From NCBI GenBank assembly GCA_015521685.1, contig WANT01000024.1:901-64900 (forward strand): 64,000 nucleotides of DNA. Reading direction: 5' to 3'. Positions 1-64,000 of this stretch are shown piece by piece. Under the pieces are notes generated by a model, which saw only the letters and a list, made by a program, of their open reading frames with translations, was not told where the DNA came from and did no database searches. This DNA comes from Aeropyrum sp. (GTDB taxonomy: Archaea > Thermoproteota > Thermoprotei_A > Sulfolobales > Acidilobaceae). The position numbers and the translations under genes are program-made. Positions within the stretch are counted from its first letter, which is position 1; each line of letters starts with the position of its first letter.

Positions 1-2
1 AT

Positions 3-83
3 GTGGCTTACGATTTCATAGTCTCTAGGAGGCTGGAGCAGAGGATTGAGGAGGTAGGAGAGCCTCCTGAGAAGGCCCAATAG
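3..83 (+). CDS. C-terminal fragment of a gene entering from the left edge (unknown product)
   Basis: Open frame VAYDFIVSRRLEQRIEEVGEPPEKAQ* ending at TAG 81-83; protein-like composition, too short to identify. Confidence 0.4.
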   Translation: MAYDFIVSRRLEQRIEEVGEPPEKAQ

Positions 84-93
84 TGCTTTAGGA

Positions 94-186
94 GGCGGGG
101 TTGTTAGAGGACCACATCGCCAGCCCTCGGATACTTCTTAACACCCGAGGTCGGATCCCAGGGTAGGGACCTACTCATCCCCCGCC
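94..186 (-). other. GC-rich multi-stem structured element (candidate ncRNA or terminator)
   Basis: Outer stem GGCGGGG 94-100 / CCCCGCC 180-186; inner hairpin CCTCGG 125-130 / CCGAGG 145-150; second hairpin 154-171 that pairs fully only on the minus strand (G-U). Confidence 0.25.
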
Positions 187-288
187 CTTGACCCCAGTAA
201 CTACTTACACGGAGTACAGCTAAATATATTAACTTTGGTATTTAGACATTCCGAGAACCCCTATTATAATAAAGGGTTAGATAGAGAA

Positions 289-1347
289 ATGATCAGGGGC
301 TCGGTATCTGGCTGTTCTGTGAGTAGGAGTAGATTCTCTGCTAAGCTAGGCCTCCCATACCCTTTTGAGTGCTCCTCAGACTTCAGTGACATAGCTAGCT
401 TTAGGGAGGTTGTACATGCTGTAAGAGAGGCTTCTGAATACATGTCAAGTATTATTGGAGTGGCGTTGAGGATTTCAGGCTTCAGGGGGTGGGAGTATTC
501 GGGACAGAGGTTCAACCTCTATAGCTTCGGGCTGGAGGATTCTGAGGGAAGGCCTCTAGGTGTAATTAGGGTTGTTGAGAGTGGAGGATATATCGTTAAT
601 CTAACTGGTGCTTTATTTGGCTCTGCTAGCGTTTATAGTGAGGTCCTAGGGCAGTTAGATTTTGGCGATAGGGTCGAGGAAGGGGATAACCTGGCTCACG
701 TTATGCTAGATAGGAAGCCGAAGGAAGGACCAATGCCTTGGGGTCAGAAAAGTATAGGTAAGTTTGTAATTTATGCTGCTGAAGGTATACCGAAGGTAGA
801 TTTGGCTAGCTGGCGCCTCGAGATATTGGGTGATGTGAAGTCTCCCGTGGTGCTATCTTACGATGAGCTGAATAAGCTATCTTACTCGATTGCGCAGGAT
901 GACTTCCACTGTGTTACAGGTTGGAGCGTTTTGGGTGTTGAGTGGAGGGGGGCTAGGCTAAGCGATTTGCTTAAGATGGCGAGGGTTGATGCGGAAGATG
1001 GGTGGGTTGTATTTGAGTCTGTTGGGGGTTATACGACCATTGTGCCAATGAAGGAGGCTCTTAGCCCTGGTTCTATGGTTGTGGTTGGCATGAATGGTAG
1101 GCCTTTGAGCGAGGAGGCTGGCTTCCCTGCGAGAATATATATTCCTCAACTCTATGGATGGAAGCATGCAAAGTGGCTTGCAAAGATCATAGTGGTTAGG
1201 AGCTATGAGGACGGCTATTGGGAGGCTCTATCCTATCACGAGAGAGGCCTAGCTTGGAGTGAGGAGAGATTCAAGGTGAGAAATTTCCTAGTAGCAGAGG
1301 AGGGGGCCTTATTGGGAGACCCAAGGCCTTTGAAGCCTGATGCTTAG
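289..1347 (+). CDS. Sulfite oxidase/YedY-like molybdopterin-dependent oxidoreductase with an extra ~145-aa N-terminal domain
   Basis: C-terminal part has DFHCVTGWS (Mo-ligating Cys), GxPLxxExGFPAR and YGWKHAKW motifs; ATG 289 preferred over GTA/TTG-type ORF-track start 235 because a TATA-like TATTATAAT lies at ~262-270. Confidence 0.85.
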   Translation: MIRGSVSGCSVSRSRFSAKLGLPYPFECSSDFSDIASFREVVHAVREASEYMSSIIGVALRISGFRGWEYSGQRFNLYSFGLEDSEGRPLGVIRVVESGGYIVNLTGALFGSASVYSEVLGQLDFGDRVEEGDNLAHVMLDRKPKEGPMPWGQKSIGKFVIYAAEGIPKVDLASWRLEILGDVKSPVVLSYDELNKLSYSIAQDDFHCVTGWSVLGVEWRGARLSDLLKMARVDAEDGWVVFESVGGYTTIVPMKEALSPGSMVVVGMNGRPLSEEAGFPARIYIPQLYGWKHAKWLAKIIVVRSYEDGYWEALSYHERGLAWSEERFKVRNFLVAEEGALLGDPRPLKPDA

Positions 1348-1516
1348 CTTAAATACCTTTAATACAAAATTTAAAATTTCGCATATACATATAACCATTT
1401 ACTGTAAGATATAAAGACGTATCCCCTTATTCTCTCCGAAGAACATATAAAGAATATGGAGGGCTTATCGAGTGTTCGAAATGGAACACCATTTTTTGTA
1501 TAAGAGGTGGCTGAGG

Positions 1517-2029
1517 ATGATAATGTCATCGCCGATAAGAGAAGATATGACAACGCCTGATAAGGTAGCTACGGATAGCAGGGGCTCTCAACACCGCAAC
1601 ACTGCTATCAGAGAACTCTCAGACAGGGAGCTTCTGGAGTGGCTTAAGCTATCAAAACGCTTATCCGAGGAGGCTTGCAAGCCAGCCATAGGAGCTCTTG
1701 CAATGCTGAAGGGAGAGCTTGTCGGCCGGGTCTCCGGGAAGACTCTTGGGTCGCTTCTATCACTCTTCCACCCCTCAACAGGTGCGAACATGATAGACTC
1801 AGGCAAAGATATCATACTGCTAATGCTGTCCAGCGGCATAACAACTCAAATCATTCTAAAGCCTTCGACCGGAGAAATAGGTGTCTGCCTCAAGGAAATA
1901 GCAAAGATAGCTGGAGACCCAACTATACCAGCTAGAGGCGAGAGGTGGGGTTTGGAAGGCATTTACGACAGGTTATTCTACATAAAAGGAGACACAGCAA
2001 TTATAGCAGTTGACAACTGCTGCCCTTAA
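1517..2029 (+). CDS. Hypothetical protein
   Basis: Long ORF with normal composition; GAGGTG RBS-like motif precedes ATG 1517 (ORF track starts at 1472); no recognised motif. Confidence 0.6.
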   Translation: MIMSSPIREDMTTPDKVATDSRGSQHRNTAIRELSDRELLEWLKLSKRLSEEACKPAIGALAMLKGELVGRVSGKTLGSLLSLFHPSTGANMIDSGKDIILLMLSSGITTQIILKPSTGEIGVCLKEIAKIAGDPTIPARGERWGLEGIYDRLFYIKGDTAIIAVDNCCP

Positions 2030-2508
2030 ACCCCCTCCAGCTGATAGGACCCCCTGTAAGAGGACCTAGCTGGCCCTTCTATCCTAGCCAAGACTAGCTG
2101 GGCTATACGCGCATACCTTTCCACAGACCAGCCGTGAGGATTGAGGACAGCTAATAGAGCCTGGCCCCTGCCCACATATCCTGGATCCCAGACTGCGCAG
2201 CCGAGGTGTACTCCCATCCTCAGCAGGCTGCTCCTAGGATAGCAGAATCCGACATATCCAATTGGGATTCTGACAATCTCGCTAAACCTTATTCTATAAA
2301 CACCCGGGGGAAGCTGGTATACATTGTTCTCTGGATCTATCTTTTCCGCCGGCGGGAGCTTTTTGGAGAATCTATTCAGTAAGCCCGCTCCGGAGAGCCT
2401 CTCAACCTCGCTCAGGGTCAAATCTATTCCTGCGGGCTGAATAGAGCTTTCCATCAGAGGCTTCACAACACCAATCAGAGCCATGTCCAGGCCATCTAGA
2501 TATGTCAA
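2026..2508 (-). CDS. dut: Archaeal trimeric dUTPase (dCTP deaminase/dUTPase superfamily)
   Basis: IQPAGIDL, PRSSLLRMG and AVWDPGYVG motifs; lacks the downstream TLE glutamate typical of dCTP deaminases. Confidence 0.8.
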   Translation of the reverse strand: MTYLDGLDMALIGVVKPLMESSIQPAGIDLTLSEVERLSGAGLLNRFSKKLPPAEKIDPENNVYQLPPGVYRIRFSEIVRIPIGYVGFCYPRSSLLRMGVHLGCAVWDPGYVGRGQALLAVLNPHGWSVERYARIAQLVLARIEGPARSSYRGSYQLEGV

Positions 2509-2554
2509 AGAGGCTTCACCCGTTAATGGGCATTTATCGTGGATAGAACATTAG

Positions 2555-3091
2555 ATGGGTGAGGCTTGTTTGGGAAATACCAAGCTAAAATACTGCCTGG
2601 TTGTAACTAGTGACAGCGTCTTTAGAGGGGAGAAGGAAGACCGGATAACGCCATATGTTAGAGGTGCGTTGGAAGAGAGGGGATTAATTCTTGTCGAGTC
2701 GAGAATAGTGCCAAACTCCCTCCCAACAATAGCCAGCGTTATATTGCGCCTTGTATTGCAAGCTGGGTGCGACGTGGTTATAGTGTCTGGGGGTACTGGG
2801 CCTGGCTATAAAGACTTTACAGCCCACGCCGTGAGACTCATAGCTTCCAAATGCTTGCCAGGCTACGGTGAGGAGTTTAGAAGGCGCAGTATTGAAGATA
2901 TAGGTATTGCTGGCTCGCTGTCGAGAGCCGAGGCCTGTGTTGGCCCACACGGTGCTGCTATTTTCACTACTCCTGGTAACCCCGGCTCCCTACGCCTGGC
3001 TCTTGAAATCATAACCGAGCTAGGCGAGCATATCGTATACCAAGCTAGGTATGGCAGGCACCCCCATCAAAAACATAAGGGACATTACTAG
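2555..3091 (+). CDS. moaB: Molybdenum cofactor biosynthesis protein MoaB/MogA family
   Basis: VVTSDS, SGGTGPGYKDFT, LPGYGEEFR, LSRA and TPGNPG motifs. Confidence 0.88.
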   Translation: MGEACLGNTKLKYCLVVTSDSVFRGEKEDRITPYVRGALEERGLILVESRIVPNSLPTIASVILRLVLQAGCDVVIVSGGTGPGYKDFTAHAVRLIASKCLPGYGEEFRRRSIEDIGIAGSLSRAEACVGPHGAAIFTTPGNPGSLRLALEIITELGEHIVYQARYGRHPHQKHKGHY

Positions 3092-3365
3092 TCCTCAATG
3101 GTGGGCCGTCCCTCTGTAAGCTAGCCAGTCTCCTCTTGATCTCGTCAATTCTTACAATAGACAGTATTACTAGCCATTGAGCTGCGTCCGAATCGCCGCC
3201 CTCCTCAGCTAGCCGAGCAGCCCTTATGCTTGCCTCAGTTAGGTCTAGCTCTCTCATAAGCATCGATCTCCTACTTTCAGGAAGCCTACTTATCTCCTCC
3301 CTGAGGTTTTTAATCTCCTCAAAAACCTCATCCAAGAGGTATCCACCGCTCGGAATAGATACCAT
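3045..3365 (-). CDS. Hypothetical small helical protein
   Basis: 106-aa ORF with amphipathic helical pattern; 3' end overlaps moaB convergently by 47 nt. Confidence 0.55.
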   Translation of the reverse strand: MVSIPSGGYLLDEVFEEIKNLREEISRLPESRRSMLMRELDLTEASIRAARLAEEGGDSDAAQWLVILSIVRIDEIKRRLASLQRDGPPLRTSNVPYVFDGGACHT

Positions 3366-3508
3366 ATTGTCTTCAGGGAGGGAGAATCCATTCGATGTAA
3401 TTGATTTGCGTAACTATCCAATAGTCTTTGAAAGCGAAGTGCTTGATAGTATTGGTTAAAACCCTTTGAAGCCAAACACATCTTTAAAGGCCCTGAGGCT
3501 GCATAAAG

Positions 3509-3910
3509 ATGGAAGAGAGAGTCGTCGGCAAGCATGTCTATGGAAGCCTGTATAGTATCGACAAGAGTAAGGCGTGGGATGAGGATTACCTCAAGAGCCT
3601 TATGGTAAGGGCTGCAGAGGCCTCTGGAGCTACGGTTCACGCGGTCAATTCTTGGACAATCCCCGGAGAGAAGGGTGGAGTAAGCGTCATCGTTCTAGTG
3701 CTTGAAAGCCATCTAGCCCTCCACACGTGGCCCTACTACGACTATGCAACATTCGACATTTATACTTGTGGGGCCCACACTGACCCTTGGAAAGCCTTCG
3801 AGCTCTTGATCAGCGAGTTGAAGCCATCCCGATACAGGGTACATTACTCGGATAGGAGTCAAGAAATACTTCCACCACCTTCGAGTAGTGTGGCGGAGAG
3901 GTCTACGTGA
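3509..3910 (+). CDS. Pyruvoyl-dependent decarboxylase proenzyme (SpeD/AdoMetDC fold), probably the crenarchaeal arginine decarboxylase paralog
   Basis: GKHVYG start, self-cleavage site LE|SHLALHTWP, DIYTCG; KGGVSV loop resembles the arginine decarboxylase paralog as recalled. Confidence 0.85.
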   Translation: MEERVVGKHVYGSLYSIDKSKAWDEDYLKSLMVRAAEASGATVHAVNSWTIPGEKGGVSVIVLVLESHLALHTWPYYDYATFDIYTCGAHTDPWKAFELLISELKPSRYRVHYSDRSQEILPPPSSSVAERST

Positions 3911-5946
3911 AGGGGTATAGGCTTGTCTGTTGCGGCAAACACATATCCTCCTCTCAGGAAATAGCTCTGGACTAGCATGTACCTGTCCTGAAGGAATGGT
4001 ATAGCATCCCTTAGCTCAGCTGGAATCCCCATCCTCTCAGCGTGGCTCTTCTCTGTTCTTAGGACGATCTTCGTGTTTGCCAGCTGCATTATTATCTCGT
4101 GGAGGTCTGACGGGCTGTGTGTGCTGAACACAAGCCCAATCCCCCTGGCCCTCCCCAGCCTGGCGAGCGATGATATCATGGCTGCTATTTGCCTGTTAGC
4201 CTCCTGCTCCTCACCCCCACCCTTTTCCTGGGGGAAAAACTGGTGCGCCTCATCTATCACAACCATCACAGGCTTTACTCTTCTCCTGGCCACCCACTCT
4301 TTGTTTCTTGCTCGTAGAATGCCTTGTAATACCCTGTATGAAACTATTCTGGGAGCCCATATGCTGCTGCCACTCCTGTAGACAAGCCAAGACAGGTCTA
4401 CTACGACAGGCGATTTATGTTCGCCCGCCATCTTCAGGATATCGCCCCACATAGGCTCCCTTAACACGTTTATCCTCCATGAGAGACCGATCCTCTCTGC
4501 TATTGAGACATCAACTACACCAGTATCCATAAGTCCCTGAATCTTCCTATAGAGCGCTTCAACAGTGTGTTTATGAGGCTTAACCGTCGATAGAATTTTG
4601 AGTAGCAGGTCTATGGACTCAGCGACACTTAGCCCTAGGTTCGTTATCCTAGAGTTCTCTAGATCCTTAGGCTCTGCGAATCCAGCAACGCTAGCAGCTA
4701 CATTTTCTATAGCCCTGCTAGCTACCTCCTCATGCCCACCCTGTCTTCGGGTAGATATTGCCTCAAGATAGGACCTCAAAGCCGCTGCAATAATGTAGAG
4801 TGGAGGATAGCTGGAGCTGCCTGACAATTTGTAGAACCTTTCTCTTAGGGAGCGTAGAAGCTCCATCGAGAGCCTTGTTAATCCAGGCATCAGATTAGAG
4901 AGAGTCTCTCCAGGCATGTTCTCTCTACGCACGGTGTCGATAAAGTATGGGATGAGTACGAAGGGCTCGCCTCTAGCCACACAAATATCAATCCCATTTT
5001 TCTGCATGCAACTCCAGCTCGGAGTGTAACCTAGAAGTCTTGCTAGTACCTCGCTCCCATAAAGCCTTGCCACTCCTTCTCTTATATTCTTTGCCTCCTC
5101 CAGCTCCAGGATGGTGTCAAAACCTACTGGAAGCACAATTATAACATTCCCAGGCTGAGATATGCTAGAATACACTGGAAGTTCGGGAGAATTCCCCTTT
5201 AGCGGCAGCTGTGTGAAATCTCCATTCATATCGATAATCACAGGAAGAGGCCCGCCCTCGCTGGTGGACGAGGCAATCATATTCTTTAGTAGCGTGGTCT
5301 TGCCGCTGCCTGTAGTCCCGACTATAAGAACGTGATGTAGAATCGATTTGTGCGGTAGTCGTACTGGAATCCTACCGCCCGCCAGAGTGCCCGAGGAGTT
5401 CGCTAGTGCCCCTACCAATACCCCTGAAGCCGGAAGTGAGAGCATGTATCTTAGAACCTCTGGTGACGGATAAAAGGCTGGGCTCTGAGGCTCGACGGGA
5501 ATGGTGACAGGCCTAGACTCTAATCCGCTGTCTGGATCTCCTTCGAGAAGTAGCTTGACGGTTATTATAGGGTTTGTGAGGAGAGATTCTGGCTGACTAC
5601 TGGACAGGGGATCCCTGACTACTGGAGCCTCCACGCCTGCAAGCGCTAGCTCGTCAGATCTAGTTACCTTCGTTACCACGCCTAGTATAACTGTGTTGGT
5701 TTTAGGGTCAACGATTCCTATATAATCGCCTATCTTCACACCTCCTCTTGAGAAGTATATGCTAGAGTCGACTTCGACCTCTATCTCCCCACCCGGGTGG
5801 GTTGGTATAGGGTTATACCGAGTTACCCTTCCTACCAGCTCTCCTAACATCTTTGCTTTTTCAAACGCTCTCTCCATTTTATTTCTGAGCGTGGCTATGT
5901 CAAACGTTGGAACACCATCGCCGACCCATTTCTGCGTCTCCCCCAC
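3859..5946 (-). CDS. HerA/FtsK-superfamily ATPase (second, stand-alone HerA paralog)
   Basis: N-terminal HAS-barrel-like region, Walker A GTTGSGKT, Walker B VVIDEAH, RLGRARGIGLVFSTHSP (Arg-finger region). Confidence 0.88.
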   Translation of the reverse strand: MGETQKWVGDGVPTFDIATLRNKMERAFEKAKMLGELVGRVTRYNPIPTHPGGEIEVEVDSSIYFSRGGVKIGDYIGIVDPKTNTVILGVVTKVTRSDELALAGVEAPVVRDPLSSSQPESLLTNPIITVKLLLEGDPDSGLESRPVTIPVEPQSPAFYPSPEVLRYMLSLPASGVLVGALANSSGTLAGGRIPVRLPHKSILHHVLIVGTTGSGKTTLLKNMIASSTSEGGPLPVIIDMNGDFTQLPLKGNSPELPVYSSISQPGNVIIVLPVGFDTILELEEAKNIREGVARLYGSEVLARLLGYTPSWSCMQKNGIDICVARGEPFVLIPYFIDTVRRENMPGETLSNLMPGLTRLSMELLRSLRERFYKLSGSSSYPPLYIIAAALRSYLEAISTRRQGGHEEVASRAIENVAASVAGFAEPKDLENSRITNLGLSVAESIDLLLKILSTVKPHKHTVEALYRKIQGLMDTGVVDVSIAERIGLSWRINVLREPMWGDILKMAGEHKSPVVVDLSWLVYRSGSSIWAPRIVSYRVLQGILRARNKEWVARRRVKPVMVVIDEAHQFFPQEKGGGEEQEANRQIAAMISSLARLGRARGIGLVFSTHSPSDLHEIIMQLANTKIVLRTEKSHAERMGIPAELRDAIPFLQDRYMLVQSYFLRGGYVFAATDKPIPLHVDLSATLLEGGGSIS

Positions 5947-7127
5947 TATTGCATCCCCTCCATTAACGAGGTATGAGTCTGCGGGACACCCTCTAGTACT
6001 AAGCTCGAAGAGAGTGTTTTTCTGAGGGCGGCCGTTAGGCTCCTAGCCCTACGATCACTTCTCGCTATCGTGACAGGAGTAATAGACCCCCTTAGAATGG
6101 TCTCATCCACTAGAAGTGTGTGAGGTTTTAAGCCAAACCTTCCAAGGATCTCCCTGGATCTAGAGGTATACTCTAGCCTGTAGATCCTCGTCTTAGGGCC
6201 TATTAGCTTAACAGGACTTGTCGGCAAGACTATATATTCTGCCAGTTTCTCATACCCACCCTTATATGAAACTCTCAATGCTAGAGTCCTCAGAACGTGG
6301 GAAGCCCTCCACGCAGCACAGCCGCTTACTAAAGCTAATTCAAGAACCGCAGCATCACTAGCTGGCAACCTTCTGTCAGAACACTTCTCTAGGAGTACTC
6401 TTAATCCCTGAGATCTATGTATCAGGCTCGAGTGCTCCACCCTCTTAACAAAACCTAGAACAGGAACTCCCTTCTCCTCCAGGCTCGCTATCAACTCAGC
6501 TCTCTCATAGAGCAGTTTTTTATAAATACCGCTTCCATCGTGTGAGGCCTTTGATATTAGAGCACCATTTATTATCGGTCCATCTACCATCACAACAGTA
6601 CCGCCACTAATAGGTAGGTTTAGAATATCTCTGAGAATCTGGTTTTCCAGGCTGAAACGTAGTATGTCAAGGAACCCTTCCTCTCTGGTATCATGCGGAA
6701 TTTGGGTACTAGAGGTGTGAGTTTCACCCCTTGGCAATATTATGTATGGTTTTATTTTCTTGGTAAACTGGCTGGAAGCTGTTATCGTGGTGGACTCTAT
6801 GTTAGGAATCGATATTTCCACTGTTCGATACCTACTTGACGCTGCCGCAGCGCCCAGTAACACCACATGAGAGTAAGTCTCGATAGTGCGGCTACTCGAG
6901 TCCACACCTATAATCTCTAGATTGTGACTCGCTTCTCTAGCTTTAACTGGCTGAAAGGGTCTATAGTAGTATTCGTCCACTACTACCTTAACATCTGCAG
7001 GCTCTTCTGAGGGGTCTCCTATCCAGAGGTAGTGGTCGAGGCTCGGTGAAGGGAGCTTAACGCTTTTAGCTATGCCATCCGCCTTTACTATTTTTGTTAT
7101 TTCGCTGATCATGTCTAAGATTGGCAA
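5946..7127 (-). CDS. NurA-family nuclease paralog
   Basis: IIGVDSSS, RFSLE, VMVDGPI and GFVKRVEHS match NurA RNase H-like motifs; TAG stop overlaps the GTG start of the HerA paralog at 5946. Confidence 0.75.
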   Translation of the reverse strand: MPILDMISEITKIVKADGIAKSVKLPSPSLDHYLWIGDPSEEPADVKVVVDEYYYRPFQPVKAREASHNLEIIGVDSSSRTIETYSHVVLLGAAAASSRYRTVEISIPNIESTTITASSQFTKKIKPYIILPRGETHTSSTQIPHDTREEGFLDILRFSLENQILRDILNLPISGGTVVMVDGPIINGALISKASHDGSGIYKKLLYERAELIASLEEKGVPVLGFVKRVEHSSLIHRSQGLRVLLEKCSDRRLPASDAAVLELALVSGCAAWRASHVLRTLALRVSYKGGYEKLAEYIVLPTSPVKLIGPKTRIYRLEYTSRSREILGRFGLKPHTLLVDETILRGSITPVTIARSDRRARSLTAALRKTLSSSLVLEGVPQTHTSLMEGMQ

Positions 7128-7225
7128 GAGGGTGTTCCCTAACTAAAAGCCTATGGGTATTACCTTAAAAGATATCTATTTATTAGTATACCCTACATAA
7201 GGAAGGATTACTCGAACAAGGGTAA

Positions 7226-7942
7226 CTATATCTTGAATCCCCGTGCCTCATAACACTCTCTTATCTCCTTCTCCATCCTGTCCACAGGTCCTCCTGGCCT
7301 CAACACCCTAGCCACTTTATCAACAAAACCCTCCACAGTTTTAGCATAATACTCGGACTTCTCGTCCACACTACCATACCCATCTAAGCCCACAGACGCC
7401 CCAATGGGAGCCCTAGGAGTAACAGGTGGTAGCTCTCCCGCAGGCTTACCGACCAGGAGGCCAGCTATAGGTACTACATATTTAGGAAGGTTAAGAGTAT
7501 CGGCCACTGCACAGGGCCTCCCATATGCGGCAATGATATTAACAACATAGCCTAGGCTCTCAGCTACAAGAATGCTCCAACCAAGGGCAACGCTAGCCGA
7601 TATGAAACCCTGGACCAAATCAGCCAGCCCCAATACTTTGCTTTCAGCACCAATCTTCTCTAAGGCTCTAAGGACCTTCGCATAGTCTATACTGAAAACT
7701 AGGAACACCGGAGCATCCTTAATCTGCTCCTGGCCCCAGAGGATTTCAGCAAGCTTGGATTTTAGGCCTTCATCCCTGACCACAGTCACGTGGATGGGTT
7801 GAAGGTTCCAGGGACTGACGTGCCTTTGGGCGGCCCTGAGGATCTTATTCAGGTCTTCATCAGGTATCGGCTCCCTACTGAAGGATCTCACGCTCCTATG
7901 AGTCTCAACAACCTCCAAACATCCCATGTCTTCACTGCCCAA
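7226..7942 (-). CDS. Nitroreductase family flavoprotein
   Basis: HRSVRSFSREPI, SPWNLQP, APVFLVF, AESLGY and LNLPKYVVPIAGLLVGKP motifs. Confidence 0.9.
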   Translation of the reverse strand: MGSEDMGCLEVVETHRSVRSFSREPIPDEDLNKILRAAQRHVSPWNLQPIHVTVVRDEGLKSKLAEILWGQEQIKDAPVFLVFSIDYAKVLRALEKIGAESKVLGLADLVQGFISASVALGWSILVAESLGYVVNIIAAYGRPCAVADTLNLPKYVVPIAGLLVGKPAGELPPVTPRAPIGASVGLDGYGSVDEKSEYYAKTVEGFVDKVARVLRPGGPVDRMEKEIRECYEARGFKI

Positions 7943-8035
7943 GAGTGTTCGCCTGGTTTTACGGCTAATGCTATAGTTTAGGTTTAATAAATATTATCGA
8001 GAGGCATAAACAGCAGAACTAGAATTATAAAGTCC

Positions 8036-8698
8036 TTACATTATTCTCCGCAGAATACTCCATCCCAGATTCTCGAATACAGCTCTTACACCGGGCACTC
8101 CGATGGTGGGTTTAACCCTGCCCCTCCTTATGGCCTCGAGAATCCCGTCCCTATCTTCCGGGGCCTCGACTAGCGATGGGGACGCTCCCACCATTGAAGG
8201 AACATGAGCGTCGCTTCCGGATACCGCTGGTAAGCCGGTTTCCTTGGATAAGGAGAAGGCTAGAAGGTTTAGAAATGGATGTGTATAAGCATTCCACACT
8301 TCTATGGCATCAAAGAGTTCATAATGCTCCCTCACCTTTCTACCCCCAATGCCGTGGAATTGTTTGTTGTAGGGGTGAACGGCTATTGTTATGCATCCTC
8401 TAGCTAACGCCCAATCCCTCAGCTCAAAAGGGTCTCTGGGGAAGTCGTCGCTATACACCTCAGTACACACAACGGTGACGTCCCCCCAGCTGGTTCTAAC
8501 CTCTGCTGCTGGCAAAACTATGGGCCCGCCTTCAACTCTTGCAGCCCTTATTGAGAGGCTCGCGCCCCTGAAAGTGTTGTGATCAGTCACAGCTATTGCA
8601 TCAAGCTCCCTGCGCCTGGCTATCTGCACTATCTCGTATGGCGTTTGGAAGCCGTCGCTAGCTGTGGTGTGGCTATGGAGCTCTACCTTCAACACCAA
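8036..8698 (-). CDS. PHP-domain metal-dependent phosphoesterase
   Basis: LHSHTTASDG, AVTDHN, VHP, EVWN and GSDAH metal-binding motifs. Confidence 0.9.
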   Translation of the reverse strand: MVLKVELHSHTTASDGFQTPYEIVQIARRRELDAIAVTDHNTFRGASLSIRAARVEGGPIVLPAAEVRTSWGDVTVVCTEVYSDDFPRDPFELRDWALARGCITIAVHPYNKQFHGIGGRKVREHYELFDAIEVWNAYTHPFLNLLAFSLSKETGLPAVSGSDAHVPSMVGASPSLVEAPEDRDGILEAIRRGRVKPTIGVPGVRAVFENLGWSILRRIM

Positions 8699-8708
8699 AA
8701 CCCAACAC

Positions 8709-9530
8709 CTAAGAATTCCACCCTTTGTAGAGCTCGACTCTTCTGTGTTTCAACACTGGGAGGACCCTTCTAGCCCTATCAATCTCCCCGAGGTCCACCT
8801 CGGCAGCCAGTAAATACTCCCTTGGAGGTGCAACGATTCTCGATTGCCCTAGCGGGTCAACCACCCTACTCATACCAATGAAGCTCTTGCCAGCATTGTT
8901 TGCCAACACCACGAAAGAAGTGTTCTCCTGAGCTCTAGCGCTGGCCAGAACCTCGAGGAGGTATTCCTTCATTGGCCCCCTGTACCATCCAGCTGGCACT
9001 ATAAACAAGTCCACACCCGCCAAAGCCTGAACCCTAAATATCTCAGGAAACCTGATCTCATAGCAAATCGCAGCCCCTATGTTAACGCCGCATGCTCTAA
9101 CGGGCTTGAATAAAGCCTCACCTGGAGTGGTGAACTCGCTCTCCCTATATCCAAAGGCGTCGAACAAGTGTGTTTTATAGTACTCAGCAATAACATCCCC
9201 AGAATCGTCTATTAAAACCAGGGTGTTGTATACCCTACCGTCAGGTGATGGCTTGAACAAGTGTCCAGCTACACACGAGCCCTTATCCCTTGCTAAATCC
9301 TTATAGAAAGACTCGAACCGAGTGAAGTACTCTTCAGCAGCTCCTCTGATATCGCTGGCGCTCAAGCCCGTTGGATCCATCATAGTGTACTCTGGGAATA
9401 CTATCAGCCCCCCACCCTTAGTCCTGCTAGTAAGAGTCGTTATTGCTCTAAGGTTCTCCCACGGAGACCGGGTTGAGGCTACCTGAACAATTTCAACGTT
9501 TATAACCAAGGTTAACCTACCCACCCCCAT
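8709..9530 (-). CDS. Carbon-nitrogen hydrolase (nitrilase/Nit1-like amidase)
   Basis: Catalytic triad in FPEY, YYKTHLFD and ICYEIRFPE; ARAQEN. Confidence 0.9.
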   Translation of the reverse strand: MGVGRLTLVINVEIVQVASTRSPWENLRAITTLTSRTKGGGLIVFPEYTMMDPTGLSASDIRGAAEEYFTRFESFYKDLARDKGSCVAGHLFKPSPDGRVYNTLVLIDDSGDVIAEYYKTHLFDAFGYRESEFTTPGEALFKPVRACGVNIGAAICYEIRFPEIFRVQALAGVDLFIVPAGWYRGPMKEYLLEVLASARAQENTSFVVLANNAGKSFIGMSRVVDPLGQSRIVAPPREYLLAAEVDLGEIDRARRVLPVLKHRRVELYKGWNS

Positions 9531-9592
9531 TTTTGATTCCGCGCATCACTATTCTAAAATTAGGCCTTAACAAACCGGTGGTGTAGCTAGTA

Positions 9593-10051
9593 ATGCTGAA
9601 ACTTGGAGACAAAATACCACCGCCACAAGGCATCTCGCTAAGGGGGGCTCTGCTAAGGGTAGAGGAGGATCACATACCCCAAGGTGGGATGATTCTAGCC
9701 CTAACCGGCTCAGTCCGAGATCTTAGGCCTTTTGACAGACTGAAGCACGAATTCCATAGCCTCAACTCCATGGTTGTATCGATTATAGGCAGGAAGCCCC
9801 CAAAGCCTCCCATTAGTAAAGAGCTCGTCAAACTTGCCGATTCTATCACGCTAGTGTTTGACCCCACATTATCCTATCTTAGGCGGCTAGGCGTTGTGAG
9901 AAGAACTTTGCTGGGTTGGCGTGTAGTTTCGACAGTGCTCGTTGTTGATAGGAAGCTCATCGTTAGGGAGATCATCTCGTCGCTACCGCCCGAGCTCATG
10001 GCTGTTAGGGCTTTGCTAGCAGTGAAAGGCTCTAGTAGTGGAGTAGCATAG
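9593..10051 (+). CDS. Peroxiredoxin/AhpC-TSA-like protein lacking all cysteines
   Basis: LKLGDKIP start, LVFDPTLSYLRRLGV and TVLVVDRKLIVR resemble the Prx fold; no Cys in 152 aa. Confidence 0.55.
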   Translation: MLKLGDKIPPPQGISLRGALLRVEEDHIPQGGMILALTGSVRDLRPFDRLKHEFHSLNSMVVSIIGRKPPKPPISKELVKLADSITLVFDPTLSYLRRLGVVRRTLLGWRVVSTVLVVDRKLIVREIISSLPPELMAVRALLAVKGSSSGVA

Positions 10052-10146
10052 ATATCGTGAGGCAATATCGATCTCTAGTTGATAAATTGTGGGTATTTAT
10101 TCGCAAATTTCGCAATCCAACCCACAAATGATAGAGTGGTGTACCT

Positions 10147-10605
10147 ATGATGGTAAGCGAAGGAGAATCGGCTCCAAGCTTTGAAGCCGTGGCTCACACT
10201 GGTGAGAAAGTTAGGCTAGAGGACTTTAGGGGGCGTATAGTGGTACTCTACTTCTACCCCCGTGCAATGACACCAGGATGCACTAGGGAGGGAATCAGGT
10301 TCAACGAGCTTCTAGACGAATTTACGAAGCTTGGAGCAGTGGTTATAGGAGTATCTACCGACCCCGTGGACAAGAATAGGAAGTTCGCTGAGAGAAACGG
10401 GTTTAGATTTCTCCTGGTCAGCGATGAGGATGGGAAGATTGCAAGGTTATATGGAGTTCTAAGGGGGAGTGGTGACAGTCTTTCAGCTGATAGGGTTACT
10501 TTCATAATAGATAGGGACGGTAAGATAGCCCGGATCCTTAGAGGTATCAGGCCTGCTGAGAGGCATGCAGACGAGGCTCTCGCCGTTGTTAAGAGGCTAG
10601 CCTAG
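10147..10605 (+). CDS. bcp: Peroxiredoxin BCP/PrxQ, 1-Cys type
   Basis: YFYPRAMTPGCTRE (PxxxTxxC), GVSTD, LVSDEDG and RVTFIIDRDG; only one Cys in the protein. Confidence 0.92.
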   Translation: MMVSEGESAPSFEAVAHTGEKVRLEDFRGRIVVLYFYPRAMTPGCTREGIRFNELLDEFTKLGAVVIGVSTDPVDKNRKFAERNGFRFLLVSDEDGKIARLYGVLRGSGDSLSADRVTFIIDRDGKIARILRGIRPAERHADEALAVVKRLA

Positions 10606-10923
10606 CTAGCTATTATTGGAGTGTTTTGCTATTTCTCTGGCCAAGATCCCCGCTAGCCTCTCCACTTCTCTCCGTGCATTGTCGAGCAGCGACTTAGCTT
10701 CCTCGGACTCAGCAATCCTGCCTGCCTCTTTAAGCCTCACTATGGTATATAATAGGGCCTCATTTGCGTCTAGAAGAGCTATTATCTCAGGGCTGGGATC
10801 CACTTTCATGAATTCTTTATTGAGGCATTCCACGTGTACAGCTCCTTTTTCTGGGAGAAAGGTGAATCTTTGTCCTTCTATGACCTCTCCTCCACATATG
10901 TAACATGACCACTTTTTCCGCAT
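10606..10923 (-). CDS. DUF2175-like archaeal Zn-binding protein
   Basis: KWSCYICGGEVIEGQRFTF...VHVEC pattern; start placed at MRKKW (ORF track 10959). Confidence 0.7.
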   Translation of the reverse strand: MRKKWSCYICGGEVIEGQRFTFLPEKGAVHVECLNKEFMKVDPSPEIIALLDANEALLYTIVRLKEAGRIAESEEAKSLLDNARREVERLAGILAREIAKHSNNS

Positions 10924-11126
10924 TTTCTTAATCACCCTGTTTCCTCCGGTATGACTCACTGGTTATAACCTGGTTTTCCCGAATTTCGGATTTGTATGTT
11001 TCTCCGCTATATGGTCAATACATCTTGTTTGGTATTATTGGTTTTTTATTTTACTGGAGAGGTGTAGCACATATTGTTAGATTAACGCTGTTAAATATTT
11101 ATATTTGTCACAATATATTTCTCAAT

Positions 11127-12062
11127 ATGGGAACTAGAATGTCGATCCAAACTAGTATGTTTAGGAGGAGAGTTCAGAAGCTTGGCGGTTCTAGCCTAAT
11201 AGTGACTCTTCCCAAAAATTGGGTTAAGAGGATGAATATCGGTGTTGGCGACAGCGTCATAGTTGTGGATGAGGGCGAATACCTAAAGATCATGCCCGAC
11301 AACATTTCGCCTTCAACCAAAAGCCTAACAGTGGATGCATCAACTCTTCCTAGGAATGAAAATACTCTAAGGCACTTTATCAAGTGCGTCTATGCTCATG
11401 GATACGACAGACTTGCCATATTCTCGGATAGCCGGAGCAAAAAGGATGAGGTCCTAGCAACCGAGATATTCAGGAGCGGTAAGAACCTCCTCTTAGAAGG
11501 AGACATACTAGTTAGAAGGATAGTGGCTAGGGACGGGCACATAGTGATGGAGCTCAGACAGACTAACGACGCATCGCCCCAGATAATGGTAAAGACGTAT
11601 GCTAGTCTGTTGAGCAATATGGTAGACGATATAATAATGGGCAAGTTTGATGAGGTTGAAGAAACTGCAGAAAAACTCCTCTCACTGGCCTTCGACATTA
11701 TTAGGGTGAGTATCAACACCTCCAACAGCTGTGAAACAACGAAGACAACCTACCTACCACTCCTCCTAACGACTCTACCCAGACTCCTCCTCAAGGTCGC
11801 AAAAGAGCTAAAGAAGTCAAACACTATATCAAGTGATGATAAGAGAGTTCTAGAGGCTACAAGGAGGACCTTTCTCGAGCTACTGGGAGCCCTAGCTACT
11901 GGCAGTACTAAAAGGTTTGAACAGTCTTTGGCCAACTCAAAGATACTTGAAGGGATTCTGCCAAGCGTGAATGTAAACAAGGAAGTCTACGCGCTAGCAT
12001 CATTTGCAACCGCTAGCATACCGGCCGCCCTCGAACTATCGCTCTGTAGGGCCAAAGAATAG
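11127..12062 (+). CDS. SpoVT/AbrB-domain plus PhoU-like regulator (paralog 1)
   Basis: RRVQKLGGSSLIVTLPKNW...GDSV AbrB motif followed by a helical PhoU-like region; the AT-rich 5' extension of the ORF track (10992) is judged non-coding. Confidence 0.8.
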   Translation: MGTRMSIQTSMFRRRVQKLGGSSLIVTLPKNWVKRMNIGVGDSVIVVDEGEYLKIMPDNISPSTKSLTVDASTLPRNENTLRHFIKCVYAHGYDRLAIFSDSRSKKDEVLATEIFRSGKNLLLEGDILVRRIVARDGHIVMELRQTNDASPQIMVKTYASLLSNMVDDIIMGKFDEVEETAEKLLSLAFDIIRVSINTSNSCETTKTTYLPLLLTTLPRLLLKVAKELKKSNTISSDDKRVLEATRRTFLELLGALATGSTKRFEQSLANSKILEGILPSVNVNKEVYALASFATASIPAALELSLCRAKE

Positions 12063-12314
12063 GTGGCTCATCTCAAGATGATTATATCATGTTTTTGAGG
12101 CCTTTTCCCCCTCGGGTTCGCTCATCACACGTTTCGCGAAGTTGTGGCTCAGCAGCGATCAGGCCCGGGCATCAAGGCCCTCTTAAGTACTCTAGACTTT
12201 TCGCAATCTCTTATCTATTTCCGAATGATGAGTTCGATTTTTGACGATACATATGATGGCTAAGATTTTTATGGTAGACGAAATTACTATTTTAATTAAT
12301 TGGGTGTGAATAGA

Positions 12315-12422
12315 ATGGGAGCAAGTCTTTTTATCCGTGAGAAGATCAAGATAATAGTAACCCCTCTAGACCTGGAAGAGCTTGACGAATATATAGTCCT
12401 AACTTTGGGCCTTGGGTCCTAA
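12315..12422 (+). CDS. Putative 35-aa small ORF (MGASLFIREKIKIIVTPLDLEELDEYIVLTLGLGS)
   Basis: GGTGTGA SD-like motif just upstream of ATG 12315 and an AT-rich TTTTAATTAA element before it; no homology evidence. Confidence 0.3.
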   Translation: MGASLFIREKIKIIVTPLDLEELDEYIVLTLGLGS

Positions 12423-12741
12423 ATACCCAGAAATGAGATCTATCCCCAGCTAAAAGATACTAATAATATTCAATATTTATTTTGGAATTTATTTAGAAGC
12501 GTCGCCCAAGGGGAATGATCATCATTGCCTGTATCTATATGAGGGCGCTCAGTCGACCGTCATCCGCTCATCCATGATACCTAATTTGTTGCTGGAAGCA
12601 ATTATAACTCCATAGAGAGCATTACAGGTCTGAATTATTGACTTTGCAACTTCTATTTCAGGATATGACTTGTAGTAGAAAAAACTTAAAAATCACCCTC
12701 GGACACCTTTCGTTAGATAGACAGTGGAGGTGCTGTAACAG

Positions 12742-14187
12742 TTGTCAGGGTCTAATGCTGCGTTGGGTAATGAGGCTCTCGACCTGGATATATTCTTCGA
12801 AGCACTCGATAAGGCACTCCAACTTGGGTCAACTTACGCCGAAGTAAGATACCACTCTCATGTTGGTGAGGGAGTCTTACTCATCAACGACAATCTCGCA
12901 GGCGGAGATATTAACGTGGAGGCTGGTGTTGCTGTGAGAGTCGTGTACAAGGGTGCACTTGGATTCGCCAGCACAGACAAGCTCGACAGGAATAGCGTTA
13001 TAAAAACTGTTGAAAGGGCTGTTGCTTCCGCTAGAGCTATATCCCACAAGACAAAAGACGCTATTTCTTTGAGTGAGGAGAAGTTAGGGAGAGTGTCATA
13101 CTCACTAAAGCCCCGTGAAAAGTTCTCTGACCTCAGCATCGAGGATAAGGCTAACATCTTAAAGGAGTATAGCAAGAATGTTACCAGCGAGAAGATAAAG
13201 ATTGCTTCTAAGACCTTCAGATATAGTGATGACGTGGAAGAAAAGATTATAGTCACAAGCGATGGAGGCTACATAGAGAGTGCTATACCTCGAGTATCAG
13301 TATTTTACAACATAGCCGCTAGCAGTGGTGATCGTCGTGCAAACAAGTGGGGTCACATAGCAGGCTCCGGTGGTCTCGAGGTTCTAAAGCTTCAGGATCT
13401 TGCTGAGTCACTCTCGAGTGACGTGCACAGCCTCGAGGTAAATCTAGTTGACTCAGAGCCCCCTGTAAAAGGAGTCATGGACGTTATACTGTCCCCGGAG
13501 ATAGTTGGCCTCGCTCTCCACGAGTCCATAGGCCATCCCAGCGAGGCCGACAGGGTGCTGGGCAGAGAGGCCGCACAGGCAGGTCTTAGCTATAGAGAAT
13601 GGATTTCAGGCAGGATTGGTAGCGAACACGTGACTGTTGCTGATGACCCCACAATTCCTAACAGCTATGGGTATTACCTCTTCGACGATGAAGCGGTGCC
13701 CGCTAGAGAGAGAATCCTCATAAAGGAGGGGATATTACACGAGTTACTGCACAGCAGAATCACAGCGGCTAGGATGGGAGTTAGTAGCAATGGCGCGGCC
13801 AGGGCTATGAACCATAGGAGCGAACCTATTGTGAGGATGGCCAATACGTATTTGAAGCCAGGTGACATGAGTCTCGAAGAGCTTGTAGAAGATGTTAAGG
13901 AGGGGGTTTACATTAAAACATATATGGAATGGAACATAGACGAGTACAGGCTCGTGTCGAGGTATGTGGGTTTAGAGGCATACAGAATTAGAAATGGGAG
14001 GTTGGAGAGCCCGGTTAGGGACGTAGTACTTCAAATACCGACGGCTGACTTCTACACTAAAATAGATGGAGTAGGCAAGGACCTTAGTCTCTACGCTGGA
14101 ATATGCGGAAAGGGCGAGCCTCCTCAGCCGCTGCCTGTTTGGATGGGAGGTCCTCACGTAAGATTGAGGGAGGTGCGAGTTGGTTAG
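12742..14187 (+). CDS. tldD: TldD metalloprotease
   Basis: YAEVRY, GVAVRV, HESIGHPSEADR (HExxxH), DDPT, RMANTY and CGKGEP; GGAGGTG RBS upstream. Confidence 0.92.
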   Translation: MSGSNAALGNEALDLDIFFEALDKALQLGSTYAEVRYHSHVGEGVLLINDNLAGGDINVEAGVAVRVVYKGALGFASTDKLDRNSVIKTVERAVASARAISHKTKDAISLSEEKLGRVSYSLKPREKFSDLSIEDKANILKEYSKNVTSEKIKIASKTFRYSDDVEEKIIVTSDGGYIESAIPRVSVFYNIAASSGDRRANKWGHIAGSGGLEVLKLQDLAESLSSDVHSLEVNLVDSEPPVKGVMDVILSPEIVGLALHESIGHPSEADRVLGREAAQAGLSYREWISGRIGSEHVTVADDPTIPNSYGYYLFDDEAVPARERILIKEGILHELLHSRITAARMGVSSNGAARAMNHRSEPIVRMANTYLKPGDMSLEELVEDVKEGVYIKTYMEWNIDEYRLVSRYVGLEAYRIRNGRLESPVRDVVLQIPTADFYTKIDGVGKDLSLYAGICGKGEPPQPLPVWMGGPHVRLREVRVG

Positions 14188-14213
14188 AGCCAGTTTGGAG
14201 TGGGGTGGTAGCG

Positions 14214-15566
14214 ATGAAGAGTAACGTAGGCGAGCTGGAGGACCTAGCTACACAAATAATAGATGCCCTCCGCGTGAAGGTGGATGAAGCCGCGGTCAAA
14301 ATCTCGAGGACCGATACTGTGATGATTAAGGCAGCTAGAGGAAAGCTGACTGTGGGGCAGTCTTTCGAGGATTACGAGGTGAACTTATATCTAGCTAAGG
14401 ATAGAAAGATACTCGTGACCAGTTTCGGCGCGTCTAGCAGAAGCCAGATCCTTGAGAAGGCAGTTAGAATGGTTGATAGCCTCGAGCCTTCGCCGTTCTA
14501 TGCAGAGCTACCAACGCCTACAGGCAAATCGGGCGAGGTCCTCGACAAGAGGATTGTTGATAGCTTCGAGGGGGGAGACTATAGCATTCTCGCCCAAGTT
14601 TTGAGCCCGGACGAGTGGGGCGATCTATCTGGTATGGCTGAGATGGCTGTCCAGACCGAGGCCCTCCTTCTCTCTAATGGCACTCTACTAACAAGCGCGC
14701 GTACCTGGTTCGACGGCTACGCTAGGATTTTCAAAGGTGAGGTCAGCGGTCAGTGGTCCTGGGTTTCCACACGCCTAGACCTAGATCTCTCGTCACAAGC
14801 GTTAGAGAAGGCTAGAGAGCTAGCTGAGATATGCGCTAGCCTCCCAAAAGAGTATCCACCAACAGGCCCCTCCAGACTCCTATTATCACCTATGGTCTCT
14901 GGCAACCTCTTGGAGATAGTTGCATCATCCACACTAGCGAGCAGCGTCCTTCTAGGCTTCTCCATGTTCAGACAAGACGAAATAGGCGAGAAAGTCGCGG
15001 GAGATGCACTGACCATCAGGAGCACACCCCTAGATGAAGAGCTGCCTGGATATTCGACATATGATGATGAAGGTATTCAAACCAGAAACATAGATGTGAT
15101 AAAGGACGGCATACTAAAAACCTTCTTACACAACACTAAGACAGCCAGAATAATGAAGGCCGAGACTACGGGGAATGCTGGCTGGGTGTTCCCCAAGCTA
15201 TTCAACCTAGAAATACTCACTGGCAGTATGAGGGACGGAGAGTTGATGGACGCGCTTGAGGATGGCGTATATCTAACTAACAACTGGTACACCAGGCTAC
15301 AGAACTATCTAGAGGGTAGGTTCTCTACAGTCTTACGAGACGCAGTTATACATGTTTCAGGAGGTAAGCCTAAGTCATGCATACCTGGATATAAGCTGAG
15401 GCTGGAAGGGAGTCTGAGGGGCTTGATAGCAGGCGTAGTAGAGGCAGGCATGACTCAAAATAATATCATGTGGTGGGAGGTCGGCACGCCAACCAAGCTA
15501 CCTCACCTACTGATAGTTGCTAGAGATGACATTAGTTTGAGAAAAGCCAGTGACAACCATAGCTAG
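14214..15566 (+). CDS. pmbA: PmbA/TldE partner protein
   Basis: Follows tldD; YDDEG, GILKTFLHNTKTA and TTGNAG motifs, no HExxxH; start moved to ATG 14214 behind a GGGGTGG RBS. Confidence 0.88.
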   Translation: MKSNVGELEDLATQIIDALRVKVDEAAVKISRTDTVMIKAARGKLTVGQSFEDYEVNLYLAKDRKILVTSFGASSRSQILEKAVRMVDSLEPSPFYAELPTPTGKSGEVLDKRIVDSFEGGDYSILAQVLSPDEWGDLSGMAEMAVQTEALLLSNGTLLTSARTWFDGYARIFKGEVSGQWSWVSTRLDLDLSSQALEKARELAEICASLPKEYPPTGPSRLLLSPMVSGNLLEIVASSTLASSVLLGFSMFRQDEIGEKVAGDALTIRSTPLDEELPGYSTYDDEGIQTRNIDVIKDGILKTFLHNTKTARIMKAETTGNAGWVFPKLFNLEILTGSMRDGELMDALEDGVYLTNNWYTRLQNYLEGRFSTVLRDAVIHVSGGKPKSCIPGYKLRLEGSLRGLIAGVVEAGMTQNNIMWWEVGTPTKLPHLLIVARDDISLRKASDNHS

Positions 15567-16660
15567 GCCAAGAGATTTTTGTCTTCTATCGCCATTAAAA
15601 CTACATCCGATATGCTGGTTCTGCTCTCTTTTAAAGCTCTTGCCAGTCTCTTTAACCCGCTTAAATATTTCTCCCATTGCGTAATACCGCTTTCCAAGAA
15701 CTTGTCTTGAATCGGATTATCCAAACCTGCCAGCCCAGCCACGAAGGCTGGCAATCCCTTCTCTAAACCTACTCCATATCCCCCTTCAAGGACAGCAGCA
15801 ACTCCTGAAATGCTAGCCTCTCTAACTATACGCCCGACTTCGTGATAGAAGTGTGATGTCGCATTTATGCTAGAAAAATGGTTGTCATGAGTGTACGCAT
15901 CGAATCCTGCAGACACTACTATGTAGTCTGGCCTTACAACATCTATTATCGATCTCATCAGGTTTGCAGCGTGCATGTATATATCGCTGCCTGAATGCGG
16001 CGGGACAATAATGTTAATCTTGGTCCCATCAGCCCTCCCTCTCCCAGTATCCTCGGGGAACCCAGTCCCGGGATATATGGTTGTAGGGTCTTGGTGTAAA
16101 TCGACGTGGAAGACCGATGGGTCATCGTAGAATATCTCTTGAGTCCCGTTACCATGATGCACGTCAAAATCTAGCACCACAACCCTGCCCAGTCTGGAAA
16201 GATCCCTCGCTACCAGGGCGGCAGTATTGACAATGCAGAATCCCCCAGTCGGTGCGCCAAGGGCTCGTCCCTTGATTCCAGCATGGTGTCCTGGAGGCCT
16301 ACCCAGTATGAAGGGGGCTATACCTCTTCCAACCATTTTTACAGCAGCTATCGAGGCTCCCGCTAAGCGTTCCAAGGCCGATACTGTACCTATGGAAACG
16401 TAGGTATCGCCGTCAAGCCACTCGAGCCCGCTTTCTGCAGTTCTAAGAACATATCTCAAATAGGACGGGCTGTGGACTTTAGTATATATTGAGAGGTCTC
16501 CCTTGGGAGGCTCCTCTAAAGCTATATTCCCTGAGTTTATCAGTCTGGAGGCATTAAGGCTTTCGAGGGCCATATCAAGCCTCGCTGGGTTCTCCGGGTG
16601 GTCGTAGGGATAGGGTGAGTGTTTTTTGAAATCATCATGGTAGAGGACGGCTACCTCCAT
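15563..16660 (-). CDS. Zn-dependent histone deacetylase family protein (AcuC/APAH-like)
   Basis: HPENPARL, RPPGHH, GFCIVN, DFDVHHGNGTQ, VSAGFDA and LEGGY. Confidence 0.93.
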   Translation of the reverse strand: MEVAVLYHDDFKKHSPYPYDHPENPARLDMALESLNASRLINSGNIALEEPPKGDLSIYTKVHSPSYLRYVLRTAESGLEWLDGDTYVSIGTVSALERLAGASIAAVKMVGRGIAPFILGRPPGHHAGIKGRALGAPTGGFCIVNTAALVARDLSRLGRVVVLDFDVHHGNGTQEIFYDDPSVFHVDLHQDPTTIYPGTGFPEDTGRGRADGTKINIIVPPHSGSDIYMHAANLMRSIIDVVRPDYIVVSAGFDAYTHDNHFSSINATSHFYHEVGRIVREASISGVAAVLEGGYGVGLEKGLPAFVAGLAGLDNPIQDKFLESGITQWEKYLSGLKRLARALKESRTSISDVVLMAIEDKNLLA

Positions 16661-16756
16661 ACCATAGTCCCCTCGGTGATGCGGGGCTTCAGCATACAAA
16701 AGCTAAGAGGCATAGATCTGGGGTTCATCGTCATCGGGGTAGTTATGGTGAGAAAG

Positions 16757-17788
16757 CTACTCTTCTTCTGAAGTTCCGTCAACATGATCTAATGTGCTAT
16801 ACTTTTGTGTTATCATGTGGCAAACCATTATGTTGCTGGCTAGTTCTAGCGTTCTAGCTACGTTGATTATCCTAGAAACTAGATAGGAGTATGCTGGTGT
16901 GGAGCCGTCTACAATTGCCGATAAATTATCTTTGAGATCTAGAATCGACTTTATCTTCCAGTAAGCCTCTTCGACCTTCTTAACACTGTTGGGGTCTATG
17001 TTGGCGGAGAGTGTGGCGAGAGCGACCTCAAGCATCTCTACCAAAAACTTTATCCTATCCTTCTCCTCCTCGGTAAGCTTATCTTTAAGCACGAGGACCT
17101 CGAGCCCGACATCATACATCTCATCCATCGCCGCAGAGAGCATGGCAGCGTAGAGGAAGAAATATAGGCTCATGATAGACTCTATGCCACCCCTAGCAGT
17201 ATTTACTGTCACCGCCCTCAACAGCCTATATCCGCTTCTAAACATCTCAACCCTAACACTCTCAAGAGTAGATTTAGGCACGTTCTCCCCGCTTTCCACG
17301 GCCTTCAACACGGTCTCAGAGTATCCTATTAGATGTCTTCCAAGCGTTTTGAGTGCCTGCCATGGATCCTCAACTGGGCTCTCGAGGTCAATAGTCACCT
17401 TCCTATCCCTTCCAGTAATGTAGATGTATGGGAGTAGGGTCATCAGGTTCTGGAGTCTCTCTATTATCTCTTTTACAGTGCCCTGCCTAGGGGATGATAT
17501 CACAACCTTATCCTGGCCGAAGATAAAACCACATAGGATAAGCCTGGAGACGTGCTTAACAATCCTCTTATGCCTTCCATCAAAATGGACAACAATACTC
17601 CTCGTGGAATTAGTCGGAAGAATAATAAGCCTATCCCCTATATCAACAAGGGAAACTATGTCGCCAACGTCCACATTATTCCTCTTTGCCCACTCCTTGG
17701 GTATGGTAACTATCAGAGAGGACGCCCCCAGTCTCTGGACCTTCCGTGGAATGAACACAAAGGTTCGGGAAGCCTCGTTAACCGACAA
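16757..17788 (-). CDS. SpoVT/AbrB-domain plus PhoU-like regulator (paralog 2)
   Basis: RKVQRLGASSLIVTIPKEW...GDIV AbrB motif and a helical C-terminal region. Confidence 0.82.
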   Translation of the reverse strand: MSVNEASRTFVFIPRKVQRLGASSLIVTIPKEWAKRNNVDVGDIVSLVDIGDRLIILPTNSTRSIVVHFDGRHKRIVKHVSRLILCGFIFGQDKVVISSPRQGTVKEIIERLQNLMTLLPYIYITGRDRKVTIDLESPVEDPWQALKTLGRHLIGYSETVLKAVESGENVPKSTLESVRVEMFRSGYRLLRAVTVNTARGGIESIMSLYFFLYAAMLSAAMDEMYDVGLEVLVLKDKLTEEEKDRIKFLVEMLEVALATLSANIDPNSVKKVEEAYWKIKSILDLKDNLSAIVDGSTPAYSYLVSRIINVARTLELASNIMVCHMITQKYSTLDHVDGTSEEE

Positions 17789-18042
17789 ACCCCGTGCCCC
17801 GGTATTTTAACCCTCACGTTAAGCTGGTATAAATTTTGAAACGTTTTAAACATGTTAAACACTATAAAGACACTGCTCTCAACAGCCGAGAGGCAGAGAG
17901 GGATATTACCGGGAGAAAGGTTCTTATCAACCAATCCACATCAACTGTAGGCATAGCCACGACAGAATAATATAAGGAGCCTTATTAGTCCTTAGAACAT
18001 AGATATAATGTTGGAGGTAGTCCTTCAAGAGGTGAAGGAACT

Positions 18043-18537
18043 ATGGTGTTAGACGCTAGAGGCTATAGATTAGTGCTGAGAAAGACCACTAGGGGGCCTG
18101 TGATACAATTTAGGGTTAGCCTCCCAGGCGCTAGAGAATTTACACTTGTAAAAATGGGCGGCAGGCTGGCCGAGGAGATATTTGAGAGAATGGCAGATGT
18201 CCTGAAGAGAAATGGCCTCGTGAGCTCAGAATCAAAAGGCGAGAAATACATCGCATACAGGTTAAAACACGAAATTGGTCCAGCAGTAGGCGGTTACCTG
18301 GTAATGATAAGGCGTAGCAGAGACGCTAAAGCGTGGATCGAATACTTCGAAGGCCTAATAACGGAGGACCCCTATAAAGGAGGCAAAGCCTTCCTAGCTA
18401 GCGCCCTAAGCCTGAGTGTTGAGCTGAGCAAAGCCCAAATAGGAGAAGGAAAAATAACGCTGCCGCCTAAAGTCCTGGACTCTGTAAGCGCAGGGTTCAA
18501 ACTAGTATCCAAAAAGCTTTGGGGGCTAAAGAAGTAA
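18043..18537 (+). CDS. Hypothetical protein
   Basis: 164-aa ORF with GAGGTGA RBS upstream; no recognised family. Confidence 0.7.
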   Translation: MVLDARGYRLVLRKTTRGPVIQFRVSLPGAREFTLVKMGGRLAEEIFERMADVLKRNGLVSSESKGEKYIAYRLKHEIGPAVGGYLVMIRRSRDAKAWIEYFEGLITEDPYKGGKAFLASALSLSVELSKAQIGEGKITLPPKVLDSVSAGFKLVSKKLWGLKK

Positions 18538-18714
18538 AGAAACTGCCTTTAAGAGAAAAGATTGCGGCTCACACATACTCTTTTAATCATCTGGCCACTG
18601 GTCGGCGTCACCGTTGAGGCGTTTATAACATTAAAGTGATAAGGGTATATTGTTAAACCTTACTCGGCCTCGACTCTCTTGTGCGCGAAAATACATATCC
18701 TTGAGGGATTCCTT

Positions 18715-18778
18715 GCTCAGCCCTCACACGGCTCTTCATCCACAATTGTGTGTCGGTTCCGAAGTCGCTCATCATAAC
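18715..18778 (-). ncRNA. Box C/D guide sRNA
   Basis: Minus strand: C box ATGATGA (18775-18769), 12-nt guide, D' CCGA (18756-18753), palindromic spacer CACAATTGTG, C' GGATGAA (18741-18735), guide, D box CTGA (18720-18717); ~60 nt, canonical archaeal geometry. Confidence 0.8.
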
Positions 18779-18822
18779 ATCTCCATCTCTTATTAAGTGT
18801 GGAGGAGGTTATTGAGGCATTC

Positions 18823-21774
18823 TTACCCGAAAATGAGCTTGTCAAGCTTTCTAGTGCCCGACATATCGTCCCACGAGACTCCGAACGCCATAAGCATTTG
18901 CTCAAAGGCTGTCTTAACATACTCCATATACTTATGCGGGTCTATCTCGGACAACTTCGCCAGTTGGACTGGCTTAACACCCAACTTATCCCTCGTTTTA
19001 ACGAAATAAACGATATCTCCGCTGCCTAGCTTAACCCCAAATCTTTCAAGAAGTTTAGCTGCCTTCACATGCTGTGGTGTGTTTTTATCATAGTCGTCGA
19101 GGTCCTTGCTAAGCATCACCTTTATGGCGAATTCGTCTAGAGTGTAGACCCTCTTCCTAACATTATTGTAAACCCTATTAACGTGGTCCCTGAGCTCTTC
19201 CAGGATACGCGTTACGTCGCCCGGCCCTGAGAGGCCTGCCAAGATTTCTACGGCTCTAGCGAACTCTTCCTTTATAAACTCTGGCGTATTGCTTTTCTTG
19301 GCGACCATACCCTTTATCGTAACGCCTCCATCCTCCGTTATGCCCAGATAGTTCTTCTTTAGGCCGCTGAAAAGGATTGCTCTGAACGATTTATCCTTTT
19401 CAAGTTCAAGCCCGAATTCTTCATATACATGTCTAATCAGCTCCTCTAGGGCGTTGGCGGGGGGATCCCATAAGAAGAGGCTATCAGTGTCACCATAGAC
19501 AATGTGAAGGTCTAGGCTAGAGGCCTTCTCCAGCGTGCTTCTCAAGACTGCCCTGCCGAGTGCTGTGACGCTCTCCGCCACAGCCAAGCTGTAGAGGCTA
19601 AAGGCACTACTCCCGAAAACTCCATAGCTCGCATTTATATAGACCTTCATAGCTGACTGAACTACGTCATACCACATCCTCTCCACATCGGGCAGTGCCT
19701 TATCCTTCGCTTTCCTCTTATACAATTTAACTCTGAAGTCTCTAAGTAGCCCTACTATCTCGCTGCTAATGCCTCTGAATTCGGTACACACTCTATGGCC
19801 AACCTCAGGAATTGTCGAATATTTGTTGCAGTTGGGATTGTTTACGGTTTCGTAGCTGAGGTTCCATTGCTTGATTAGGGATGGGTACAGGCTCGCAAAG
19901 TCCAGGACAATGACGTTGAAGAATACTCCTATCGGCGGGTCCAAAACTATGGCTCCCCTATACTTCTTGTCCTTAATAACGGCGGTAACCCTCGCACTAG
20001 GCGTGGATAAACGGTCTATCTCTTCCCTCGATGGAATGAGCCACTTCCTACGTCTGTGCTCCCAGTACAGTAACCCCTTGATCCAGTTGGATATCTGGCT
20101 TCTTGTTACGTCCTCCATACCAAGCTTGCTGGTCCTCATCACCATTACCACCAGGTTGAAGACGAGATTATTATTGCTGGTAACTAGTTCTAGAGTCAGC
20201 CTCGTGTCCTGCAGGTTGTATTCTGCAAGCTTCTCTATCGATAGCTCTGGTACAGGTACCCTGAGCTCCACCTTACCCTTACCTAGCATTGCTTTGCTAA
20301 TCGATTCGAGGCTGAGCTCCCTGTACTTATTGCCAAATGCGTACGCCTGAAGGGCCTTAATGCCGAATAGCTTGTGGACATCTATGTGAAGAGAGTTCTT
20401 GAAAGTAGTATAGTCTTGCTTTTTCTCAATAGTTATGAACTCTTCGGGGACTCCCAGCACTCTCAGCCTGTTAGCCAGATATGGTAAGTCAAAGTTGTCT
20501 CCGTTGAATGTGAGTATGACGGGATACTTGCTCAGATGTCTCATGACTTCGAGTAGCATCGCTTTCTCGCTGTCAAATATCTCAATCTCAACCTCGTCTC
20601 CTATCTCCAGCGGAGATTCGAACTCGGCGTTTTCCCAGTAAAGTAGGAATATCTTCTCTCGCCCCTCACTGTCGCTAACTGCAACACTTATGACTGGGTA
20701 TGGCGACTTCGTGGGATCGGGTAGCCTGGTGGCAAGGGGGCTATAGACTTCTATATCAACCGCAACCAAAGGAATTTTAGGAGGAGGAGATTCGAATACT
20801 CTAATCCACTCAACAGCCCTTTCCTTAACCTCATTAGGCTCCTCTCTGAAGACATCCATGACTATGGATGTATATTCTGTAGTATCGAGAGGGTAAACAT
20901 GCCTTATTCCTCCTCCACCAAGCTCATAAACGATCCCAGGGACAAGCTGCCTGTCAAATATGTAGTTATGATGGTATTTAATATCGGCTTCCCATACCTG
21001 GAAGCCAGCCGACTTCACCCTCTCACGCATCCTCCTGACGGCCAAGGGATCCGATACCACAACCTTTGTGAGCCTCACTTTCCTCCTTTCTATTGGGTGG
21101 AATTTTTCGACGACATCATACTGGACGAATGAGTCGTCTCTACTTAATTCTACCCCTGACGCCTTCAGGTCTTCAGGCCGCGCATCAGTCAAGAAGTAGG
21201 GTCTATGCATGGTCTTGTCTATCCACTTCACCAGCCTTTTCTCGCTAGTATCGTATATCACCAATACTGCCTTACCCATCCTACCATCATATCTCACATC
21301 TAGTAGGTACCCCCTTGCCGACTCTACGAAGGGCTCTCTAAGAAGCTCGAGAGCAGCATCATCCGCCGCTTGAGCGCTATAAGTCTTTCCAAACCCCACT
21401 ACATCTTTATAACCAGAGTTCGTGGAGGGCTCGACATTAGTTCGTCTTGAACTTAATTCGCCAGATCTATCCTCTACCGGCTGGCCTTTAGAGCTAATTT
21501 TTAAACTCTTAGAGGGGCTAACAGTACCTATGCTTGTTGCCCCTGTGTCTTCAAGCTTGATGTAGTGGAGGAGCCCGATAGACTTGCTCTTGTGCCTGAT
21601 TGGGTCGTTCTTACGGGAATCCTGACTAGATGATGTTGGGTTTTCTTGGGATGACGTTGTTAGTCTGTTTTTGACCTCCTTGATCAAGAACTCATCTATT
21701 GTCGTCTTCCGGGATTGCTTAGGCCCTTGCCCGCGCACACCCTTTCCCTCTAATTGACTTATACACTCGTACAT
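18823..21774 (-). CDS. polB1: Family B DNA polymerase PolB1 (crenarchaeal)
   Basis: Exonuclease motifs DIE, FNGDNFD, YNLQD; polymerase motifs DFASLYPS, KVYINASYG, YGDTDS; N-terminal YLLDVRYDG typical of B1. Confidence 0.96.
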   Translation of the reverse strand: MYECISQLEGKGVRGQGPKQSRKTTIDEFLIKEVKNRLTTSSQENPTSSSQDSRKNDPIRHKSKSIGLLHYIKLEDTGATSIGTVSPSKSLKISSKGQPVEDRSGELSSRRTNVEPSTNSGYKDVVGFGKTYSAQAADDAALELLREPFVESARGYLLDVRYDGRMGKAVLVIYDTSEKRLVKWIDKTMHRPYFLTDARPEDLKASGVELSRDDSFVQYDVVEKFHPIERRKVRLTKVVVSDPLAVRRMRERVKSAGFQVWEADIKYHHNYIFDRQLVPGIVYELGGGGIRHVYPLDTTEYTSIVMDVFREEPNEVKERAVEWIRVFESPPPKIPLVAVDIEVYSPLATRLPDPTKSPYPVISVAVSDSEGREKIFLLYWENAEFESPLEIGDEVEIEIFDSEKAMLLEVMRHLSKYPVILTFNGDNFDLPYLANRLRVLGVPEEFITIEKKQDYTTFKNSLHIDVHKLFGIKALQAYAFGNKYRELSLESISKAMLGKGKVELRVPVPELSIEKLAEYNLQDTRLTLELVTSNNNLVFNLVVMVMRTSKLGMEDVTRSQISNWIKGLLYWEHRRRKWLIPSREEIDRLSTPSARVTAVIKDKKYRGAIVLDPPIGVFFNVIVLDFASLYPSLIKQWNLSYETVNNPNCNKYSTIPEVGHRVCTEFRGISSEIVGLLRDFRVKLYKRKAKDKALPDVERMWYDVVQSAMKVYINASYGVFGSSAFSLYSLAVAESVTALGRAVLRSTLEKASSLDLHIVYGDTDSLFLWDPPANALEELIRHVYEEFGLELEKDKSFRAILFSGLKKNYLGITEDGGVTIKGMVAKKSNTPEFIKEEFARAVEILAGLSGPGDVTRILEELRDHVNRVYNNVRKRVYTLDEFAIKVMLSKDLDDYDKNTPQHVKAAKLLERFGVKLGSGDIVYFVKTRDKLGVKPVQLAKLSEIDPHKYMEYVKTAFEQMLMAFGVSWDDMSGTRKLDKLIFG

Positions 21775-22032
21775 CAGGTTTAGAGGGGGTATGCTACCAA
21801 TAAGTTAATCTTGTGTTGCGTAGTACTTCATAGCTTATTCCGCGCTTAACATAAAAGAGTGCTCTAAACGCTCAGCACTCCAGAGTTAATAGTATGACTC
21901 CGTAACACGTACATTTCAATCCAGAGATTACCGCTTAATAGTTTAAACATCACGCTAAATAGATTGTAAGGACGCCTAACCAAGGATAACCCCACTAGAA
22001 AAAGTCTCTCGAGCCCTCGGGAGGGGAACGAT

Positions 22033-24120
22033 TTGGAGGATAGTCCCGTCGAACACTTCTTCCTAGTGGGCGATATTGCAATCCTCGTCTATCTACTATC
22101 AGGTATCTCAACGGCTGTCCTCCTTTACTCGCTCATCGAGTTCTACAGGAGGGTATTCAAGAACCAAGATGTGCGGAAAGCTCTGGGACAGTCAGGCGGT
22201 CTAGGAGGGGCTCTTAGGAAGCTATGGCTCTATGTCCTTCTTCAGTATAAGGTTATTAAGCACAGGTTCCCCGGAGTAACCCACGCCCTCATCTTCCTAG
22301 GAATTCTCGAGCTGTTCATAGCCACAATTATCAGAGCGCTGGACTACTACGCGGGAGGCATAATACTCACCCCTCCGTTCTTCTACATCTACAAGCTTGC
22401 TAACAACCTCGCAGGTATAGCAGTTCTAGTGGGAGTTGCACTCGCCTTAGCCAGGAGATCCCTTAATTTAACGCCGAGGCTCCCAAAAGATCCCGTGTAC
22501 ACCGTAACGCTGATCCTACTAGCCATCATCGTGGCTACAGGCTTCTTGGTCCAAGGAATGGTAGTAGCCCTTTACAGGTATGAGAGAGGCTTCGAGTCAC
22601 CATTATTCGACCCAGTTGGATATATCGTCTTTCTGGCAGTATCGAACATCAACTACGATTTCCTAGCGACGCTATATAGAGCCACATGGCTGATCCACCT
22701 AGCCCTAGCCCAGCTCGGAATTGCTCTAATCCCATTCACAAACCTATGGCACATACCAGCTGCGATAGCCAACATTGCCCTAGCACCCACTGCACCGCCT
22801 GTTAGAACCCTAAGAACTTACGAAGATCTCGACGAGCGCATTGAGAAGGACATGCCTATAGGAATTGTCAGGTTGGCTGACACAACATGGAAGCAAAGAC
22901 TCGACTACGAGGCGTGCACGAGCTGCATGAGATGTACAAACGCCTGCCCGGCGGCAGAGTCAGGGAAGATACTCGACCCTAGGGGAGTTATATATGGGAT
23001 GAGGCTCGCACTGAGGACTGGAGACTGGAGCTATAGAGTGGTAGACCCCGAGAACCCGGGAGACGGGACCAAGCCTGGAGTAAACCCTGAGGCAATATGG
23101 AGCTGTCTAACCTGCGGAGCCTGCGTCAACGAGTGCCCCGTCCTGATACACCACGTTGACACCATTATCGACATAAGGCGGGGCATGATGAGCGAGGGTA
23201 GCGAGGAGGTTCCAGAACAGGTCCTCACAACCCTCCAAAACCTACAGTATAACGGGAACCCCATGGGCCAGCCACCAATGGAGAAGGAGGCATGGTTCGA
23301 TGAGCTCGCGTCAAAACTGGGGGAGGATATAATAGCTAGGGAGGGAGAAGAGTATGATGTGCTTTACTGGGCAGGCTGCGTTACTGGATATGATCCAAGA
23401 ATCAGGCCTGTGGGAGAGTCGATATTGAGGCTGCTGAAGAAGGCGGGACTGAGGGCAGCCATACTACCATATACTGGTTGTACCGGCGAGCCTGCGCTTA
23501 GGATGGGGGAGGAGGCTTTGTTCGTCGAACTTATGGTGAGTTTCCTAGAGGAGCTATCTAAGTATAAGTTTAACAAGCTAGTCGTAAACTGTCCTCACTG
23601 CCTAACTGTGATAGGAGGCGATTATAAGCGGTATAGAAACTATCTAACGGCCCGCGAAGACACCCGTCACCTCGTGGAGGTCCTCGACAACTTAGATGTC
23701 GAGCACCATACAGTAACTCTATCCAAGCTAGTCAAAGAGGGCAAGCTGTCTCCAAAGCATACGCTTGAATACAGGATAACATACCACGATCCCTGCTATC
23801 TCGGGAGGTGGAATGGAGTATATGAGGAGCCCAGAGATATCCTAAGAAAGAGTGGTCTAAGAATTAGAGAAATGCCTAGAAATAGAGAAAGGAGCTTCTG
23901 CTGTGGCGGCGGGGGAGGACAGCTCTTCTACGAGATCAAGAGAGGTAGAAGAGTATCACAGATAAGGGCTGAAGAAGCCTCTAAAACGCTGGGAGGGGAT
24001 GGCTACGTCGCCGTGGCCTGCCCATTCTGCAATACGATGTTCAGGGCCGAGGAGGAGAACTACGGCTTCAAGGTTAAGGACGTCGCCCAGATTCTAGACG
24101 AGGCTGTAGAGGGCCAATAA
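22033..24120 (+). CDS. Membrane-bound Fe-S oxidoreductase (NarI/HdrE-like TM domain + 2x[4Fe-4S] + CCG domains; FadF/EtfD-like)
   Basis: Hydrophobic N-terminus with His residues (THALIF, LIHLAL, LWHIP); CTSCMRCTNACP and CLTCGACVNECP; YWAGC, YHDPC and CCGGGGG. Confidence 0.9.
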   Translation: MEDSPVEHFFLVGDIAILVYLLSGISTAVLLYSLIEFYRRVFKNQDVRKALGQSGGLGGALRKLWLYVLLQYKVIKHRFPGVTHALIFLGILELFIATIIRALDYYAGGIILTPPFFYIYKLANNLAGIAVLVGVALALARRSLNLTPRLPKDPVYTVTLILLAIIVATGFLVQGMVVALYRYERGFESPLFDPVGYIVFLAVSNINYDFLATLYRATWLIHLALAQLGIALIPFTNLWHIPAAIANIALAPTAPPVRTLRTYEDLDERIEKDMPIGIVRLADTTWKQRLDYEACTSCMRCTNACPAAESGKILDPRGVIYGMRLALRTGDWSYRVVDPENPGDGTKPGVNPEAIWSCLTCGACVNECPVLIHHVDTIIDIRRGMMSEGSEEVPEQVLTTLQNLQYNGNPMGQPPMEKEAWFDELASKLGEDIIAREGEEYDVLYWAGCVTGYDPRIRPVGESILRLLKKAGLRAAILPYTGCTGEPALRMGEEALFVELMVSFLEELSKYKFNKLVVNCPHCLTVIGGDYKRYRNYLTAREDTRHLVEVLDNLDVEHHTVTLSKLVKEGKLSPKHTLEYRITYHDPCYLGRWNGVYEEPRDILRKSGLRIREMPRNRERSFCCGGGGGQLFYEIKRGRRVSQIRAEEASKTLGGDGYVAVACPFCNTMFRAEEENYGFKVKDVAQILDEAVEGQ

Positions 24121-24127
24121 TCACAAC

Positions 24128-24604
24128 CTAATCTCTCGCCTTCTTCTCAACCTCCACAACCAATGTAGAGCCCCTCATCCTCACCTTGGCAGTTTTCGGA
24201 TCAACAGGTACCGGCAGACCGTAGACTCCCCTATATTCCGTAAAGGTAAACCTCTCTGACAGGCTACCGAGCGCTCTCCTAACGACCTTCTCCTCCACTC
24301 TAGCCGAGACTTCTAACCTGTCTTCAAGTATCATCACGTTAACACTGTCCTTCTTAACTCCAGGTAGATCTATAAGGATAACTAGCCTATCTCCCTCCTC
24401 GTTGAAACTTACTATGGGTTCTAGCGTGCTATGCTTAAACTCCCTTAGTCTTGACTCTAGGAGAGACTCCAAGTCCTCGCCGAACCCCCTGAACCCCCTA
24501 AACATTGACGAGAAAATCTCGTCCGCTTCCCTCAATCTGCGATACATCCTATGAAGGAGCTTTCTCCTAAACTCCTCGAACTCGTCAAACAACGACATTA
24601 CCAT
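24128..24604 (-). CDS. hsp20: Small heat shock protein (Hsp20/alpha-crystallin)
   Basis: IDLPGVKKDSVNV and LPVPVDPKTAKVRMRGSTLVV pattern. Confidence 0.88.
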   Translation of the reverse strand: MVMSLFDEFEEFRRKLLHRMYRRLREADEIFSSMFRGFRGFGEDLESLLESRLREFKHSTLEPIVSFNEEGDRLVILIDLPGVKKDSVNVMILEDRLEVSARVEEKVVRRALGSLSERFTFTEYRGVYGLPVPVDPKTAKVRMRGSTLVVEVEKKARD

Positions 24605-24632
24605 CCACCCCCACTCTGGGGGCCAGCAATCC

Positions 24633-25415
24633 TTAGGTGTAGAGTATTGGGGCTCTGTATTCCATCTCCTTACCCATCCTAGCCATCATAGCCTTAGTCT
24701 CCTTCATAAGCTCCCTCATCCTGAGCTTTATCTCCTCAGCTTGCTTCAAAAGTTCATCCACGCTAACGCCTAAGCCGAGAAGAGAGTTCAGCCCCTCAAC
24801 CACCCTAGCAGCGGCCTCCGGGTCTGGCAGGTCTATGAAAGCGTCTGTCAGTAGAACCAGGTTATGCATCTTAAGCTTCATAGACTCCTTAAGTATGATA
24901 GAGTACGGACCAACAATAATGCCCTGTTCAGGCTGTCTAGCATCCCTCAGGCCTCCCGCTAAGAGTGCGGCCTTCCTGTCGCTAGCTAGCCAATAAAGCT
25001 GCGGCTTCTCCAGCTCGAACCTCTTGGGGTTACCTATACCAGTCACGCTTATAATTGTGTCTACACCCCTCCTCCGCGCATACTCAACAAGAGCAGAGCC
25101 GAAGGAGGGAACTGATGACGGTGTCATGGGAACATCCATGGTCAGCACTGCTATCTCCGACTTCCTGTAAATTCTGACCGGGAACATCGGCTCCCCCTTG
25201 TTTATGATTGTAACAGGTGGAAGCGCCCCATAGTTGTCGACGCCTGCAACATAGGTCATCTCTAGGCTCTTAATCAGATGTGCGCTTGTGATGGCGCCGA
25301 CAAGACCTACGTCTGGCAGGCCTACCACGAGGTATTTGATGTCCTCAAGGTGTTCTAACTCAAGGAACTCCCAGCCATATATCTCCTCTGTGAAAGCAAT
25401 GCCCTTTTCAGACAC
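24633..25415 (-). CDS. PAC2-family proteasome assembly chaperone
   Basis: VVGLPDVGLVGAITSAHL, FPVRIY, IVGPYSIIL and PDPEAAARVVE; C-terminal Y-T (HbYX-like). Confidence 0.85.
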   Translation of the reverse strand: MSEKGIAFTEEIYGWEFLELEHLEDIKYLVVGLPDVGLVGAITSAHLIKSLEMTYVAGVDNYGALPPVTIINKGEPMFPVRIYRKSEIAVLTMDVPMTPSSVPSFGSALVEYARRRGVDTIISVTGIGNPKRFELEKPQLYWLASDRKAALLAGGLRDARQPEQGIIVGPYSIILKESMKLKMHNLVLLTDAFIDLPDPEAAARVVEGLNSLLGLGVSVDELLKQAEEIKLRMRELMKETKAMMARMGKEMEYRAPILYT

Positions 25416-25496
25416 CTACTCCTCCCCACCTAAGAAATAGTCTTATACTCCAATTAATTTCCTCCCCCAGACTAGCCGGGAGGTGGGAGCCGACTA

Positions 25497-25742
25497 ATGG
25501 GCATCAGGGTTACTATAAAGCCTCTGAGCGAGTGCATTCCAGACTTCGCATGCGTAGCTGTGTGCCCCGAGGTCTTTATACCAGACGAAGAATTAGGTAA
25601 GGCCAGGATAAAGGGGGGCGAGAATCGCGGGGATTTCATGGAGGCCGTAATACCTTCACATCTAAAGCCGTGCGTAGAGATGGCTGCAAGCTTATGCCCT
25701 AGGGGGATTATAACCGTTGAAGACTCGGTAGAAGGGCCATAG
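25497..25742 (+). CDS. fdx: Single-cluster ferredoxin with CxxDxxC motif
   Basis: CIPDFACVAVCPEVF ... CPRGII. Confidence 0.85.
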   Translation: MGIRVTIKPLSECIPDFACVAVCPEVFIPDEELGKARIKGGENRGDFMEAVIPSHLKPCVEMAASLCPRGIITVEDSVEGP

Positions 25743-25828
25743 TAGACTGGCTGTTGGCTACCCGAAGTTTTTAGAATAAGAGGTCTTGTGCTACACACGT
25801 TAGATTATCGGAAGGGTGCCATAGTGAT

Positions 25829-26617
25829 ATGGATTTAGCCAGTTGGAGAATGCTCGCCAGGACTATGAAGAACGCCGACGTAGTTGTAGAAGTAGTGGAT
25901 ATAAGAGATCCTATCACAACAAGGAGTAAGCGCGCTGAGAGTATGGCAACCGCCCTCGAGAAGAAGCTTATTATAGTCCTGAATAAATCCGACCTCGTCC
26001 CCCTATCTGTGGCAGAGAAGTGGAGGAGGATACTCCAAGGGCTAGGCTATAACGCAATATACGTCTCAGCAAGATACAGGCTAAGCACAAGAAGACTCAG
26101 GGGATGGATAAAATCAATGGCCGATATAAAACCCTTCTCAGCCGCTGTTATAGGATATCCAAAGACAGGTAAGTCGAGCATCATAAATACCCTCAGGGGA
26201 AGGAAGGGAGCGTCGACAAGCCCTATACCAGGGAGCCCCGGATACACAAAGAGCATACAACTTCTGAAAATCGAGCCAGGCTTCTACATGATAGACACTC
26301 CAGGAGTCATTCCGGCTGAAGGAGGGTGGCCAGACTCCGTGATTAGAGGGAGAAGCCCCGAAGAGCTCAGCGACCCGGTTCCGCCTGCTGCCGCACTGAT
26401 CGAGAAGATCTTAAAGTACAATAGGAGGGCATTCCAGCAGGCCTACGGAATATCCTCGACAGATCCCTACGAGATTCTTGAGGACCTAGCCGTCAAGAGG
26501 GGATGGTACTACAAGAAAACTAAGGAGCCCCTGATAGAAGAGGCGGCTAGAACTGTTATCAGAGACTATCACAAGGCCAAAATACCGTTCTTCGTTCCCC
26601 CAGAAGAGTTCGTCTAA
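25829..26617 (+). CDS. Circularly permuted GTPase (YlqF/RbgA family)
   Basis: G4 LNKSD precedes G1 GYPKTGKSS, then G2 PGYT and G3 DTPG. Confidence 0.92.
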   Translation: MDLASWRMLARTMKNADVVVEVVDIRDPITTRSKRAESMATALEKKLIIVLNKSDLVPLSVAEKWRRILQGLGYNAIYVSARYRLSTRRLRGWIKSMADIKPFSAAVIGYPKTGKSSIINTLRGRKGASTSPIPGSPGYTKSIQLLKIEPGFYMIDTPGVIPAEGGWPDSVIRGRSPEELSDPVPPAAALIEKILKYNRRAFQQAYGISSTDPYEILEDLAVKRGWYYKKTKEPLIEEAARTVIRDYHKAKIPFFVPPEEFV

Positions 26618-27021
26618 GCCTTCAATCCCTCATCGTCTCTCATCCTTAATAGAGTAGCAAATCCCAAGAGAGCTATCAGCATAAGTGAGGCCAGGAGGGG
26701 CGCGTGGGCGATAGCTAAAGCTGCGAGCTCCCCTGTGGGTGTGACCACTGATCTCGACACCCTACCAGCCATGAAGGCTGATGCAAGTAGAAGGAATGCT
26801 GGGCTTATAGGTCTCTTATAAACCGCTGCCGGGATAGCTAGGAGCAGGGCGTAAGCTGTATTCTCTAGTATTATGAATAGAGGAAGTTGAGGCCCAGAGA
26901 TTATGCTTCGTATATTGAACACTATGAATCCAGCGGCCATGAGCAGGGCGAGGCCTCTCAGACCCAATTCAACCTTAGAGGACCTCATAGCTGTATACCT
27001 CACATCCCGTTTGGAAGCCAT
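26614..27021 (-). CDS. Hypothetical membrane protein (~4 TM)
   Basis: Hydrophobic segments throughout; directly downstream of herA. Confidence 0.65.
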   Translation of the reverse strand: MASKRDVRYTAMRSSKVELGLRGLALLMAAGFIVFNIRSIISGPQLPLFIILENTAYALLLAIPAAVYKRPISPAFLLLASAFMAGRVSRSVVTPTGELAALAIAHAPLLASLMLIALLGFATLLRMRDDEGLKA

Positions 27022-27042
27022 AAACGTGCAGAATAGATATTT

Positions 27043-28710
27043 TTAGAGAGCATATTCCCCGAGGTCTACCTCTTCTCCTTCCCTAAGCTGCCTCCACTCA
27101 GCGACCATATCAATATCTGCCCCGCCAGTCTCAGTTTCGCACTTATCAATCTTAACAACAGCAGGGATTCTAGTCATACTTCCCATAATGAGGGCCTCAC
27201 CCGTGTTAAGGCTTGGAAGTATAGACGCGAGGTCCTCGCTCAGCTCCTCGCTCGCCGATTGGACGTATCTTATGTCTTGAGGCTCAACTATCTTCAAAAT
27301 GATCTTATTGTTGGTTTGGCTGAGTACGTCTGGATCTAGTCTCTTAGGCCTCTGACTCACAATTACTAATCCTGCACCGAACTTCCTACCCTCTCGAGCA
27401 ACCCGCGAAGCCCAAACCTTGGTAAGCCTGTGCTCGTCTTTCGGGATTAGAATATGCGCCTCCTCTATAACAAACAATACAGGATACCTGTAGATTTCTC
27501 CCGCCTGAATACCCTTGACAGCGTTAATCCTCCCCCTAAGCAACCTCCTCAAATAGTGGCTCACAACCGCATCAGCAGCAATGTCGTCGAGCATACTCAA
27601 ATCCATTATTGTAGCCTTCCCGGGCGGGACTATACTCTCGATGTCAGTTGGCATATCAGGGTTTATGGCAAACCTATAGTACTCGAGAAGATCGTTAAAC
27701 TTGTCGAGGACCCCCAAGAACTGGTCGAGCTTAGCAGTAGGTGCTTTATAGTCCGGAGCTATACCTACTATTTTCTTCATTGCATCTTCTAGAGGATTCT
27801 TGCTTGACGTCTTTTCGCCCGATATCATTTTATCAACAGCAGTCTCCAAAACCTCAACCGCTCTCTCCAAAACGTCTCTTGCTCCCAAAACCCTCCTCCT
27901 ATAAGCCTCCATCATACCCGTCCAAAGCCACCTGATAATTCTCCTCTGGACGCTGGCAGAGCCGGGAAGATCCATCAACTGTATCAGTTCCCCAAAGCTT
28001 AAGGATACAGGGTTAACGGCTGCGGGCCTCCACAATTTAGCCCTCTCCACGCCAAGGCCTAGGTCGCTGTATTCTCCGTGCCTATCGAAGATGACCACCG
28101 TCGCGCCTAGGCTTGAGACCATCCTCCTTGTGAGGACACAGACTGTATTGCTCTTACCTCCTCCTGTTACAGCGAGTATGGCTAGGTGCCTTCCCAGCCT
28201 GTTAACATCTATTTTGTACCTGACTCCTCCACCGAGCACACTACCTATCTCCATCCAGCTCTCTCCGGGCGGCGAGAAAATCCTTCTGAGGACCTCCTTG
28301 CCAGCGAGAAATACATTGTTTGCCGGCTGTGGCGGGATCTTGGGCGAGTCAACCGCGCCCCGCTCCACCAAGCTGTCTACATAACTAACCCACCTCACAC
28401 TACCATGGTGGTATCTCGACCTGTCGAGAATCCACTCCATATCGTCCCTGACAAGCCTCTCCACCGAGTGTGTGTCCTTCACATCCGCGCTCAGCAGAGG
28501 CACTCCTGACCTTATGCTCTCCACTACACCAAGAACGCAGCGGCCGTCGAGATACGTCACTACGTGAGATCCAACCATAACGCTGCCTATGCTGCCTGGG
28601 CTGAATAGGATGGTGCTGTGTGATGAGGTACTCTCACCTATAATCCACCCAACCATATCCCCAGCACAACTGGGTTCATAACCGGAGGACACTCCTGCCC
28701 ACCCCCTCAA
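27043..28710 (-). CDS. herA: Bipolar DNA helicase/translocase HerA (canonical)
   Basis: HAS barrel, AVTGGGKSN, VIEEAH, REGRKFG and SQRP; located in the mre11-rad50 operon. Confidence 0.93.
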   Translation of the reverse strand: MRGWAGVSSGYEPSCAGDMVGWIIGESTSSHSTILFSPGSIGSVMVGSHVVTYLDGRCVLGVVESIRSGVPLLSADVKDTHSVERLVRDDMEWILDRSRYHHGSVRWVSYVDSLVERGAVDSPKIPPQPANNVFLAGKEVLRRIFSPPGESWMEIGSVLGGGVRYKIDVNRLGRHLAILAVTGGGKSNTVCVLTRRMVSSLGATVVIFDRHGEYSDLGLGVERAKLWRPAAVNPVSLSFGELIQLMDLPGSASVQRRIIRWLWTGMMEAYRRRVLGARDVLERAVEVLETAVDKMISGEKTSSKNPLEDAMKKIVGIAPDYKAPTAKLDQFLGVLDKFNDLLEYYRFAINPDMPTDIESIVPPGKATIMDLSMLDDIAADAVVSHYLRRLLRGRINAVKGIQAGEIYRYPVLFVIEEAHILIPKDEHRLTKVWASRVAREGRKFGAGLVIVSQRPKRLDPDVLSQTNNKIILKIVEPQDIRYVQSASEELSEDLASILPSLNTGEALIMGSMTRIPAVVKIDKCETETGGADIDMVAEWRQLREGEEVDLGEYAL

Positions 28711-29890
28711 GACTCAAACCCATAACCAGAAGCGAGGACTCAAGGTCCTGGGAGGAAACTTTCGCTCTTTCATGGGCGATGAGAAGGTGCAGGGGATAGC
28801 CGCTAGGAGATATGTCTATCAAGGGCTTTAGGACCTCAGCTATATACTCGGCAGGGTTGAGGAGTTCTGGGGTGCTTGATGGAACCAGGGCTGAAACTGA
28901 GAGTATTGGACCAGCTGGAGACAGCCTGACATAAGTCCTAACCTCAGCAACCATTTCCGTGTAGAAACGCCTAAGGTCGCCAACGTCAGGGATAAACCTT
29001 CCTGAGGCCTCGTCCCCGCCCAAGCCTAGTATGTTTTCGATGCCGATTTTCACCATCGCGTCTCTTCTAAGAACCGCCAAGGAGGGCTCGGGCGGAGCAG
29101 CAGGATAGAGGTAAGCCACATCAGGGAGGGGGCCTCCGCAGGCCTCGCTAGATCTCGAGGTTTTAGCAACAAATATAGGAGTTATACTCTTTCTCCACGC
29201 TTCCCGCAGTAGGCTCATGTAGAGGTACAGCTTCTCAGCCACCTCAACCGCTATGAGCCATCTTAAATCCTTAGCAGAGTAAGTATTGGACCTGGCTAGT
29301 ATCATACCTAGCTTAGCGCTTGCAGGCCTTCTAACAGCTTTAGACACCAAGTCTTCCACACACTCACCCTTAACACTACACTCTATTCCTAGGATCGAGA
29401 GGTCTACGTCGACCAGCACACGCTTAGCAGTCTCGAGGGCTTGGCTCATCATCAAGTCTCTCCGCGCGAATCCAGGCCTCCACCACTTTAGTGCAGTTGC
29501 AGGACTGCCGTCTAGAAGTATGACACCTGGACCCTCTATCCGCCTAACCAGCTCGAGGGCTGTATATGCTTCTAGTACTTCCCTATATATGGATATCCTG
29601 GCTTCAGGCTCGACTGGAGGCACCACGACCCCAATCGCGTTGTACAGGGCCTCTGATCCCGACTGCGTCCCTGCCCAGGCCCTAGCCAGGTAGAATGTGA
29701 AGTCGCTGAAATCCAGCGACCTGTTACCGCCGTCAACAGCAATAATGGCTTCACCAAGTCTTTTCCCGTCCAGCTTTTTGAATCCAATGAGGCCCTCACA
29801 GCTATCTCTGCCTTCTGCTCGCCTCGATAGAATATCTCTAACTAGGGGTGAGACCTCCCGAGCCTCCTCCGCGATATCCCTAACCATCAA
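28676..29890 (-). CDS. nurA: DNA double-strand break repair nuclease NurA (canonical)
   Basis: IAVDGG, LLDGS, FVAKTS and GYPLHLLIAHERAKV; lies between rad50 and herA. Confidence 0.88.
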   Translation of the reverse strand: MMVRDIAEEAREVSPLVRDILSRRAEGRDSCEGLIGFKKLDGKRLGEAIIAVDGGNRSLDFSDFTFYLARAWAGTQSGSEALYNAIGVVVPPVEPEARISIYREVLEAYTALELVRRIEGPGVILLDGSPATALKWWRPGFARRDLMMSQALETAKRVLVDVDLSILGIECSVKGECVEDLVSKAVRRPASAKLGMILARSNTYSAKDLRWLIAVEVAEKLYLYMSLLREAWRKSITPIFVAKTSRSSEACGGPLPDVAYLYPAAPPEPSLAVLRRDAMVKIGIENILGLGGDEASGRFIPDVGDLRRFYTEMVAEVRTYVRLSPAGPILSVSALVPSSTPELLNPAEYIAEVLKPLIDISPSGYPLHLLIAHERAKVSSQDLESSLLVMGLSLEGVGRSVLRL

Positions 29891-32718
29891 GCTAGCCCAT
29901 CACCCCCACACCTTACAACACTACCTCTAGCCTGATCCCTTGTCACAATACACGTCACGTCTGCATAGTCCCTCACGTCCCCGTGGTGAGTTATGACTAT
30001 GAGCTGCTCCACAATCCCTTCCTCGCTAATGGCCCTTAGGAGCTCAACAAGCGCCTCTCGCCTAGGCTGGTCCAAATTACTAGTTGGCTCGTCGAGAGCT
30101 ATGAAGCCGAGTTTGGAACCTACAACCTTGTTCAAAGCAACTATGAAGGATATGGCCAGAGCTGTCTTCTCTCCGCCGCTTATAGCTGAGGCCTCGACCC
30201 TCCCACCCTCACTATTGTATACATTTAGCTCGATACCCTTACTACCCCTACTAGCTACGACCTCCCTCAGCTCCACGGCGCTTATAGAAAGGTCGAATCT
30301 TGACAGGAGATCATTTATCTCATCCTCGAGCATGGGTATGACGTGCTCGTATGACAGGTCCTTAACCTCCATTAAAATCCTTTTGGCTGCGAGTGCCGGT
30401 AGCAGTAGTCTTAGCAGTTTACTGCCTTCATCATACTCCTTCATATACTTCTCAGCTTGAGCTATAGCATGTGAGTACTTGAACATCAGGTCCTCGTAAC
30501 TCTTCCTTAACTCTCGGATCTTAGCCTCCAGCTCCCTTGCCCTCCTTACCAGCTCGCCCCTCCTCCTAACTCGGGAAGCTAGCTCCTCAATCTCCCTATT
30601 CACACTCTCCAGCCTCCCCTCAAACAATTCTATCTCAGCCTTGACACGCTCAACCTCTCCCACCACCTCCTCGAGCCGATTAGACTCCTCCAACAGCTTC
30701 TTGAGTATGGATTCGGCTCTGGCCAACTCACTCCTAGCCTTACTAAGAGCTTGCTCAAGGCTGCGGTCTCCTAGATTCAAGCCTAGTGACTTACCCAGCT
30801 CCTCTACAATTGAGGCCGCTCTCCTCCTTGATTCTTCAAGTAACTCTCTCTTCTCGGCAAGAGCGTCTCCTATAGAATCCTCTCTAACTCCTAGACCGAT
30901 TAGAACGCTATCAGCACTCTTCTTTAACCCCATAAGTCTGGCTATCTCGCTGGAGATGAGGCTCTTCTCTTTCTCGAGCTCCCTAAGCCTCATGTATAAG
31001 CCTCTAAATCTCTTCTCTAGGGTTTCGAGACGCTTTTGCGCTGATACTAGGTCCTCAATCGATTCTAATCCAATCTCCTCCAACCTATGTTCAAGACTCT
31101 TAGCTTCAATCAGTAAACTCTGGAGCTTTTCCCTTCTCTCCTCAAGACTTCCTAACTCCCGCCTAAGTGCATAGGCCTTTTCCGTAAGCTCGGCTGCCTC
31201 AGCCTCGAGACGCCTAGCCTCCACGAGGTAGTGTTTGACTAGTTCTTCCGCTCTCTCAGGTCTTAATGGGGAGCCGCATACCGGGCATCTACCATGACCA
31301 GCACTACCCTCCAGGACCTTGACAGCGTCCTTCATACTTTCTGCCTGAGATAGAATATAGCCTGCCCTCTCCTGCAGTCTTTCTAGCTCCTCCTTATACT
31401 TTGCTATCCTATCATCCAGGGAGGATAGCTCTTCTTCGAGCCTAGCCCTAAGCTCCTTTACTCCAATCTTGCAAGGCTTGCTACAATACTTCTCTCCTAC
31501 TCTCGCGAGATCCTCCATAAGTCTAGATGCCTGATTAACTTTTAATCTCGCCTCTTCTAGCTCTTTCTGCAGAGAATCATACTCTTTCCATGTAGTCTCA
31601 TATTCTTCTTCTATCTCCCTGAGCCTCAACTCCAGTTCTGGTATCCTTGAAACCTCTTCAAAGTCGGCCTTTACTTTCTCGAGGATTTTCACCTCGTTCT
31701 CTAACTTTGATATTCTTGAGGCCAGGGCTTCCCCCTCCTCTACAATGCTCTTCAACCTGAGCTTTGCCTCCAAAAGTTGCACCTCGTTCCTGATCTTCTC
31801 TATCCTAGCCTTCTCGCGCTCCAGCTGCACTAGCAGCGCCCTAAGACGGGATATGTGGTTGAGGATGCTCTCTCTCTCACGCTCTAGCCTTTCTAGCCTA
31901 TCCTTATCACTCTCAACCCTGGCTATCTCCGAGTTTACAAATCTAAGCTCGCTCTCCAATTTCTCCAGCTCGCTCTTCAAACTCTTCACTTTTCTCGTGA
32001 GAACCTTCTCTTCTTTACGATACTCGTCAGCAGCTAGCCTAGCCTCTAACACCCTATCTCTGGCCTTGATGTAGGCCCTACGAATACCGTCGAGTGTGGC
32101 AGCAGATCCTACGCTTAGTGTAGATGAGACTCCCTCTATCCTTATTTCGACATTGCCCAGCTCTTTAAACGCCTTCTCGTACACTGCCATTCCTAGGGCT
32201 GAATCCAAAAGCTTCCTCAGATCAGCTGGGCTAGCCAGCGTAGAGGCTATCTCGGCAAACCCGTCCTGCGAGACTATAATTGCCTTTTTAATATATGATG
32301 CTGGATCAGGAATCCCCCTTAGGCCGAGAATCCTGTGGATCTCTCCACTGTAACCTTTGGCTGTAGAGGTTATTCTCCTGCCTCCAACCCTTATCAATGC
32401 TGATTTTTTCTTAATGCTCCTTTGCTCCCTTGTTAGCATTAGGCTTAGATCTACATCATCCCCTCCAAGCTGGTTCTCTAGAGTCAGTGATATGCGCCCT
32501 GAGTGGGCTCCACTGCTGATTATGCTCTTTCCTCTCGGGGAATCGAAGGGCGTAAGGGCGTACAATATCGCCTCAAATATGCTGCTCTTTCCAGCACCGT
32601 TCTCACCCACAATTGCAGTGAACCCCTTAGAAAACTCTATCGACGTGCTCTTATGCGATAGAATGTTCTCAAGCCTCAGTCTCCTCAACGTGTAGAGGCC
32701 CTCAGCCATGAGCCTCAC
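29887..32718 (-). CDS. rad50: Rad50 ATPase
   Basis: GENGAGKSS, long coiled coil with Zn hook CPVC, signature ISGGE, LDEPT, ITH. Confidence 0.96.
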   Translation of the reverse strand: MRLMAEGLYTLRRLRLENILSHKSTSIEFSKGFTAIVGENGAGKSSIFEAILYALTPFDSPRGKSIISSGAHSGRISLTLENQLGGDDVDLSLMLTREQRSIKKKSALIRVGGRRITSTAKGYSGEIHRILGLRGIPDPASYIKKAIIVSQDGFAEIASTLASPADLRKLLDSALGMAVYEKAFKELGNVEIRIEGVSSTLSVGSAATLDGIRRAYIKARDRVLEARLAADEYRKEEKVLTRKVKSLKSELEKLESELRFVNSEIARVESDKDRLERLERERESILNHISRLRALLVQLEREKARIEKIRNEVQLLEAKLRLKSIVEEGEALASRISKLENEVKILEKVKADFEEVSRIPELELRLREIEEEYETTWKEYDSLQKELEEARLKVNQASRLMEDLARVGEKYCSKPCKIGVKELRARLEEELSSLDDRIAKYKEELERLQERAGYILSQAESMKDAVKVLEGSAGHGRCPVCGSPLRPERAEELVKHYLVEARRLEAEAAELTEKAYALRRELGSLEERREKLQSLLIEAKSLEHRLEEIGLESIEDLVSAQKRLETLEKRFRGLYMRLRELEKEKSLISSEIARLMGLKKSADSVLIGLGVREDSIGDALAEKRELLEESRRRAASIVEELGKSLGLNLGDRSLEQALSKARSELARAESILKKLLEESNRLEEVVGEVERVKAEIELFEGRLESVNREIEELASRVRRRGELVRRARELEAKIRELRKSYEDLMFKYSHAIAQAEKYMKEYDEGSKLLRLLLPALAAKRILMEVKDLSYEHVIPMLEDEINDLLSRFDLSISAVELREVVASRGSKGIELNVYNSEGGRVEASAISGGEKTALAISFIVALNKVVGSKLGFIALDEPTSNLDQPRREALVELLRAISEEGIVEQLIVITHHGDVRDYADVTCIVTRDQARGSVVRCGGDGLA

Positions 32719-33974
32719 CTGACCCCCAGGATAGACTCCCAGACCTTCTTGTCGACCTTGGCCGCAAGCTTCTCTAGAACCCTTACAACACCCTCCTCAT
32801 CACCAGATATGGCTGAATCCACAAGGTCCTGAAGTATCAGGGCCGAAGCCTGCTCTGGTATCTTATAATGATCCGATACTATCTTCACAAGGCTTAGAGA
32901 ACCCTTGTGTACCAGCCCTCGCTTTAAGTCATCCCTCTTACCCGCAACTTTCCAGTGTATCTTCAATAATGCGCCGGCTTCCGAGGCGGCCCTAACACCT
33001 TCCCTAATGACTAGAGCTTTCGGCACGTCACCACTAGACTTTATTACCAAGTGGATTAGAGGCCTCTTACCAGGATACTTAGAGGCTTCTGCCAAGATCT
33101 TACGCCTAACCTCTGCAACTAGCCAGCGGCGAGCATCACTACCTGTATGTAGCCCCCCACTCTCAGAGCCTCGATTATAATCAACCTCAACCACAGCTTG
33201 AGGCCTGCGCTCTAATCTTATCTCCTCTACACCTGGCGAATCTCCGCTCAGATCAACCCAGAGAGGAGAGCCCGGAGTTTTAATCTCATCTATCCTGAGC
33301 GGGTCGAGTACACCTGGGTATGCATAGGGGACTCTAGAGTCAAGCCTTATCCTTTTACTGTGAATGTGGCCTAGGGCCACGTAGTCCATAGATTCTGGCA
33401 GCTCTAAGGGGGATACCGGTGCGTCGTACGGTAGTTCAACGTCTAGCGCGAAGTGGCCTAAAAGAATCTTTTTGCCCATCCTTCCACGTGCGACATCATC
33501 GAAGTACCTGAATATCTTGAGAAGACTATTCTTCCTTTTATCTGCCTCCTCCCTAAAGAAGGGAGTTACGAAGACTGTCAGGCCGTTAAGGTCTATTACC
33601 AAGTTCCTAAGCATAGCTTCCCCACCTGCACCTCGCCTCAGTACCGGCGCCTTAAACCTGTCCAGCATAGCATCTAGAAGCGTCAACACAGTCTCGTCTA
33701 GCGTATGGGGAGTGTCATGCTCTCCATGAGCAACTATAACATTGATTCCTTTCTCGTCGAGGGCTCTAAACAATCTCGCTGCCCTCTTAAGATCCTTAAG
33801 AGGAGGCCTAGGCTTGTCGAACAAGTCGCCAGCTATTACCACAGCATCAGGCCTGTCCCTCAGAATAATATCCACTACGGTTTCGAATGTCCTGAAGACG
33901 TCTTCACGCCTCTCCTCCATGTTATAGGGTTTGGCGGCAAGATGGACGTCAGCTAAGTGCAATATAGTGGCCAC
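32715..33974 (-). CDS. mre11: Mre11 nuclease
   Basis: HLADVHL, AGDLFD, HGEHD, LGHF, ALGHIH and YPG phosphoesterase motifs. Confidence 0.95.
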   Translation of the reverse strand: MATILHLADVHLAAKPYNMEERREDVFRTFETVVDIILRDRPDAVVIAGDLFDKPRPPLKDLKRAARLFRALDEKGINVIVAHGEHDTPHTLDETVLTLLDAMLDRFKAPVLRRGAGGEAMLRNLVIDLNGLTVFVTPFFREEADKRKNSLLKIFRYFDDVARGRMGKKILLGHFALDVELPYDAPVSPLELPESMDYVALGHIHSKRIRLDSRVPYAYPGVLDPLRIDEIKTPGSPLWVDLSGDSPGVEEIRLERRPQAVVEVDYNRGSESGGLHTGSDARRWLVAEVRRKILAEASKYPGKRPLIHLVIKSSGDVPKALVIREGVRAASEAGALLKIHWKVAGKRDDLKRGLVHKGSLSLVKIVSDHYKIPEQASALILQDLVDSAISGDEEGVVRVLEKLAAKVDKKVWESILGVR

Positions 33975-34196
33975 TTTTACCCCAGCACCCCCCTTAAGCC
34001 CCTAAGACTCCTGTAATACTTAAAGAGCAGAAGTAGGTAGACTTTCCTGATAATGCTACTAATATTTGTACAGAAATCCTAGACTAGATTAACCATATTT
34101 TTCCATCCGACATCTTACAAGAATTGTATAATTCCTGTTATAATCCAAAATGTACGAACATCTATAGCCAGAGAGTTGGAATGAAGAATCATACCG

Positions 34197-34352
34197 TCAC
34201 TTTCCTTTCTTCTTAGGCCTTAGATTCTTACTCTTGCATCTCCTACACTTGGTGGCAGACACCGGGTTGATTGCACCACATCTCCTGCATATCTTCTTCT
34301 CCAGAACCCTCTTTTCGAATATCGCGATGAGCTCTGGGTCTGTTATCGGCAT
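34197..34352 (-). CDS. rpl40e: 50S ribosomal protein L40e (missed by ORF track)
   Basis: [51 protein letters not shown], 51 aa, Zn-finger L40e pattern. Confidence 0.95.
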
Positions 34353-34408
34353 GATCCTACCCCTGAGGCGTTCATGTTCTTGACCAAGGCTTAAATAAAG
34401 TTATGTGG

Positions 34409-35458
34409 CTAGCCAAACCACAAGTCTAGCCTCGACTGGCGGGCTTTCAGTTTTTCTCTATAAGCCCTTACGAGCCTCTCAAGAGCCCTATCCACACGCT
34501 GAGGATTGAAGTCATGCCTAGCTACTAGAATATCTCTTATCTTGGCCTCGTCTGGCCTACTGAACTTTATGCTGTACTCGCTACTCACCGGCGGCTTCAG
34601 GAAGTATTCGTATATCTTCACCAGATAGTCTGGCTCATAGTCTTGCCTCACCGACTTGAGGACCTTGACGGGATCATCAACACCTCGCACCACCCTTAGT
34701 GCGGTCTTAGGCCCATACCCCTTTACACCTCCAGGGTTATAGTCAGTACCAAGAAGTATGGCAAGCACTATCAGCTTTTCCCTAGTCAAGCTGAGCTCCC
34801 TTAGGAGGGCATCAAGCTCTATAACCTCTGGCCTGACCTCCACATACTGATCCTTACCTGGCAGTTTCCGCCTACCCGTTATTGTTATGTTCCTAACGAG
34901 CCTTGGAGCGCCGAAAAGAAGGCTATCATAGTCCTGGCTTCCGGCAGCCCATGCATCACCTACTCTAGCCATATATGCAGCCTGGGCTTCGCCCTCGGCA
35001 GGCGCCTGCACCCATGGAATGCCCATAGCGTCCAAGAGCTCCTTAGACTCCTCCACCATATCGCTAGAGAGCCTAGCTGCCATCATGGCGAACTTCCTCG
35101 CCTCCTCAACATCCCCAACCTCCACCGCCTTCCTATACTTCTCTGCAGCCTCCATCTTTCTCTTCAGCCTCTCTTCAACCTCCCGCTTCTTCATCTCGGG
35201 CGTCTTACCGTCGAAAACATATACGGGCTTAACTCCGTCCTCGACAAGGTTTATGGTCCTATAGAACAGGCCGCTAAGGTGGCTTGTTATCCGTCCCTCC
35301 CTATCCATGAGGGGAGTCCCGTCTGGCTGCCTGATAGCTGTAAGGAACTGGTACAGAGCGTTATATGCATCTATCGCTATAACGTTGCCAGCTAGATGCT
35401 TAACCTCGATAACTCTCTTCGCCTCGGCAGGAATGATTTCCCTTAGATTAACCCCCAA
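34409..35458 (-). CDS. fen: Flap endonuclease 1
   Basis: MGVNL, IDAYNALYQFL, VFDG, EGEAQAA, SQDYD, GTDYN and C-terminal PIP box QSRLDLWF. Confidence 0.97.
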   Translation of the reverse strand: MGVNLREIIPAEAKRVIEVKHLAGNVIAIDAYNALYQFLTAIRQPDGTPLMDREGRITSHLSGLFYRTINLVEDGVKPVYVFDGKTPEMKKREVEERLKRKMEAAEKYRKAVEVGDVEEARKFAMMAARLSSDMVEESKELLDAMGIPWVQAPAEGEAQAAYMARVGDAWAAGSQDYDSLLFGAPRLVRNITITGRRKLPGKDQYVEVRPEVIELDALLRELSLTREKLIVLAILLGTDYNPGGVKGYGPKTALRVVRGVDDPVKVLKSVRQDYEPDYLVKIYEYFLKPPVSSEYSIKFSRPDEAKIRDILVARHDFNPQRVDRALERLVRAYREKLKARQSRLDLWFG

Positions 35459-35559
35459 ATCCGCGACCCCGAATAGTGGTTTAAGCTTCGCGACTCAATT
35501 TTTCTTGCCATAGATGGGGAGTCGGCTTAGGGCTATAATGCTAGTACACGGTGTGAACT

Positions 35560-36174
35560 ATGGCTAGAAGTGGAGGTAGAGTACAGTTCTTAGGTAGACA
35601 TCTTATGGTTAAGGGCAGGTTTGCTGACCTCATTCTAGATGGTCGGAAGACCACCACTATAAGAATCGGAATCGTGAAACCCAGATATAAGGAAATTATC
35701 ATTCATGGCCACGGCCGTCCCCTAGCCAAGGCAGAGATAGTCGGGATCAAAGTAAAGAAAGCGAGAGAACTCACTGAGGAGGATGCCATGAGGGATGGTT
35801 TCAGAAGCCCTGAGGAGCTCATTAAGGCTCTCGAGGAGCTGTACAGCGCGACTATCCGCCCAGACACCAAGCTAACCATCATCGAGTTTAGGGTGAAGCA
35901 AAGGTTTGACTCTCTATCCGCCCAGGACCCCTATATGGGTCTCGAGCCCGCCGATATAGCTCGACTGGGCTTGAGATATCTAAAGAGAGAGCTTGGTGAG
36001 GAAGAGGCTAAAATACTCGAGGACCTCACGCGGACCAATAGTATTAGATCTACGGCCATACGCCTCTACGGTTCCATAGAGAAGAGGGCTAGAGTGAGGA
36101 AGGTGCTGCGCTGGACCCTAAAAGAGCTTCTCGCTAAAGGCCTCATTAAAGCTGTTGACAGGAGAGGAGACTAG
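35560..36174 (+). CDS. ASCH-domain protein with C-terminal helical extension
   Basis: ILDGRKTTTIR and LTEEDAMRDGF ASCH motifs. Confidence 0.85.
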   Translation: MARSGGRVQFLGRHLMVKGRFADLILDGRKTTTIRIGIVKPRYKEIIIHGHGRPLAKAEIVGIKVKKARELTEEDAMRDGFRSPEELIKALEELYSATIRPDTKLTIIEFRVKQRFDSLSAQDPYMGLEPADIARLGLRYLKRELGEEEAKILEDLTRTNSIRSTAIRLYGSIEKRARVRKVLRWTLKELLAKGLIKAVDRRGD

Positions 36175-36191
36175 ACTCCCCTATATACTCC

Positions 36192-36542
36192 ATGAGACAT
36201 CTAAATCGTTTTCGGAGTAGCATCTACCAGATGAGAGTCAAAGAGGTGTTAGGTGTGGAAAACCTAATCGACGAGTTCCTCAAAGACGTAACGCTATGCC
36301 CGAAATGCGGAGCTCCCTCAGCCATATATGAGTACGTCTTGACAACCCCATTTTCGGGCAACGGCGAGGCATACATAAGGATAGAATATAGGCTAGAGTG
36401 CGAGCTTTGCGGCCATAAGGAAGCAATGAAGGGATCAATGCCCCTCCGTGTAGCATATAACTTGAGGCACATATTCATTCCTAAGGTTAGAGTTCAACTC
36501 GAGAAGGCTTACCTCGCTGTTAAAAACTCTAGCTTACCCTAG
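36192..36542 (+). CDS. Zinc-ribbon protein
   Basis: CPKCG ... CELCGH Cys pairs. Confidence 0.7.
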   Translation: MRHLNRFRSSIYQMRVKEVLGVENLIDEFLKDVTLCPKCGAPSAIYEYVLTTPFSGNGEAYIRIEYRLECELCGHKEAMKGSMPLRVAYNLRHIFIPKVRVQLEKAYLAVKNSSLP

Positions 36543-36673
36543 GTAGCTTCTAAGTCTTCTCGCGAAGGACCCCGCTAGACGGTGGTAGTGCTCATCTCAT
36601 GGTAGTGAAATCTCTAGATAGGCAAGCCTTTAGAAGGTCTCTACTTCTAGAATAATAGTCAGAAGTGTTTGAG

Positions 36674-36832
36674 GTGTCTAGAGTATTGAGGGGATGGAGG
36701 TTAAAATGCACTCAATGTGGGGCTGAGTGGATACTTAATGTTAGCTTTAGGCTCAACGAAATGGGAAAAATCTACCATTACTGCCCTAAATGTAGAGAAA
36801 ATTCTTTCCATGAGGTAGTTGACAAGGTTTGA
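36674..36832 (+). CDS. Small 52-aa zinc-ribbon protein (missed by ORF track)
   Basis: MSRVLRGWRLKCTQCGAEWILNVSFRLNEMGKIYHYCPKCRENSFHEVVDKV*; CxxC...CxxC; start may be GTG 36665 or 36674. Confidence 0.75.
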   Translation: MSRVLRGWRLKCTQCGAEWILNVSFRLNEMGKIYHYCPKCRENSFHEVVDKV

Positions 36833-36860
36833 AGTGGTAGTAGCTTTACGCTCGCTTCTA

Positions 36861-38135
36861 CTACAAGCGTGAATAGTGTACTAGGCCTGGCCTCGATCCC
36901 AGCATCCTAGAGAGTTCATCGAAGAATTCATCCTCCGTCACCACTTCCTGCCTTCCCGCCTCCCACCTCCTCCTAACAGTGATAGTTCTCGTCTCCACTT
37001 CCCTCTTACCTACGACTAGGGTATAGGCGGACCACCTCCTTCCCGCCTCCCTTATCCTCCTACCTAGACCCTCACCCTCGAGTATCCAGACCCTGCTACC
37101 TAGGGATGCCGCTCTGCGGGCTAGTGATGTTGCATAGTCTAGTTCCTCGCCGCCCACTGGTATAATGGTGACTTGGATAGGGGTAAATCCGAAATTCAGG
37201 TATGGCGTGATCCCTTCTTTGGCAATCTTGATTAGCTGGCTTAATGCTAGTCTCGCTATACTGCTGAGAGGGCCTATACAAACCCTACTTTCTCTTCTAA
37301 AGCCAATAATGGATCCATCAGCTCTTGCCTTTATCAGTCCATTCGCGTCTATATCATAGGACGGTTCTCCTTCAAGCATATTGCTTATAAGCTTGAATAC
37401 AGCTTTATATGCTTCCTCGGCATCATTAATGGGCCCTATAACGATGTTGCCAGCACCTGGACCAACATAGATTGACGGTCCTGAGGCTTCGCTACAAGCC
37501 TGATATGCACTCACCAGTGTCTCATGCCAGATGATAGACTCCGGCGTCTTGTACCCACTAATCTCTAGCAATGCGTGAGCCAGATCCATGTATACGGTGT
37601 AGGCCCATGTTGGAGGAAGGCCTCCACCATCGAGAAGCCCTATCCTAGCCATCAACTCTCCAGTACTGCCAGACATCAACTCCTTCAGGCTGGGCCACGG
37701 CTCCTCTCTAGGCTGGTTAGTGAATGTTCTGGATAGTTCTGCAAGGGGATGGCCCTTACATACTAACCTGAATGATTTATACCAGCCGAAGGGTGCTCTG
37801 TGGACCTCGCCTTGATATGATGTCCTCAAAACTGTCTCCAGCCTCGCCAAAGCTTTATGTGCTTTGGAGGGCTTTTCCAGATTGCTTGAGAGGTGGGCGT
37901 AGGGGTACAATACTATTCTTTCCACCTTTAGTCTATCAGCGTGCGAAACGAGGTCCTCAACAGCCATCTTAATAACATCCTCACCGTCACCCATCTCCAC
38001 AGTTATGAATGCTACTAACGCTTCTCCGAAAGAGGCCTCCGAGGGAGGGTCTGGAGGGTTTTTGATGGCAGGCTTGATAGCCCTATAGTGAAATTCATCT
38101 ACATGAAAATATAGAGTTCTCACCTTGACAGGCAC
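36861..38135 (-). CDS. thrS2: Threonyl-tRNA synthetase editing subunit (ThrRS-2: editing + anticodon-binding domains, no catalytic core)
   Basis: YPYAHLSS, RAPFGWYKSF and CKGHPLAELSR editing motifs; C-terminal anticodon-binding domain (VVGKREVE...VRRR); no class II motifs. Confidence 0.88.
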   Translation of the reverse strand: MPVKVRTLYFHVDEFHYRAIKPAIKNPPDPPSEASFGEALVAFITVEMGDGEDVIKMAVEDLVSHADRLKVERIVLYPYAHLSSNLEKPSKAHKALARLETVLRTSYQGEVHRAPFGWYKSFRLVCKGHPLAELSRTFTNQPREEPWPSLKELMSGSTGELMARIGLLDGGGLPPTWAYTVYMDLAHALLEISGYKTPESIIWHETLVSAYQACSEASGPSIYVGPGAGNIVIGPINDAEEAYKAVFKLISNMLEGEPSYDIDANGLIKARADGSIIGFRRESRVCIGPLSSIARLALSQLIKIAKEGITPYLNFGFTPIQVTIIPVGGEELDYATSLARRAASLGSRVWILEGEGLGRRIREAGRRWSAYTLVVGKREVETRTITVRRRWEAGRQEVVTEDEFFDELSRMLGSRPGLVHYSRL

Positions 38136-38307
38136 CCCCCTTTACTTGTTAAATGTTGTGGTGTCAAAATCTTATGGAGTAGGGTGGACTATACTTCCGA
38201 GTGTTGATATTGGTTTTCGCTGGAGGGGGAGAGGGTGGGGACTATTGATTCCAAGATCTCTTTTAAAACTTTAAAAATCCGTGCATATTTAAAGGGGATT
38301 GAAAAAT

Positions 38308-40467
38308 ATGTCTAGCGGTAAAGAGAAGGAGGTTAGAGATATAACTGACCTCCCCGGCGTAGGTCCTACCACAGCTCAGAAGCTCATAGAAGCTGGATAC
38401 ACGACTATAGAAGCCATTGCTGTAGCCACACCCCACGAGATAAGCCAGATAACCGGGATTCCTTTGCTGACAGCTCAGAAAATTGTTGAGGCTGCTCGAG
38501 AGGCTCTTAACATTGATTTCAAGACGGCGTACGACCTCAAGATAGAAAGTATGAGCGTGAAGAAGATAACTACCAGTAGCAGGAATCTGGACGAGCTTCT
38601 GGGCGGGGGCGTGGAGACGAAGACTATAACTGAGTTCTTTGGCGAGTTTGGGAGTGGAAAGTGTGTTACGGGAGATACTCCGGTGCTCCATCTCGTGGGC
38701 TCAGGCCTACGTCTTACTCCTATAGAAGATCTCTACAGGTCGTTCGCGGAAGCTTACGGAGAACAGCCCCACGATGAAGGCTATATCGTGAAGGCTAGAG
38801 GGCTAAAAGTACTGGCTTTCGATAGCTCTGGATTGAGGGTATCGGAGGCAGCTTACCTATACAGGGAGAGGGCTAGGAGCCTTATCGAGATACGCTTGTC
38901 GAGCGGAGCTAGAGTTAAAGCAACTCCCAGACACCCGCTTCTAGTACTATCAGGTTCAGGAGTAGTTTGGAAGAGTGCTGGCCTTATCAGGCCTGGCGAC
39001 TATGTTGCTCTAGCTCTTAGAACCATGCCCCAACTTACAAAGCCTAGTTTCGACCCCAATAAGCTCTATAAGATTGGGGCTTTCCTATCTAGAGGTGAAG
39101 AATGTATTAAGGAGAGCCATGTCAAAGCCTCGGAAGGTGCGGAGGCTGTAGATGGCTCTTCCGTTTCCCTTGTTTACGAGTCTAATCCTGACGGGTGCGT
39201 AAGTATTGAGGACTTTGTAACGCAGCTTCTATCCCTGGATAGAGCTAGTATAGCCGCATTTCTAGCTGGCTTCTTCGAGGGCCGGGATAGCGGAGTTGAG
39301 GGTGAATGGATAGAGATAGCTCTGGAGGGTAGGGTCGCAAGAACTTTTGGATACCTACTAGCTAGGATAGGGGTTAAACCCGTAATAGAGTGGCGTAGCG
39401 GCGGGGCAGCAATCATCCGCGTAAGGCGTTCTGACGTTGATGCCATAAAATCGGGGAAGACTGGCGATGATTTTAGAGTCCCCTCTGCGATTATATCCTA
39501 TATCGCTGAGTCCCTCAAAAACCTTAAGCATTCTCGGAGAGATGTCGAGCGAATACTAGAAGAGTTAAGCGTCTCGGAGGGCTGGGTCAGCACGTCCTCA
39601 CTAAGACGAGCTGCGCTTAGCCTCGCTGGCATTGCAGACGCCCTTAGGCAGCAGGCATCCTCATCCGACAACTACGGCTTGGTGGAGGAGGCAGTCCTGA
39701 TAGACGACTTGATATTCACTATTGGCTTAGCCCTAAGGCTGGACTGGGATATGGTTGTGGAGACGAGGATCGTCGAGTACGATGGCTATGTTTATGACGT
39801 TGTCGTTCCCCACTACCACTCGTTCGTCGCTGGAGACCTGCCTATAGTTATGCACAACACACAGATATGCCACCAGCTAGCGGTCAATGTTCAGCTACCT
39901 GAAGATAAGGGAGGCCTCGCTGGCAGGGCCGTATACATTGATACAGAAGGCACTTTCCGCTGGGAGAGGATAGAGCAGATGGCGAGAGGGGTTGGCTTAG
40001 ATCCTGACGATGTTATGAAGAACATTTACTGGATAAGAGCGATAAACAGCCACCACCAGATTGCCATTGTGGATAAACTCTTCGGCGTGGTCAAGAATGA
40101 GGATATAAAGCTGGTAGTGGTTGATAGCGTGACCAGCCACTTCAGAGCAGAGTACCCCGGGAGAGAGAATCTCGCGATGAGACAACAACTCCTCAACCGC
40201 CACCTCCACCAACTGATGAGGATAGCGGATATCTTCAACATAGCCGTAGTCATTACAAACCAGGTGATGGCGAGGCCTGACGTGTTCTACGGGGATCCCA
40301 CCCAGGCGGTTGGAGGGCACGTGGTGGGTCATGCGCCTGGAGTCAGAGTTTATCTTAAGAAGAGTAGAGGCAACAAGAGGATAGCTAGAGTTGTAGATGC
40401 ACCCCACCTACCTGAAGGCGAGACAGTATTCGTTATAACCGAATGGGGTATACGCGACCCTGAGTAG
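38308..40467 (+). CDS. radA: DNA repair recombinase RadA, intein-containing precursor
   Basis: HhH DLPGVGP, GEFGSGK|intein|[25 protein letters not shown] and GGHVVGHA; the exteins total 320 aa from ATG 38308. Confidence 0.97.
38662..39858 (+). mobile_element. Intein (399 aa) in the RadA Walker A motif, with a degenerate LAGLIDADG-type homing endonuclease region
   Basis: Starts CVTGDT (block A); ATPRHPL (block B TxxH); [15 protein letters not shown] (block F); IVMHN|T (block G, +1 Thr); internal [11 protein letters not shown] and [12 protein letters not shown]. Confidence 0.95.
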
Positions 40468-40501
40468 GCGTGCCATGATCTAATGGTGTGGTGCTAGCCT
40501 T

Positions 40502-41155
40502 TTGTACGAAACCAGTTTTTTCGACCTCATACCTCCACCCTATCTATACGCATTGATAGTTCTAGCCATGGCTGGAGCCAGCGACGCCCTCTACAGAGAA
40601 GTAGATCCTCCGCTGTGGTATATCGGCTCCAAGGCTGGCATTCTGCTCTTCACACTAACAACAAGCAATCTAGACCTAACAATCAATGAGGCATTCATGG
40701 CACTCCAAGGAATACTCGTGGTGATTGCAGCATACATTCTGTACAGGCTTTGCATGCTCGGGGGGGCGGATGTCGCAGCGCTCATATTTATCCTGTTCTC
40801 GACGCCCTTACCTCTACACCTTCCTATCTCGCCTATCGCTGCATCGCTGGCACTATCGGCTCCAGCCCTCGGAGCATATCTAGCATTTTCATCGCTTAAA
40901 GCCAGGAGGTCTGGATGGCTTGCTGGGCCGGAGGACCTCGTTGTGGGAGGCCGATTTAAGTGGTGGCTGCCTAAGGTCCAGGAATTTGATTTATCCGATA
41001 ATAGGAAGACTTGCGCCCTAGATTATGATCCCCCCGCCGTATTAGTGCTGTCTAGTCGAGATAGGGCTAGGGTAGAGCCGGGTCTGCCATTAGTGGCTTT
41101 CATTTCGCTGGGATACATGCTGTATCTCGTGGTGGAACTTGCCCTCGCGCTTTAG
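40502..41155 (+). CDS. A24-family prepilin/prearchaellin peptidase (PibD/FlaK-like)
   Basis: Multi-TM protein with ASD...EV and LGGAD aspartate motifs; C-terminal V-x-PGLPLV. Confidence 0.75.
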   Translation: MYETSFFDLIPPPYLYALIVLAMAGASDALYREVDPPLWYIGSKAGILLFTLTTSNLDLTINEAFMALQGILVVIAAYILYRLCMLGGADVAALIFILFSTPLPLHLPISPIAASLALSAPALGAYLAFSSLKARRSGWLAGPEDLVVGGRFKWWLPKVQEFDLSDNRKTCALDYDPPAVLVLSSRDRARVEPGLPLVAFISLGYMLYLVVELALAL

Positions 41156-41187
41156 CCCATCTTGGCTTGATGAGGGGTCGATGATGG

Positions 41188-41213
41188 ATGTTAAGCGTAT
41201 TAATCCTTAACAT
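41188..41213. promoter_or_regulatory. 8-bp inverted repeat around a TATA-like box upstream of the HIT gene
   Basis: ATGTTAAG-cgtattaatc-CTTAACAT, ending 28 nt before ATG 41241. Confidence 0.35.
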
Positions 41214-41240
41214 TGTTGAGGGTAGACCTCCGGTAGGGGG

Positions 41241-41780
41241 ATGGCTGTCTTGCGCTGGGTCAAACCATGGTTCGAGATCCTGTGGGCACCTTGGAGGATG
41301 AAATACATAGCTAGTACTGTTAAATCTGGAAGTGTAGAGTGTATATTCTGCGAGGCACCCAAGCTGGGGAGCGACGAGGAGGCCCTCATACTCTATAGGT
41401 CCTCTAAGAACTACGTCATTCTAAACAAGTACCCCTACAATACTGGCCACACGATGGTGACTACGTTTAGACACATAGCATCGATAGAGGACCTAGGAGA
41501 CGACGAGCTTCTCGAAGCCTCTAAGCTTGTTAAAGCCGTTGTTAGAGCTCTAAGGCGGCTCTACAACCCTCACGGATTTAACGTGGGCATAAATATAGGA
41601 TCGGCGGCGGGCGCGGGCATTGCAGGGCATTTCCACATTCACATAGTACCTAGGTGGAGTGGGGACGCCAACTTCATGCTAACTACTGGAGGGACCAAAG
41701 TGCTACCGGAGACTCTAGACATAACGTATAGAAGGCTGAAGCCCGTTTTAGAGGAAGAGGCGCGGAGAGAGGGTGTCTAG
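41241..41780 (+). CDS. hit: HIT-family hydrolase (Ap4A phosphorylase-like)
   Basis: WAPWRMKYI, CIFC, LNKYPYNTGH and HFHIHIVPR. Confidence 0.93.
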   Translation: MAVLRWVKPWFEILWAPWRMKYIASTVKSGSVECIFCEAPKLGSDEEALILYRSSKNYVILNKYPYNTGHTMVTTFRHIASIEDLGDDELLEASKLVKAVVRALRRLYNPHGFNVGINIGSAAGAGIAGHFHIHIVPRWSGDANFMLTTGGTKVLPETLDITYRRLKPVLEEEARREGV

Positions 41781-41783
41781 ATA

Positions 41784-42809
41784 GTGAGCCCAACACCCAG
41801 GTTTAATCACCTATACCTAGTAACACACACAGATCTAGATGGAATCGCATCAGCAGCCATAGCGGCCAGGAAGCTTGGTCGGTCTGAAGAAGGGTATTCT
41901 GTTCTGTTCGCGGAGCCCTACAACGTTGACCAGGTTATCGCTGGGCTCGAGGAACACTTGAGTAAGGGTGACCTCGTCGTTGTCAGCGATCTGGGAGTAA
42001 ATAGAGACTCCTTTCAGGGGCTACTGGAGGCGCTCAGAGGGTTAACGGGTGTTGGAGCCTATGTTAAGTGGTTCGACCACCATATCTGGTCTGAAGAAGA
42101 GCGCAACGCTCTCCTAGACTTAGGCGTCGAGTTACATGTCGATACATCAACATGTGCGGCTGGGGTTGTGGCTAAATACCTAGAGGGTCCTGTTGATGAT
42201 TTCGTCGAGAAACTTGTTGACGCCGTATGCTCCGCCGATTTATGGAGGTGGACAAACCCGCTGAGCGGGAAGCTCTTCAGGATTGTTGGAGAGAGGAGCC
42301 AGTCCTGGGAGTGGAAGGAGAGGCTAGTTGGGAAATTCGCGTCTGGCGTAATTTGGGACAACGAGCTTGATGCTAGGCTTGAGGAATACGTTACCCAGGA
42401 GCTAGAGGGTTACAATAGAGTATTGAGTACAGTAGCCTCGCGAAGGGCCAACGGATACCTAGTAGTCGCCGCTTACAAATACTTTAGAGGGCCTCCTAGT
42501 AGCAGCATGATTGGCGCTCTACTCCTATCCCGCTACAATGCTGATATAGCTTTGATACTGCGCAACGATGGAGGCTTGAGTCTGAGGAGTAGGAGGGTTA
42601 ATGTGCAGGTGGTGGCTAGAGCTCTGGGTGGTGGTGGACACCCAAGAGCCTCGGGTGCGAAGCTAAAGATGCCTCTACTGGTTAGAATCGGCTCTAAGAT
42701 CTACCCAAAACTGGCTTCAATCTATGCCAGTCAAACGGTGTCAAAGATCGTATCTAGGCTCGGGAGGGAAGTTGAGGTGGTGGTTGCTTCTGCTAGGAGT
42801 GCGATATAA
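41784..42809 (+). CDS. DHH/DHHA1 phosphoesterase
   Basis: THTDLDG, SDLG, FDHH and GGGHPRASG. Confidence 0.9.
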   Translation: MSPTPRFNHLYLVTHTDLDGIASAAIAARKLGRSEEGYSVLFAEPYNVDQVIAGLEEHLSKGDLVVVSDLGVNRDSFQGLLEALRGLTGVGAYVKWFDHHIWSEEERNALLDLGVELHVDTSTCAAGVVAKYLEGPVDDFVEKLVDAVCSADLWRWTNPLSGKLFRIVGERSQSWEWKERLVGKFASGVIWDNELDARLEEYVTQELEGYNRVLSTVASRRANGYLVVAAYKYFRGPPSSSMIGALLLSRYNADIALILRNDGGLSLRSRRVNVQVVARALGGGGHPRASGAKLKMPLLVRIGSKIYPKLASIYASQTVSKIVSRLGREVEVVVASARSAI

Positions 42810-42899
42810 CCTCTACAAACCAATATTAAATAATTAATGTAGTGTAGAATGCCTGAGTATATTAGGCTTTATCAAAAGTGCTATGGGGTCAGCTAGGGT

Positions 42900-44327
42900 A
42901 TGCCTGGAGTCAGTAGCAAGCTAACCACGGCTACTCTCGTGTTGCTAATCGTGTCATTAGTGGCTCTATCCACAGTATCGCAGGCGCAACTAAGGCATCC
43001 CCTAGATTTGAGAGACCCTGTCGAGGCCCTTCTCGACAGCCCCTTCATATACCCTCTCGCATATGAAGACTACGCGTGCCTAGCAGAGTCACTATATTCA
43101 ACCCTACTTTCCTCGCCATATGCCGAGATATTCTTAGAGGAGCTTCCCTCACTACCCTCCAAGGATAAGCGGGATCTCATTGCAATGATTGACGCATCCA
43201 TGATTCTATCTAAAATACCTGCTACTTACAACCCGGCAGCTGAGGACCTCCTATCCGAGGCTAAAGATTCCATATCAAGGAGTGTGTTGAGCCTTCTGGC
43301 CGCGGGATTCGACCCTGAAAAGAAGTATGCATCCACGGAAATAGTTGTGGGCGGATCGTGCCAAGGCATAACTATTCGAGGGCCCGCCTCCCACGTCGTC
43401 ATAACTCTGGTTAACTCTGTGGTGGCAGGCGATACGGTCGTGCTCGTGCCTGTGAGCTCTAAGGTAAAAATATCTGGTGCGATTCCCTCCAGCGAGGGTG
43501 CTGGACCTTCAGTCAATCCGGCCCTCAATCCCGAGTTCGAGGATAAGATAAGGCAGGAGCTATTTCCGGAGGATCCCTATCCCTACACTCCTCGTGATGT
43601 GGAGGGAGTCAGCGAGGAGGTGATAGAGGACGGTGAGGCTGGTGAGGCTAGTGGCGACGACTCGGCTGGGATCGTAGACCTGAGGGACATTTTAAGCGAG
43701 CTTGCCCGTAGGCTGGGAGACGCAAGCTCCGAAGGTAGTGCAGGAAGTATTCCCGGGGGAGCTGAGATTGGGGGAGGGTCAGAAGCCTCAATAGCCGGAA
43801 GGATAGCTGGGTCCATAGGAATAACCTTCCAAGATATTCAGAAACTTTCTGAAATCCTTAATGTTGATTTCCCTATGGGTTACACAGGTGGCGGGGAGCC
43901 CGGCTCTGTAGTGGTTCCTTCGTCTCCATTCACTCTAGGCAGGGAGGGCCTAGCCTTCACCATTGCTGGGCTAGCCCTCTTCACTCTAGTGTCAGCTACG
44001 GTATTCTATGGGCCAAGTCTAGCTAGGGAGCTTAAGTTCTTGTCTAGAAGGCTCATGAGAAGGCAGTATCCAAGCGAGATTGAGGAGTGTTACTGGAAGG
44101 CTGTTAGAGAGCTCTCCAAGATTGTAGTCAAGGAGGAGTGGGAGACGCCGAGGGAGCATTTGCGGAAGGTTGCTGAGAGGCTTGGATCTCCCTCCGAGGC
44201 TATAGTGGCGTACTCCTCCATTGTTAATCTTTATGAGAGGGTTAGGTATGGTGGAATGGATGCTTCGAAGGAGGATGTTTTGGTGTGCTGGTCTAACCTA
44301 GGGGTAATCAAGAGTGATTCTCGATAA
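42900..44327 (+). CDS. Membrane-anchored DUF4129-like protein (MoxR cluster)
   Basis: Signal-peptide-like N-terminus, acidic Gly/Ser-rich linker, TM helix, C-terminal ETPREH...LYERVRYG pattern. Confidence 0.7.
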   Translation: MPGVSSKLTTATLVLLIVSLVALSTVSQAQLRHPLDLRDPVEALLDSPFIYPLAYEDYACLAESLYSTLLSSPYAEIFLEELPSLPSKDKRDLIAMIDASMILSKIPATYNPAAEDLLSEAKDSISRSVLSLLAAGFDPEKKYASTEIVVGGSCQGITIRGPASHVVITLVNSVVAGDTVVLVPVSSKVKISGAIPSSEGAGPSVNPALNPEFEDKIRQELFPEDPYPYTPRDVEGVSEEVIEDGEAGEASGDDSAGIVDLRDILSELARRLGDASSEGSAGSIPGGAEIGGGSEASIAGRIAGSIGITFQDIQKLSEILNVDFPMGYTGGGEPGSVVVPSSPFTLGREGLAFTIAGLALFTLVSATVFYGPSLARELKFLSRRLMRRQYPSEIEECYWKAVRELSKIVVKEEWETPREHLRKVAERLGSPSEAIVAYSSIVNLYERVRYGGMDASKEDVLVCWSNLGVIKSDSR

Positions 44328-45351
44328 GAGAATTATAGTTGCTATAGTTCTTCTTGTACTTATTCTTGGGAGCATGGAATCGAGGCCAAGGGCACTTATT
44401 CTGAGCATCGCGACTCCTGACGACGCGCCCCTACCTTATAACGATGGCCCTCTTGGGATTTCTATACTCTCTGAGAAGCTAGTTGAGGAGGGATTCGAGG
44501 TCGTCATAATTCCTGAACCTGAGGACCTCGAACGATACCTTTTTTCAAGGGAGGCCTCAGACGAGAGGATTATAGTGACAATCATAGGGTCTGATAGCCT
44601 CGTCAACAAGTCGAGCCTAGCTGAAACCCTAAGGATAGTAGCTGAGGCCTCATCGACCTCTAAAATTTCCCTTGTTTATGCTGACGAAAGACCCCTCCTT
44701 CCACTGGATTCAAAGGAGTGGATGTTAGTTCAGGAGGAACTGTGTGGTATTCACTACTTTAGCTTGGGGTCGATGGAGGCTTCAGAGTCCAACATCGTGT
44801 CTGTGATGGGAGGGGAATACGTGGCTTTGACGGGCTATGTCGCTCCGCTAGTCCTATCGCAGAGTGGAGGCGTCGCTTACGCTGCAGAGCCCCCTGACGA
44901 GACTGATATAGTCTTCATGTACGCTTGGCCCTCGCTGGGAGAGGTTAGAGGACTATGGTTTAGTCTCGGGGGCGTCTGTAGTCTTGGTGATGATGTGCTC
45001 GTCGTGATTGGCGACTCAACGATGTTCCTCAACTATATCGTTGAAGTCGGTGATGAGAGCCTGGACGCCGCTGTCCAGCCTTTTATTCTTGCATCGGCAG
45101 GCGAACGAGGTAAAGTAGTCTTTATTCAAGACCTTTATATCTCGGGTGAGCAGAGGAGGAATATAGCGGTTATGCTAGCACCATCTATCATAGTGTTGGC
45201 AGTAGCTGAGCTGTACAGGAGTTTGGAGCCCTCTATAGCCAACTTTCTAGCGTCAACGCCACTAGCCCCAGCATTTATCGCCAGCGTGTCTGTATTCCTC
45301 TGGGCCACCCTTAACTTATTCACTCGCAAAAGGATAACTGGGAGGGGGTAG
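44314..45351 (+). CDS. DUF4350-like exported protein (MoxR cluster)
   Basis: N-terminal hydrophobic anchor, PYNDGPLGISIL, VIGDSTMFLN and a C-terminal TM helix. Confidence 0.6.
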   Translation: MILDKRIIVAIVLLVLILGSMESRPRALILSIATPDDAPLPYNDGPLGISILSEKLVEEGFEVVIIPEPEDLERYLFSREASDERIIVTIIGSDSLVNKSSLAETLRIVAEASSTSKISLVYADERPLLPLDSKEWMLVQEELCGIHYFSLGSMEASESNIVSVMGGEYVALTGYVAPLVLSQSGGVAYAAEPPDETDIVFMYAWPSLGEVRGLWFSLGGVCSLGDDVLVVIGDSTMFLNYIVEVGDESLDAAVQPFILASAGERGKVVFIQDLYISGEQRRNIAVMLAPSIIVLAVAELYRSLEPSIANFLASTPLAPAFIASVSVFLWATLNLFTRKRITGRG

Positions 45352-45357
45352 GCTAGA

Positions 45358-46305
45358 TTGGAGAGGCCCTCATCTAGCGAAATAGCCAGGGCTTCTGAAA
45401 TCTTGGATAGGGTTAGGAGCGCGCTCAGCAACGCTATTGTCGGCAAGGAGTGGGAGCTTGAGATTGCGCTCGCCACTATGGTTGCTGGAGGCCATATTCT
45501 TGTTGAGGGTGTGCCAGGAGTGGCTAAAACAACGCTTGCCAAGGCACTCGCGGGAGTTTTCGGGTTGACCTTCAGCAGGATTCAATTTACTCCAGATACC
45601 TTACCGAGCGACATTATAGGGACCCACGTCTTCGTTGGTAACGGGTTCATCTTCAAGAGAGGCCCAATATTCTCAAATGTTGTCTTAGCCGACGAGATCA
45701 ATAGAGGTAATCCAAGGACCCAGAGTGCGTTCCTAGAGGCGATGCAGGAGAGGCAGGTGACAGTTTGGGGCGAGACTTTCGAGCTACCTAAGCCCTTTAT
45801 AGTTCTTGCTACTATGAACCCTCTAGAGCTTGAGGGTGTTTATCCCCTTCCAGAGGCACAGCTGGACAGGTTCATGAGTATAATCCAACTAGGCTATCCA
45901 GAGCGTGAAGAAGAAATCATTATTGTTGAGAGAGGGGACGAGCTGGAGGATCTCGAAGTTCAGACTGTTGCAACATCATCCGACCTAGAGTACCTACAGG
46001 ACCTCTCTAAACGTGTCCATGTGGAGAGGCCAGTACTTGGCTATATTGTGGATATAGTCAGGCGGACTAGGAGTGTTGAGGGCGTTGAGTTAGGAGCCAG
46101 TCCAAGAGCTGGAATTCACCTACTGAAATTATCAAGGAGCATAGCAGTATTGAGGGGAAGGGATTATGTTATCCCTGATGATGTTAAGGAGGCCTCTAGA
46201 GTTACCTTGCCACACAGGATAAGAGTTAGCCCACTATACAAAGGGAAGGGGTTGACTGGTAGGGATGTGGTAGAGCATGTCCTCCAGACTATTAAGGCTC
46301 CCTAA
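45358..46305 (+). CDS. moxR: MoxR-family AAA+ ATPase
   Basis: [42 protein letters not shown] and GASPR. Confidence 0.95.
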
Positions 46306-47392
46306 AATTTTGAAGCCCATCAAGCCCGGCAAGCCTGAAAACCTTAATATATCTCAGTGGCTGGCGCTAGCATCGACAACCTTTATTGCAGGTTACTACG
46401 TTCACGGCGACCCAATCTTAATATCGGCGGCTATAGTTTCAGGTGCAGTAGCAATCGGATACAGCGTCCCCCACTTCGCTGCAGAGTATTTGGCGGGTGT
46501 ACTACAGCCATCTATACAAATTCCCTCTAGAGCGAGAGAAGGATTGACCGTAACAGCAGAGCTTGTAGTTAGGAATAGGAGTATTATCCCCGTCATAGCC
46601 GAGATAAGCCTTGAATCACAATCCATGGATGTAGTGTGGAAGAGCCACGTCTACCTATCCCCGCTATCAGAGAAGACTATTAGGATAGATTTGGAGGCGA
46701 AATTTGGAAGATATTGCCTAGAGGCTACTGTATCCAGAATATCTGACCCGCTAGGCATGTGGAGCCTCGATACCGCTAGGCTCGCATCGTCCAGATCCTG
46801 TCTTGTTGTCGCCCCTAAGAGTGACTATTCAAAGAGGCCTATGGCTCTGGGTATAGCTGAAGCCCTTGCAGGAGGATCTAGTCGTCACAGGTCCTCGACT
46901 AGCCTGGAGTATAGATCTTTCAGAGAGTATGAGCAGGGAGACGAGCCTAGACTCATAGAATGGAAGCTAAGTAGTAGGAGGGGAGATCTAGTAGTTAAGG
47001 AGTTGGAGCACCGGACATATGGAGGAGAGGTGCCCCTGTTAATTCTAGCTGCCAGCAGATCTAGCGCTACAGAACCTATTTTCGAATCTCGCTATGCTGA
47101 CGCTGCTAGAATTGCCGTTGGAATTATGGAGGAGGTTATCAGGAGCGGGTCACACATCAAGTTCGTCATGAAGAGTGAAGAAGGATTCATAGCTATAGAT
47201 GTCAGAGGGGAGCAGGACATACTTACGGCTGGATATCTAATGGCTGAGGCTAGCCTCCCCCACGATATAAGATGGGATGAGTTATTATCCCTTGCAAAGG
47301 GGCTTTCAAGAGCCTCAGCTCCATCCGTAATTCTGGCAACAGAGGCTGTTGAGGAGGTCGATATACCAAACCTCCACGTTATAAGGGTGTAG
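46277..47392 (+). CDS. DUF58 protein (VWA-like MoxR partner)
   Basis: [24 protein letters not shown]...LVVKE signature with N-terminal TM helices. Confidence 0.88.
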
Positions 47393-47395
47393 GAC

Positions 47396-48505
47396 GTGTT
47401 AACCGGGTTACCCTCAAGAATGAGTATTGTCAGGCTAGTGCTGTCAGCAGCCCTCTCCTACTATCTATGGGTCATTCACGTAGATGGGATCTCCGTTCCT
47501 CCAGTATCCTTTGTCGACCCAGGATTAATAGCGGAGGCTCTCTACTACTACTCCATCATTGGATCAATACTCTTCTTCATCGCATCCTCGTCCTACACCT
47601 ACGCTCTACCCGTGGTAGGCTCCATGTGGGCTGCGCTAGATGTTATGTTGTGGTTCAACCCCCGGATACCCCTCATAACGTTAGCCATCTCAACAATAGT
47701 ATACCTAGTAACCAATCTGGCAGGCTCAATAAAGCTAAAGGAAGATTCCTCAACTCTGAAAACCCTCCTCCAATCTCTAGCTCTACCTGGCTTAGCTCTA
47801 GCACTATCATACTCCATATACAGGGCTGTACTGGCAATCCCCGATATTGCGGTCTCGGCTGGAGTCCTAGTGGGAGATCAAGGCCTGGTATCCGCGATAA
47901 TATCTGAAACGCGTATCTGGATCATAGCCTCTGCTGTCACGGCACTATTTATAAGTTCGATTATTGTGGTATGGTTGTTTAAAATGCTGCTCATACTCAT
48001 AGGAGGAGGGAGTATTAGATCCACAGTAGCATCCCTGGAGATAAGGTCGGAGAAAGAAGCAGAACTCTCGGGGAAGCTGGAAGGTCTACTTTCATACATC
48101 TATGTAGCCTTACTCTCAGTTATCCTACTGCCAGCTTTGAGAAGTATGTCCGAGCTAATATTATCCCCCATCACAAAGGTACTTGTTACCCCCTTCGACT
48201 ATCTAGTTCTAGCAACACCCATACTTGTCATCCTCTACATTCTAAGGCGAGGAGTTCTCACCCTCATGAGGGGTAATACACACTCACTCCTCGCTCCCAC
48301 ATTAGTCTTCACGGCTATAGCTTTAGCCTTATCCCTTATAATATCACCCTACTATGTAGTTGAAGCCCTATCAGGAGTGCCAGCGCCAACCCCAGACCCG
48401 CTGGCGTGGATAGCGTCTCCAGATTACGGCGAGCAGGTCGAAGCCCAGCTCTACAACTTCTCTAAAATCCTCCCACTAATAGTAAGACTGTTCTGGGGAG
48501 GATAA
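47396..48505 (+). CDS. Polytopic membrane protein, unknown function
   Basis: About 8-9 hydrophobic segments; tightly packed behind DUF58. Confidence 0.7.
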   Translation: MLTGLPSRMSIVRLVLSAALSYYLWVIHVDGISVPPVSFVDPGLIAEALYYYSIIGSILFFIASSSYTYALPVVGSMWAALDVMLWFNPRIPLITLAISTIVYLVTNLAGSIKLKEDSSTLKTLLQSLALPGLALALSYSIYRAVLAIPDIAVSAGVLVGDQGLVSAIISETRIWIIASAVTALFISSIIVVWLFKMLLILIGGGSIRSTVASLEIRSEKEAELSGKLEGLLSYIYVALLSVILLPALRSMSELILSPITKVLVTPFDYLVLATPILVILYILRRGVLTLMRGNTHSLLAPTLVFTAIALALSLIISPYYVVEALSGVPAPTPDPLAWIASPDYGEQVEAQLYNFSKILPLIVRLFWGG

Positions 48506-48511
48506 GGAGGG

Positions 48512-49045
48512 TTGTCCGCGAGGAGAATAGACGACTACTTCCGAAGAGAGCCTAGGAAGGATAGGGTGGAGATGGAGATGGTTAGAGAAGCCATAGAAGA
48601 CCTTGGTGAGAGGCTTGCAAGGCTGGAAGCCAGGCTGGATGAGATTGAGGGCTTGCTAAGACATATATCAAGGGAGCTTGGTAAATTAGGTGTTAGAGGA
48701 TATCGCAAGTCCTCTGGTAGCGATGACGCAGCTCTAGGAGTTATAGAGAGGAGCGGGTATATCCTGGCTAGCGAGTCTCGCCAGAAAGCGGGTCTACCCC
48801 CAGCAGCTCTTATCTCGCTAGCCCGGGATTACGGCCTGCCCCAGCTGGATGTAGGGGGAGATATAGCAGTTTTCACCCGAGAATCCTACGAAGAGTTCCT
48901 CGATATGCTCGAGAAGGTGAGATCGAGCGACCCTGAGGAGGCGGCGAGCGAGCTCGGGAGATATGGAAGGGTGTTTTTGCTTCTACGTAAGAAGGGCTCT
49001 GTGTATTATGATTCGAAGAGTGGGTTATGGAGGATCCTAGAGTAG
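48512..49045 (+). CDS. Hypothetical protein (N-terminal coiled coil, C-terminal winged-helix-like end)
   Basis: Heptad LARLEARLDEIEGLL; C-terminal LRKKGSVYYD...WRI. Confidence 0.7.
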   Translation: MSARRIDDYFRREPRKDRVEMEMVREAIEDLGERLARLEARLDEIEGLLRHISRELGKLGVRGYRKSSGSDDAALGVIERSGYILASESRQKAGLPPAALISLARDYGLPQLDVGGDIAVFTRESYEEFLDMLEKVRSSDPEEAASELGRYGRVFLLLRKKGSVYYDSKSGLWRILE

Positions 49046-49113
49046 ACACCCCATTTAACCTCATACAACATCCAATTATCTTGGACTTAATCCCGCGATA
49101 ATGGTGTTTCCCT

Positions 49114-49428
49114 GTGAGCATGTATTATGTAAGGAAGATTAAAACCCCGGAAGGGTTTATAATGGTGACGGTTACAGACGAGGAGGTCCTAGACAGGGCC
49201 GCATACGACGAGGAGAGGGGTATTAGACTGGTAGTGAGCCGTAGCTTCTACAAAGGGGACCTCCTGAGGGAAGCGCAGGTCCTCGAGGCTATTCAAGAGG
49301 CTGATATAATCGTTTTAACAGGAGAGAGGAGTGTGCAGCTTGGTATCTCTCTAGGCCTAGTCCACCCCGACTCCGTCCTAGAAGTTAAGGGGTTGAAGCA
49401 AGTACAAGTTTTCAAATTCCTGTACTAA
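49114..49428 (+). CDS. DUF424-family protein
   Basis: TDEEVL, VSRSFYKG, ADIIVLTGERSV and GLVHPDSVL pattern. Confidence 0.8.
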   Translation: MSMYYVRKIKTPEGFIMVTVTDEEVLDRAAYDEERGIRLVVSRSFYKGDLLREAQVLEAIQEADIIVLTGERSVQLGISLGLVHPDSVLEVKGLKQVQVFKFLY

Positions 49429-49550
49429 CTTGAATCGCTCGATTGAGGAAGCACTGGCCACATCATCCTCTAAAGATCTGGTGCGACTCCACATTAAAAC
49501 CTTGTTATTTAAACCGTGATCGTAAGCCCGTGATTCTTGGGTATCTAGCT

Positions 49551-50351
49551 TTGAACGACATCGTGGTCCTAGTTAAGGCTTCGCTCAACCCCGACATGGT
49601 TAGAGTGGGTAGTGACGGCTCCATAGACCTAGCAAGCATCCCACTGAAAATATCCGATATAGATAGGAATGCCGTGGAAGAGGCGGTAAGGCTCAAGGAA
49701 GTGCTAGGAGGGAAGCTATATGCTATATCAATCCTAACCTGGGGACCGGTCGCCTCGAGAATGAAGGATCTAAAGCTTGCAGTGCAGGAGGCTCTGGCTA
49801 AAGGTGTTGATGAGGCTTTTGTTGTAGCAGATGATAGCCTGACTCCCGGAGACCAGGCTACTACTGCATCTGCGGTTAAGGAGGTGCTATCAAAAGAGGG
49901 TATAAAGCCCGCACTCATCCTTGCAGGCGAGGCGACTATCGACGAAGTGACCAGCCAGGTGCCCGGGCGCCTAGCCGCTCTACTCGGCTATCAATACTTG
50001 AGCTTTGTCAGGAAGCTAGAGTTGTCCGGTGGAAAGATCATAGCGGAGAGGGATCTCGAGGATTATATTGAAGTTGTGGAGGCCGATCTGCCTGCTGTTA
50101 TTAGCGTCACTCAGGAGATTAACGAGCCGAGACCACCAACTCTCCTCCAGATTAGGAGGGCTTCTAGGAAGCCTATCAAAGAACTACGGGCAGGAGATCT
50201 CCCAGGAATACAAATGCCCCTGAGAAAGATACTCGGCATTAAGGGGATACAGGTAACTAGAAAGCAAGTTATAATTGAGGGCTCATCCATGGAGGAAATA
50301 GCTGACAAGCTTATCGACGCCCTCATCCAGGAGGGGGTTCTCAAGATCTAG
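49551..50351 (+). CDS. etfB: Electron transfer flavoprotein beta subunit (FixA/EtfB)
   Basis: IVVLVKASL, DRNAVEEAVRLKE, ALAKGVD, GEATID, LPAVISV and NEPR; start moved to TTG 49551. Confidence 0.92.
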   Translation: MNDIVVLVKASLNPDMVRVGSDGSIDLASIPLKISDIDRNAVEEAVRLKEVLGGKLYAISILTWGPVASRMKDLKLAVQEALAKGVDEAFVVADDSLTPGDQATTASAVKEVLSKEGIKPALILAGEATIDEVTSQVPGRLAALLGYQYLSFVRKLELSGGKIIAERDLEDYIEVVEADLPAVISVTQEINEPRPPTLLQIRRASRKPIKELRAGDLPGIQMPLRKILGIKGIQVTRKQVIIEGSSMEEIADKLIDALIQEGVLKI

Positions 50352-50368
50352 CCGAGGGGTGATCAGTA

Positions 50369-51295
50369 ATGAAGGTTCTTGCTGTAGCGTATGAGGAGAA
50401 GGACATCCCAGAGCTTATAGTTGGGACTAGGAAGTTCGTGGGAGACAGTGCTAACATTGTGCTTCTGGCTGTTCATAAGTCAGCATCAAGCGGAGATTTC
50501 AATATTAACGTGGATAAGGTTTATCTAGCTGAAACCTCCAGGCCTGAAGAGATCGTAGCAGCTATTGTTAAGCTGGTGAATGAGGAGGGAGTAAGTCTCA
50601 TAGTGGGAGAGGCGTACAAGAATTTGAGGGATGCCTTCTCAAGAGTTGCGGGGCAATTGTCTATGCCCCTCATCACTGACGCTACGGAGATAAAGCTGGG
50701 AGACGATAGGCTAGTAGTTAAGAGGGGTTTCCTCAGCGAGAAGGCAGAGATGATTGCTGAAGTGCCGTTGCCAGCAGCAGTTCTTTTCCTACCCAGATTC
50801 GTCAAAGCTGAAGGCGTAGAGGGCGGACAACCAGTAGTTACTAGACTGGAAGAACTAGGAGGAGACTCAAAGGTTAGGCTTGTTGATGTTAAGCCGAAGG
50901 AGGTGGGGGGAGCGAACCTAGAGGAGGCTGAGATAATTGTTGGAGTTGGAAGGGGGTTCAAGAGTAGGGAGGACCTGGAGATGGCTTTTGAGCTGGCGAA
51001 ACTCTTGAACGGCCAGGTAGGGTGTACGAGGCCTATTGCGGCCGACCTGAAATGGCTCTCGGAGGACCACTGGATAGGAATTAGCGGGAAGAGGGTATCG
51101 CCCAAGATTTACTTTGCAATAGGAATATCGGGATCACCCCAGCACATGTCAGGTGTACAGAGTTCTAAGATCATTGTCGCTATTAATAAGGATAAGAGCG
51201 CGCCGATATTCAAGCAAGCCGATTATGGTGTAGTGGCCGACCTTTACCAGTTCCTGCCAGTCTTCATCAAGAAGCTTAAGGAGAGACTGGGGTAG
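50369..51295 (+). CDS. etfA: Electron transfer flavoprotein alpha subunit (FixB/EtfA)
   Basis: LEEAEIIVGVGRG, GCTRP, IGISGKRVSP, GISGSPQH, INKD and APIF. Confidence 0.93.
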   Translation: MKVLAVAYEEKDIPELIVGTRKFVGDSANIVLLAVHKSASSGDFNINVDKVYLAETSRPEEIVAAIVKLVNEEGVSLIVGEAYKNLRDAFSRVAGQLSMPLITDATEIKLGDDRLVVKRGFLSEKAEMIAEVPLPAAVLFLPRFVKAEGVEGGQPVVTRLEELGGDSKVRLVDVKPKEVGGANLEEAEIIVGVGRGFKSREDLEMAFELAKLLNGQVGCTRPIAADLKWLSEDHWIGISGKRVSPKIYFAIGISGSPQHMSGVQSSKIIVAINKDKSAPIFKQADYGVVADLYQFLPVFIKKLKERLG

Positions 51296-51335
51296 CGCAG
51301 AGGCCTATACCCCCTATATTTAAAGCTAAAGCCCA

Positions 51336-51406
51336 ATGATGCGGGGAGACCCCTGGAAAAGCCCCTGTTGAGGGTGCTCCGCGTGCTGATTTGACGGTGA
51401 TGTGAT
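51336..51406 (+). promoter_or_regulatory. Structured GC-rich leader or sRNA upstream of the DUF1646 gene
   Basis: TATATTTAAA at 51315-51324; stem ATGCGGGG/CTCCGCGT (two G-U pairs) enclosing a GCCCCT-gttg-AGGGTGC hairpin; also readable as ATGATG...TGTTGA...CTGA boxes. Confidence 0.3.
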
Positions 51407-52537
51407 TTGGTCGAGCTAACTATTCCCGAGGAGCCTGTGCTGGGCGTTACTATAGTTCTTTCTATCATCCTTGTGTTGGTACTTGTGCTTCCTTTCAAAG
51501 TCAGAGTTGTAGAAGAAAATCTTGAGATCTTCTTTTTCGCCATGGGATTGTTAGGAGTGGCAGCAGTTTACGCTTTCGGGATCATAGCTGACGCTGGCCA
51601 GCTCCTAGACCTATTCAAGAAGGCATTCACAACGCCTCTAGCTATAGCCATGGTGGGGCCCATCCCAATAGGCATAGTCCAGGCAGTACTCCTGTTCGGA
51701 CTAGTATTCTACTACTACCATGCGAGGATCTACAGGGCTCTGGGGCTCGCTATGGAGAGAATGGGGCTCCCATTGTTTATATTTATATTCACGACGATAC
51801 TTGGTTTCATATCCAGCATTATCTCAGTAATCGTGACAGCCGTTATATTAGCAGAGGTGGCCGCCGCTCTGAACATTGATAGGGCCAGGAAGGTCAAGTA
51901 CGTGGTGTACGCTTGCTTCGCTGTAGGCATAGGGGCTGCACTAACACCACTGGGAGAGCCTCTCTCCACGATCGCCGTCTCAAAGCTCAACGCTAGCTTT
52001 ACATACTTGATTGATATTCTGGGAGCCTACATAGTCCCAGGCATACTGGTATCTGCCCTGATGGCTGCCTACACACTAAGGGGCGTACAATACACGGCAT
52101 CAACCATAAACTTCACATATGAGGAGTCGGTAAAGGATATTGTGGAGAGGGCATTCAGGGTCTTCCTATTCGTTGCAGCTCTAGAGATGTTAGGCGCAGC
52201 CTTCACCCCAATGGTGAAGTGGTACTTCGCTCAGTTACCCTCCTGGGCCCTATACTGGATAAACACCATCTCTGCAGTAGTGGACAACGCCACATTGACT
52301 GCAGCAGAGATTGGGCCATTCCTTACAGAAGAACAAATAAGGAGTGCTTTGATGTCACTCCTCATATCAGGCGGCATACTAATACCAGGTAACATACCTA
52401 ACATCGTTGCAGCGGGCAGACTAAAGATAACTATGAAGGAGTGGGCTGACGTAGGCGTTAAATTCGGGGCTGTTATGCTGGCAGCCTACTTCATAGTAAT
52501 CGAGGTCCTCAACATACACATAAATCTACCAATCTAA
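51407..52537 (+). CDS. DUF1646-family putative cation transporter
   Basis: LVLPFKV..VEENLEIFFF.MG, GAALTPLGEPLSTI, DNATLTAAEI and SGGILIPGNIPNI; ~10 TM; GGTGA RBS. Confidence 0.85.
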   Translation: MVELTIPEEPVLGVTIVLSIILVLVLVLPFKVRVVEENLEIFFFAMGLLGVAAVYAFGIIADAGQLLDLFKKAFTTPLAIAMVGPIPIGIVQAVLLFGLVFYYYHARIYRALGLAMERMGLPLFIFIFTTILGFISSIISVIVTAVILAEVAAALNIDRARKVKYVVYACFAVGIGAALTPLGEPLSTIAVSKLNASFTYLIDILGAYIVPGILVSALMAAYTLRGVQYTASTINFTYEESVKDIVERAFRVFLFVAALEMLGAAFTPMVKWYFAQLPSWALYWINTISAVVDNATLTAAEIGPFLTEEQIRSALMSLLISGGILIPGNIPNIVAAGRLKITMKEWADVGVKFGAVMLAAYFIVIEVLNIHINLPI

Positions 52538-52611
52538 CACCCACTAGCCATCAATCTATTAAGTCTAAGTCCTATTGATATAGCAGGACCTAGCGTTAGG
52601 GTGGTATACCG

Positions 52612-53481
52612 TTGGAGAAAGGCGTTCTAAGGCACCTACTACTTCCCTTAGACCTCTCCGATGTGGCCGAACCGCTAGTCAAGGTGGTTGGCGAGATTGC
52701 AAAACAATATGGCTCCAGGGTAACACTACTGCACGTGATAGAAGAGTCTATCGTCTTCCACGTAGCTGGAGGATACGACGTTACAGGTCTCATCAAGACT
52801 CTCGAGGAGAGGGCTAGAAGGAAGCTTGAGGAGTTCAACACGCAGCTATCAGATATGGGAGTCGACGCTGAAGTATACCACGACATACCAGTCGGCAGCC
52901 CAGGCGCGGTAATCTCCAAGATAGCCGTGGAGATCTCGGCCTCGGAAATCGTTATGGCTACCAAAGGCATAGGAATTTCTAGAATACTGCCAGTAGGCTC
53001 AACATTCAAAGAGACAGTCAAGCTAGCCCATAGTCCGGTTCTCAGGTTTAAGGTGTATAAGGATGAGGGAAGAGTCAAGCTAGTAAGCAATATACCACTA
53101 TTCAAGAGACTACTACTATGCGTTGATAGGAATGTATCGAAGGATATGATCAACTACGCATTCTCAGCCGCCAGCAGAGACGACGGCAAAATCATACTCC
53201 TCCACGTAATAGAGCCCCCTCAGACAGAGCCTGAATACGAGATAAGGAATGCCATAAAATATGGGGAAAAGCTTTCGAAAGATAGCGGGGTGGATATGGA
53301 GGTCATTATGGCCAGAGGTAGTGCTGAAAAGCTGATTAGAGAAGTGTCGGAGCAAATGGACGTATCATCCTTAATTATGGGTAGAACTGTGGAGAAAAAG
53401 ATAAGCGAGCTCATATTGGGCTCAACTCTGGACAGGCTGATTATTGTTTCTCCGAAGCCGATAGTAATCTATCCGTTGTGA
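52612..53481 (+). CDS. usp: Tandem-domain universal stress protein
   Basis: Two USP repeats: LLPLDLS/LLHVIE/IVMATKG/GST and LLCVD/LLHVIE/LIMGR/LGST. Confidence 0.92.
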   Translation: MEKGVLRHLLLPLDLSDVAEPLVKVVGEIAKQYGSRVTLLHVIEESIVFHVAGGYDVTGLIKTLEERARRKLEEFNTQLSDMGVDAEVYHDIPVGSPGAVISKIAVEISASEIVMATKGIGISRILPVGSTFKETVKLAHSPVLRFKVYKDEGRVKLVSNIPLFKRLLLCVDRNVSKDMINYAFSAASRDDGKIILLHVIEPPQTEPEYEIRNAIKYGEKLSKDSGVDMEVIMARGSAEKLIREVSEQMDVSSLIMGRTVEKKISELILGSTLDRLIIVSPKPIVIYPL

Positions 53482-53600
53482 TCTTGTGGCGAGCACATGC
53501 TCGTGGTCCTCTATAATATGAAAGGGTCCATCACGCTCTCAATGTGGATAATTCGTCGGATCCCCCTCTCTATTGTGGAGTACGGAAGGGTTAGGGCGTA

Positions 53601-54791
53601 ATGCCTGCTGAGATTATAGTCTACGGGATTGGCGAGCAAAAGGTGAGGCTGGGCTCAAGCATCGTATACAGAAAATGGACTCATCCCAAAACTAGACCCA
53701 TTAATGGCGAATTAGTACAACTAGTATCTAGGGATGGCGAGTATTTGGCCTGTGGTCTTTGGGAAGAGGGTACTCCAGTCTCCGCGAGAGTCTTGTATAG
53801 TGGGGTATGTGAGGAAGGGAAGGCTGAGGATGCAATAGCCAGAGTGTTGGAAGAATCCTTTGAAGCCCGTAGGAGGATTGGTCTCATCTATAGGTTCGAT
53901 AGTTATAGGCTTGTAAATAGTGATGGGGACAGGCTCTCGGGACTAATAGCTGATGTTTACGGCGACGTAGTTGTGCTCCAATCTAGCAGTCCAGCGATAG
54001 ACAAACACTTACTTCGTATCGCCGACCAACTCGCCTCACTCACTGGAGCTACTAATGTATTCGAAAAAAGTATCCAGAGGAGCAGGCTAGATATCGGTCT
54101 AAAACCCGTCTCCAGATGGATTAAAGGGAGCCGAAAAGAAGTAATAATTGAAGAGGGCCCCGTCAAATTCTACGTTGATGTCGAGAAGGGCCAGAAGACA
54201 GGTTTCTTTCTGGACCAGAGATTTAACAGGCTGGAGTTCGGCTCTCTAGCTGGAAACGGAGACGCTGTTCTAGACGTTTTCTCTTATACGGGAGGATTCG
54301 GTCTCCACGCTCTAGCTCAGGGAGCACGTAGTGTTGTCTTTGTAGAAGAGGATCCCACGGCTGTACAGGTCCTGAAACGTAATTTGAGGTTGAATGGCTT
54401 CAGCGATCAAAGTGCTATTATATTAAACGAGAGTGTGTGGAGTCTGATAGATTCTGGAAAGCTGAAGCGAGAATTTACGTTAGTAGCTGTTGATCCACCA
54501 GCTTTCATACAAAGGGGAGATAGGATGAATGTTAGTAAAGGGTTGAGAGCTTATCGTAGAGTCTTTGGCTGGGCTTCTAGTCTAGTTGGGATTGGTGTTG
54601 GCTACTTCAGCAGCTGCAGCTATTTTCTTAACCGTAGTCGTTTTCTAGAGCTTATCACTAGGGTATTGTCCCGTACTTCCCACCAATACAGGCTTTATGG
54701 CGACCTTAGAGGTGCTGGCCCTGACCATACGCTCCGTGGGGAGGAGTACCTCAGCTACTTGAAGGGTGCTTTTGTGTTTATTGGCTCGTAG
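53601..54791 (+). CDS. RlmI-like PUA-domain SAM-dependent RNA methyltransferase
   Basis: YRLVNSDGDRLSGLIAD, GQKTGFFLDQR, VLDVFSYTGGFG, DPPAF and SCS. Confidence 0.9.
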   Translation: MPAEIIVYGIGEQKVRLGSSIVYRKWTHPKTRPINGELVQLVSRDGEYLACGLWEEGTPVSARVLYSGVCEEGKAEDAIARVLEESFEARRRIGLIYRFDSYRLVNSDGDRLSGLIADVYGDVVVLQSSSPAIDKHLLRIADQLASLTGATNVFEKSIQRSRLDIGLKPVSRWIKGSRKEVIIEEGPVKFYVDVEKGQKTGFFLDQRFNRLEFGSLAGNGDAVLDVFSYTGGFGLHALAQGARSVVFVEEDPTAVQVLKRNLRLNGFSDQSAIILNESVWSLIDSGKLKREFTLVAVDPPAFIQRGDRMNVSKGLRAYRRVFGWASSLVGIGVGYFSSCSYFLNRSRFLELITRVLSRTSHQYRLYGDLRGAGPDHTLRGEEYLSYLKGAFVFIGS

Positions 54792-54930
54792 CTGGACAAA
54801 TATTAATCTCCAGTAAGTATCTTCATAATAAGATTGCAAATATTCATAACAGAGAGCTGGAATTGTAAATTAATCATTTTTACATGTTCTAATATTATGT
54901 GGCTTAGGCGCAACCTAGAGGTGCTAGCCA

Positions 54931-55443
54931 TTGACTCTCAGTAGAGTATACGGAGCCCGGTCTCCAGTAGGCTTAGGGAAGAGCTCGTCCCGCGCTATCG
55001 ACTACCTCAGAGCAGTATACATACTGGGTGGGCTGCCGAGCAAGGATTTCGTCAAGTTCAGCTTACTCGCTAAAACGCTCAAAGTATCGCCATCAACCGT
55101 AAGCATAATGACGAGAAGGCTCGAGTCCAAAGGCCTGCTCGAGGTAGCGCCGAATACGGGTGTTAGACTCACCAAGAAAGGTCTGGTGCTGCTTTCTGAG
55201 TTCCTCTGGAAAGCCGCAATAGTTGAGGTCCTCCTTCAGAGGGCTGGTATAGCTCTCGAGAACTGCAAAAACCTGGGTATAAGTGTCGCCGTGGGAATAA
55301 GCCTGGAAGACGCGTGGAGGCTTTACAACGCCCTTGGCAGGCCCGAGAGGTGTCCGCACAACAAGCCTATTATCCCGCCTAACAAGGTTAACGAGGACAA
55401 CGCCTACGAAATAGCTAATTGCTGCGGTATACAGATAAACTAG
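54931..55443 (+). CDS. DtxR/MntR-fold transcription regulator with degenerate metal sites
   Basis: DYLRAVY, LAKTLKVSPSTVS..RRLE..GL, GVRLTKKG and CPHNKPI. Confidence 0.8.
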   Translation: MTLSRVYGARSPVGLGKSSSRAIDYLRAVYILGGLPSKDFVKFSLLAKTLKVSPSTVSIMTRRLESKGLLEVAPNTGVRLTKKGLVLLSEFLWKAAIVEVLLQRAGIALENCKNLGISVAVGISLEDAWRLYNALGRPERCPHNKPIIPPNKVNEDNAYEIANCCGIQIN

Positions 55444-55454
55444 GAGGAAAGCAA

Positions 55455-55484
55455 ATTCCAAAATTAAGAATTATAATTTGGAAT
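55455..55484. terminator. AT-rich hairpin between convergent genes (possible terminator or operator)
   Basis: ATTCCAAA(A)TTA-agaatta-TAATTTGGAAT, 11-bp stem with one bulge. Confidence 0.3.
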
Positions 55485-55516
55485 AAGTGGAAAAGCGGTT
55501 ATGTGTAAAAATAGAG

Positions 55517-56185
55517 CTACTTACCGTTGCCCTCAGAGGCCTTCTCACTTGCCTGAGCAGCCTTCTCGAATGAGGGCAGGTCTGGGAAGTGCTCCTTGAG
55601 CCTCTGCTCCGCAACTATACTGGCATCCTTCAGTATCTTGTTCGCCTCCTCAGACACGAAGGCATTGTCGAACGCTACCGGCACGTGGGCAGTCATCTGC
55701 ATCATTGCAGCCTGCAGACTCTCGTCCACCTCCATCAGCTCAGTGAATACATCCGGCATCATACCCTTTAGATGGCCAGCAACTTGCTTTAGCGCTACTA
55801 TAGCCGGAGCTAGCGTAGCGTTCACGTCCCCAAAGACGAGGGCCGTCTCTAGCCTCAGTCTCACCCTCTCGAGTGCATACCTAACCGTTATTATGACCTT
55901 AGCCATCTTCCTGACTTCGGCTAGCTCGTTAGCATACATGGTCGCCTTGCTCTTGTCACCCTCCACAAGACTATTAACAACCTTCTCGAAGAGCATCTTG
56001 TCATAGCTCTGGAGCTTCGCCAGGCTGTAGTCGAGCTTGCTGATCTGCCCCTGTATTCTGTAGACAGCCTGGATTATCTGGCTTCTCACAGGCGGCGGCG
56101 GGCTTATGAAGTTCTTTATCTTCTGCCCAACCGTCTCCACATTCTCCGGCGGCGACCACTTTCTAGCCCAGCTCTCGAGCCCCAT
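55517..56185 (-). CDS. cdvB: ESCRT-III (Snf7/CdvB1/2-type paralog)
   Basis: KATMYANELAEVRK, LERVRLRLET and VSEEANKILKDA; C-terminal MIM2-like HFPDLPS; no winged-helix extension; start at MGLESW (56185). Confidence 0.9.
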   Translation of the reverse strand: MGLESWARKWSPPENVETVGQKIKNFISPPPPVRSQIIQAVYRIQGQISKLDYSLAKLQSYDKMLFEKVVNSLVEGDKSKATMYANELAEVRKMAKVIITVRYALERVRLRLETALVFGDVNATLAPAIVALKQVAGHLKGMMPDVFTELMEVDESLQAAMMQMTAHVPVAFDNAFVSEEANKILKDASIVAEQRLKEHFPDLPSFEKAAQASEKASEGNGK

Positions 56186-56305
56186 TCGCTGCACCGCCCG
56201 GGTATTAGAAGTGGCTCCCATATGGTATGAGAGGCCCCGTAATTCTAGGGCCTGACCCGTTTTAAATCCAGCAACAGTAATACCGAAGCGAGGCTTCGTG
56301 GCGGG

Positions 56306-57061
56306 GTGTTTAGAGTCGTGATCAAGGTAGATAGATTCTTCGGCTTAATAGGCAGTGAGGTTAGGGACGAATACGATAGGACTGTTGGGACACTTGTGAG
56401 TTTCTCAAGCGGAGTAGATGGCGAGATAAAGAGCGTTGAGATTAAGATTGTTGATAGGGGTCTCGAGAGGATACCGGGCGAGCGGGTTAAGCTCGTGGAT
56501 GGTAGGATAGTTGTCTCTCCTGAATGGAAGTTTGAGGCTTTAAGAGTTATTGAGGCACTGGAAAGGGCATACAAGAGAAGGAAGGCTGTAGAAAATATAG
56601 CCAAACAATCAAACATCCCTGCCGAGATCGTCGAGAATATGAGAAGGCAGCTCTCGGAGGAGATTAAGAGGCTTAGGATAAGGGCTGAAGAGGTTAAGAC
56701 AAAGATAAAGTCTAGGATTAGTGAGATCGACGACGAAATGCTACATGTAGCGAGTGCCACAGCAAACCTCCAGATGCTATATTTCAGCGGGGAAATCAGC
56801 GACAAGAGCTACACTAGCGGGATGAACCATCTAAGAAAGCTAAACGAAACTCTGGAGAAGGAGAAGCAAGACGCTAAACACGTTCTCGACAAGCTAGAGA
56901 AGACGCACGAAGCTGCAACAGGGGTCCTAGAATCCCCCACAGCAAAGGTAGGCAAGGCTGACAGTGGCGAGGCCAAGCATGGCTCTATAGGCCCAGCTAC
57001 TGCCACTAAGGCTCCTTCAAGCCAGGAGAGCGAGATTCTTGTGAAGATAGAAGAGGGCTAA
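56306..57061 (+). CDS. cdvA: Cell division protein CdvA
   Basis: PRC-barrel-like start (IGSEVRDEYDRTVG), PEWK, long coiled coil, low-complexity linker, terminal ILVKI peptide. Confidence 0.85.
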   Translation: MFRVVIKVDRFFGLIGSEVRDEYDRTVGTLVSFSSGVDGEIKSVEIKIVDRGLERIPGERVKLVDGRIVVSPEWKFEALRVIEALERAYKRRKAVENIAKQSNIPAEIVENMRRQLSEEIKRLRIRAEEVKTKIKSRISEIDDEMLHVASATANLQMLYFSGEISDKSYTSGMNHLRKLNETLEKEKQDAKHVLDKLEKTHEAATGVLESPTAKVGKADSGEAKHGSIGPATATKAPSSQESEILVKIEEG

Positions 57062-57299
57062 GAAACCACCTACAACTCTAGCCATCCTTACTTAGATGTT
57101 TGAAAGACTATTTTGATAATACAATGTTAACCAACTATCTCATCCATAATTCTCACAAGTGTATACGATACTCTGCAGGATAGTTCTCGGCAACCCGATC
57201 AAAACCCTTCTGCAAGCTCCTACCACGTTGACTTACATTTATCTCTTACAAGTCAAACCTTGGATATCTAGGTGTCCGAAACTGGTTGACCACATCTTT

Positions 57300-57806
57300 A
57301 TGCTAGTTCCTTTAGGTGTTGCCCCAGACACAGTGTTTGAGATTGCTAAGCTCAGCAAAACTAGCTTCCCCGTTGAGAGCGAGTGGATAGCCTTGGCCGA
57401 CCCTTTACAGCCGCCGATAGAAGCTTATAACTGGGAGAGAATGCAGTTCGATGCTATAGCCTTGAACCGATATATTGGCCGTGTTTTCAGGGAGTTTATT
57501 CAAGAGGGGGTTAGAGTCATAGGAGTGGTAGCTGCTGATGGGTATATTGATGGAATGAACTACGTGTTTGGCCTGGCATCGAGAGATTTTGGAGTAGCTT
57601 CTGTTTATGTTAAGAGGCTTGAGTCTAGTGATAGGAACCTTTATTTTGAGCGTGTTGTCAAGGAGGTCCTCCACGAGTCTGGCCATCTGGCCGGTCTCCC
57701 CCACTGCTCCAACCCGAAATGTGTCATGAGTTTTAGCAATTCAGTTAGAGAAGTGGACTATAAAGCGGCTTGGTTCTGCGAGTCTTGCAGGCTGAGGATT
57801 AGATAA
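57300..57806 (+). CDS. amzA: Archaemetzincin (AmzA) Zn metalloprotease
   Basis: HESGHLAGLPHC..PKCVMSFSN...D.K...FCESC, NYVFGLA; exact start uncertain (ATG 57300 chosen). Confidence 0.92.
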   Translation: MLVPLGVAPDTVFEIAKLSKTSFPVESEWIALADPLQPPIEAYNWERMQFDAIALNRYIGRVFREFIQEGVRVIGVVAADGYIDGMNYVFGLASRDFGVASVYVKRLESSDRNLYFERVVKEVLHESGHLAGLPHCSNPKCVMSFSNSVREVDYKAAWFCESCRLRIR

Positions 57807-57819
57807 CTAGATATCATAG

Positions 57820-58272
57820 CTAGATGTCGACAACAAACTGTATCTTCCAGCAGTCCTCGCCGACTCTAGATATCTCCATGTCCGCGTAGGTCATGGCCTT
57901 CACGATAGTCCTGTGCTCATGCCTGGAATCGTCGAACTTCTCCCCCCACGCGCTAGCAGCGATCTTGCATCCAGCATCGGGTTCTCCGCACTCGACCTTA
58001 CAGACCCTCACAATCGAAAACACCAGGCCATCAGCATCGGTGTATGCCAATAGCTCCTCTACAAACCTATATAGTAGGTTTTCCATATCGATCCCCTCCG
58101 TATTCAAGTCAACCCGTGTTTTGGGCTTAACCCGGGAAGTGTCTGTGATTACCTCGTAGACCCCTATAGCGCTATTTTCTATTGCCTCCTCAAGGGTCCT
58201 ACCCCAGGCTCTAACTAGTACGTCAGCAGTGTGTTCATCGTGCTCCCAACCCCCGCATTTGTCTCTAGCCAT
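57820..58272 (-). CDS. Archease (RtcB cofactor)
   Basis: EHTADV, WGRTLEEA and VKAMTY..M; ends VVDI. Confidence 0.93.
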   Translation of the reverse strand: MARDKCGGWEHDEHTADVLVRAWGRTLEEAIENSAIGVYEVITDTSRVKPKTRVDLNTEGIDMENLLYRFVEELLAYTDADGLVFSIVRVCKVECGEPDAGCKIAASAWGEKFDDSRHEHRTIVKAMTYADMEISRVGEDCWKIQFVVDI

Positions 58273-58342
58273 ACTACATCACCCCTGGTTGATATTTTTC
58301 AGTCAGTGAGGTTAATGAGCCGACTGTTAGGGTGGGATTGAA

Positions 58343-59032
58343 GTGGGTTCGATAGCTGAGAAAGCCAGCGGTAGCGAGGTCCTCGAGCGGCTTAGAAAGA
58401 GCTTATCTCCTAGATGGGACGAGTATGTAGCCCTGGTCTCATATCGGGTAGATAAGGACCCCTTCGCCGTTCTAGTATCAATAGTGCTCAGCCAGAACAC
58501 TAATGACAAGAATAGTATCAAAGCTTATCTAAAGCTCAGGGAAAATGTAGGCGTTAGTGTTAATGATATTATGGAGGCTTCCGAGAACAGTATAATTGAG
58601 TCGATAAAGATAGCAGGCCTAGCAAGACAGAAAGCCAGGACACTCAAGGAATTAGCAAAAGCCGTTCACTCGTGGGGGGGGCCAGACTACCTCCTTAGAG
58701 AGGACCCGTCAATTTTACGTAAGAAGCTTATAGGTATTCCAGGTGTAGGGCCTAAGACAGCAGACGTGTTCCTAAGCTTAGTACGGAAAGCTAGAGGAGT
58801 CTTCGCTGTAGACACCCACGCCGCCAGAATAGCTAAACGTTGGGGGCTTGTTGGTGAGAAGGCGGGCTACGATGAAGTCTCGCAATCACTCATAAGGTTC
58901 TTCGGCGACGAGAATAATGAAGAAGCTCACAGACTTCTTATCGCTCTCGGGAGAAAATACTGCGCTGCAAGAAGGCCGAGGTGTGTGGAGTGTCCGCTGA
59001 AGGACATATGTCCGAGTGCCCGACAGCAATAG
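58343..59032 (+). CDS. nth: Endonuclease III (HhH-GPD DNA glycosylase with 4Fe-4S cluster)
   Basis: LSQNT, IPGVGPKTA, AVDTH and CAARRPRCVECPLKDIC. Confidence 0.93.
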   Translation: MGSIAEKASGSEVLERLRKSLSPRWDEYVALVSYRVDKDPFAVLVSIVLSQNTNDKNSIKAYLKLRENVGVSVNDIMEASENSIIESIKIAGLARQKARTLKELAKAVHSWGGPDYLLREDPSILRKKLIGIPGVGPKTADVFLSLVRKARGVFAVDTHAARIAKRWGLVGEKAGYDEVSQSLIRFFGDENNEEAHRLLIALGRKYCAARRPRCVECPLKDICPSARQQ

Positions 59033-59538
59033 TAATAGCGCAGCCGGGGAGGAGGGGCTGGGCACTCGAGGAGGCGTGGGACCTGGCCGCCACTGTAAGT
59101 CGGGGGCATATACTTGTGAAGGAGTCGCGGTTTCCAGGAGTTATACTGTTGTTCGCCAGGGGTTCTAGCCCATTAGACGTCTCGAGAGCTGCCGCGAGGA
59201 TGGAGTTCGGTTTTGTTCAAAGAATTGTTCCATCCGTCTCTTGCTTTAAGGCTTCCTCTGAGGGAGAGGTCCTCGAGAAGCTTCGTGACGTCTTAAGAAG
59301 CCTTAGGCCTGCCGGGAAGTATAGGGTGTTTCTTAGCCTTAGGGGATCTGGAAAGAGTATTGTAGGGAAGAGTAGAGTGGAGGAGTTGTTGAGATCTACA
59401 GGTGTTGTCCCTGCTAGAGGTTCTAGCAGGGGTATTGCTGTCGAGAGCGTTGACGACGTCTTCATCTTCTCAATCGGTATTATTAGGGCTTGCGGCTCGC
59501 GCTGTATTCTATTATATTATCGAGGGGTTTACGGTTAA
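59008..59538 (+). CDS. THUMP-like RNA-binding protein (tentative)
   Basis: FPGVILL, VQRIVP, basic strand-helix pattern; position before cdc6; motifs weak. Confidence 0.5.
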   Translation: MSECPTAIVIAQPGRRGWALEEAWDLAATVSRGHILVKESRFPGVILLFARGSSPLDVSRAAARMEFGFVQRIVPSVSCFKASSEGEVLEKLRDVLRSLRPAGKYRVFLSLRGSGKSIVGKSRVEELLRSTGVVPARGSSRGIAVESVDDVFIFSIGIIRACGSRCILLYYRGVYG

Positions 59539-59593
59539 GTAGTATCACTCCCAAATACTTTCGCTTTGGTAGATAATAAGGATCTATGGGTGT

Positions 59594-60835
59594 ATGAAAG
59601 TGTATAGTAGCGCCAACACCATATTCAAGGACAGAAAAGTCCTCGACGAGAACTATATCCCCCCCGAGCTGAGGGTGAGAAGCGAGGAGGCGGAGATACT
59701 AACCAGGATCTACATGAACAGGCTCTTCTCCAATGCTGGTCTGGCAGACGTCAACATGATATACGGCAGCCTAGGCAGGGTAGGCATAGGTAAGACAACC
59801 CTAGCTAAGTTCGTCGCGAAAAGGGTGTCCAGCATCGCTGCCAAAGAGGGCATAATGGTTAGGCACGCCTACGTTAATGCATACAACGCTCCAAACCTCT
59901 ATAGCATTCTAAGCGTGATAGTAAGGCAAACCGACTACCCTATACAGGTTCGCGGCGCTCCAGCTATAGATATACTCAAGGCTCTCGTCGACAACCTGTA
60001 CATGAAGAACCACTACCTGCTAGTAGTCCTGGACGAGTTCCAGAGCATGTTGAGCAGCCCTAGGATAGCTTCCGAGGACCTCTACACTCTACTAAGAATA
60101 CATGAGGAAATCCCTACGCGAGACGGTGTCAGCAGGGTGGGCTTTCTCCTCGTAGCCAGCGATGTAAGAGCACTAAGCTACATGAGGGAGAAGATACCCC
60201 AGGTAGAGTCCCAAATAGGCTTCAAAATCCATCTTCCTGGCTACAGGTCTGGAGAGCTCTACAAGATCCTAGAGCAGAGGGCCGAGCTAGGTCTTAGAGA
60301 TTTCTCCTGGAGGCCGGAACATCTAACTCTAATAAGCGATGTGTATGGAGAGGATCGCGGTGGGGACGGGAGCGCTAGAAGAGCTATAATTGCTCTCAAG
60401 ATGGCGTGCGAGCTAGCCGAATCCCTGGGTTACGACTCGCTCAGCGAGGAGCTTGTCAGGAGGGCGGTATCGGAGAATGAGGCAGCAAGCATCCAAGTAA
60501 GCGAGCTAGAGGCCCTAAGCGTCCACGAGCTCCTCATACTAAAGCTAGTAGCACAAGCTACCATGGAGGGGTTGGAATGGATAAATACTGGCATGCTTAG
60601 GCAGAGATACGAAGAAACCATAGCAGAATTAGGCCTAAAGCCGCGGGGCTACACCCAGTACCATGTCTACCTCAAACACCTTACAGCCCTGGGACTTGTA
60701 GAGTCTAGGCTCTCAGGTAAGGGTATGAGGGGCAGGACAACGCTACTTAGACTAGCCCCATACCTACCTGCAGATAGGCTTGTGGAGGTCGTAGACTCGG
60801 TGATCTCAGGTAAATTAAGTGACGGGGGAGAGTAG
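59594..60835 (+). CDS. cdc6: Orc1/Cdc6 initiator, Orc1-2 type
   Basis: LDENYIPPEL, GRVGIGKTT, VLDEFQ, GSARRAI and a C-terminal winged helix; strongly resembles Aeropyrum pernix ORC2 as recalled. Confidence 0.95.
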   Translation: MKVYSSANTIFKDRKVLDENYIPPELRVRSEEAEILTRIYMNRLFSNAGLADVNMIYGSLGRVGIGKTTLAKFVAKRVSSIAAKEGIMVRHAYVNAYNAPNLYSILSVIVRQTDYPIQVRGAPAIDILKALVDNLYMKNHYLLVVLDEFQSMLSSPRIASEDLYTLLRIHEEIPTRDGVSRVGFLLVASDVRALSYMREKIPQVESQIGFKIHLPGYRSGELYKILEQRAELGLRDFSWRPEHLTLISDVYGEDRGGDGSARRAIIALKMACELAESLGYDSLSEELVRRAVSENEAASIQVSELEALSVHELLILKLVAQATMEGLEWINTGMLRQRYEETIAELGLKPRGYTQYHVYLKHLTALGLVESRLSGKGMRGRTTLLRLAPYLPADRLVEVVDSVISGKLSDGGE

Positions 60836-60857
60836 AGTGAAGAGGTGAAGGCAAGAG

Positions 60858-61124
60858 TTGGCAGGTCTCGAGGATATTATTACCAGTAAGGGAAAGGTAA
60901 AGATACTTAAGATCCTTGTTAAGGATGGCCAGGCTAATATTACACGGCTAGTTAGAGAAACTGGTATGCATCATAAGCTTGTTTCGAAACACATCGAAGA
61001 TCTTAAGAGAATGGGGCTTGTCGGCGAGAAGAGGTATGGTAGGATCAGGTTCATATATCTCGAGTACGGGGATCCTAGGGTTAGGGTTATAAGGGAAATA
61101 ATCAAGAGCTTGGAGTCGATGTAG
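60858..61124 (+). CDS. ArsR-like winged-helix protein
   Basis: KVKILKILV, NITRLVRETG, SKHIEDLKRMGLV and GRIR. Confidence 0.85.
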   Translation: MAGLEDIITSKGKVKILKILVKDGQANITRLVRETGMHHKLVSKHIEDLKRMGLVGEKRYGRIRFIYLEYGDPRVRVIREIIKSLESM

Positions 61125-61136
61125 AGGGGGCAAAGA

Positions 61137-61859
61137 TTATGATATGTGCTTCCTAAGCCTGTCGAGAACCAAGCTTAGATAGCTTCTATCACTCACTACG
61201 ACAGCCCTAATACCGGTGGGTCCTCCGGGATACAGGAATATCCCTCTAGCAGCCATAATTATGGCGTCAGGCATAGGTACCTCCCTCTCGAGAACAATAA
61301 CGTCCCCCCCAATATCCATGGGCGGCTTGGATATTAGGTATATGGCCCTCCCCAGCTTGGCGGCCTCGCCCGCTATCGTTCTAACGATATTCGGATAATC
61401 CCTCAATACATAGACTATATTTATGTAGACATTATCCGTCTCCCTAAGAGCCTCGGCAGCCAGGCTTATAACCTGATAAGGGCTATCCACTATAACAGGC
61501 TCCACAGGCTTCTCAGGCGACTGCACTATTGACTCTAGCACCTCTGCAGCTTTAATAATAGACCTCACCTTACTCCTAGACTCCTCCTCAATTCTTGCGA
61601 TCTCTGCCACAGCAGCAGCCCTAGGTGGCACATATTTGTACCATCCCTCTGACGAAGGAACAGCAAGGCCCTTAGACTCTAGCACCCTCACGACGTCGTA
61701 GACCCTAGGGAGCGGGACGCCACTCATCACGCTAGCCTCCTTCGGAGATGATGCTCCACGCAGTAAGGCTAAATAAACCCGCGCCTCATATGTTGTTAGC
61801 CTAAAGCTCCTCTGAAGAATAGAGATAAGCTCCTCATCGCTTGGCAAGGCGTCGCGCAC
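61137..61859 (-). CDS. TrmB-family transcription regulator
   Basis: LTTYEARVYLALL, SGVPLPRVYDVVRVLESKG and Y..VPP. Confidence 0.88.
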   Translation of the reverse strand: MRDALPSDEELISILQRSFRLTTYEARVYLALLRGASSPKEASVMSGVPLPRVYDVVRVLESKGLAVPSSEGWYKYVPPRAAAVAEIARIEEESRSKVRSIIKAAEVLESIVQSPEKPVEPVIVDSPYQVISLAAEALRETDNVYINIVYVLRDYPNIVRTIAGEAAKLGRAIYLISKPPMDIGGDVIVLEREVPMPDAIIMAARGIFLYPGGPTGIRAVVVSDRSYLSLVLDRLRKHIS

Positions 61860-61964
61860 CTACACCTTACTCCTGACTTGAGGCCTAGGCTCGCCTAATC
61901 CTATACTCCATGTACTCTAATTCTATCTAATTCCTGCATGTATATGTTCCTAACCTAAGGGTAA

Positions 61965-63266
61965 TTATCTGCATTCACCCTCTACTCTCAAACCCAGCAA
62001 TGAAGATAATAATGCTACCCACGGAGCCAGACCAAAGAAGGCCGTCATAGCGTATACAAGTCCTTTGCCGCCCTTGAGCTGCGCGGCCTCTACATTCATG
62101 CCAGTTGGAGGCAGTTTAGGAATATCATTTATAACACTGATATTCACTTCCTCAAGCCTGATAAGCCTCTCCTCAACATTCAACAACAACTCATCCGTGT
62201 AGTCCTCTGATATTACTCTAGCCGGGATAAGCCTCGCTATGCTCCAGCCACTCTCGGTCTCTACAACTCCATACCCTCCAGTGTAGAGATTTAGTACGAT
62301 TGACTCGTATTTTGGATGGGATATCAAATTGAATGATGCCCACAGCCCGGAGCTGGAAGCCCAATATCCTTGGAATACGTATGAGCCTGAAATCGATAGC
62401 TCATTAAGAGAAACAAGCTTGAAACCATCGGGAGACTCTATAAACCTGGCTATCATAAGTGGCTCCCCAGGTACCTCCACTAGAGCTATGACTCCTAAGG
62501 GGCCATCCTTAGCGGCTACGATCCTGGAGTTACTTATGTTCAACACTACTCCATTACGCTTCTCTAAATCATACAGGAACCCATTTCCACCTATTTGACC
62601 GTAAACCAGCACATAGTCCGCCGACTCGTATGCTCCATATATTCTGACCGCTCCCAGCTCCCCCGACAAAATAAACGCCATTGTATTAGAATCTCTGCTC
62701 GCTGAGACTACCACATTGCCGAAAAAGACCATAGAACCCCAGCTAGACGACTGTCTGAACGGAGCTTTTGCTTCGTCGTAATACTTAATAGTGAGATCCT
62801 CTAGCCCCCTAACATCATATAAACTAGCCTTCCCATCCTCTACTACAACCAGCCGCAAACGACCGTCACCATATATAGAGGCCGCTATGGACTTTTCCTC
62901 GCTGCACGCTAGACTAGCGAACAACCCTCCCATGTAAATCGACCGCACCGTCCATGCCTGTGGAGTGGATATAATCATGTATGGTTCCACAAGACTTGCA
63001 GCCATAACTATTTCCCGTCCTGTCGAACACGCGGATAGCGGCGTATACGAAACTACTCTGAAACCCCCCAACTCTGAACTGTATACCTGAAAGCCCGCGT
63101 ATAACTTGGAGACCGATATTCCGTTCTCATAATACATTGCACTTGAGTCCAGCGCATAGCCTTCAAGCTCATATTCGAGCGGTAAGGCCCAGAAGGCTAC
63201 TACTGTAATTATGTAGAAGATTATAGCGATATGCCAGCCCTCGAGCCTCCCTACTCTGTACTCCAA
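61965..63266 (-). CDS. Exported protein anchored at both ends (beta-rich ectodomain)
   Basis: N-terminal hydrophobic segment, beta-strand-rich middle, C-terminal TM helix. Confidence 0.65.
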   Translation of the reverse strand: MEYRVGRLEGWHIAIIFYIITVVAFWALPLEYELEGYALDSSAMYYENGISVSKLYAGFQVYSSELGGFRVVSYTPLSACSTGREIVMAASLVEPYMIISTPQAWTVRSIYMGGLFASLACSEEKSIAASIYGDGRLRLVVVEDGKASLYDVRGLEDLTIKYYDEAKAPFRQSSSWGSMVFFGNVVVSASRDSNTMAFILSGELGAVRIYGAYESADYVLVYGQIGGNGFLYDLEKRNGVVLNISNSRIVAAKDGPLGVIALVEVPGEPLMIARFIESPDGFKLVSLNELSISGSYVFQGYWASSSGLWASFNLISHPKYESIVLNLYTGGYGVVETESGWSIARLIPARVISEDYTDELLLNVEERLIRLEEVNISVINDIPKLPPTGMNVEAAQLKGGKGLVYAMTAFFGLAPWVALLSSLLGLRVEGECR

Positions 63267-63272
63267 ATCCTG

Positions 63273-63860
63273 TCAGCCCCTACCTTCTGACCCGCCTACT
63301 GAGCAGCTCCTATCCTGCCCAACCTCTGTAAGGAGGTTTTCAATACCGAAATAATAGTTGAGTAGCCCACTACCTCGCACAATCGAGCCCTCCGGGGAAA
63401 GCAATATCAGAGGGCCCTCAAACTTTAGCGTGGATTCAGACTTTAAGAGCATCCTACCACCTAGCGGAGCAGCACACACAAACCCCAACCCACCCAAAAT
63501 AGGCGCTCTCTCTACCCTCTCCACCTTGTCAAGCCTCACAGAAGAGCCCCTATCATGTACTGGACTATAGCAGTAGATCGCGTCCCCACACCTCCATACC
63601 AGGATCTCGAGAATACCCAAACATTTGTACCGACCATCAAGAACACGCTCCAGAGACTCAACAGAGCGTGACACTCTCCCGAGCTCCCTATACACGCTAA
63701 CGCCTAAGACCACCGTCACAGCCACAATCGCAATAGCTACTATAACATTCCACGGGAAAACACTCCTAACAGCTATAATGAGTCCAGCAACAGTCACAAT
63801 GATATCTGCTGCCAATAACGAAGCTTTAAACAGCCTAATCCGCTGCCTGCACCCAAGCAA
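63273..63860 (-). CDS. Hypothetical membrane protein (2 N-terminal TM)
   Basis: Two hydrophobic helices followed by a soluble Cys-containing domain. Confidence 0.6.
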   Translation of the reverse strand: MLGCRQRIRLFKASLLAADIIVTVAGLIIAVRSVFPWNVIVAIAIVAVTVVLGVSVYRELGRVSRSVESLERVLDGRYKCLGILEILVWRCGDAIYCYSPVHDRGSSVRLDKVERVERAPILGGLGFVCAAPLGGRMLLKSESTLKFEGPLILLSPEGSIVRGSGLLNYYFGIENLLTEVGQDRSCSVGGSEGRG

Positions 63861-63862
63861 CT

Positions 63863-64000
63863 CTAAACTACCCCAACTAAGGCTACCGAAGCAATATAGA
63901 ATAATGATACTCCCATCAAATCAACCAACCCAGTAACTAATGGCTGAGAAGTTGCATCGGGATCAACACCCGCCCTTACAGCGACTAATACGATAGCCCA
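63863..64000 (-). CDS. C-terminal fragment of an MgtE/SLC41-like divalent cation transporter
   Basis: WAIVLVAVRAGVDPDATSQPLVTGLVDLMGVSLFYIASVALVGVV*: GxDP...PLVT..xD..G motif. Confidence 0.7.
   Translation of the reverse strand, partial: WAIVLVAVRAGVDPDATSQPLVTGLVDLMGVSLFYIASVALVGVV

Follow-up and report, generated by a model that had tools for sequence, protein, structure and literature searches.

Described HerA-NurA systems and the locus in Aeropyrum

The canonical HerA-NurA complex, which resects DNA ends, is represented by structures from S. solfataricus (4D2I/2YGK), T. kodakarensis (9X1L/9X1M) and D. radiodurans (7F6D), and the canonical herA, nurA, mre11 and rad50 genes are each essential in Sulfolobus (PMC4351679, PMC6249222). 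CRISPR-associated relatives have been described as Cas NurA and Cas HerA (Bernick 2012, PMC3396285; Vestergaard 2014, PMC3973734); they are clusters 57/58 of Shah 2018 and the PADLOC models PDLC01055/01056. A HerA-fold hexameric ATPase is also combined with an effector in SIR2-HerA, DUF4297-HerA and TdpAB. In addition, Sulfolobales carry a stand-alone nurA-herA operon, SiRe_0094/0095, in keeping with the statement of the first-pass annotation that HerA/NurA paralogues are known in crenarchaea and largely uncharacterised.

The window, by which we mean the whole stretch of 64,000 nucleotides that was analysed, was proposed in the same annotation to encode a second NurA-HerA pair apart from mre11-rad50. 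The coordinates, the Pfam matches and a separate canonical operon bear this out. The 393-aa NurA2 matched Pfam NurA with an E-value of 5e-15 (56 bits; cut-off 21) and the 695-aa HerA2 matched the DUF87/HerA central domain with 39 bits (cut-off 23) as well as HerA_C. The features of the pair and of the canonical operon, which lies outside the unit and serves as comparator, are as follows:

5946..7127, minus strand: nurA2, NurA-like RNase-H-fold nuclease, 393 aa from TTG 7127 or 388 aa from ATG 7112
3859..5946, minus strand: herA2, HerA-family hexameric DNA translocase ATPase, 695 aa, GTG start
5944..5961, minus strand: nurA2/herA2 junction, GGAGGGG + TAG + GTG, from sequence
7128..7225, minus strand: upstream intergenic region with TATA-like boxes, putative operon promoter, from sequence
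27043-28710, minus strand: canonical herA (NF040937 HerA_Thermprot, 396 bits)
28676-29890, minus strand: canonical nurA
29887-32718, minus strand: canonical rad50
32715-33974, minus strand: canonical mre11
27043..33974, minus strand: canonical mre11-rad50-nurA-herA operon, 20 kb from nurA2-herA2

The junction reads ...caaTAGTGggg, with the nurA2 stop TAG at 5948-5946 and the herA2 start GTG at 5946-5944, so that the overlap noted earlier at 5946 amounts to one base. A Shine-Dalgarno-like GGAGGGG is located at 5961-5955, 8 nt ahead of the GTG, and an overlap of the nurA2 stop with the herA2 start, or a distance of at most 35 nt between them, was seen in 21 of 23 related loci. The arrangement suggests a two-gene operon with translational coupling. 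Upstream of nurA2, two TATA-like boxes, TTTTAAGG at 7170-7163 and TTTTAGTT at 7148-7141, mark the putative promoter; ATG 7112, in frame and about 30 nt downstream of the latter box, is a plausible alternative, near-leaderless nurA2 start and would be a small correction to the earlier reading.

In its gene context the pair differs from canonical HerA-NurA, since it lies outside the mre11-rad50 operon, although the nuclease gene adjoins the motor gene in both. Membership in the canonical complex was rejected by position, as the operon 20 kb away has its own nurA and herA; the spacing is likewise 21 kb in A. pernix K1. Identity with the canonical equivalogs (NF040937, NF040819, NF041033) was also rejected because the scores fall far below the NCBIfam cut-offs: HerA2 reached 49 and 53 bits where 800 and 970 are required, and a search with NurA2 gave no NCBIfam match.

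Conserved residues and predicted folds

The pair had been described as highly diverged from its canonical counterparts, and sequence identity was indeed near noise level. HerA2 matched the canonical HerA of the window only in two patches of 27-30% identity, and BLASTP of NurA2 against the canonical NurA returned no significant match (E 0.5). The folds are nevertheless predicted to be the same as in canonical HerA-NurA. The AlphaFold model of HerA2 (pLDDT 90.4) is HerA-like, its closest structures being the HerA proteins of T. kodakarensis, S. solfataricus and D. radiodurans, and that of NurA2 (pLDDT 83.9) is NurA-like, closest to D. radiodurans NurA (7f6d_G) and S. solfataricus NurA (2ygk_A).

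The acidic motifs of NurA2 are retained, as claimed: IIGVDSSSR (D76), LE (E161) and VDGP (D182) are invariant in 23 relatives, in which R157, the G-P following D182, R209, K228, D258, E319 and D358 are unchanged as well. Profile comparison aligned D76/E161/D182 with canonical D53/E107/D127. The catalytic set of canonical NurA (D58/E116/D133/K202) is thus present as D76/E161/D182/K228, all invariant, with K228 assigned as the probable counterpart of K202 from its motif context.

HerA2 has an intact Walker A motif, GTTGSGKT (K216), and an intact Walker B motif, VIDEAH (D565/E566). K216, D239, E566 and R599 are unchanged across 48 relatives and match K154/D176/E356/R381, which experiments have shown to be critical in Sulfolobus HerA. 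The canonical counterparts of the invariant residues of both proteins are needed in vitro and in vivo (PMC4351679). With every residue known to be necessary for ATPase and nuclease activity conserved, the pair appears catalytically competent.

HerA2 departs from canonical HerA in two respects that had also been pointed out in advance. The Walker A lysine and the Walker B glutamate are 350 residues apart, compared with about 230 in the canonical HerA of the window, so the long insert of roughly 120 additional residues is real; and the protein reads FSTHSP where the canonical one has SQRP. In this replacement of SQR by STH, R393 becomes an invariant H610, and a second conserved position, R142-H143, is changed to H/Q/N-H. 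These changes may alter ATP sensing or coupling relative to canonical HerA.

The HerA-based anti-phage systems share the combination of a HerA-fold hexameric ATPase with an effector, and TdpB (8wfd_G) shares the NurA-like fold with NurA2. Foldseek E-values of HerA2 to the anti-phage HerAs were only slightly weaker than to canonical HerA. We rejected an identity with these systems: HerA2 scored 29-33 bits on the NCBIfam HerA_antiphage models (cut-offs 800-850), and the partner is NurA-like; none of the genes neighbouring the pair encodes a SIR2, DUF4297 or phosphorothioation (tdpC-like) protein.

Processing of imported DNA had been suggested as a function, and the Ced system offers a setting for it, in which the pair would process DNA for, or after, cell-to-cell exchange. 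A. pernix has a Ced system, HerA-NurA has been proposed to generate its ssDNA substrate (PMC9905601; PMC11823120), and the genome analysed here encodes a CedD-like (213 bits) and a CedB-like ATPase. These ATPases are encoded on two other contigs, however, and ced genes were not recognised in the loci examined. HerA2 itself scored 42 bits on the CedD model (cut-off 600) and 23 bits on the CedB model (cut-off 700), and the N-terminal hydrophobic segment of the CedD-like and CedB-like proteins was not seen in its sequence, so that an identity as Ced/Ted import ATPase was rejected. Moreover, it is canonical HerA-NurA to which the published proposal refers, and TedD is the gene called 'HerA-like' at Ted loci. 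The suggestion thus found no backing at this locus, and we consider such a role highly improbable.

Inheritance, gene neighbourhood and the Sulfolobus orthologue

In two HerA trees, HerA2 fell into a clade with an SH-aLRT of 100, here called clade A, which comprises the window, A. pernix, other Acidilobaceae, Desulfurococcaceae, one further family and the Sulfolobaceae copies, and which excludes canonical HerA and the other paralogous clades. The NurA2 tree recovered the same groups. The subclades track taxonomy, the family is limited to hyperthermophilic crenarchaea, and matches were found in 182 of the 274 genomes of the class (41/48, 46/54 and 43/43 in three families). About 50 kb of the window (2555-53481) is collinear with A. 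pernix K1, and HerA2 is 57% identical between the two, at a median of 58.7% over 44 genes. Vertical inheritance of the pair goes back at least to the common ancestor of the four families forming the clade. NurA2 has evolved markedly faster (38% identity to A. pernix K1 against a median of 59% for neighbouring genes); relaxed constraint is one possible cause, an arms race another.

In 25 of 28 loci the genes for NurA2 and HerA2 stand side by side, and every other neighbour is clade-specific. In the window these are genes for a nitroreductase and an AdoMetDC-fold protein, and the context of about 40 clade-A loci is one of housekeeping genes. PADLOC gave no defence match among the genes neighbouring nurA2-herA2. 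In contrast to the patchy SIR2-HerA, DUF4297-HerA and TdpAB, the distribution is vertical and near-universal. The pair is a fixed chromosomal gene pair and not a mobile defence island.

Nor is it new as a family. It is the orthologue of SiRe_0094/0095 = M164_0095/0096 = SiL_0094/0095 = SSO2284/2285 = Saci_0148/0147 (arCOG00287/arCOG00284, assigned through orthology to genes listed under these arCOGs by Zhang et al. 2018). In three Sulfolobaceae loci of clade A, a NurA of about 366-369 aa and a HerA of about 600 aa, whose genes overlap by 4 nt, are followed by ORFs of 127-135 and 306-314 aa. This is the published order in S. islandicus, where M164_0095 (1119 nt) and M164_0096 (1830 nt) overlap by 4 nt and precede M164_0097 (390 nt) and M164_0098 (957 nt) (PMC6249222), and these sequences are thus the published genes. 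The Sulfolobales operon falls into the same clade of both trees, shares the nurA-then-herA order, the stop/start overlap and the invariant catalytic residues, and likewise adjoins neither mre11-rad50 nor CRISPR. It differs in its flanking genes and in the length of HerA, which is about 90 aa greater in Aeropyrum and other Acidilobaceae (695 vs ~600-610 aa) owing to a larger helical insert.

Transposon insertions were recovered in both Sulfolobus genes, 9 in M164_0095 and 21 in M164_0096 (PMC6249222), so the orthologue is non-essential, unlike the canonical genes. In gel-shift assays the CRISPR regulator Csa3a bound the SiRe_0094 promoter, and over-expression of csa3a raised SiRe_0095 protein 1.21-fold (PMC5587795). 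The operon promoter is also bound by the cell-cycle repressor aCcr1, which in S. acidocaldarius represses saci_0148 along with nucS, called 'DNA repair nucleases' there. Regulation by Csa3a and aCcr1 has been shown in Sulfolobus, and descriptions of aCcr1 are confined to Sulfolobales. The literature found under the orthologue locus tags (SiRe_0094/0095, SSO2284/2285, Saci_0147/0148 and others) consisted of the Csa3a and aCcr1/TFB2 papers.

The shared regulation with nucS is one of several observations that would suit a back-up or specialised factor of homologous recombination, i.e. a duplicated end-resection module of the canonical pathway, engaged in routine repair when certain lesions arise or when the cell cycle reaches a given stage. 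Linkage of the pair to the canonical genes is persistent: besides the spacing given above for the window and A. pernix, several Desulfurococcaceae (four loci) have the pair immediately upstream of canonical nurA-herA, one Acidilobaceae MAG has it about 5 kb from mre11-rad50, and in S. islandicus it is about 30 genes from the canonical genes. In Desulfurococcaceae the neighbours of the pair include a DHH/RecJ-like and an AP-endonuclease-2-fold protein. The linkage may, however, be the remnant of an ancient tandem duplication; DNA-damage induction of the paralogue was not reported in the literature consulted; and the canonical four genes are essential despite the presence of the paralogue, which is therefore unable to replace them. 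Of the strictly vertical inheritance with a demonstrated routine repair role that would have refuted the reading of the first-pass annotation, the former was found and the latter was not. We regard this explanation as unlikely.

A link to CRISPR emerges from the relatives of clade A. Its nearest clades are CRISPR-linked NurA-(Csm6)-HerA pairs of Thermoproteales, of which the NurA-Csm6-HerA clade is its sister in the ML tree (SH-aLRT 95) and has a CRISPR array at a distance of 7 kb or less in 11 of 13 loci. Among other close clades, L125 is located between arrays and L123 3.2 kb from a 46-repeat array, while L176, a long-branch member placed with clade A, is 1.1 kb from a 53-repeat array. Profile scores separate the subfamily common to Cas NurA/Cas HerA and the window pair sharply from canonical HerA (340-930 vs 30-54 bits). 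The top PADLOC models for the proteins of the window, with E-values of 2e-48 and 2.6e-7, were the 'HerA/NurA, Type III coevolved' models, which match all clade-A genes too, with 110-163 bits for the window's proteins against 190-257 for true CRISPR-linked members. An identity as CRISPR-associated Cas NurA/Cas HerA was nevertheless rejected, because the pair falls into the sister clade in the ML tree and has a housekeeping context, with no nearby CRISPR array or cas gene and, unlike the Thermoproteales form, no csm6/CARF gene between or beside nurA2 and herA2.

These relationships argue for a role in immunity and not in maintenance. The pair could be an immunity auxiliary that plays the part of RecBCD in archaea: it would degrade linear viral or plasmid DNA and supply CRISPR prespacers, or finish targets nicked by CRISPR interference, and its place in the core chromosome would follow from CRISPR-Cas being near-universal in these organisms. 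Csa3a at the SiRe_0094 promoter, the non-essential orthologue and the fast evolution of NurA2 are in line with this. Against it, no CRISPR array was found within 8-10 kb of the roughly 40 clade-A loci or on the 64.9-kb contig of the window, the arrays of the genome sitting on three other contigs. An AU test (p 0.31) did not discriminate between branching orders with clade A inside and outside the CRISPR-linked clades. The Csa3a effect is small, and since sites were present at the canonical operon and dpo2 in the same study (PMC5587795), the binding is not specific to nurA2-herA2; a further counterpoint is the co-repression of saci_0148 and nucS by aCcr1. We rate this explanation as somewhat unlikely. 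Of the antiviral function put forward in the first-pass annotation, the hallmarks of a stand-alone system are missing, given the vertical inheritance, the housekeeping 50-kb block and the PADLOC-negative neighbours; an indirect link stands through the CRISPR-embedded nearest clades and Csa3a.

Proposed activity of NurA2-HerA2

The explanation that we consider moderately probable is an ATP-driven, Mre11/Rad50-independent machine for the degradation of DNA ends, orthologous to SiRe_0094/0095, with an accessory and non-essential role. A NurA2 dimer would be docked on a HerA2 hexamer in a 6:2 complex, with DNA ends as the presumed substrate. Linear double-stranded DNA would be threaded through the HerA2 ring under ATP and digested by NurA2 with no need for Mre11-Rad50. 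In the cell the machine may be specialised for dealing with DNA that is broken or linear, perhaps in connection with CRISPR adaptation; a role in defence or adaptation is possible and has indirect support, and the pair cannot stand in for the essential canonical complex.

A more specific form, to which we give little credence, would make NurA2-HerA2 the crenarchaeal counterpart of RecBCD/AddAB, chewing linear foreign or broken DNA independently of Mre11/Rad50 and feeding prespacers to Cas1-Cas2-Cas4. If true, it would explain the CRISPR-resident sister clade in Thermoproteales, the binding of Csa3a to the promoter in Sulfolobus and the fast evolution of NurA2.

The second NurA-HerA pair and its predicted active-site residues

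The window carries, on one strand, a stand-alone gene pair, here termed nurA2 and herA2, and the canonical operon with the NurA-HerA pair associated with Mre11-Rad50:

3859–5946, minus strand: herA2, 695 aa; Pfam DUF87/HerA central domain and HerA_C
5946–7127, minus strand: nurA2, 393 aa; Pfam NurA, 5e-15, 56 bits against a cut-off of 21
27043–33974, minus strand: canonical mre11-rad50-nurA-herA operon

The TAG stop codon of nurA2 (5948–5946) and the GTG start codon of herA2 (5946–5944) share one base in the junction caaTAGTGggg, and a GGAGGGG run can be read from the sequence 8 nt 5' of this GTG. For nurA2, an ATG at 7112 may serve as the start codon in place of the one at 7127. The sequence TAATACC 5' of nurA2 resembles the box TAATACT of the cell-cycle repressor aCcr1, a motif of only 7 nt for a regulator described only for Sulfolobales. 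At its 3' end, herA2 overlaps the 3' end of a convergent AdoMetDC-fold gene (3509–3910) by 52 nt (3859–3910), and the same convergent overlap, of 16 nt, is present in A. pernix K1 (locus L055, 12067–12082).

The first-pass annotation had described a pair with intact NurA and Walker motifs, a long insert and STH instead of SQR in HerA2, and every one of these elements proved correct. The strong divergence from the canonical pair was also borne out: the NCBIfam model HerA_Thermprot scored 396 bits with canonical HerA versus 49 bits with HerA2, pairwise identity between the two HerAs (27–30%) was confined to two patches around the Walker motifs, and BLASTP gave no significant match between NurA2 and canonical NurA.

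In an alignment of HerA2 with 48 relatives, K216 (Walker A), D239, D565/E566 (Walker B), R599 and T609-H610 were invariant. By mutagenesis, K154, D176, E356 and the trans-acting R381 of Sulfolobus HerA were found to be needed for ATPase activity, for coupling to the nuclease and for viability (PMC4351679). These residues, the numbering of which was checked on chain 4d2i, correspond to K216, D239, E566 and R599 of HerA2 in a pairwise alignment. S608-T609-H610 of HerA2 stands where canonical HerA has S391-Q392-R393, and H/Q/N204-H205 where it has R142-H143; both substitutions are family-specific and kept within the HerA2 family. For NurA2, the residues invariant in 23 relatives are D76, R157, E161, D182-G-P, R209, V227-K228-R229, D258, Y298, R317, E319 and D358. 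A profile comparison placed D76, E161 and D182 on the D, E and D of canonical NurA, with a probability of 33% over the N-terminal catalytic half only and a canonical alignment of four sequences. The activity of Sulfolobus NurA depends on the equivalent D58, E116 and D133 and on K202 (PMC4351679), the likely counterpart of K228.

The AlphaFold2 model of HerA2 was confident (pLDDT 90.4) and had the HerA proteins of T. kodakarensis, S. solfataricus and D. radiodurans as top PDB matches (E 1e-24 to 1e-21), with the HerAs of SIR2-HerA, DUF4297-HerA and TdpAB close behind; for TdpAB, we found only a passing mention in the literature. In this model, the insert between the Walker motifs (~residues 276–500) is enlarged by ~120 extra residues and is mostly helical with two small beta elements. 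PDB searches with NurA2, either as a single sequence or as a 23-sequence profile, gave nothing at E <= 1, and NurA structures were recovered by fold comparison only: the top matches of the NurA2 model (pLDDT 83.9) were the NurA proteins of D. radiodurans and S. solfataricus, and TdpB and the related EndoV fold were further matches. On sequence grounds, these data support nurA2/herA2 as an active nuclease-motor pair that would resemble canonical HerA-NurA and work without Mre11-Rad50, and we infer that NurA2 and HerA2 form a complex.

Distribution, inheritance and genomic context

With a HerA2 profile, family members scored 340–930 bits versus 30–54 bits for canonical HerAs, and HerA2 is thus a sharply separate subfamily. 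It is small: a search of 1.84 billion representative proteins gave only 113 clusters at E <= 1e-30. Matches of the HerA2/NurA2 type were obtained in 182 of the 274 genomes of the class; the window's own family had them in 41 of 48 genomes, family f5, the loci of which coincide with MAGs labelled Desulfurococcaceae, in 46 of 54, and family f11, with the Sulfolobaceae-type gene order, in all 43. Losses in the 274-genome search occur as whole genera. In a phylum-wide sample, the NurA2 profile matched 75 of 401 genomes, all within eight families, which are those of the class search plus Thermoproteales-type families; in the largest other family, it matched none of 61 genomes.

Two HerA2 trees were calculated using IQ-TREE (LG+C20 PMSF) as quick searches without bootstraps, with SH-aLRT support only. 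In both runs, the HerA2 of the window fell into a fully supported group, clade A, together with sequences from A. pernix (57% identity), Acidilobaceae, Desulfurococcaceae and family f9 and the SiRe_0095-type genes of Sulfolobaceae. The subclades track taxonomy, and the pair is present in ~85–100% of the genomes in three of the four families of clade A and in about two-thirds in the fourth. The NurA2 tree recovered the same groups as the HerA2 tree, indicating that the two proteins co-evolve.

The window pair is surrounded by genes for the AdoMetDC-fold protein, MoaB, dCTP deaminase, a nitroreductase, a PHP protein and a C-N hydrolase. In PADLOC, there was no defence match for any neighbouring gene, and A. 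pernix K1 has the same gene order around its pair. Since window positions 2555–53481 are collinear with 53.3–104.8 kb of A. pernix K1 at a median amino-acid identity of 59%, the MAG-like genome of the window is a deep-branching member of the GTDB genus that it shares with A. pernix. Pairs of Desulfurococcaceae are flanked by genes for a DHH protein, an AP-endonuclease-2-fold protein, CDP-alcohol phosphatidyltransferase, NUDIX and CYTH proteins and V-ATPase. Among 28 loci compared, only nurA2 and herA2 are conserved together (adjacent in 25, mostly overlapping), and the other neighbours are each specific to one clade. In evolutionary terms, the two genes behave as a core pair passed on vertically and not as a mobile defence island. 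The phylogeny and neighbourhood analysis proposed in the first-pass annotation gave a vertical pattern, a tree by taxonomy and a housekeeping context. The proposed Mre11/Rad50-independent machine retains the support of the sequence evidence; for the suggested defence role, the support is indirect, and the vertical pattern speaks against a stand-alone defence system.

In several Desulfurococcaceae, the second pair lies directly 5' of canonical nurA-herA. Elsewhere, the linkage is looser: 20 kb (window), 21 kb (A. pernix) or ~5 kb (one Acidilobaceae MAG) separate the pair from the canonical operon, and in S. islandicus the gap is about 30 genes. Such linkage would fit an ancient tandem duplication. 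The Desulfurococcaceae tandems, of the order nurA2-herA2-nurA-herA on one strand, are found at L010:6623–12847, L012:6629–12771, L016:100–4280 and L144:6954–13126, and neither mre11 nor rad50 was detected in these four loci.

The nuclease evolves much faster than the motor, as judged from 38% versus 57% identity to A. pernix K1 at a median of 59%:

Amino-acid identity to A. pernix K1
Median of 44 collinear genes: 58.7%
HerA2: 57.0%
Canonical HerA: 60.1%
Canonical NurA: 52.9%
NurA2: 38.2% (window 5946–7127 versus G039:C1:56602–57750)

CRISPR-linked relatives and the Sulfolobus orthologues

Outside clade A, a Thermoproteales clade has the order NurA2-like gene, one or two csm6-sized ORFs and HerA2-like gene, which is the arrangement described by Bernick et al. 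2012 (PMC3396285), and a CRISPR array lies <=7 kb away in 11 of its 13 loci. Another clade comes from families f9 and f12; there, one member has an array on either side and a second has a 46-repeat array at a distance of 3.2 kb. One genome (G168) holds a clade-A pair plus a CRISPR-embedded pair. More basal HerA2 branches consist of second and third pairs of Sulfolobaceae, Caldisphaera and Thermoproteales. The Thermoproteales CRISPR clade was the sister of clade A in the ML tree (SH-aLRT 95). Since an AU test did not reject a single group of CRISPR-linked clades excluding clade A (p 0.306, log-likelihood difference 5.1), we claim only a close kinship of these clades with clade A and no branching order.

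With the HerA model 'Type III coevolved' of PADLOC, CRISPR-adjacent members scored highest, at 190–257 bits, and clade A reached 110–170 bits. The PADLOC matches had raised the suspicion that the pair itself is a CRISPR accessory, which was rejected because clade-A loci are without nearby arrays: no array was found within 8–10 kb of ~40 clade-A loci or on the window's 64.9-kb contig. An exception, L176, 1.1 kb from an array, is a long branch with weakly supported placement in clade A. The arrays of the window's genome sit at contig ends (C11, C41 and C53), and a search of this genome for Cas10 with TIGR02577 (Cmr2) gave no match. Genome G114, which we take to be T. aggregans, the source of Vestergaard's exemplars Tagg_0814/0815, has its only HerA2 pair at ~82–86 kb; since this position does not fit the locus-tag numbers, Tagg_0814/0815 may be members of another HerA family.

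According to the supplementary gene list of the essential-genome study in S. islandicus (PMC6249222), M164_0095 ('NurA-like', arCOG00287, 1119 nt) equals SiRe_0094, SSO2284 and Saci_0148, and M164_0096 (HerA, arCOG00284, 1830 nt, 4-nt overlap) equals SiRe_0095, SSO2285 and Saci_0147. A 390-nt gene and then a 957-nt gene come after this pair in S. islandicus (PMC6249222), and the loci of Acidianus, Metallosphaera and genome G237 agree with it exactly in gene order and gene sizes. The window pair is an ordinary orthologue of a known, uncharacterised family. This family has been visible for more than 10 years in arCOGs, CRISPR-accessory surveys and regulon tables, and we found no functional test, deletion phenotype or biochemistry for any member in the literature. 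Full texts with the tags SiRe_0094/0095, SSO2284/2285, Saci_0147/0148, ST2248/2249 or Msed_2081/2082 were only the Csa3a and aCcr1/TFB2 papers, and a 2026 NurA review does not contain the word 'paralog', nor do the passages of it that were consulted take up these pairs.

M164_0095 and M164_0096 are non-essential since they carry 9 and 21 transposon insertions, respectively, while the canonical four genes are essential (PMC6249222), and the pair is thus not a simple back-up. A routine back-up role in repair is improbable. With regard to regulation, gel-shift assays showed binding of the CRISPR-adaptation activator Csa3a to the SiRe_0094 promoter at two sites, and over-expression of csa3a raised the SiRe_0095 protein 1.21-fold (PMC5587795). 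The SiL_0094 promoter has an aCcr1 box and the operon goes down upon aCcr1 over-expression (PMC9976892); in S. acidocaldarius, aCcr1 occupies the promoters of saci_0148 and nucS (bioRxiv 10.64898/2026.09.06.749720). Most likely, the pair would be an accessory factor with a specialised task, the handling of broken or linear DNA. The main rival, a RecBCD-like machine feeding or assisting CRISPR, would fit the CRISPR-embedded sister clades, Csa3a binding and the fast evolution of NurA2; given the array-free clade-A loci, we regard it as rather unlikely, albeit slightly less so than the repair back-up. If the pair does supply spacer precursors, a real gap in archaeal CRISPR biology would be filled. 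Orthology to SiRe_0094/0095 and kinship with the CRISPR-embedded NurA-Csm6-HerA clade turn a vague 'paralogue' into a defined question for the tractable Sulfolobus, namely whether the pair serves genome maintenance, CRISPR adaptation/interference or both.

Other HerA- and NurA-type genes

The window's genome also encodes two membrane-anchored HerA/VirB4-like ATPases (G000:C41:49472–51046 and G000:C35:16764–18179). One of them matches NCBIfam CedD over its full length with 213 bits (cut-off 600), and the other has a weak CedB match and adjoins a multi-pass membrane protein; together, they probably belong to a Ced-type DNA-import system. Because these CedD-like and CedB-like ATPases are located elsewhere in the genome, participation of nurA2/herA2 in DNA exchange through Ced is unlikely, and the processing of imported DNA that had been suggested initially has no support. 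A CRISPR array at the end of the contig lies ~13 kb from the CedD-like gene.

A third cluster of Sulfolobaceae (L127:2295–8741 in genome G251; M164_0014–0017 in S. islandicus) consists of a NurA-like gene (arCOG07312), a gene of unassigned type, an SMC/Rad50-like ATPase of ~1000 aa (arCOG07313) and a HerA (arCOG00280). The entire mre11-rad50 operon seems to have a paralogue in this cluster, which is non-essential by Tn-seq. An extra, shorter pair (NurA ~335–360 aa, HerA ~530–540 aa) is present in Caldisphaera and some Sulfolobaceae, e.g. at L153:9607–12269 (G043) and L131:7397–10013 (G237), and takes a basal position in the HerA2 subfamily. In G043, presumably a Caldisphaera, this shorter pair is only ~14 kb from the clade-A pair.

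Follow-up and report, generated by a model that had tools for sequence, protein, structure and literature searches.

A class-1 intein with a putative endonuclease relic in the P-loop of RadA from an Aeropyrum-clade archaeon

The radA precursor and its intein

The locus was analysed within a window of 64 kb, by which we mean the whole stretch of DNA under study. An open reading frame on the plus strand (38299..40467) encodes 722 amino acids from a TTG start, whereas the database gene calls take the ATG at 38308 as the start, for a protein of 719 amino acids. The host part of this protein carries the Pfam domains HHH_5 (5e-15) and Rad51 (2.7e-82). It contains an in-frame insertion of 1197 nt (399 aa) with zero stop codons. 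The first residue of the insertion, Cys1 (codon 38662-38664), abuts GEFGSGK, and its last residues, VMHN, abut TQICHQ. An earlier note on this DNA had placed the insertion between GSGK and TQ and listed its splicing motifs as intact; position, length and motifs were found to be exact. The features are collected in Table 1. The radA gene lies near mre11-rad50-nurA-herA and fen1. Antisense ORFs within radA (38263-38691, 39174-39446 and 39997-40407, minus strand) were unsupported and were treated as spurious. No other inteins were found in the 64-kb window, and an Rfam scan of the window gave no matches, hence no rRNA or tRNA. The organism was placed from its RadA, from synteny and from the neighbouring genes.

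Table 1. Features of the radA precursor gene (positions refer to the window)
Feature	Position	Strand	Evidence
radA precursor gene (N-extein, intein, C-extein)	38308..40467	+	Pfam Rad51 2.7e-82, HHH_5, Intein_splicing; P0002 100% identical
N-extein: HhH DNA-binding domain and start of ATPase core, up to first part of Walker A (GEFGSGK)	38308..38661	+	
Class-1 intein of 399 aa (Cys1 ... His-Asn / Thr+1)	38662..39858	+	
N-terminal half of the Hint (splicing) domain, residues 1-120 of the intein, with C1 as block A	38662..39021	+	Aligned to P. horikoshii (Pho) RadA intein residues 15-117; model beta-rich, pLDDT above 90
Block B, T88-P-R-H91 (in N-terminal Hint half)	38923-38934	+	
Putative relic of a LAGLIDADG homing endonuclease, residues about 121-359 of the intein	39022..39738	+	Alignment, Pfam, model, fold search
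Putative LAGLIDADG motif 1 relic, aa 135-147; Arg144 for catalytic Glu	39064..39102	+	
Putative LAGLIDADG motif 2 relic, aa 200-211; Arg208 for catalytic Asp	39259..39294	+	
C-terminal splicing half, intein aa 360-399: block F and block G (VMHN)	39739..39858	+	Aligned to Pho intein 134-172
C-extein: Thr+1 completes Walker A (GSGK-T), then remaining Rad51/RecA ATPase core	39859..40467	+	

The class-1 residues are complete, comprising C1, T88xxH91, block F (intein aa 376-391), H398-N399 and Thr+1. When 19 intein homologues were compared, C1, T6, H91, V377, Y378, D379, P383, H398 and N399 were invariant. The insertion matched Pfam Intein_splicing (PF14890) with an E-value of 3.6e-18 (66 bits vs a cut-off of 35.8 bits), and phmmer against the PDB recovered the Pyrococcus horikoshii RadA intein with both splicing halves matched (E 1.3e-23). 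Thus, the intein assignment is far above chance. The AF2 model of the intein had a pLDDT of 87.5, and its Foldseek matches were inteins only. Judged by its sequence, the insertion is a class-1 intein with a Hint fold at the P-loop allele of RadA.

Removal of the intein in silico gave a RadA colinear over its whole length with that of S. solfataricus (E 9e-149; residues 5-320). The spliced DNA aligned over the junction without gaps to the intein-less radA genes of L001 and L002, and GEFGSGK+TQ after excision equals the Walker A motif of the intein-less alleles. The spliced protein is 90-91% identical to the intein-less RadA proteins of Aeropyrum pernix and A. camini. The A. pernix protein comprises 319 aa (90% identity) and carries no intein, as the earlier note had said. 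The host protein is predicted to be a complete crenarchaeal RadA once the intein is removed. The Pfam and PDB matches together with the restored colinear RadA bear out the proposal that an intein sits in the Walker A motif (P-loop) of a crenarchaeal RadA.

In the 719-aa precursor, Walker A would be cut between Lys and Thr, and productive ATP binding and hydrolysis should fail. Splicing by the Hint domain would take four steps, an N-S acyl shift at Cys1 followed by trans-esterification to Thr+1, cyclisation of Asn399 and an O-N shift. From the intact catalytic residues, the predicted products are a RadA of 320 aa and an excised intein of 399 aa.

The endonuclease domain of the intein

The overall fold of the model resembled that of HEN inteins (Foldseek), and the middle domain could be aligned with intact 500-aa RadA inteins despite two large deletions. 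Its first half is short by approximately 40 aa, and the C-terminal HTH segment of the 500-aa relatives is gone. In the alignment, Arg144 and Arg208 occupy the positions of the Glu and Asp residues found in P0011, P0069 and P0008. The sister intein, P0003, also has Arg at the catalytic position of motif 1. No match to Pfam LAGLIDADG_3 (PF14528) was obtained in the intein at E <= 0.1, whereas the 500-aa relatives do have this match. In the AF2 model, residues 144-181 were of low confidence and without beta-strands (pLDDT below 50 for residues 157-168), and the second half of the endonuclease domain was complete.

An active homing endonuclease was rejected because the Pfam LAGLIDADG match is absent, Arg stands in place of each catalytic acid and large deletions are present. 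The alignments identify the middle domain as a decayed, inactive LAGLIDADG endonuclease, and the element should no longer be able to home. Such a relic, with both acids changed to Arg, half of the DNA-binding saddle and the HTH segment deleted and the sequence drifting, would not support further homing. Both acidic residues were kept in none of 21 intermediate-size RadA inteins; endonuclease decay is therefore a continuum. Population SNPs in the endonuclease relic comprised three synonymous and four non-synonymous changes, and Gly207 of the motif 2 relic was polymorphic in vent populations (G207A). The extein had three synonymous and no non-synonymous SNPs.

Distribution, descent and retention of the intein

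Of 38 related genomes at species level, 7 carried a radA intein at the same site. Approximately 110 distinct RadA inteins were gathered from metagenomes and genomes, including that of Fervidicoccus fontis Kam940. An exhaustive search with the intein and a search with the full precursor gave hundreds of matches, the top matches of the exhaustive search being RadAs with an intein at about residues 115-150. A word-indexed search with the intein alone returned one weak match and missed the Pho-type inteins, which reflects a limit of the prefilter and not rarity. The junction, GxxGxGK before [TS] (between Lys and Thr/Ser of Walker A), was identical in each of the 109 RadAs that a pattern search identified as carrying an intein. 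We take the insertion site to be 'c1' of Topilina et al. 2015. Two groups of RadA inteins, 'CV' and 'CF', were distinguished, with the window intein in CV and the Pho intein in CF; each group occurs in both Pfu-like and Sso-like RadAs. A survey from 2015 recorded RadA inteins in 'Crenarcheota, Euryarchaeota' (PMC4760082). Together with the counts given above, this survey contradicts, for radA, the view that inteins are rare in crenarchaea. The window intein is an ordinary member of a known and widespread RadA intein family.

Trees were calculated by neighbour joining (our own numpy code) from short alignments. The P0003 intein was the sister of the window intein with 99% bootstrap, and its host RadA fell inside the same Aeropyrum extein clade (97% support). 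Branching within this clade was weakly supported (44-48% bootstrap). Alleles with no intein, with a CV intein and with a CF intein coexist within one 97%-supported extein clade. Identity to the P0003 intein was 56% in the N-terminal splicing domain, 68% in the C-terminal splicing domain and 25% in the middle domain; nine syntenic neighbour genes were 27-64% identical and the exteins 81-89%. By these identities, the divergence of the intein from P0003 is in line with that of the neighbour genes. Over the splicing domains, the window intein was 57% identical to P0003, approximately 51% to the next Thermoproteota-type intein and 36-39% to Pho, and the closest inteins all lie in Thermoproteota-type exteins. 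Codon usage of the intein was indistinguishable from that of the host genes and its GC content was native too; an island of foreign composition was therefore rejected.

We favour the reading, with a probability of roughly 0.8, that this is a long-resident, immobile intein still obliged to splice, in an uncultured Aeropyrum-clade (GTDB Acidilobaceae) archaeon of deep-sea vent metagenomes. The intein was probably resident before the window organism split from that of P0003, its nearest intein-bearing relative. It would persist because imprecise loss would ruin an essential recombinase. Relatives without an intein, or with the CF type, would be products of the familiar cycle in which inteins are lost and invade again.

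Transfer among close Aeropyrum-clade archaea, either through homing while the endonuclease was still active or through homologous recombination via the highly conserved radA flanks, is a possible if rather unlikely alternative. It would account for the mixed intein states within a single extein clade. Other co-inherited RadA intein pairs at approximately 87% extein identity were 78-88% identical in their splicing domains, compared with 57% for the window intein and P0003. The lower value fits faster drift and also a separate acquisition from related donors. Loose ends at radA in vent contigs belonged to other species co-occurring in these vent samples, whose radA has no intein, and P0008 and P0268, with near-identical exteins with and without a CF484 intein, show that such exchange takes place in the group. 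In contrast, the Arg at motif 1 in common with P0003 and the matching divergence of intein and neighbour genes fit simple co-descent. With the endonuclease no longer active, a transfer would have to be ancient or to have occurred without homing. Vertical descent with losses and transfer between close relatives cannot be separated with the branching support obtained. No intein-skipping joints were found in the same population among the assembler contigs searched, which hide rare intein-less alleles.

Long residence of the intein could also reflect domestication as a conditional switch, in which splicing would respond to temperature, ssDNA or redox state and RadA would be freed upon DNA damage. 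By analogy there is precedent at the identical site, including a role for an endonuclease-remnant loop (PMC4513877, PMC5238726, PMC5790916). The intein has been kept although it is immobile, and radA lies close to the mre11 and fen1 loci. Yet the comparative data contain no signal for a switch that is specific to the window intein, and the closest cultured relatives manage without an intein. The relic shares 25% identity with that of its sister and carries non-synonymous polymorphisms, and the cost of imprecise deletion alone explains the retention. Cys+4 of the C-extein occurs in alleles without an intein as well and is therefore not an intein-specific redox partner. We consider such a switch doubtful. 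A narrower version, in which the dead but predicted-folded relic, with Arg at its two former metal-binding positions, is kept as a sensor that contacts DNA or the extein and gates RadA splicing, appears quite improbable; if true, what the 'remnant loop as hinge' model says of the Pyrococcus RadA intein would hold for an entire domain.

The earlier note had proposed a horizontal invasion from a euryarchaeal hyperthermophile, which we considered as a recent arrival of a Thermococcales-type RadA intein. The site is indeed occupied in Thermococcales RadA, as stated there; the phmmer alignment and the literature (PMC5790916) put the P. horikoshii and T. sibiricus (Tsi) inteins at it, and the presence of inteins among close RadA relatives is patchy. 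Since both intein groups occur in Pfu-like and Sso-like RadAs, cross-phylum transfers have happened at some depth. Nevertheless, the Pho intein belongs to the other group and is more distant than the Thermoproteota-type inteins, among which all closest relatives were found. A dead endonuclease with one inactivating change common to the sister intein, native codon usage and GC content, and a sister divergence equal to that of the neighbour genes also speak against a recent invasion, which we regard as very improbable. Two findings had been named as evidence against the proposal. The first, that RadA inteins are common and vertically inherited in this lineage, largely describes what we observed; the second, a chimeric contig, does not.

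Six contigs, assembled independently from several samples, encode the identical precursor protein next to the same neighbours. Their depth reaches 104x and coverage is even over both intein junctions, and a chimera was thus ruled out. A pseudogene was rejected since the invariant splicing residues are all present and extein polymorphism is synonymous only. That the radA allele is a dead gene encoding a non-splicing precursor, or an assembly artefact, is hardly credible given these data and the intact 2.16-kb ORF; nothing specific speaks for it, the analysis covering one 64-kb window with a second radA possible elsewhere.

The long-resident intein favoured here is of little weight alone, being one more occupied P-loop site in RadA. 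It does correct the impression that RadA inteins are rare in crenarchaea or must originate from Thermococcales. In the narrow Aeropyrum-like clade, empty alleles occur beside a mini-intein of the CF type, and endonuclease decay is seen at two stages; neighbouring lineages hold a 484-aa intein with intact endonuclease motifs that is present or absent in near-identical RadAs. This series offers a natural view of how the intein homing cycle runs in an essential hyperthermophile recombinase, and could be a source of thermostable inteins to set beside the well-studied one in Pyrococcus RadA.

Comparison with known systems

The best whole-model matches were the archaeal HEN inteins TliVMA (7QSS), PI-PfuI (1DQ3), PhoVMA (7QST) and PI-TkoII (2CW7), with E-values of 7e-17 to 3e-15 and TM-scores of 0.53-0.60. 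As in the window intein, a LAGLIDADG domain is nested in their Hint domain. However, identity is 13-17%, they reside in other host proteins and they are active endonucleases, whereas the window intein lacks the acids and half of the saddle.

Closer relatives are the CV inteins of approximately 500 aa at the same site, with splicing-domain identities of approximately 51% for P0011 (in a Thermoproteota-type RadA) and approximately 40% for P0069 (Nitrososphaerales). Middle domains of this type align along their length with that of the window intein. They keep LFVAEG and FLAGYLEGDG or FLAGYIDGDG, the beta-sheet of the first half, the C-terminal HTH segment and the PF14528 match, in contrast to the window intein, in which the canonical motifs and these elements are missing. 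The 500-aa CV inteins are probably still mobile.

The sister intein P0003 (L030, L043) is a 356-aa RadA intein at the same site in the Acidilobaceae archaeon MAG S141_metabat2_scaf2bin.228. Its gene order is the same as in the window (radA-217aa-HIT-DHH-DUF4129-DUF4350-MoxR-DUF58). The two differ in that motif 2 is wholly eroded and the endonuclease domain is 43 aa shorter in P0003.

The RadA inteins of P. horikoshii (PDB 2LQM/4E2T) and T. sibiricus interrupt the same point of the P-loop, GSGK/TQ, and have class-1 chemistry as well, based on Cys1, TxxH, His-Asn and Thr+1. Their splicing has been published to be conditional on temperature or ssDNA (PMC4513877, PMC5238726, PMC5790916), in agreement with what the earlier note had said of the Pho intein. 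Among RadA inteins, conditional splicing is known from these two only. The Hint halves of Pho are homologous to those of the window intein, with a Foldseek TM-score of 0.83-0.87 relative to the target. In size the two differ strongly: Pho is a mini-intein of 172 aa with a remnant loop of 11 residues, and the window intein is predicted to retain a folded endonuclease relic of approximately 240 aa.

The intein in the Walker A motif of RadA

Public gene calls of radA begin at ATG 38308 and yield a 719-aa precursor (P0002, 100% identical). Pfam assigned to it an HhH domain and a Rad51 ATPase core in two stretches, with an Intein_splicing domain in between. A stretch of 399 residues separates Lys from Thr in the Walker A motif GEFGSGK-T. 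Cys1, at 38662, stands immediately 3' of GEFGSGK, and the C-terminal VMHN ends at 39858, immediately before TQICHQ. The class-1 splicing set is complete, with T88-P-R-H91 in block B, a 16-residue block F, His398-Asn399 and Thr+1; across 19 aligned RadA inteins these positions do not vary. Searched alone against the PDB, the intein matched the Pyrococcus horikoshii RadA intein (E 1.3e-23) via its N-terminal (15-116) and C-terminal (360-399) halves. In-silico excision gave a 320-aa RadA, colinear over residues 5-320 with S. solfataricus RadA (E 9e-149). The RadA proteins of Aeropyrum pernix and A. camini (319 aa) match it at 90-91% identity. With the intein removed, the DNA aligned with intein-less alleles over the junction free of gaps. 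Thus an intein in the P-loop of a crenarchaeal RadA, as placed by the earlier note, was confirmed in junctions, splicing residues and excision product. A splicing-domain profile search of the 64-kb window revealed no second intein.

From established intein chemistry, the precursor would be inactive as an ATPase. Splicing would start with an N-S shift at Cys1, followed by trans-esterification to Thr+1, cyclisation of Asn399 and an O-N shift releasing the 320-aa RadA. Splicing of the P. horikoshii intein depends on temperature, ssDNA or redox (PMC4513877, PMC5238726, PMC5790916). Intein-less alleles, too, have Cys+4 of the C-extein, which is therefore no evidence for an intein-specific redox trap.

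Features of the window around radA
Feature	Position	Strand	Remarks
PmbA/TldD-family metallopeptidase genes, two adjacent	12742-15566	+	481 and 487 aa
family-B DNA polymerase	18823-21774	-	983 aa
herA	27043-28710	-	one operon with mre11, rad50, nurA
nurA	28676-29890	-	one operon with mre11, rad50, herA
rad50	29887-32718	-	one operon with mre11, nurA, herA
mre11	32715-33974	-	one operon with rad50, nurA, herA
fen1/XPG	34409-35458	-	after the mre11-rad50-nurA-herA operon
ThrRS-like gene	36861-38135	-	adjoins radA, divergent
radA ORF	38299..40467	+	TTG start, 722 aa
intein	38662-39858	+	1197 nt, 399 aa, in frame, no stop
DUF4129, DUF4350-like, MoxR AAA+ ATPase, DUF58 cluster	42900-47392	+	downstream of radA

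Host lineage, gene neighbourhood and vent populations

After excision of the intein, RadA matched the Sulfolobus protein at 498 bits and the Pyrococcus protein at only 383 bits. The nearest relatives of this spliced RadA are A. pernix and A. camini, followed by MAGs labelled 'Aeropyrum sp.', 'Acidilobaceae' and 'Desulfurococcales', and in the RadA tree it falls inside a 97%-supported clade with Aeropyrum. Because the neighbouring genes share no more than 27-64% identity with their counterparts in the nearest MAGs, the host represents a distinct genus-level lineage. An Rfam scan of the window detected neither rRNA nor tRNA.

A DNA-repair neighbourhood lies a few kb upstream of radA (27043-35458, minus strand). 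Its mre11, rad50, nurA, herA and fen1/XPG genes contain no inteins, nor does the family-B DNA polymerase gene. The divergent ThrRS-like protein consists of the archaeal editing domain and the anticodon-binding domain only, lacking the catalytic core, and several related MAGs likewise have its gene upstream of radA. Editing-domain-only ThrRS is typical of some crenarchaea, in line with the placement of the host; the arrangement presumably corresponds to the split ThrRS of Aeropyrum and Sulfolobus. The order of the DUF4129-DUF58 cluster is kept in the Acidilobaceae MAG S141_metabat2_scaf2bin.228 (locus L043, 14465-19033), with proteins only 27-59% identical. In the ORF finder's listing, the two PmbA/TldD genes share about 85 nt.

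The identical 719-aa protein was found on six contigs (ENA, Logan and NCBI assemblies) from several hydrothermal-vent samples. Their neighbours are constant, with the ThrRS editing protein upstream and a 217-aa protein, HIT and DHH downstream. Both intein junctions were evenly covered by contigs from four sequencing runs at a depth of up to 104x. A chimeric contig, considered in the earlier note, is thereby excluded. In the vent samples the intein-bearing allele predominates at high depth, and no joints of an empty allele of the same species were seen in their assembler contigs; the closest intein-less protein is 91% identical. Contigs of runs X1-X4 with GSGK (or GTGK) fused directly to TQICHQ, from the same vent samples, match the window over about 38 nt only (39859-39896, 38614-38651). 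These are intein-less radA genes of other, related species living together with the intein-bearing population.

The endonuclease domain

Residues about 121-359 of the intein align with the LAGLIDADG domain of intact relatives of about 500 aa. In motif 1 (canonical YFLGLFVAEG) the Glu is replaced by Arg144, and in motif 2 (canonical FLAGYLEGDG) the Asp by Arg208, each within a ten-residue counterpart. The first half lacks about 40 residues, and towards the C-terminus an HTH-like segment (about 45 residues) has been lost. Pfam detected no LAGLIDADG domain in the window's intein, in contrast to the 500-aa relatives. The AlphaFold model (pLDDT 87.5, pTM 0.84) places the motif helices at 132-143 and 194-207. 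It shows a complete second half of the domain and an unstructured, low-confidence first half (pLDDT <50 for residues 157-168). Foldseek ranked archaeal inteins containing homing endonucleases on top (TliVMA, PI-PfuI, PhoVMA and PI-TkoII; E 7e-17 to 3e-15). Judged from its sequence, the middle domain is a dead homing endonuclease.

The intein of MAG S141 bin 228 (P0003) carries Arg at the same position of motif 1 and has a fully eroded motif 2. The shared Arg suggests that inactivation began before the two inteins diverged. Between samples, seven differences were found in the window's intein, all within the relic (39147-39455). Three are synonymous and four non-synonymous (G207A inside motif 2, S246I, K263R and G265E). 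The extein showed three differences, all synonymous and all in the C-extein. Few as they are, these differences suggest that constraint on the relic is relaxed. We infer a functional radA allele from the population data, with an intact ORF, purifying selection on the extein, the intein-bearing form in the majority and no empty same-species allele seen. That the retained relic has a regulatory role is the sole less ordinary reading to survive, and a very improbable one.

Relatives and origin of the intein

RadA P-loop inteins form two broad sequence groups, 'CF...G-x-x-LHN' and 'CV...P-x-x-x-HN'. The CF group holds the P. horikoshii intein, minis of 160-200 aa and 484-aa forms of Acidilobaceae and Thermodiscus MAGs; the window's intein belongs to the CV group. 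Over the splicing domains only, it is 57% identical to the intein of P0003, about 51% to those of the RadA proteins P0007, P0011 and P0013, 46-47% to the CV minis P0005, P0006 and P0009, and 36-39% to the P. horikoshii intein. The P0003 intein is its sister (99% bootstrap), and the P0003 extein (loci L030 and L043) falls in the same Aeropyrum clade.

Downstream of radA, nine genes keep the order of their counterparts on the P0003 contig, at 27-64% identity. The splicing halves of the two inteins share 56% and 68% identity and the relic 25%; compared with the range of the neighbours, the intein thus seems to have diverged about as much as the genomes. The exteins (81-89%) are far more conserved than either. 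Strict vertical descent with losses and an old exchange among close relatives are inseparable here, because the RadA tree leaves the branching order of empty, CV and CF lineages in the Aeropyrum clade without resolution, and because other RadA intein pairs at about 87% extein identity share 78-88% in their splicing domains, against 57% for this pair. The earlier note had named common, vertically inherited RadA inteins as an outcome that would count against an invasion, and this is largely what was observed.

A recent foreign origin is disfavoured. The intein has a GC content of 51.1%, against 50.2% for the extein and 49.0% for the window, and its GC3 (0.50) lies inside the range of the window's genes. 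Its codon usage is nearer to the window average than that of 75% of equal-length segments of the window's own genes. These values argue against recent arrival together with the genome-like divergence and the dead endonuclease, which makes recent homing impossible. Invasion from a euryarchaeal donor, proposed earlier, was not supported given the native composition, the P0003 sister and the low identity to the P. horikoshii intein, and no link to such a donor was found in these comparisons. CV and CF inteins each occur in both Sulfolobus-like and Pyrococcus-like RadAs (Pfu-like exteins: P0101 with CV450, P0067 with CF483); therefore old cross-phylum transfers exist.

The 484-aa CF inteins occupy the same radA site with intact LAGLIDADG motifs (LGLYVAEG, FLAGYIDGDGY; loci L031, L032, L033 and L034; proteins P0008, P0012, P0015, P0017 and P0019). 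The exteins of P0008 and its intein-less counterpart P0268 are almost identical, which suggests that the CF intein is still homing. In their splicing domains these CF inteins share 57-63% identity with the P. horikoshii intein, and their lineage is a better candidate for Thermococcales-Desulfurococcales exchange than the lineage of the window's intein.

The genome scan used peptide patterns not spanning the insertion site and is unbiased for intein presence. Among 38 species-level radA loci, 31 were uninterrupted and seven carried an intein at GSGK|TQ. The same junction was interrupted by an intein in 109 RadAs from protein searches, and 111 distinct inteins remained after genome loci were added and duplicates removed. 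Carriers include Fervidicoccus fontis Kam940, Fervidicoccaceae and many Nitrososphaerota. Both catalytic acidic residues are kept in 34 of the 46 full inteins (>470 aa), and in none of the 21 intermediate (201-470 aa) or 44 mini inteins (200 aa or less). RadA inteins were already recorded in 'Crenarcheota, Euryarchaeota' (PMC4760082, Table 2), and the P-loop site was described for Thermococcales and Archaeoglobus (PMC4513877, Table 1; PMC5790916). With these counts and records, the view that inteins are rare in crenarchaea does not hold for RadA. The window's intein is a RadA P-loop intein in mid-decay in an Aeropyrum-like vent archaeon, an element of a known kind and not rare in the phylum.
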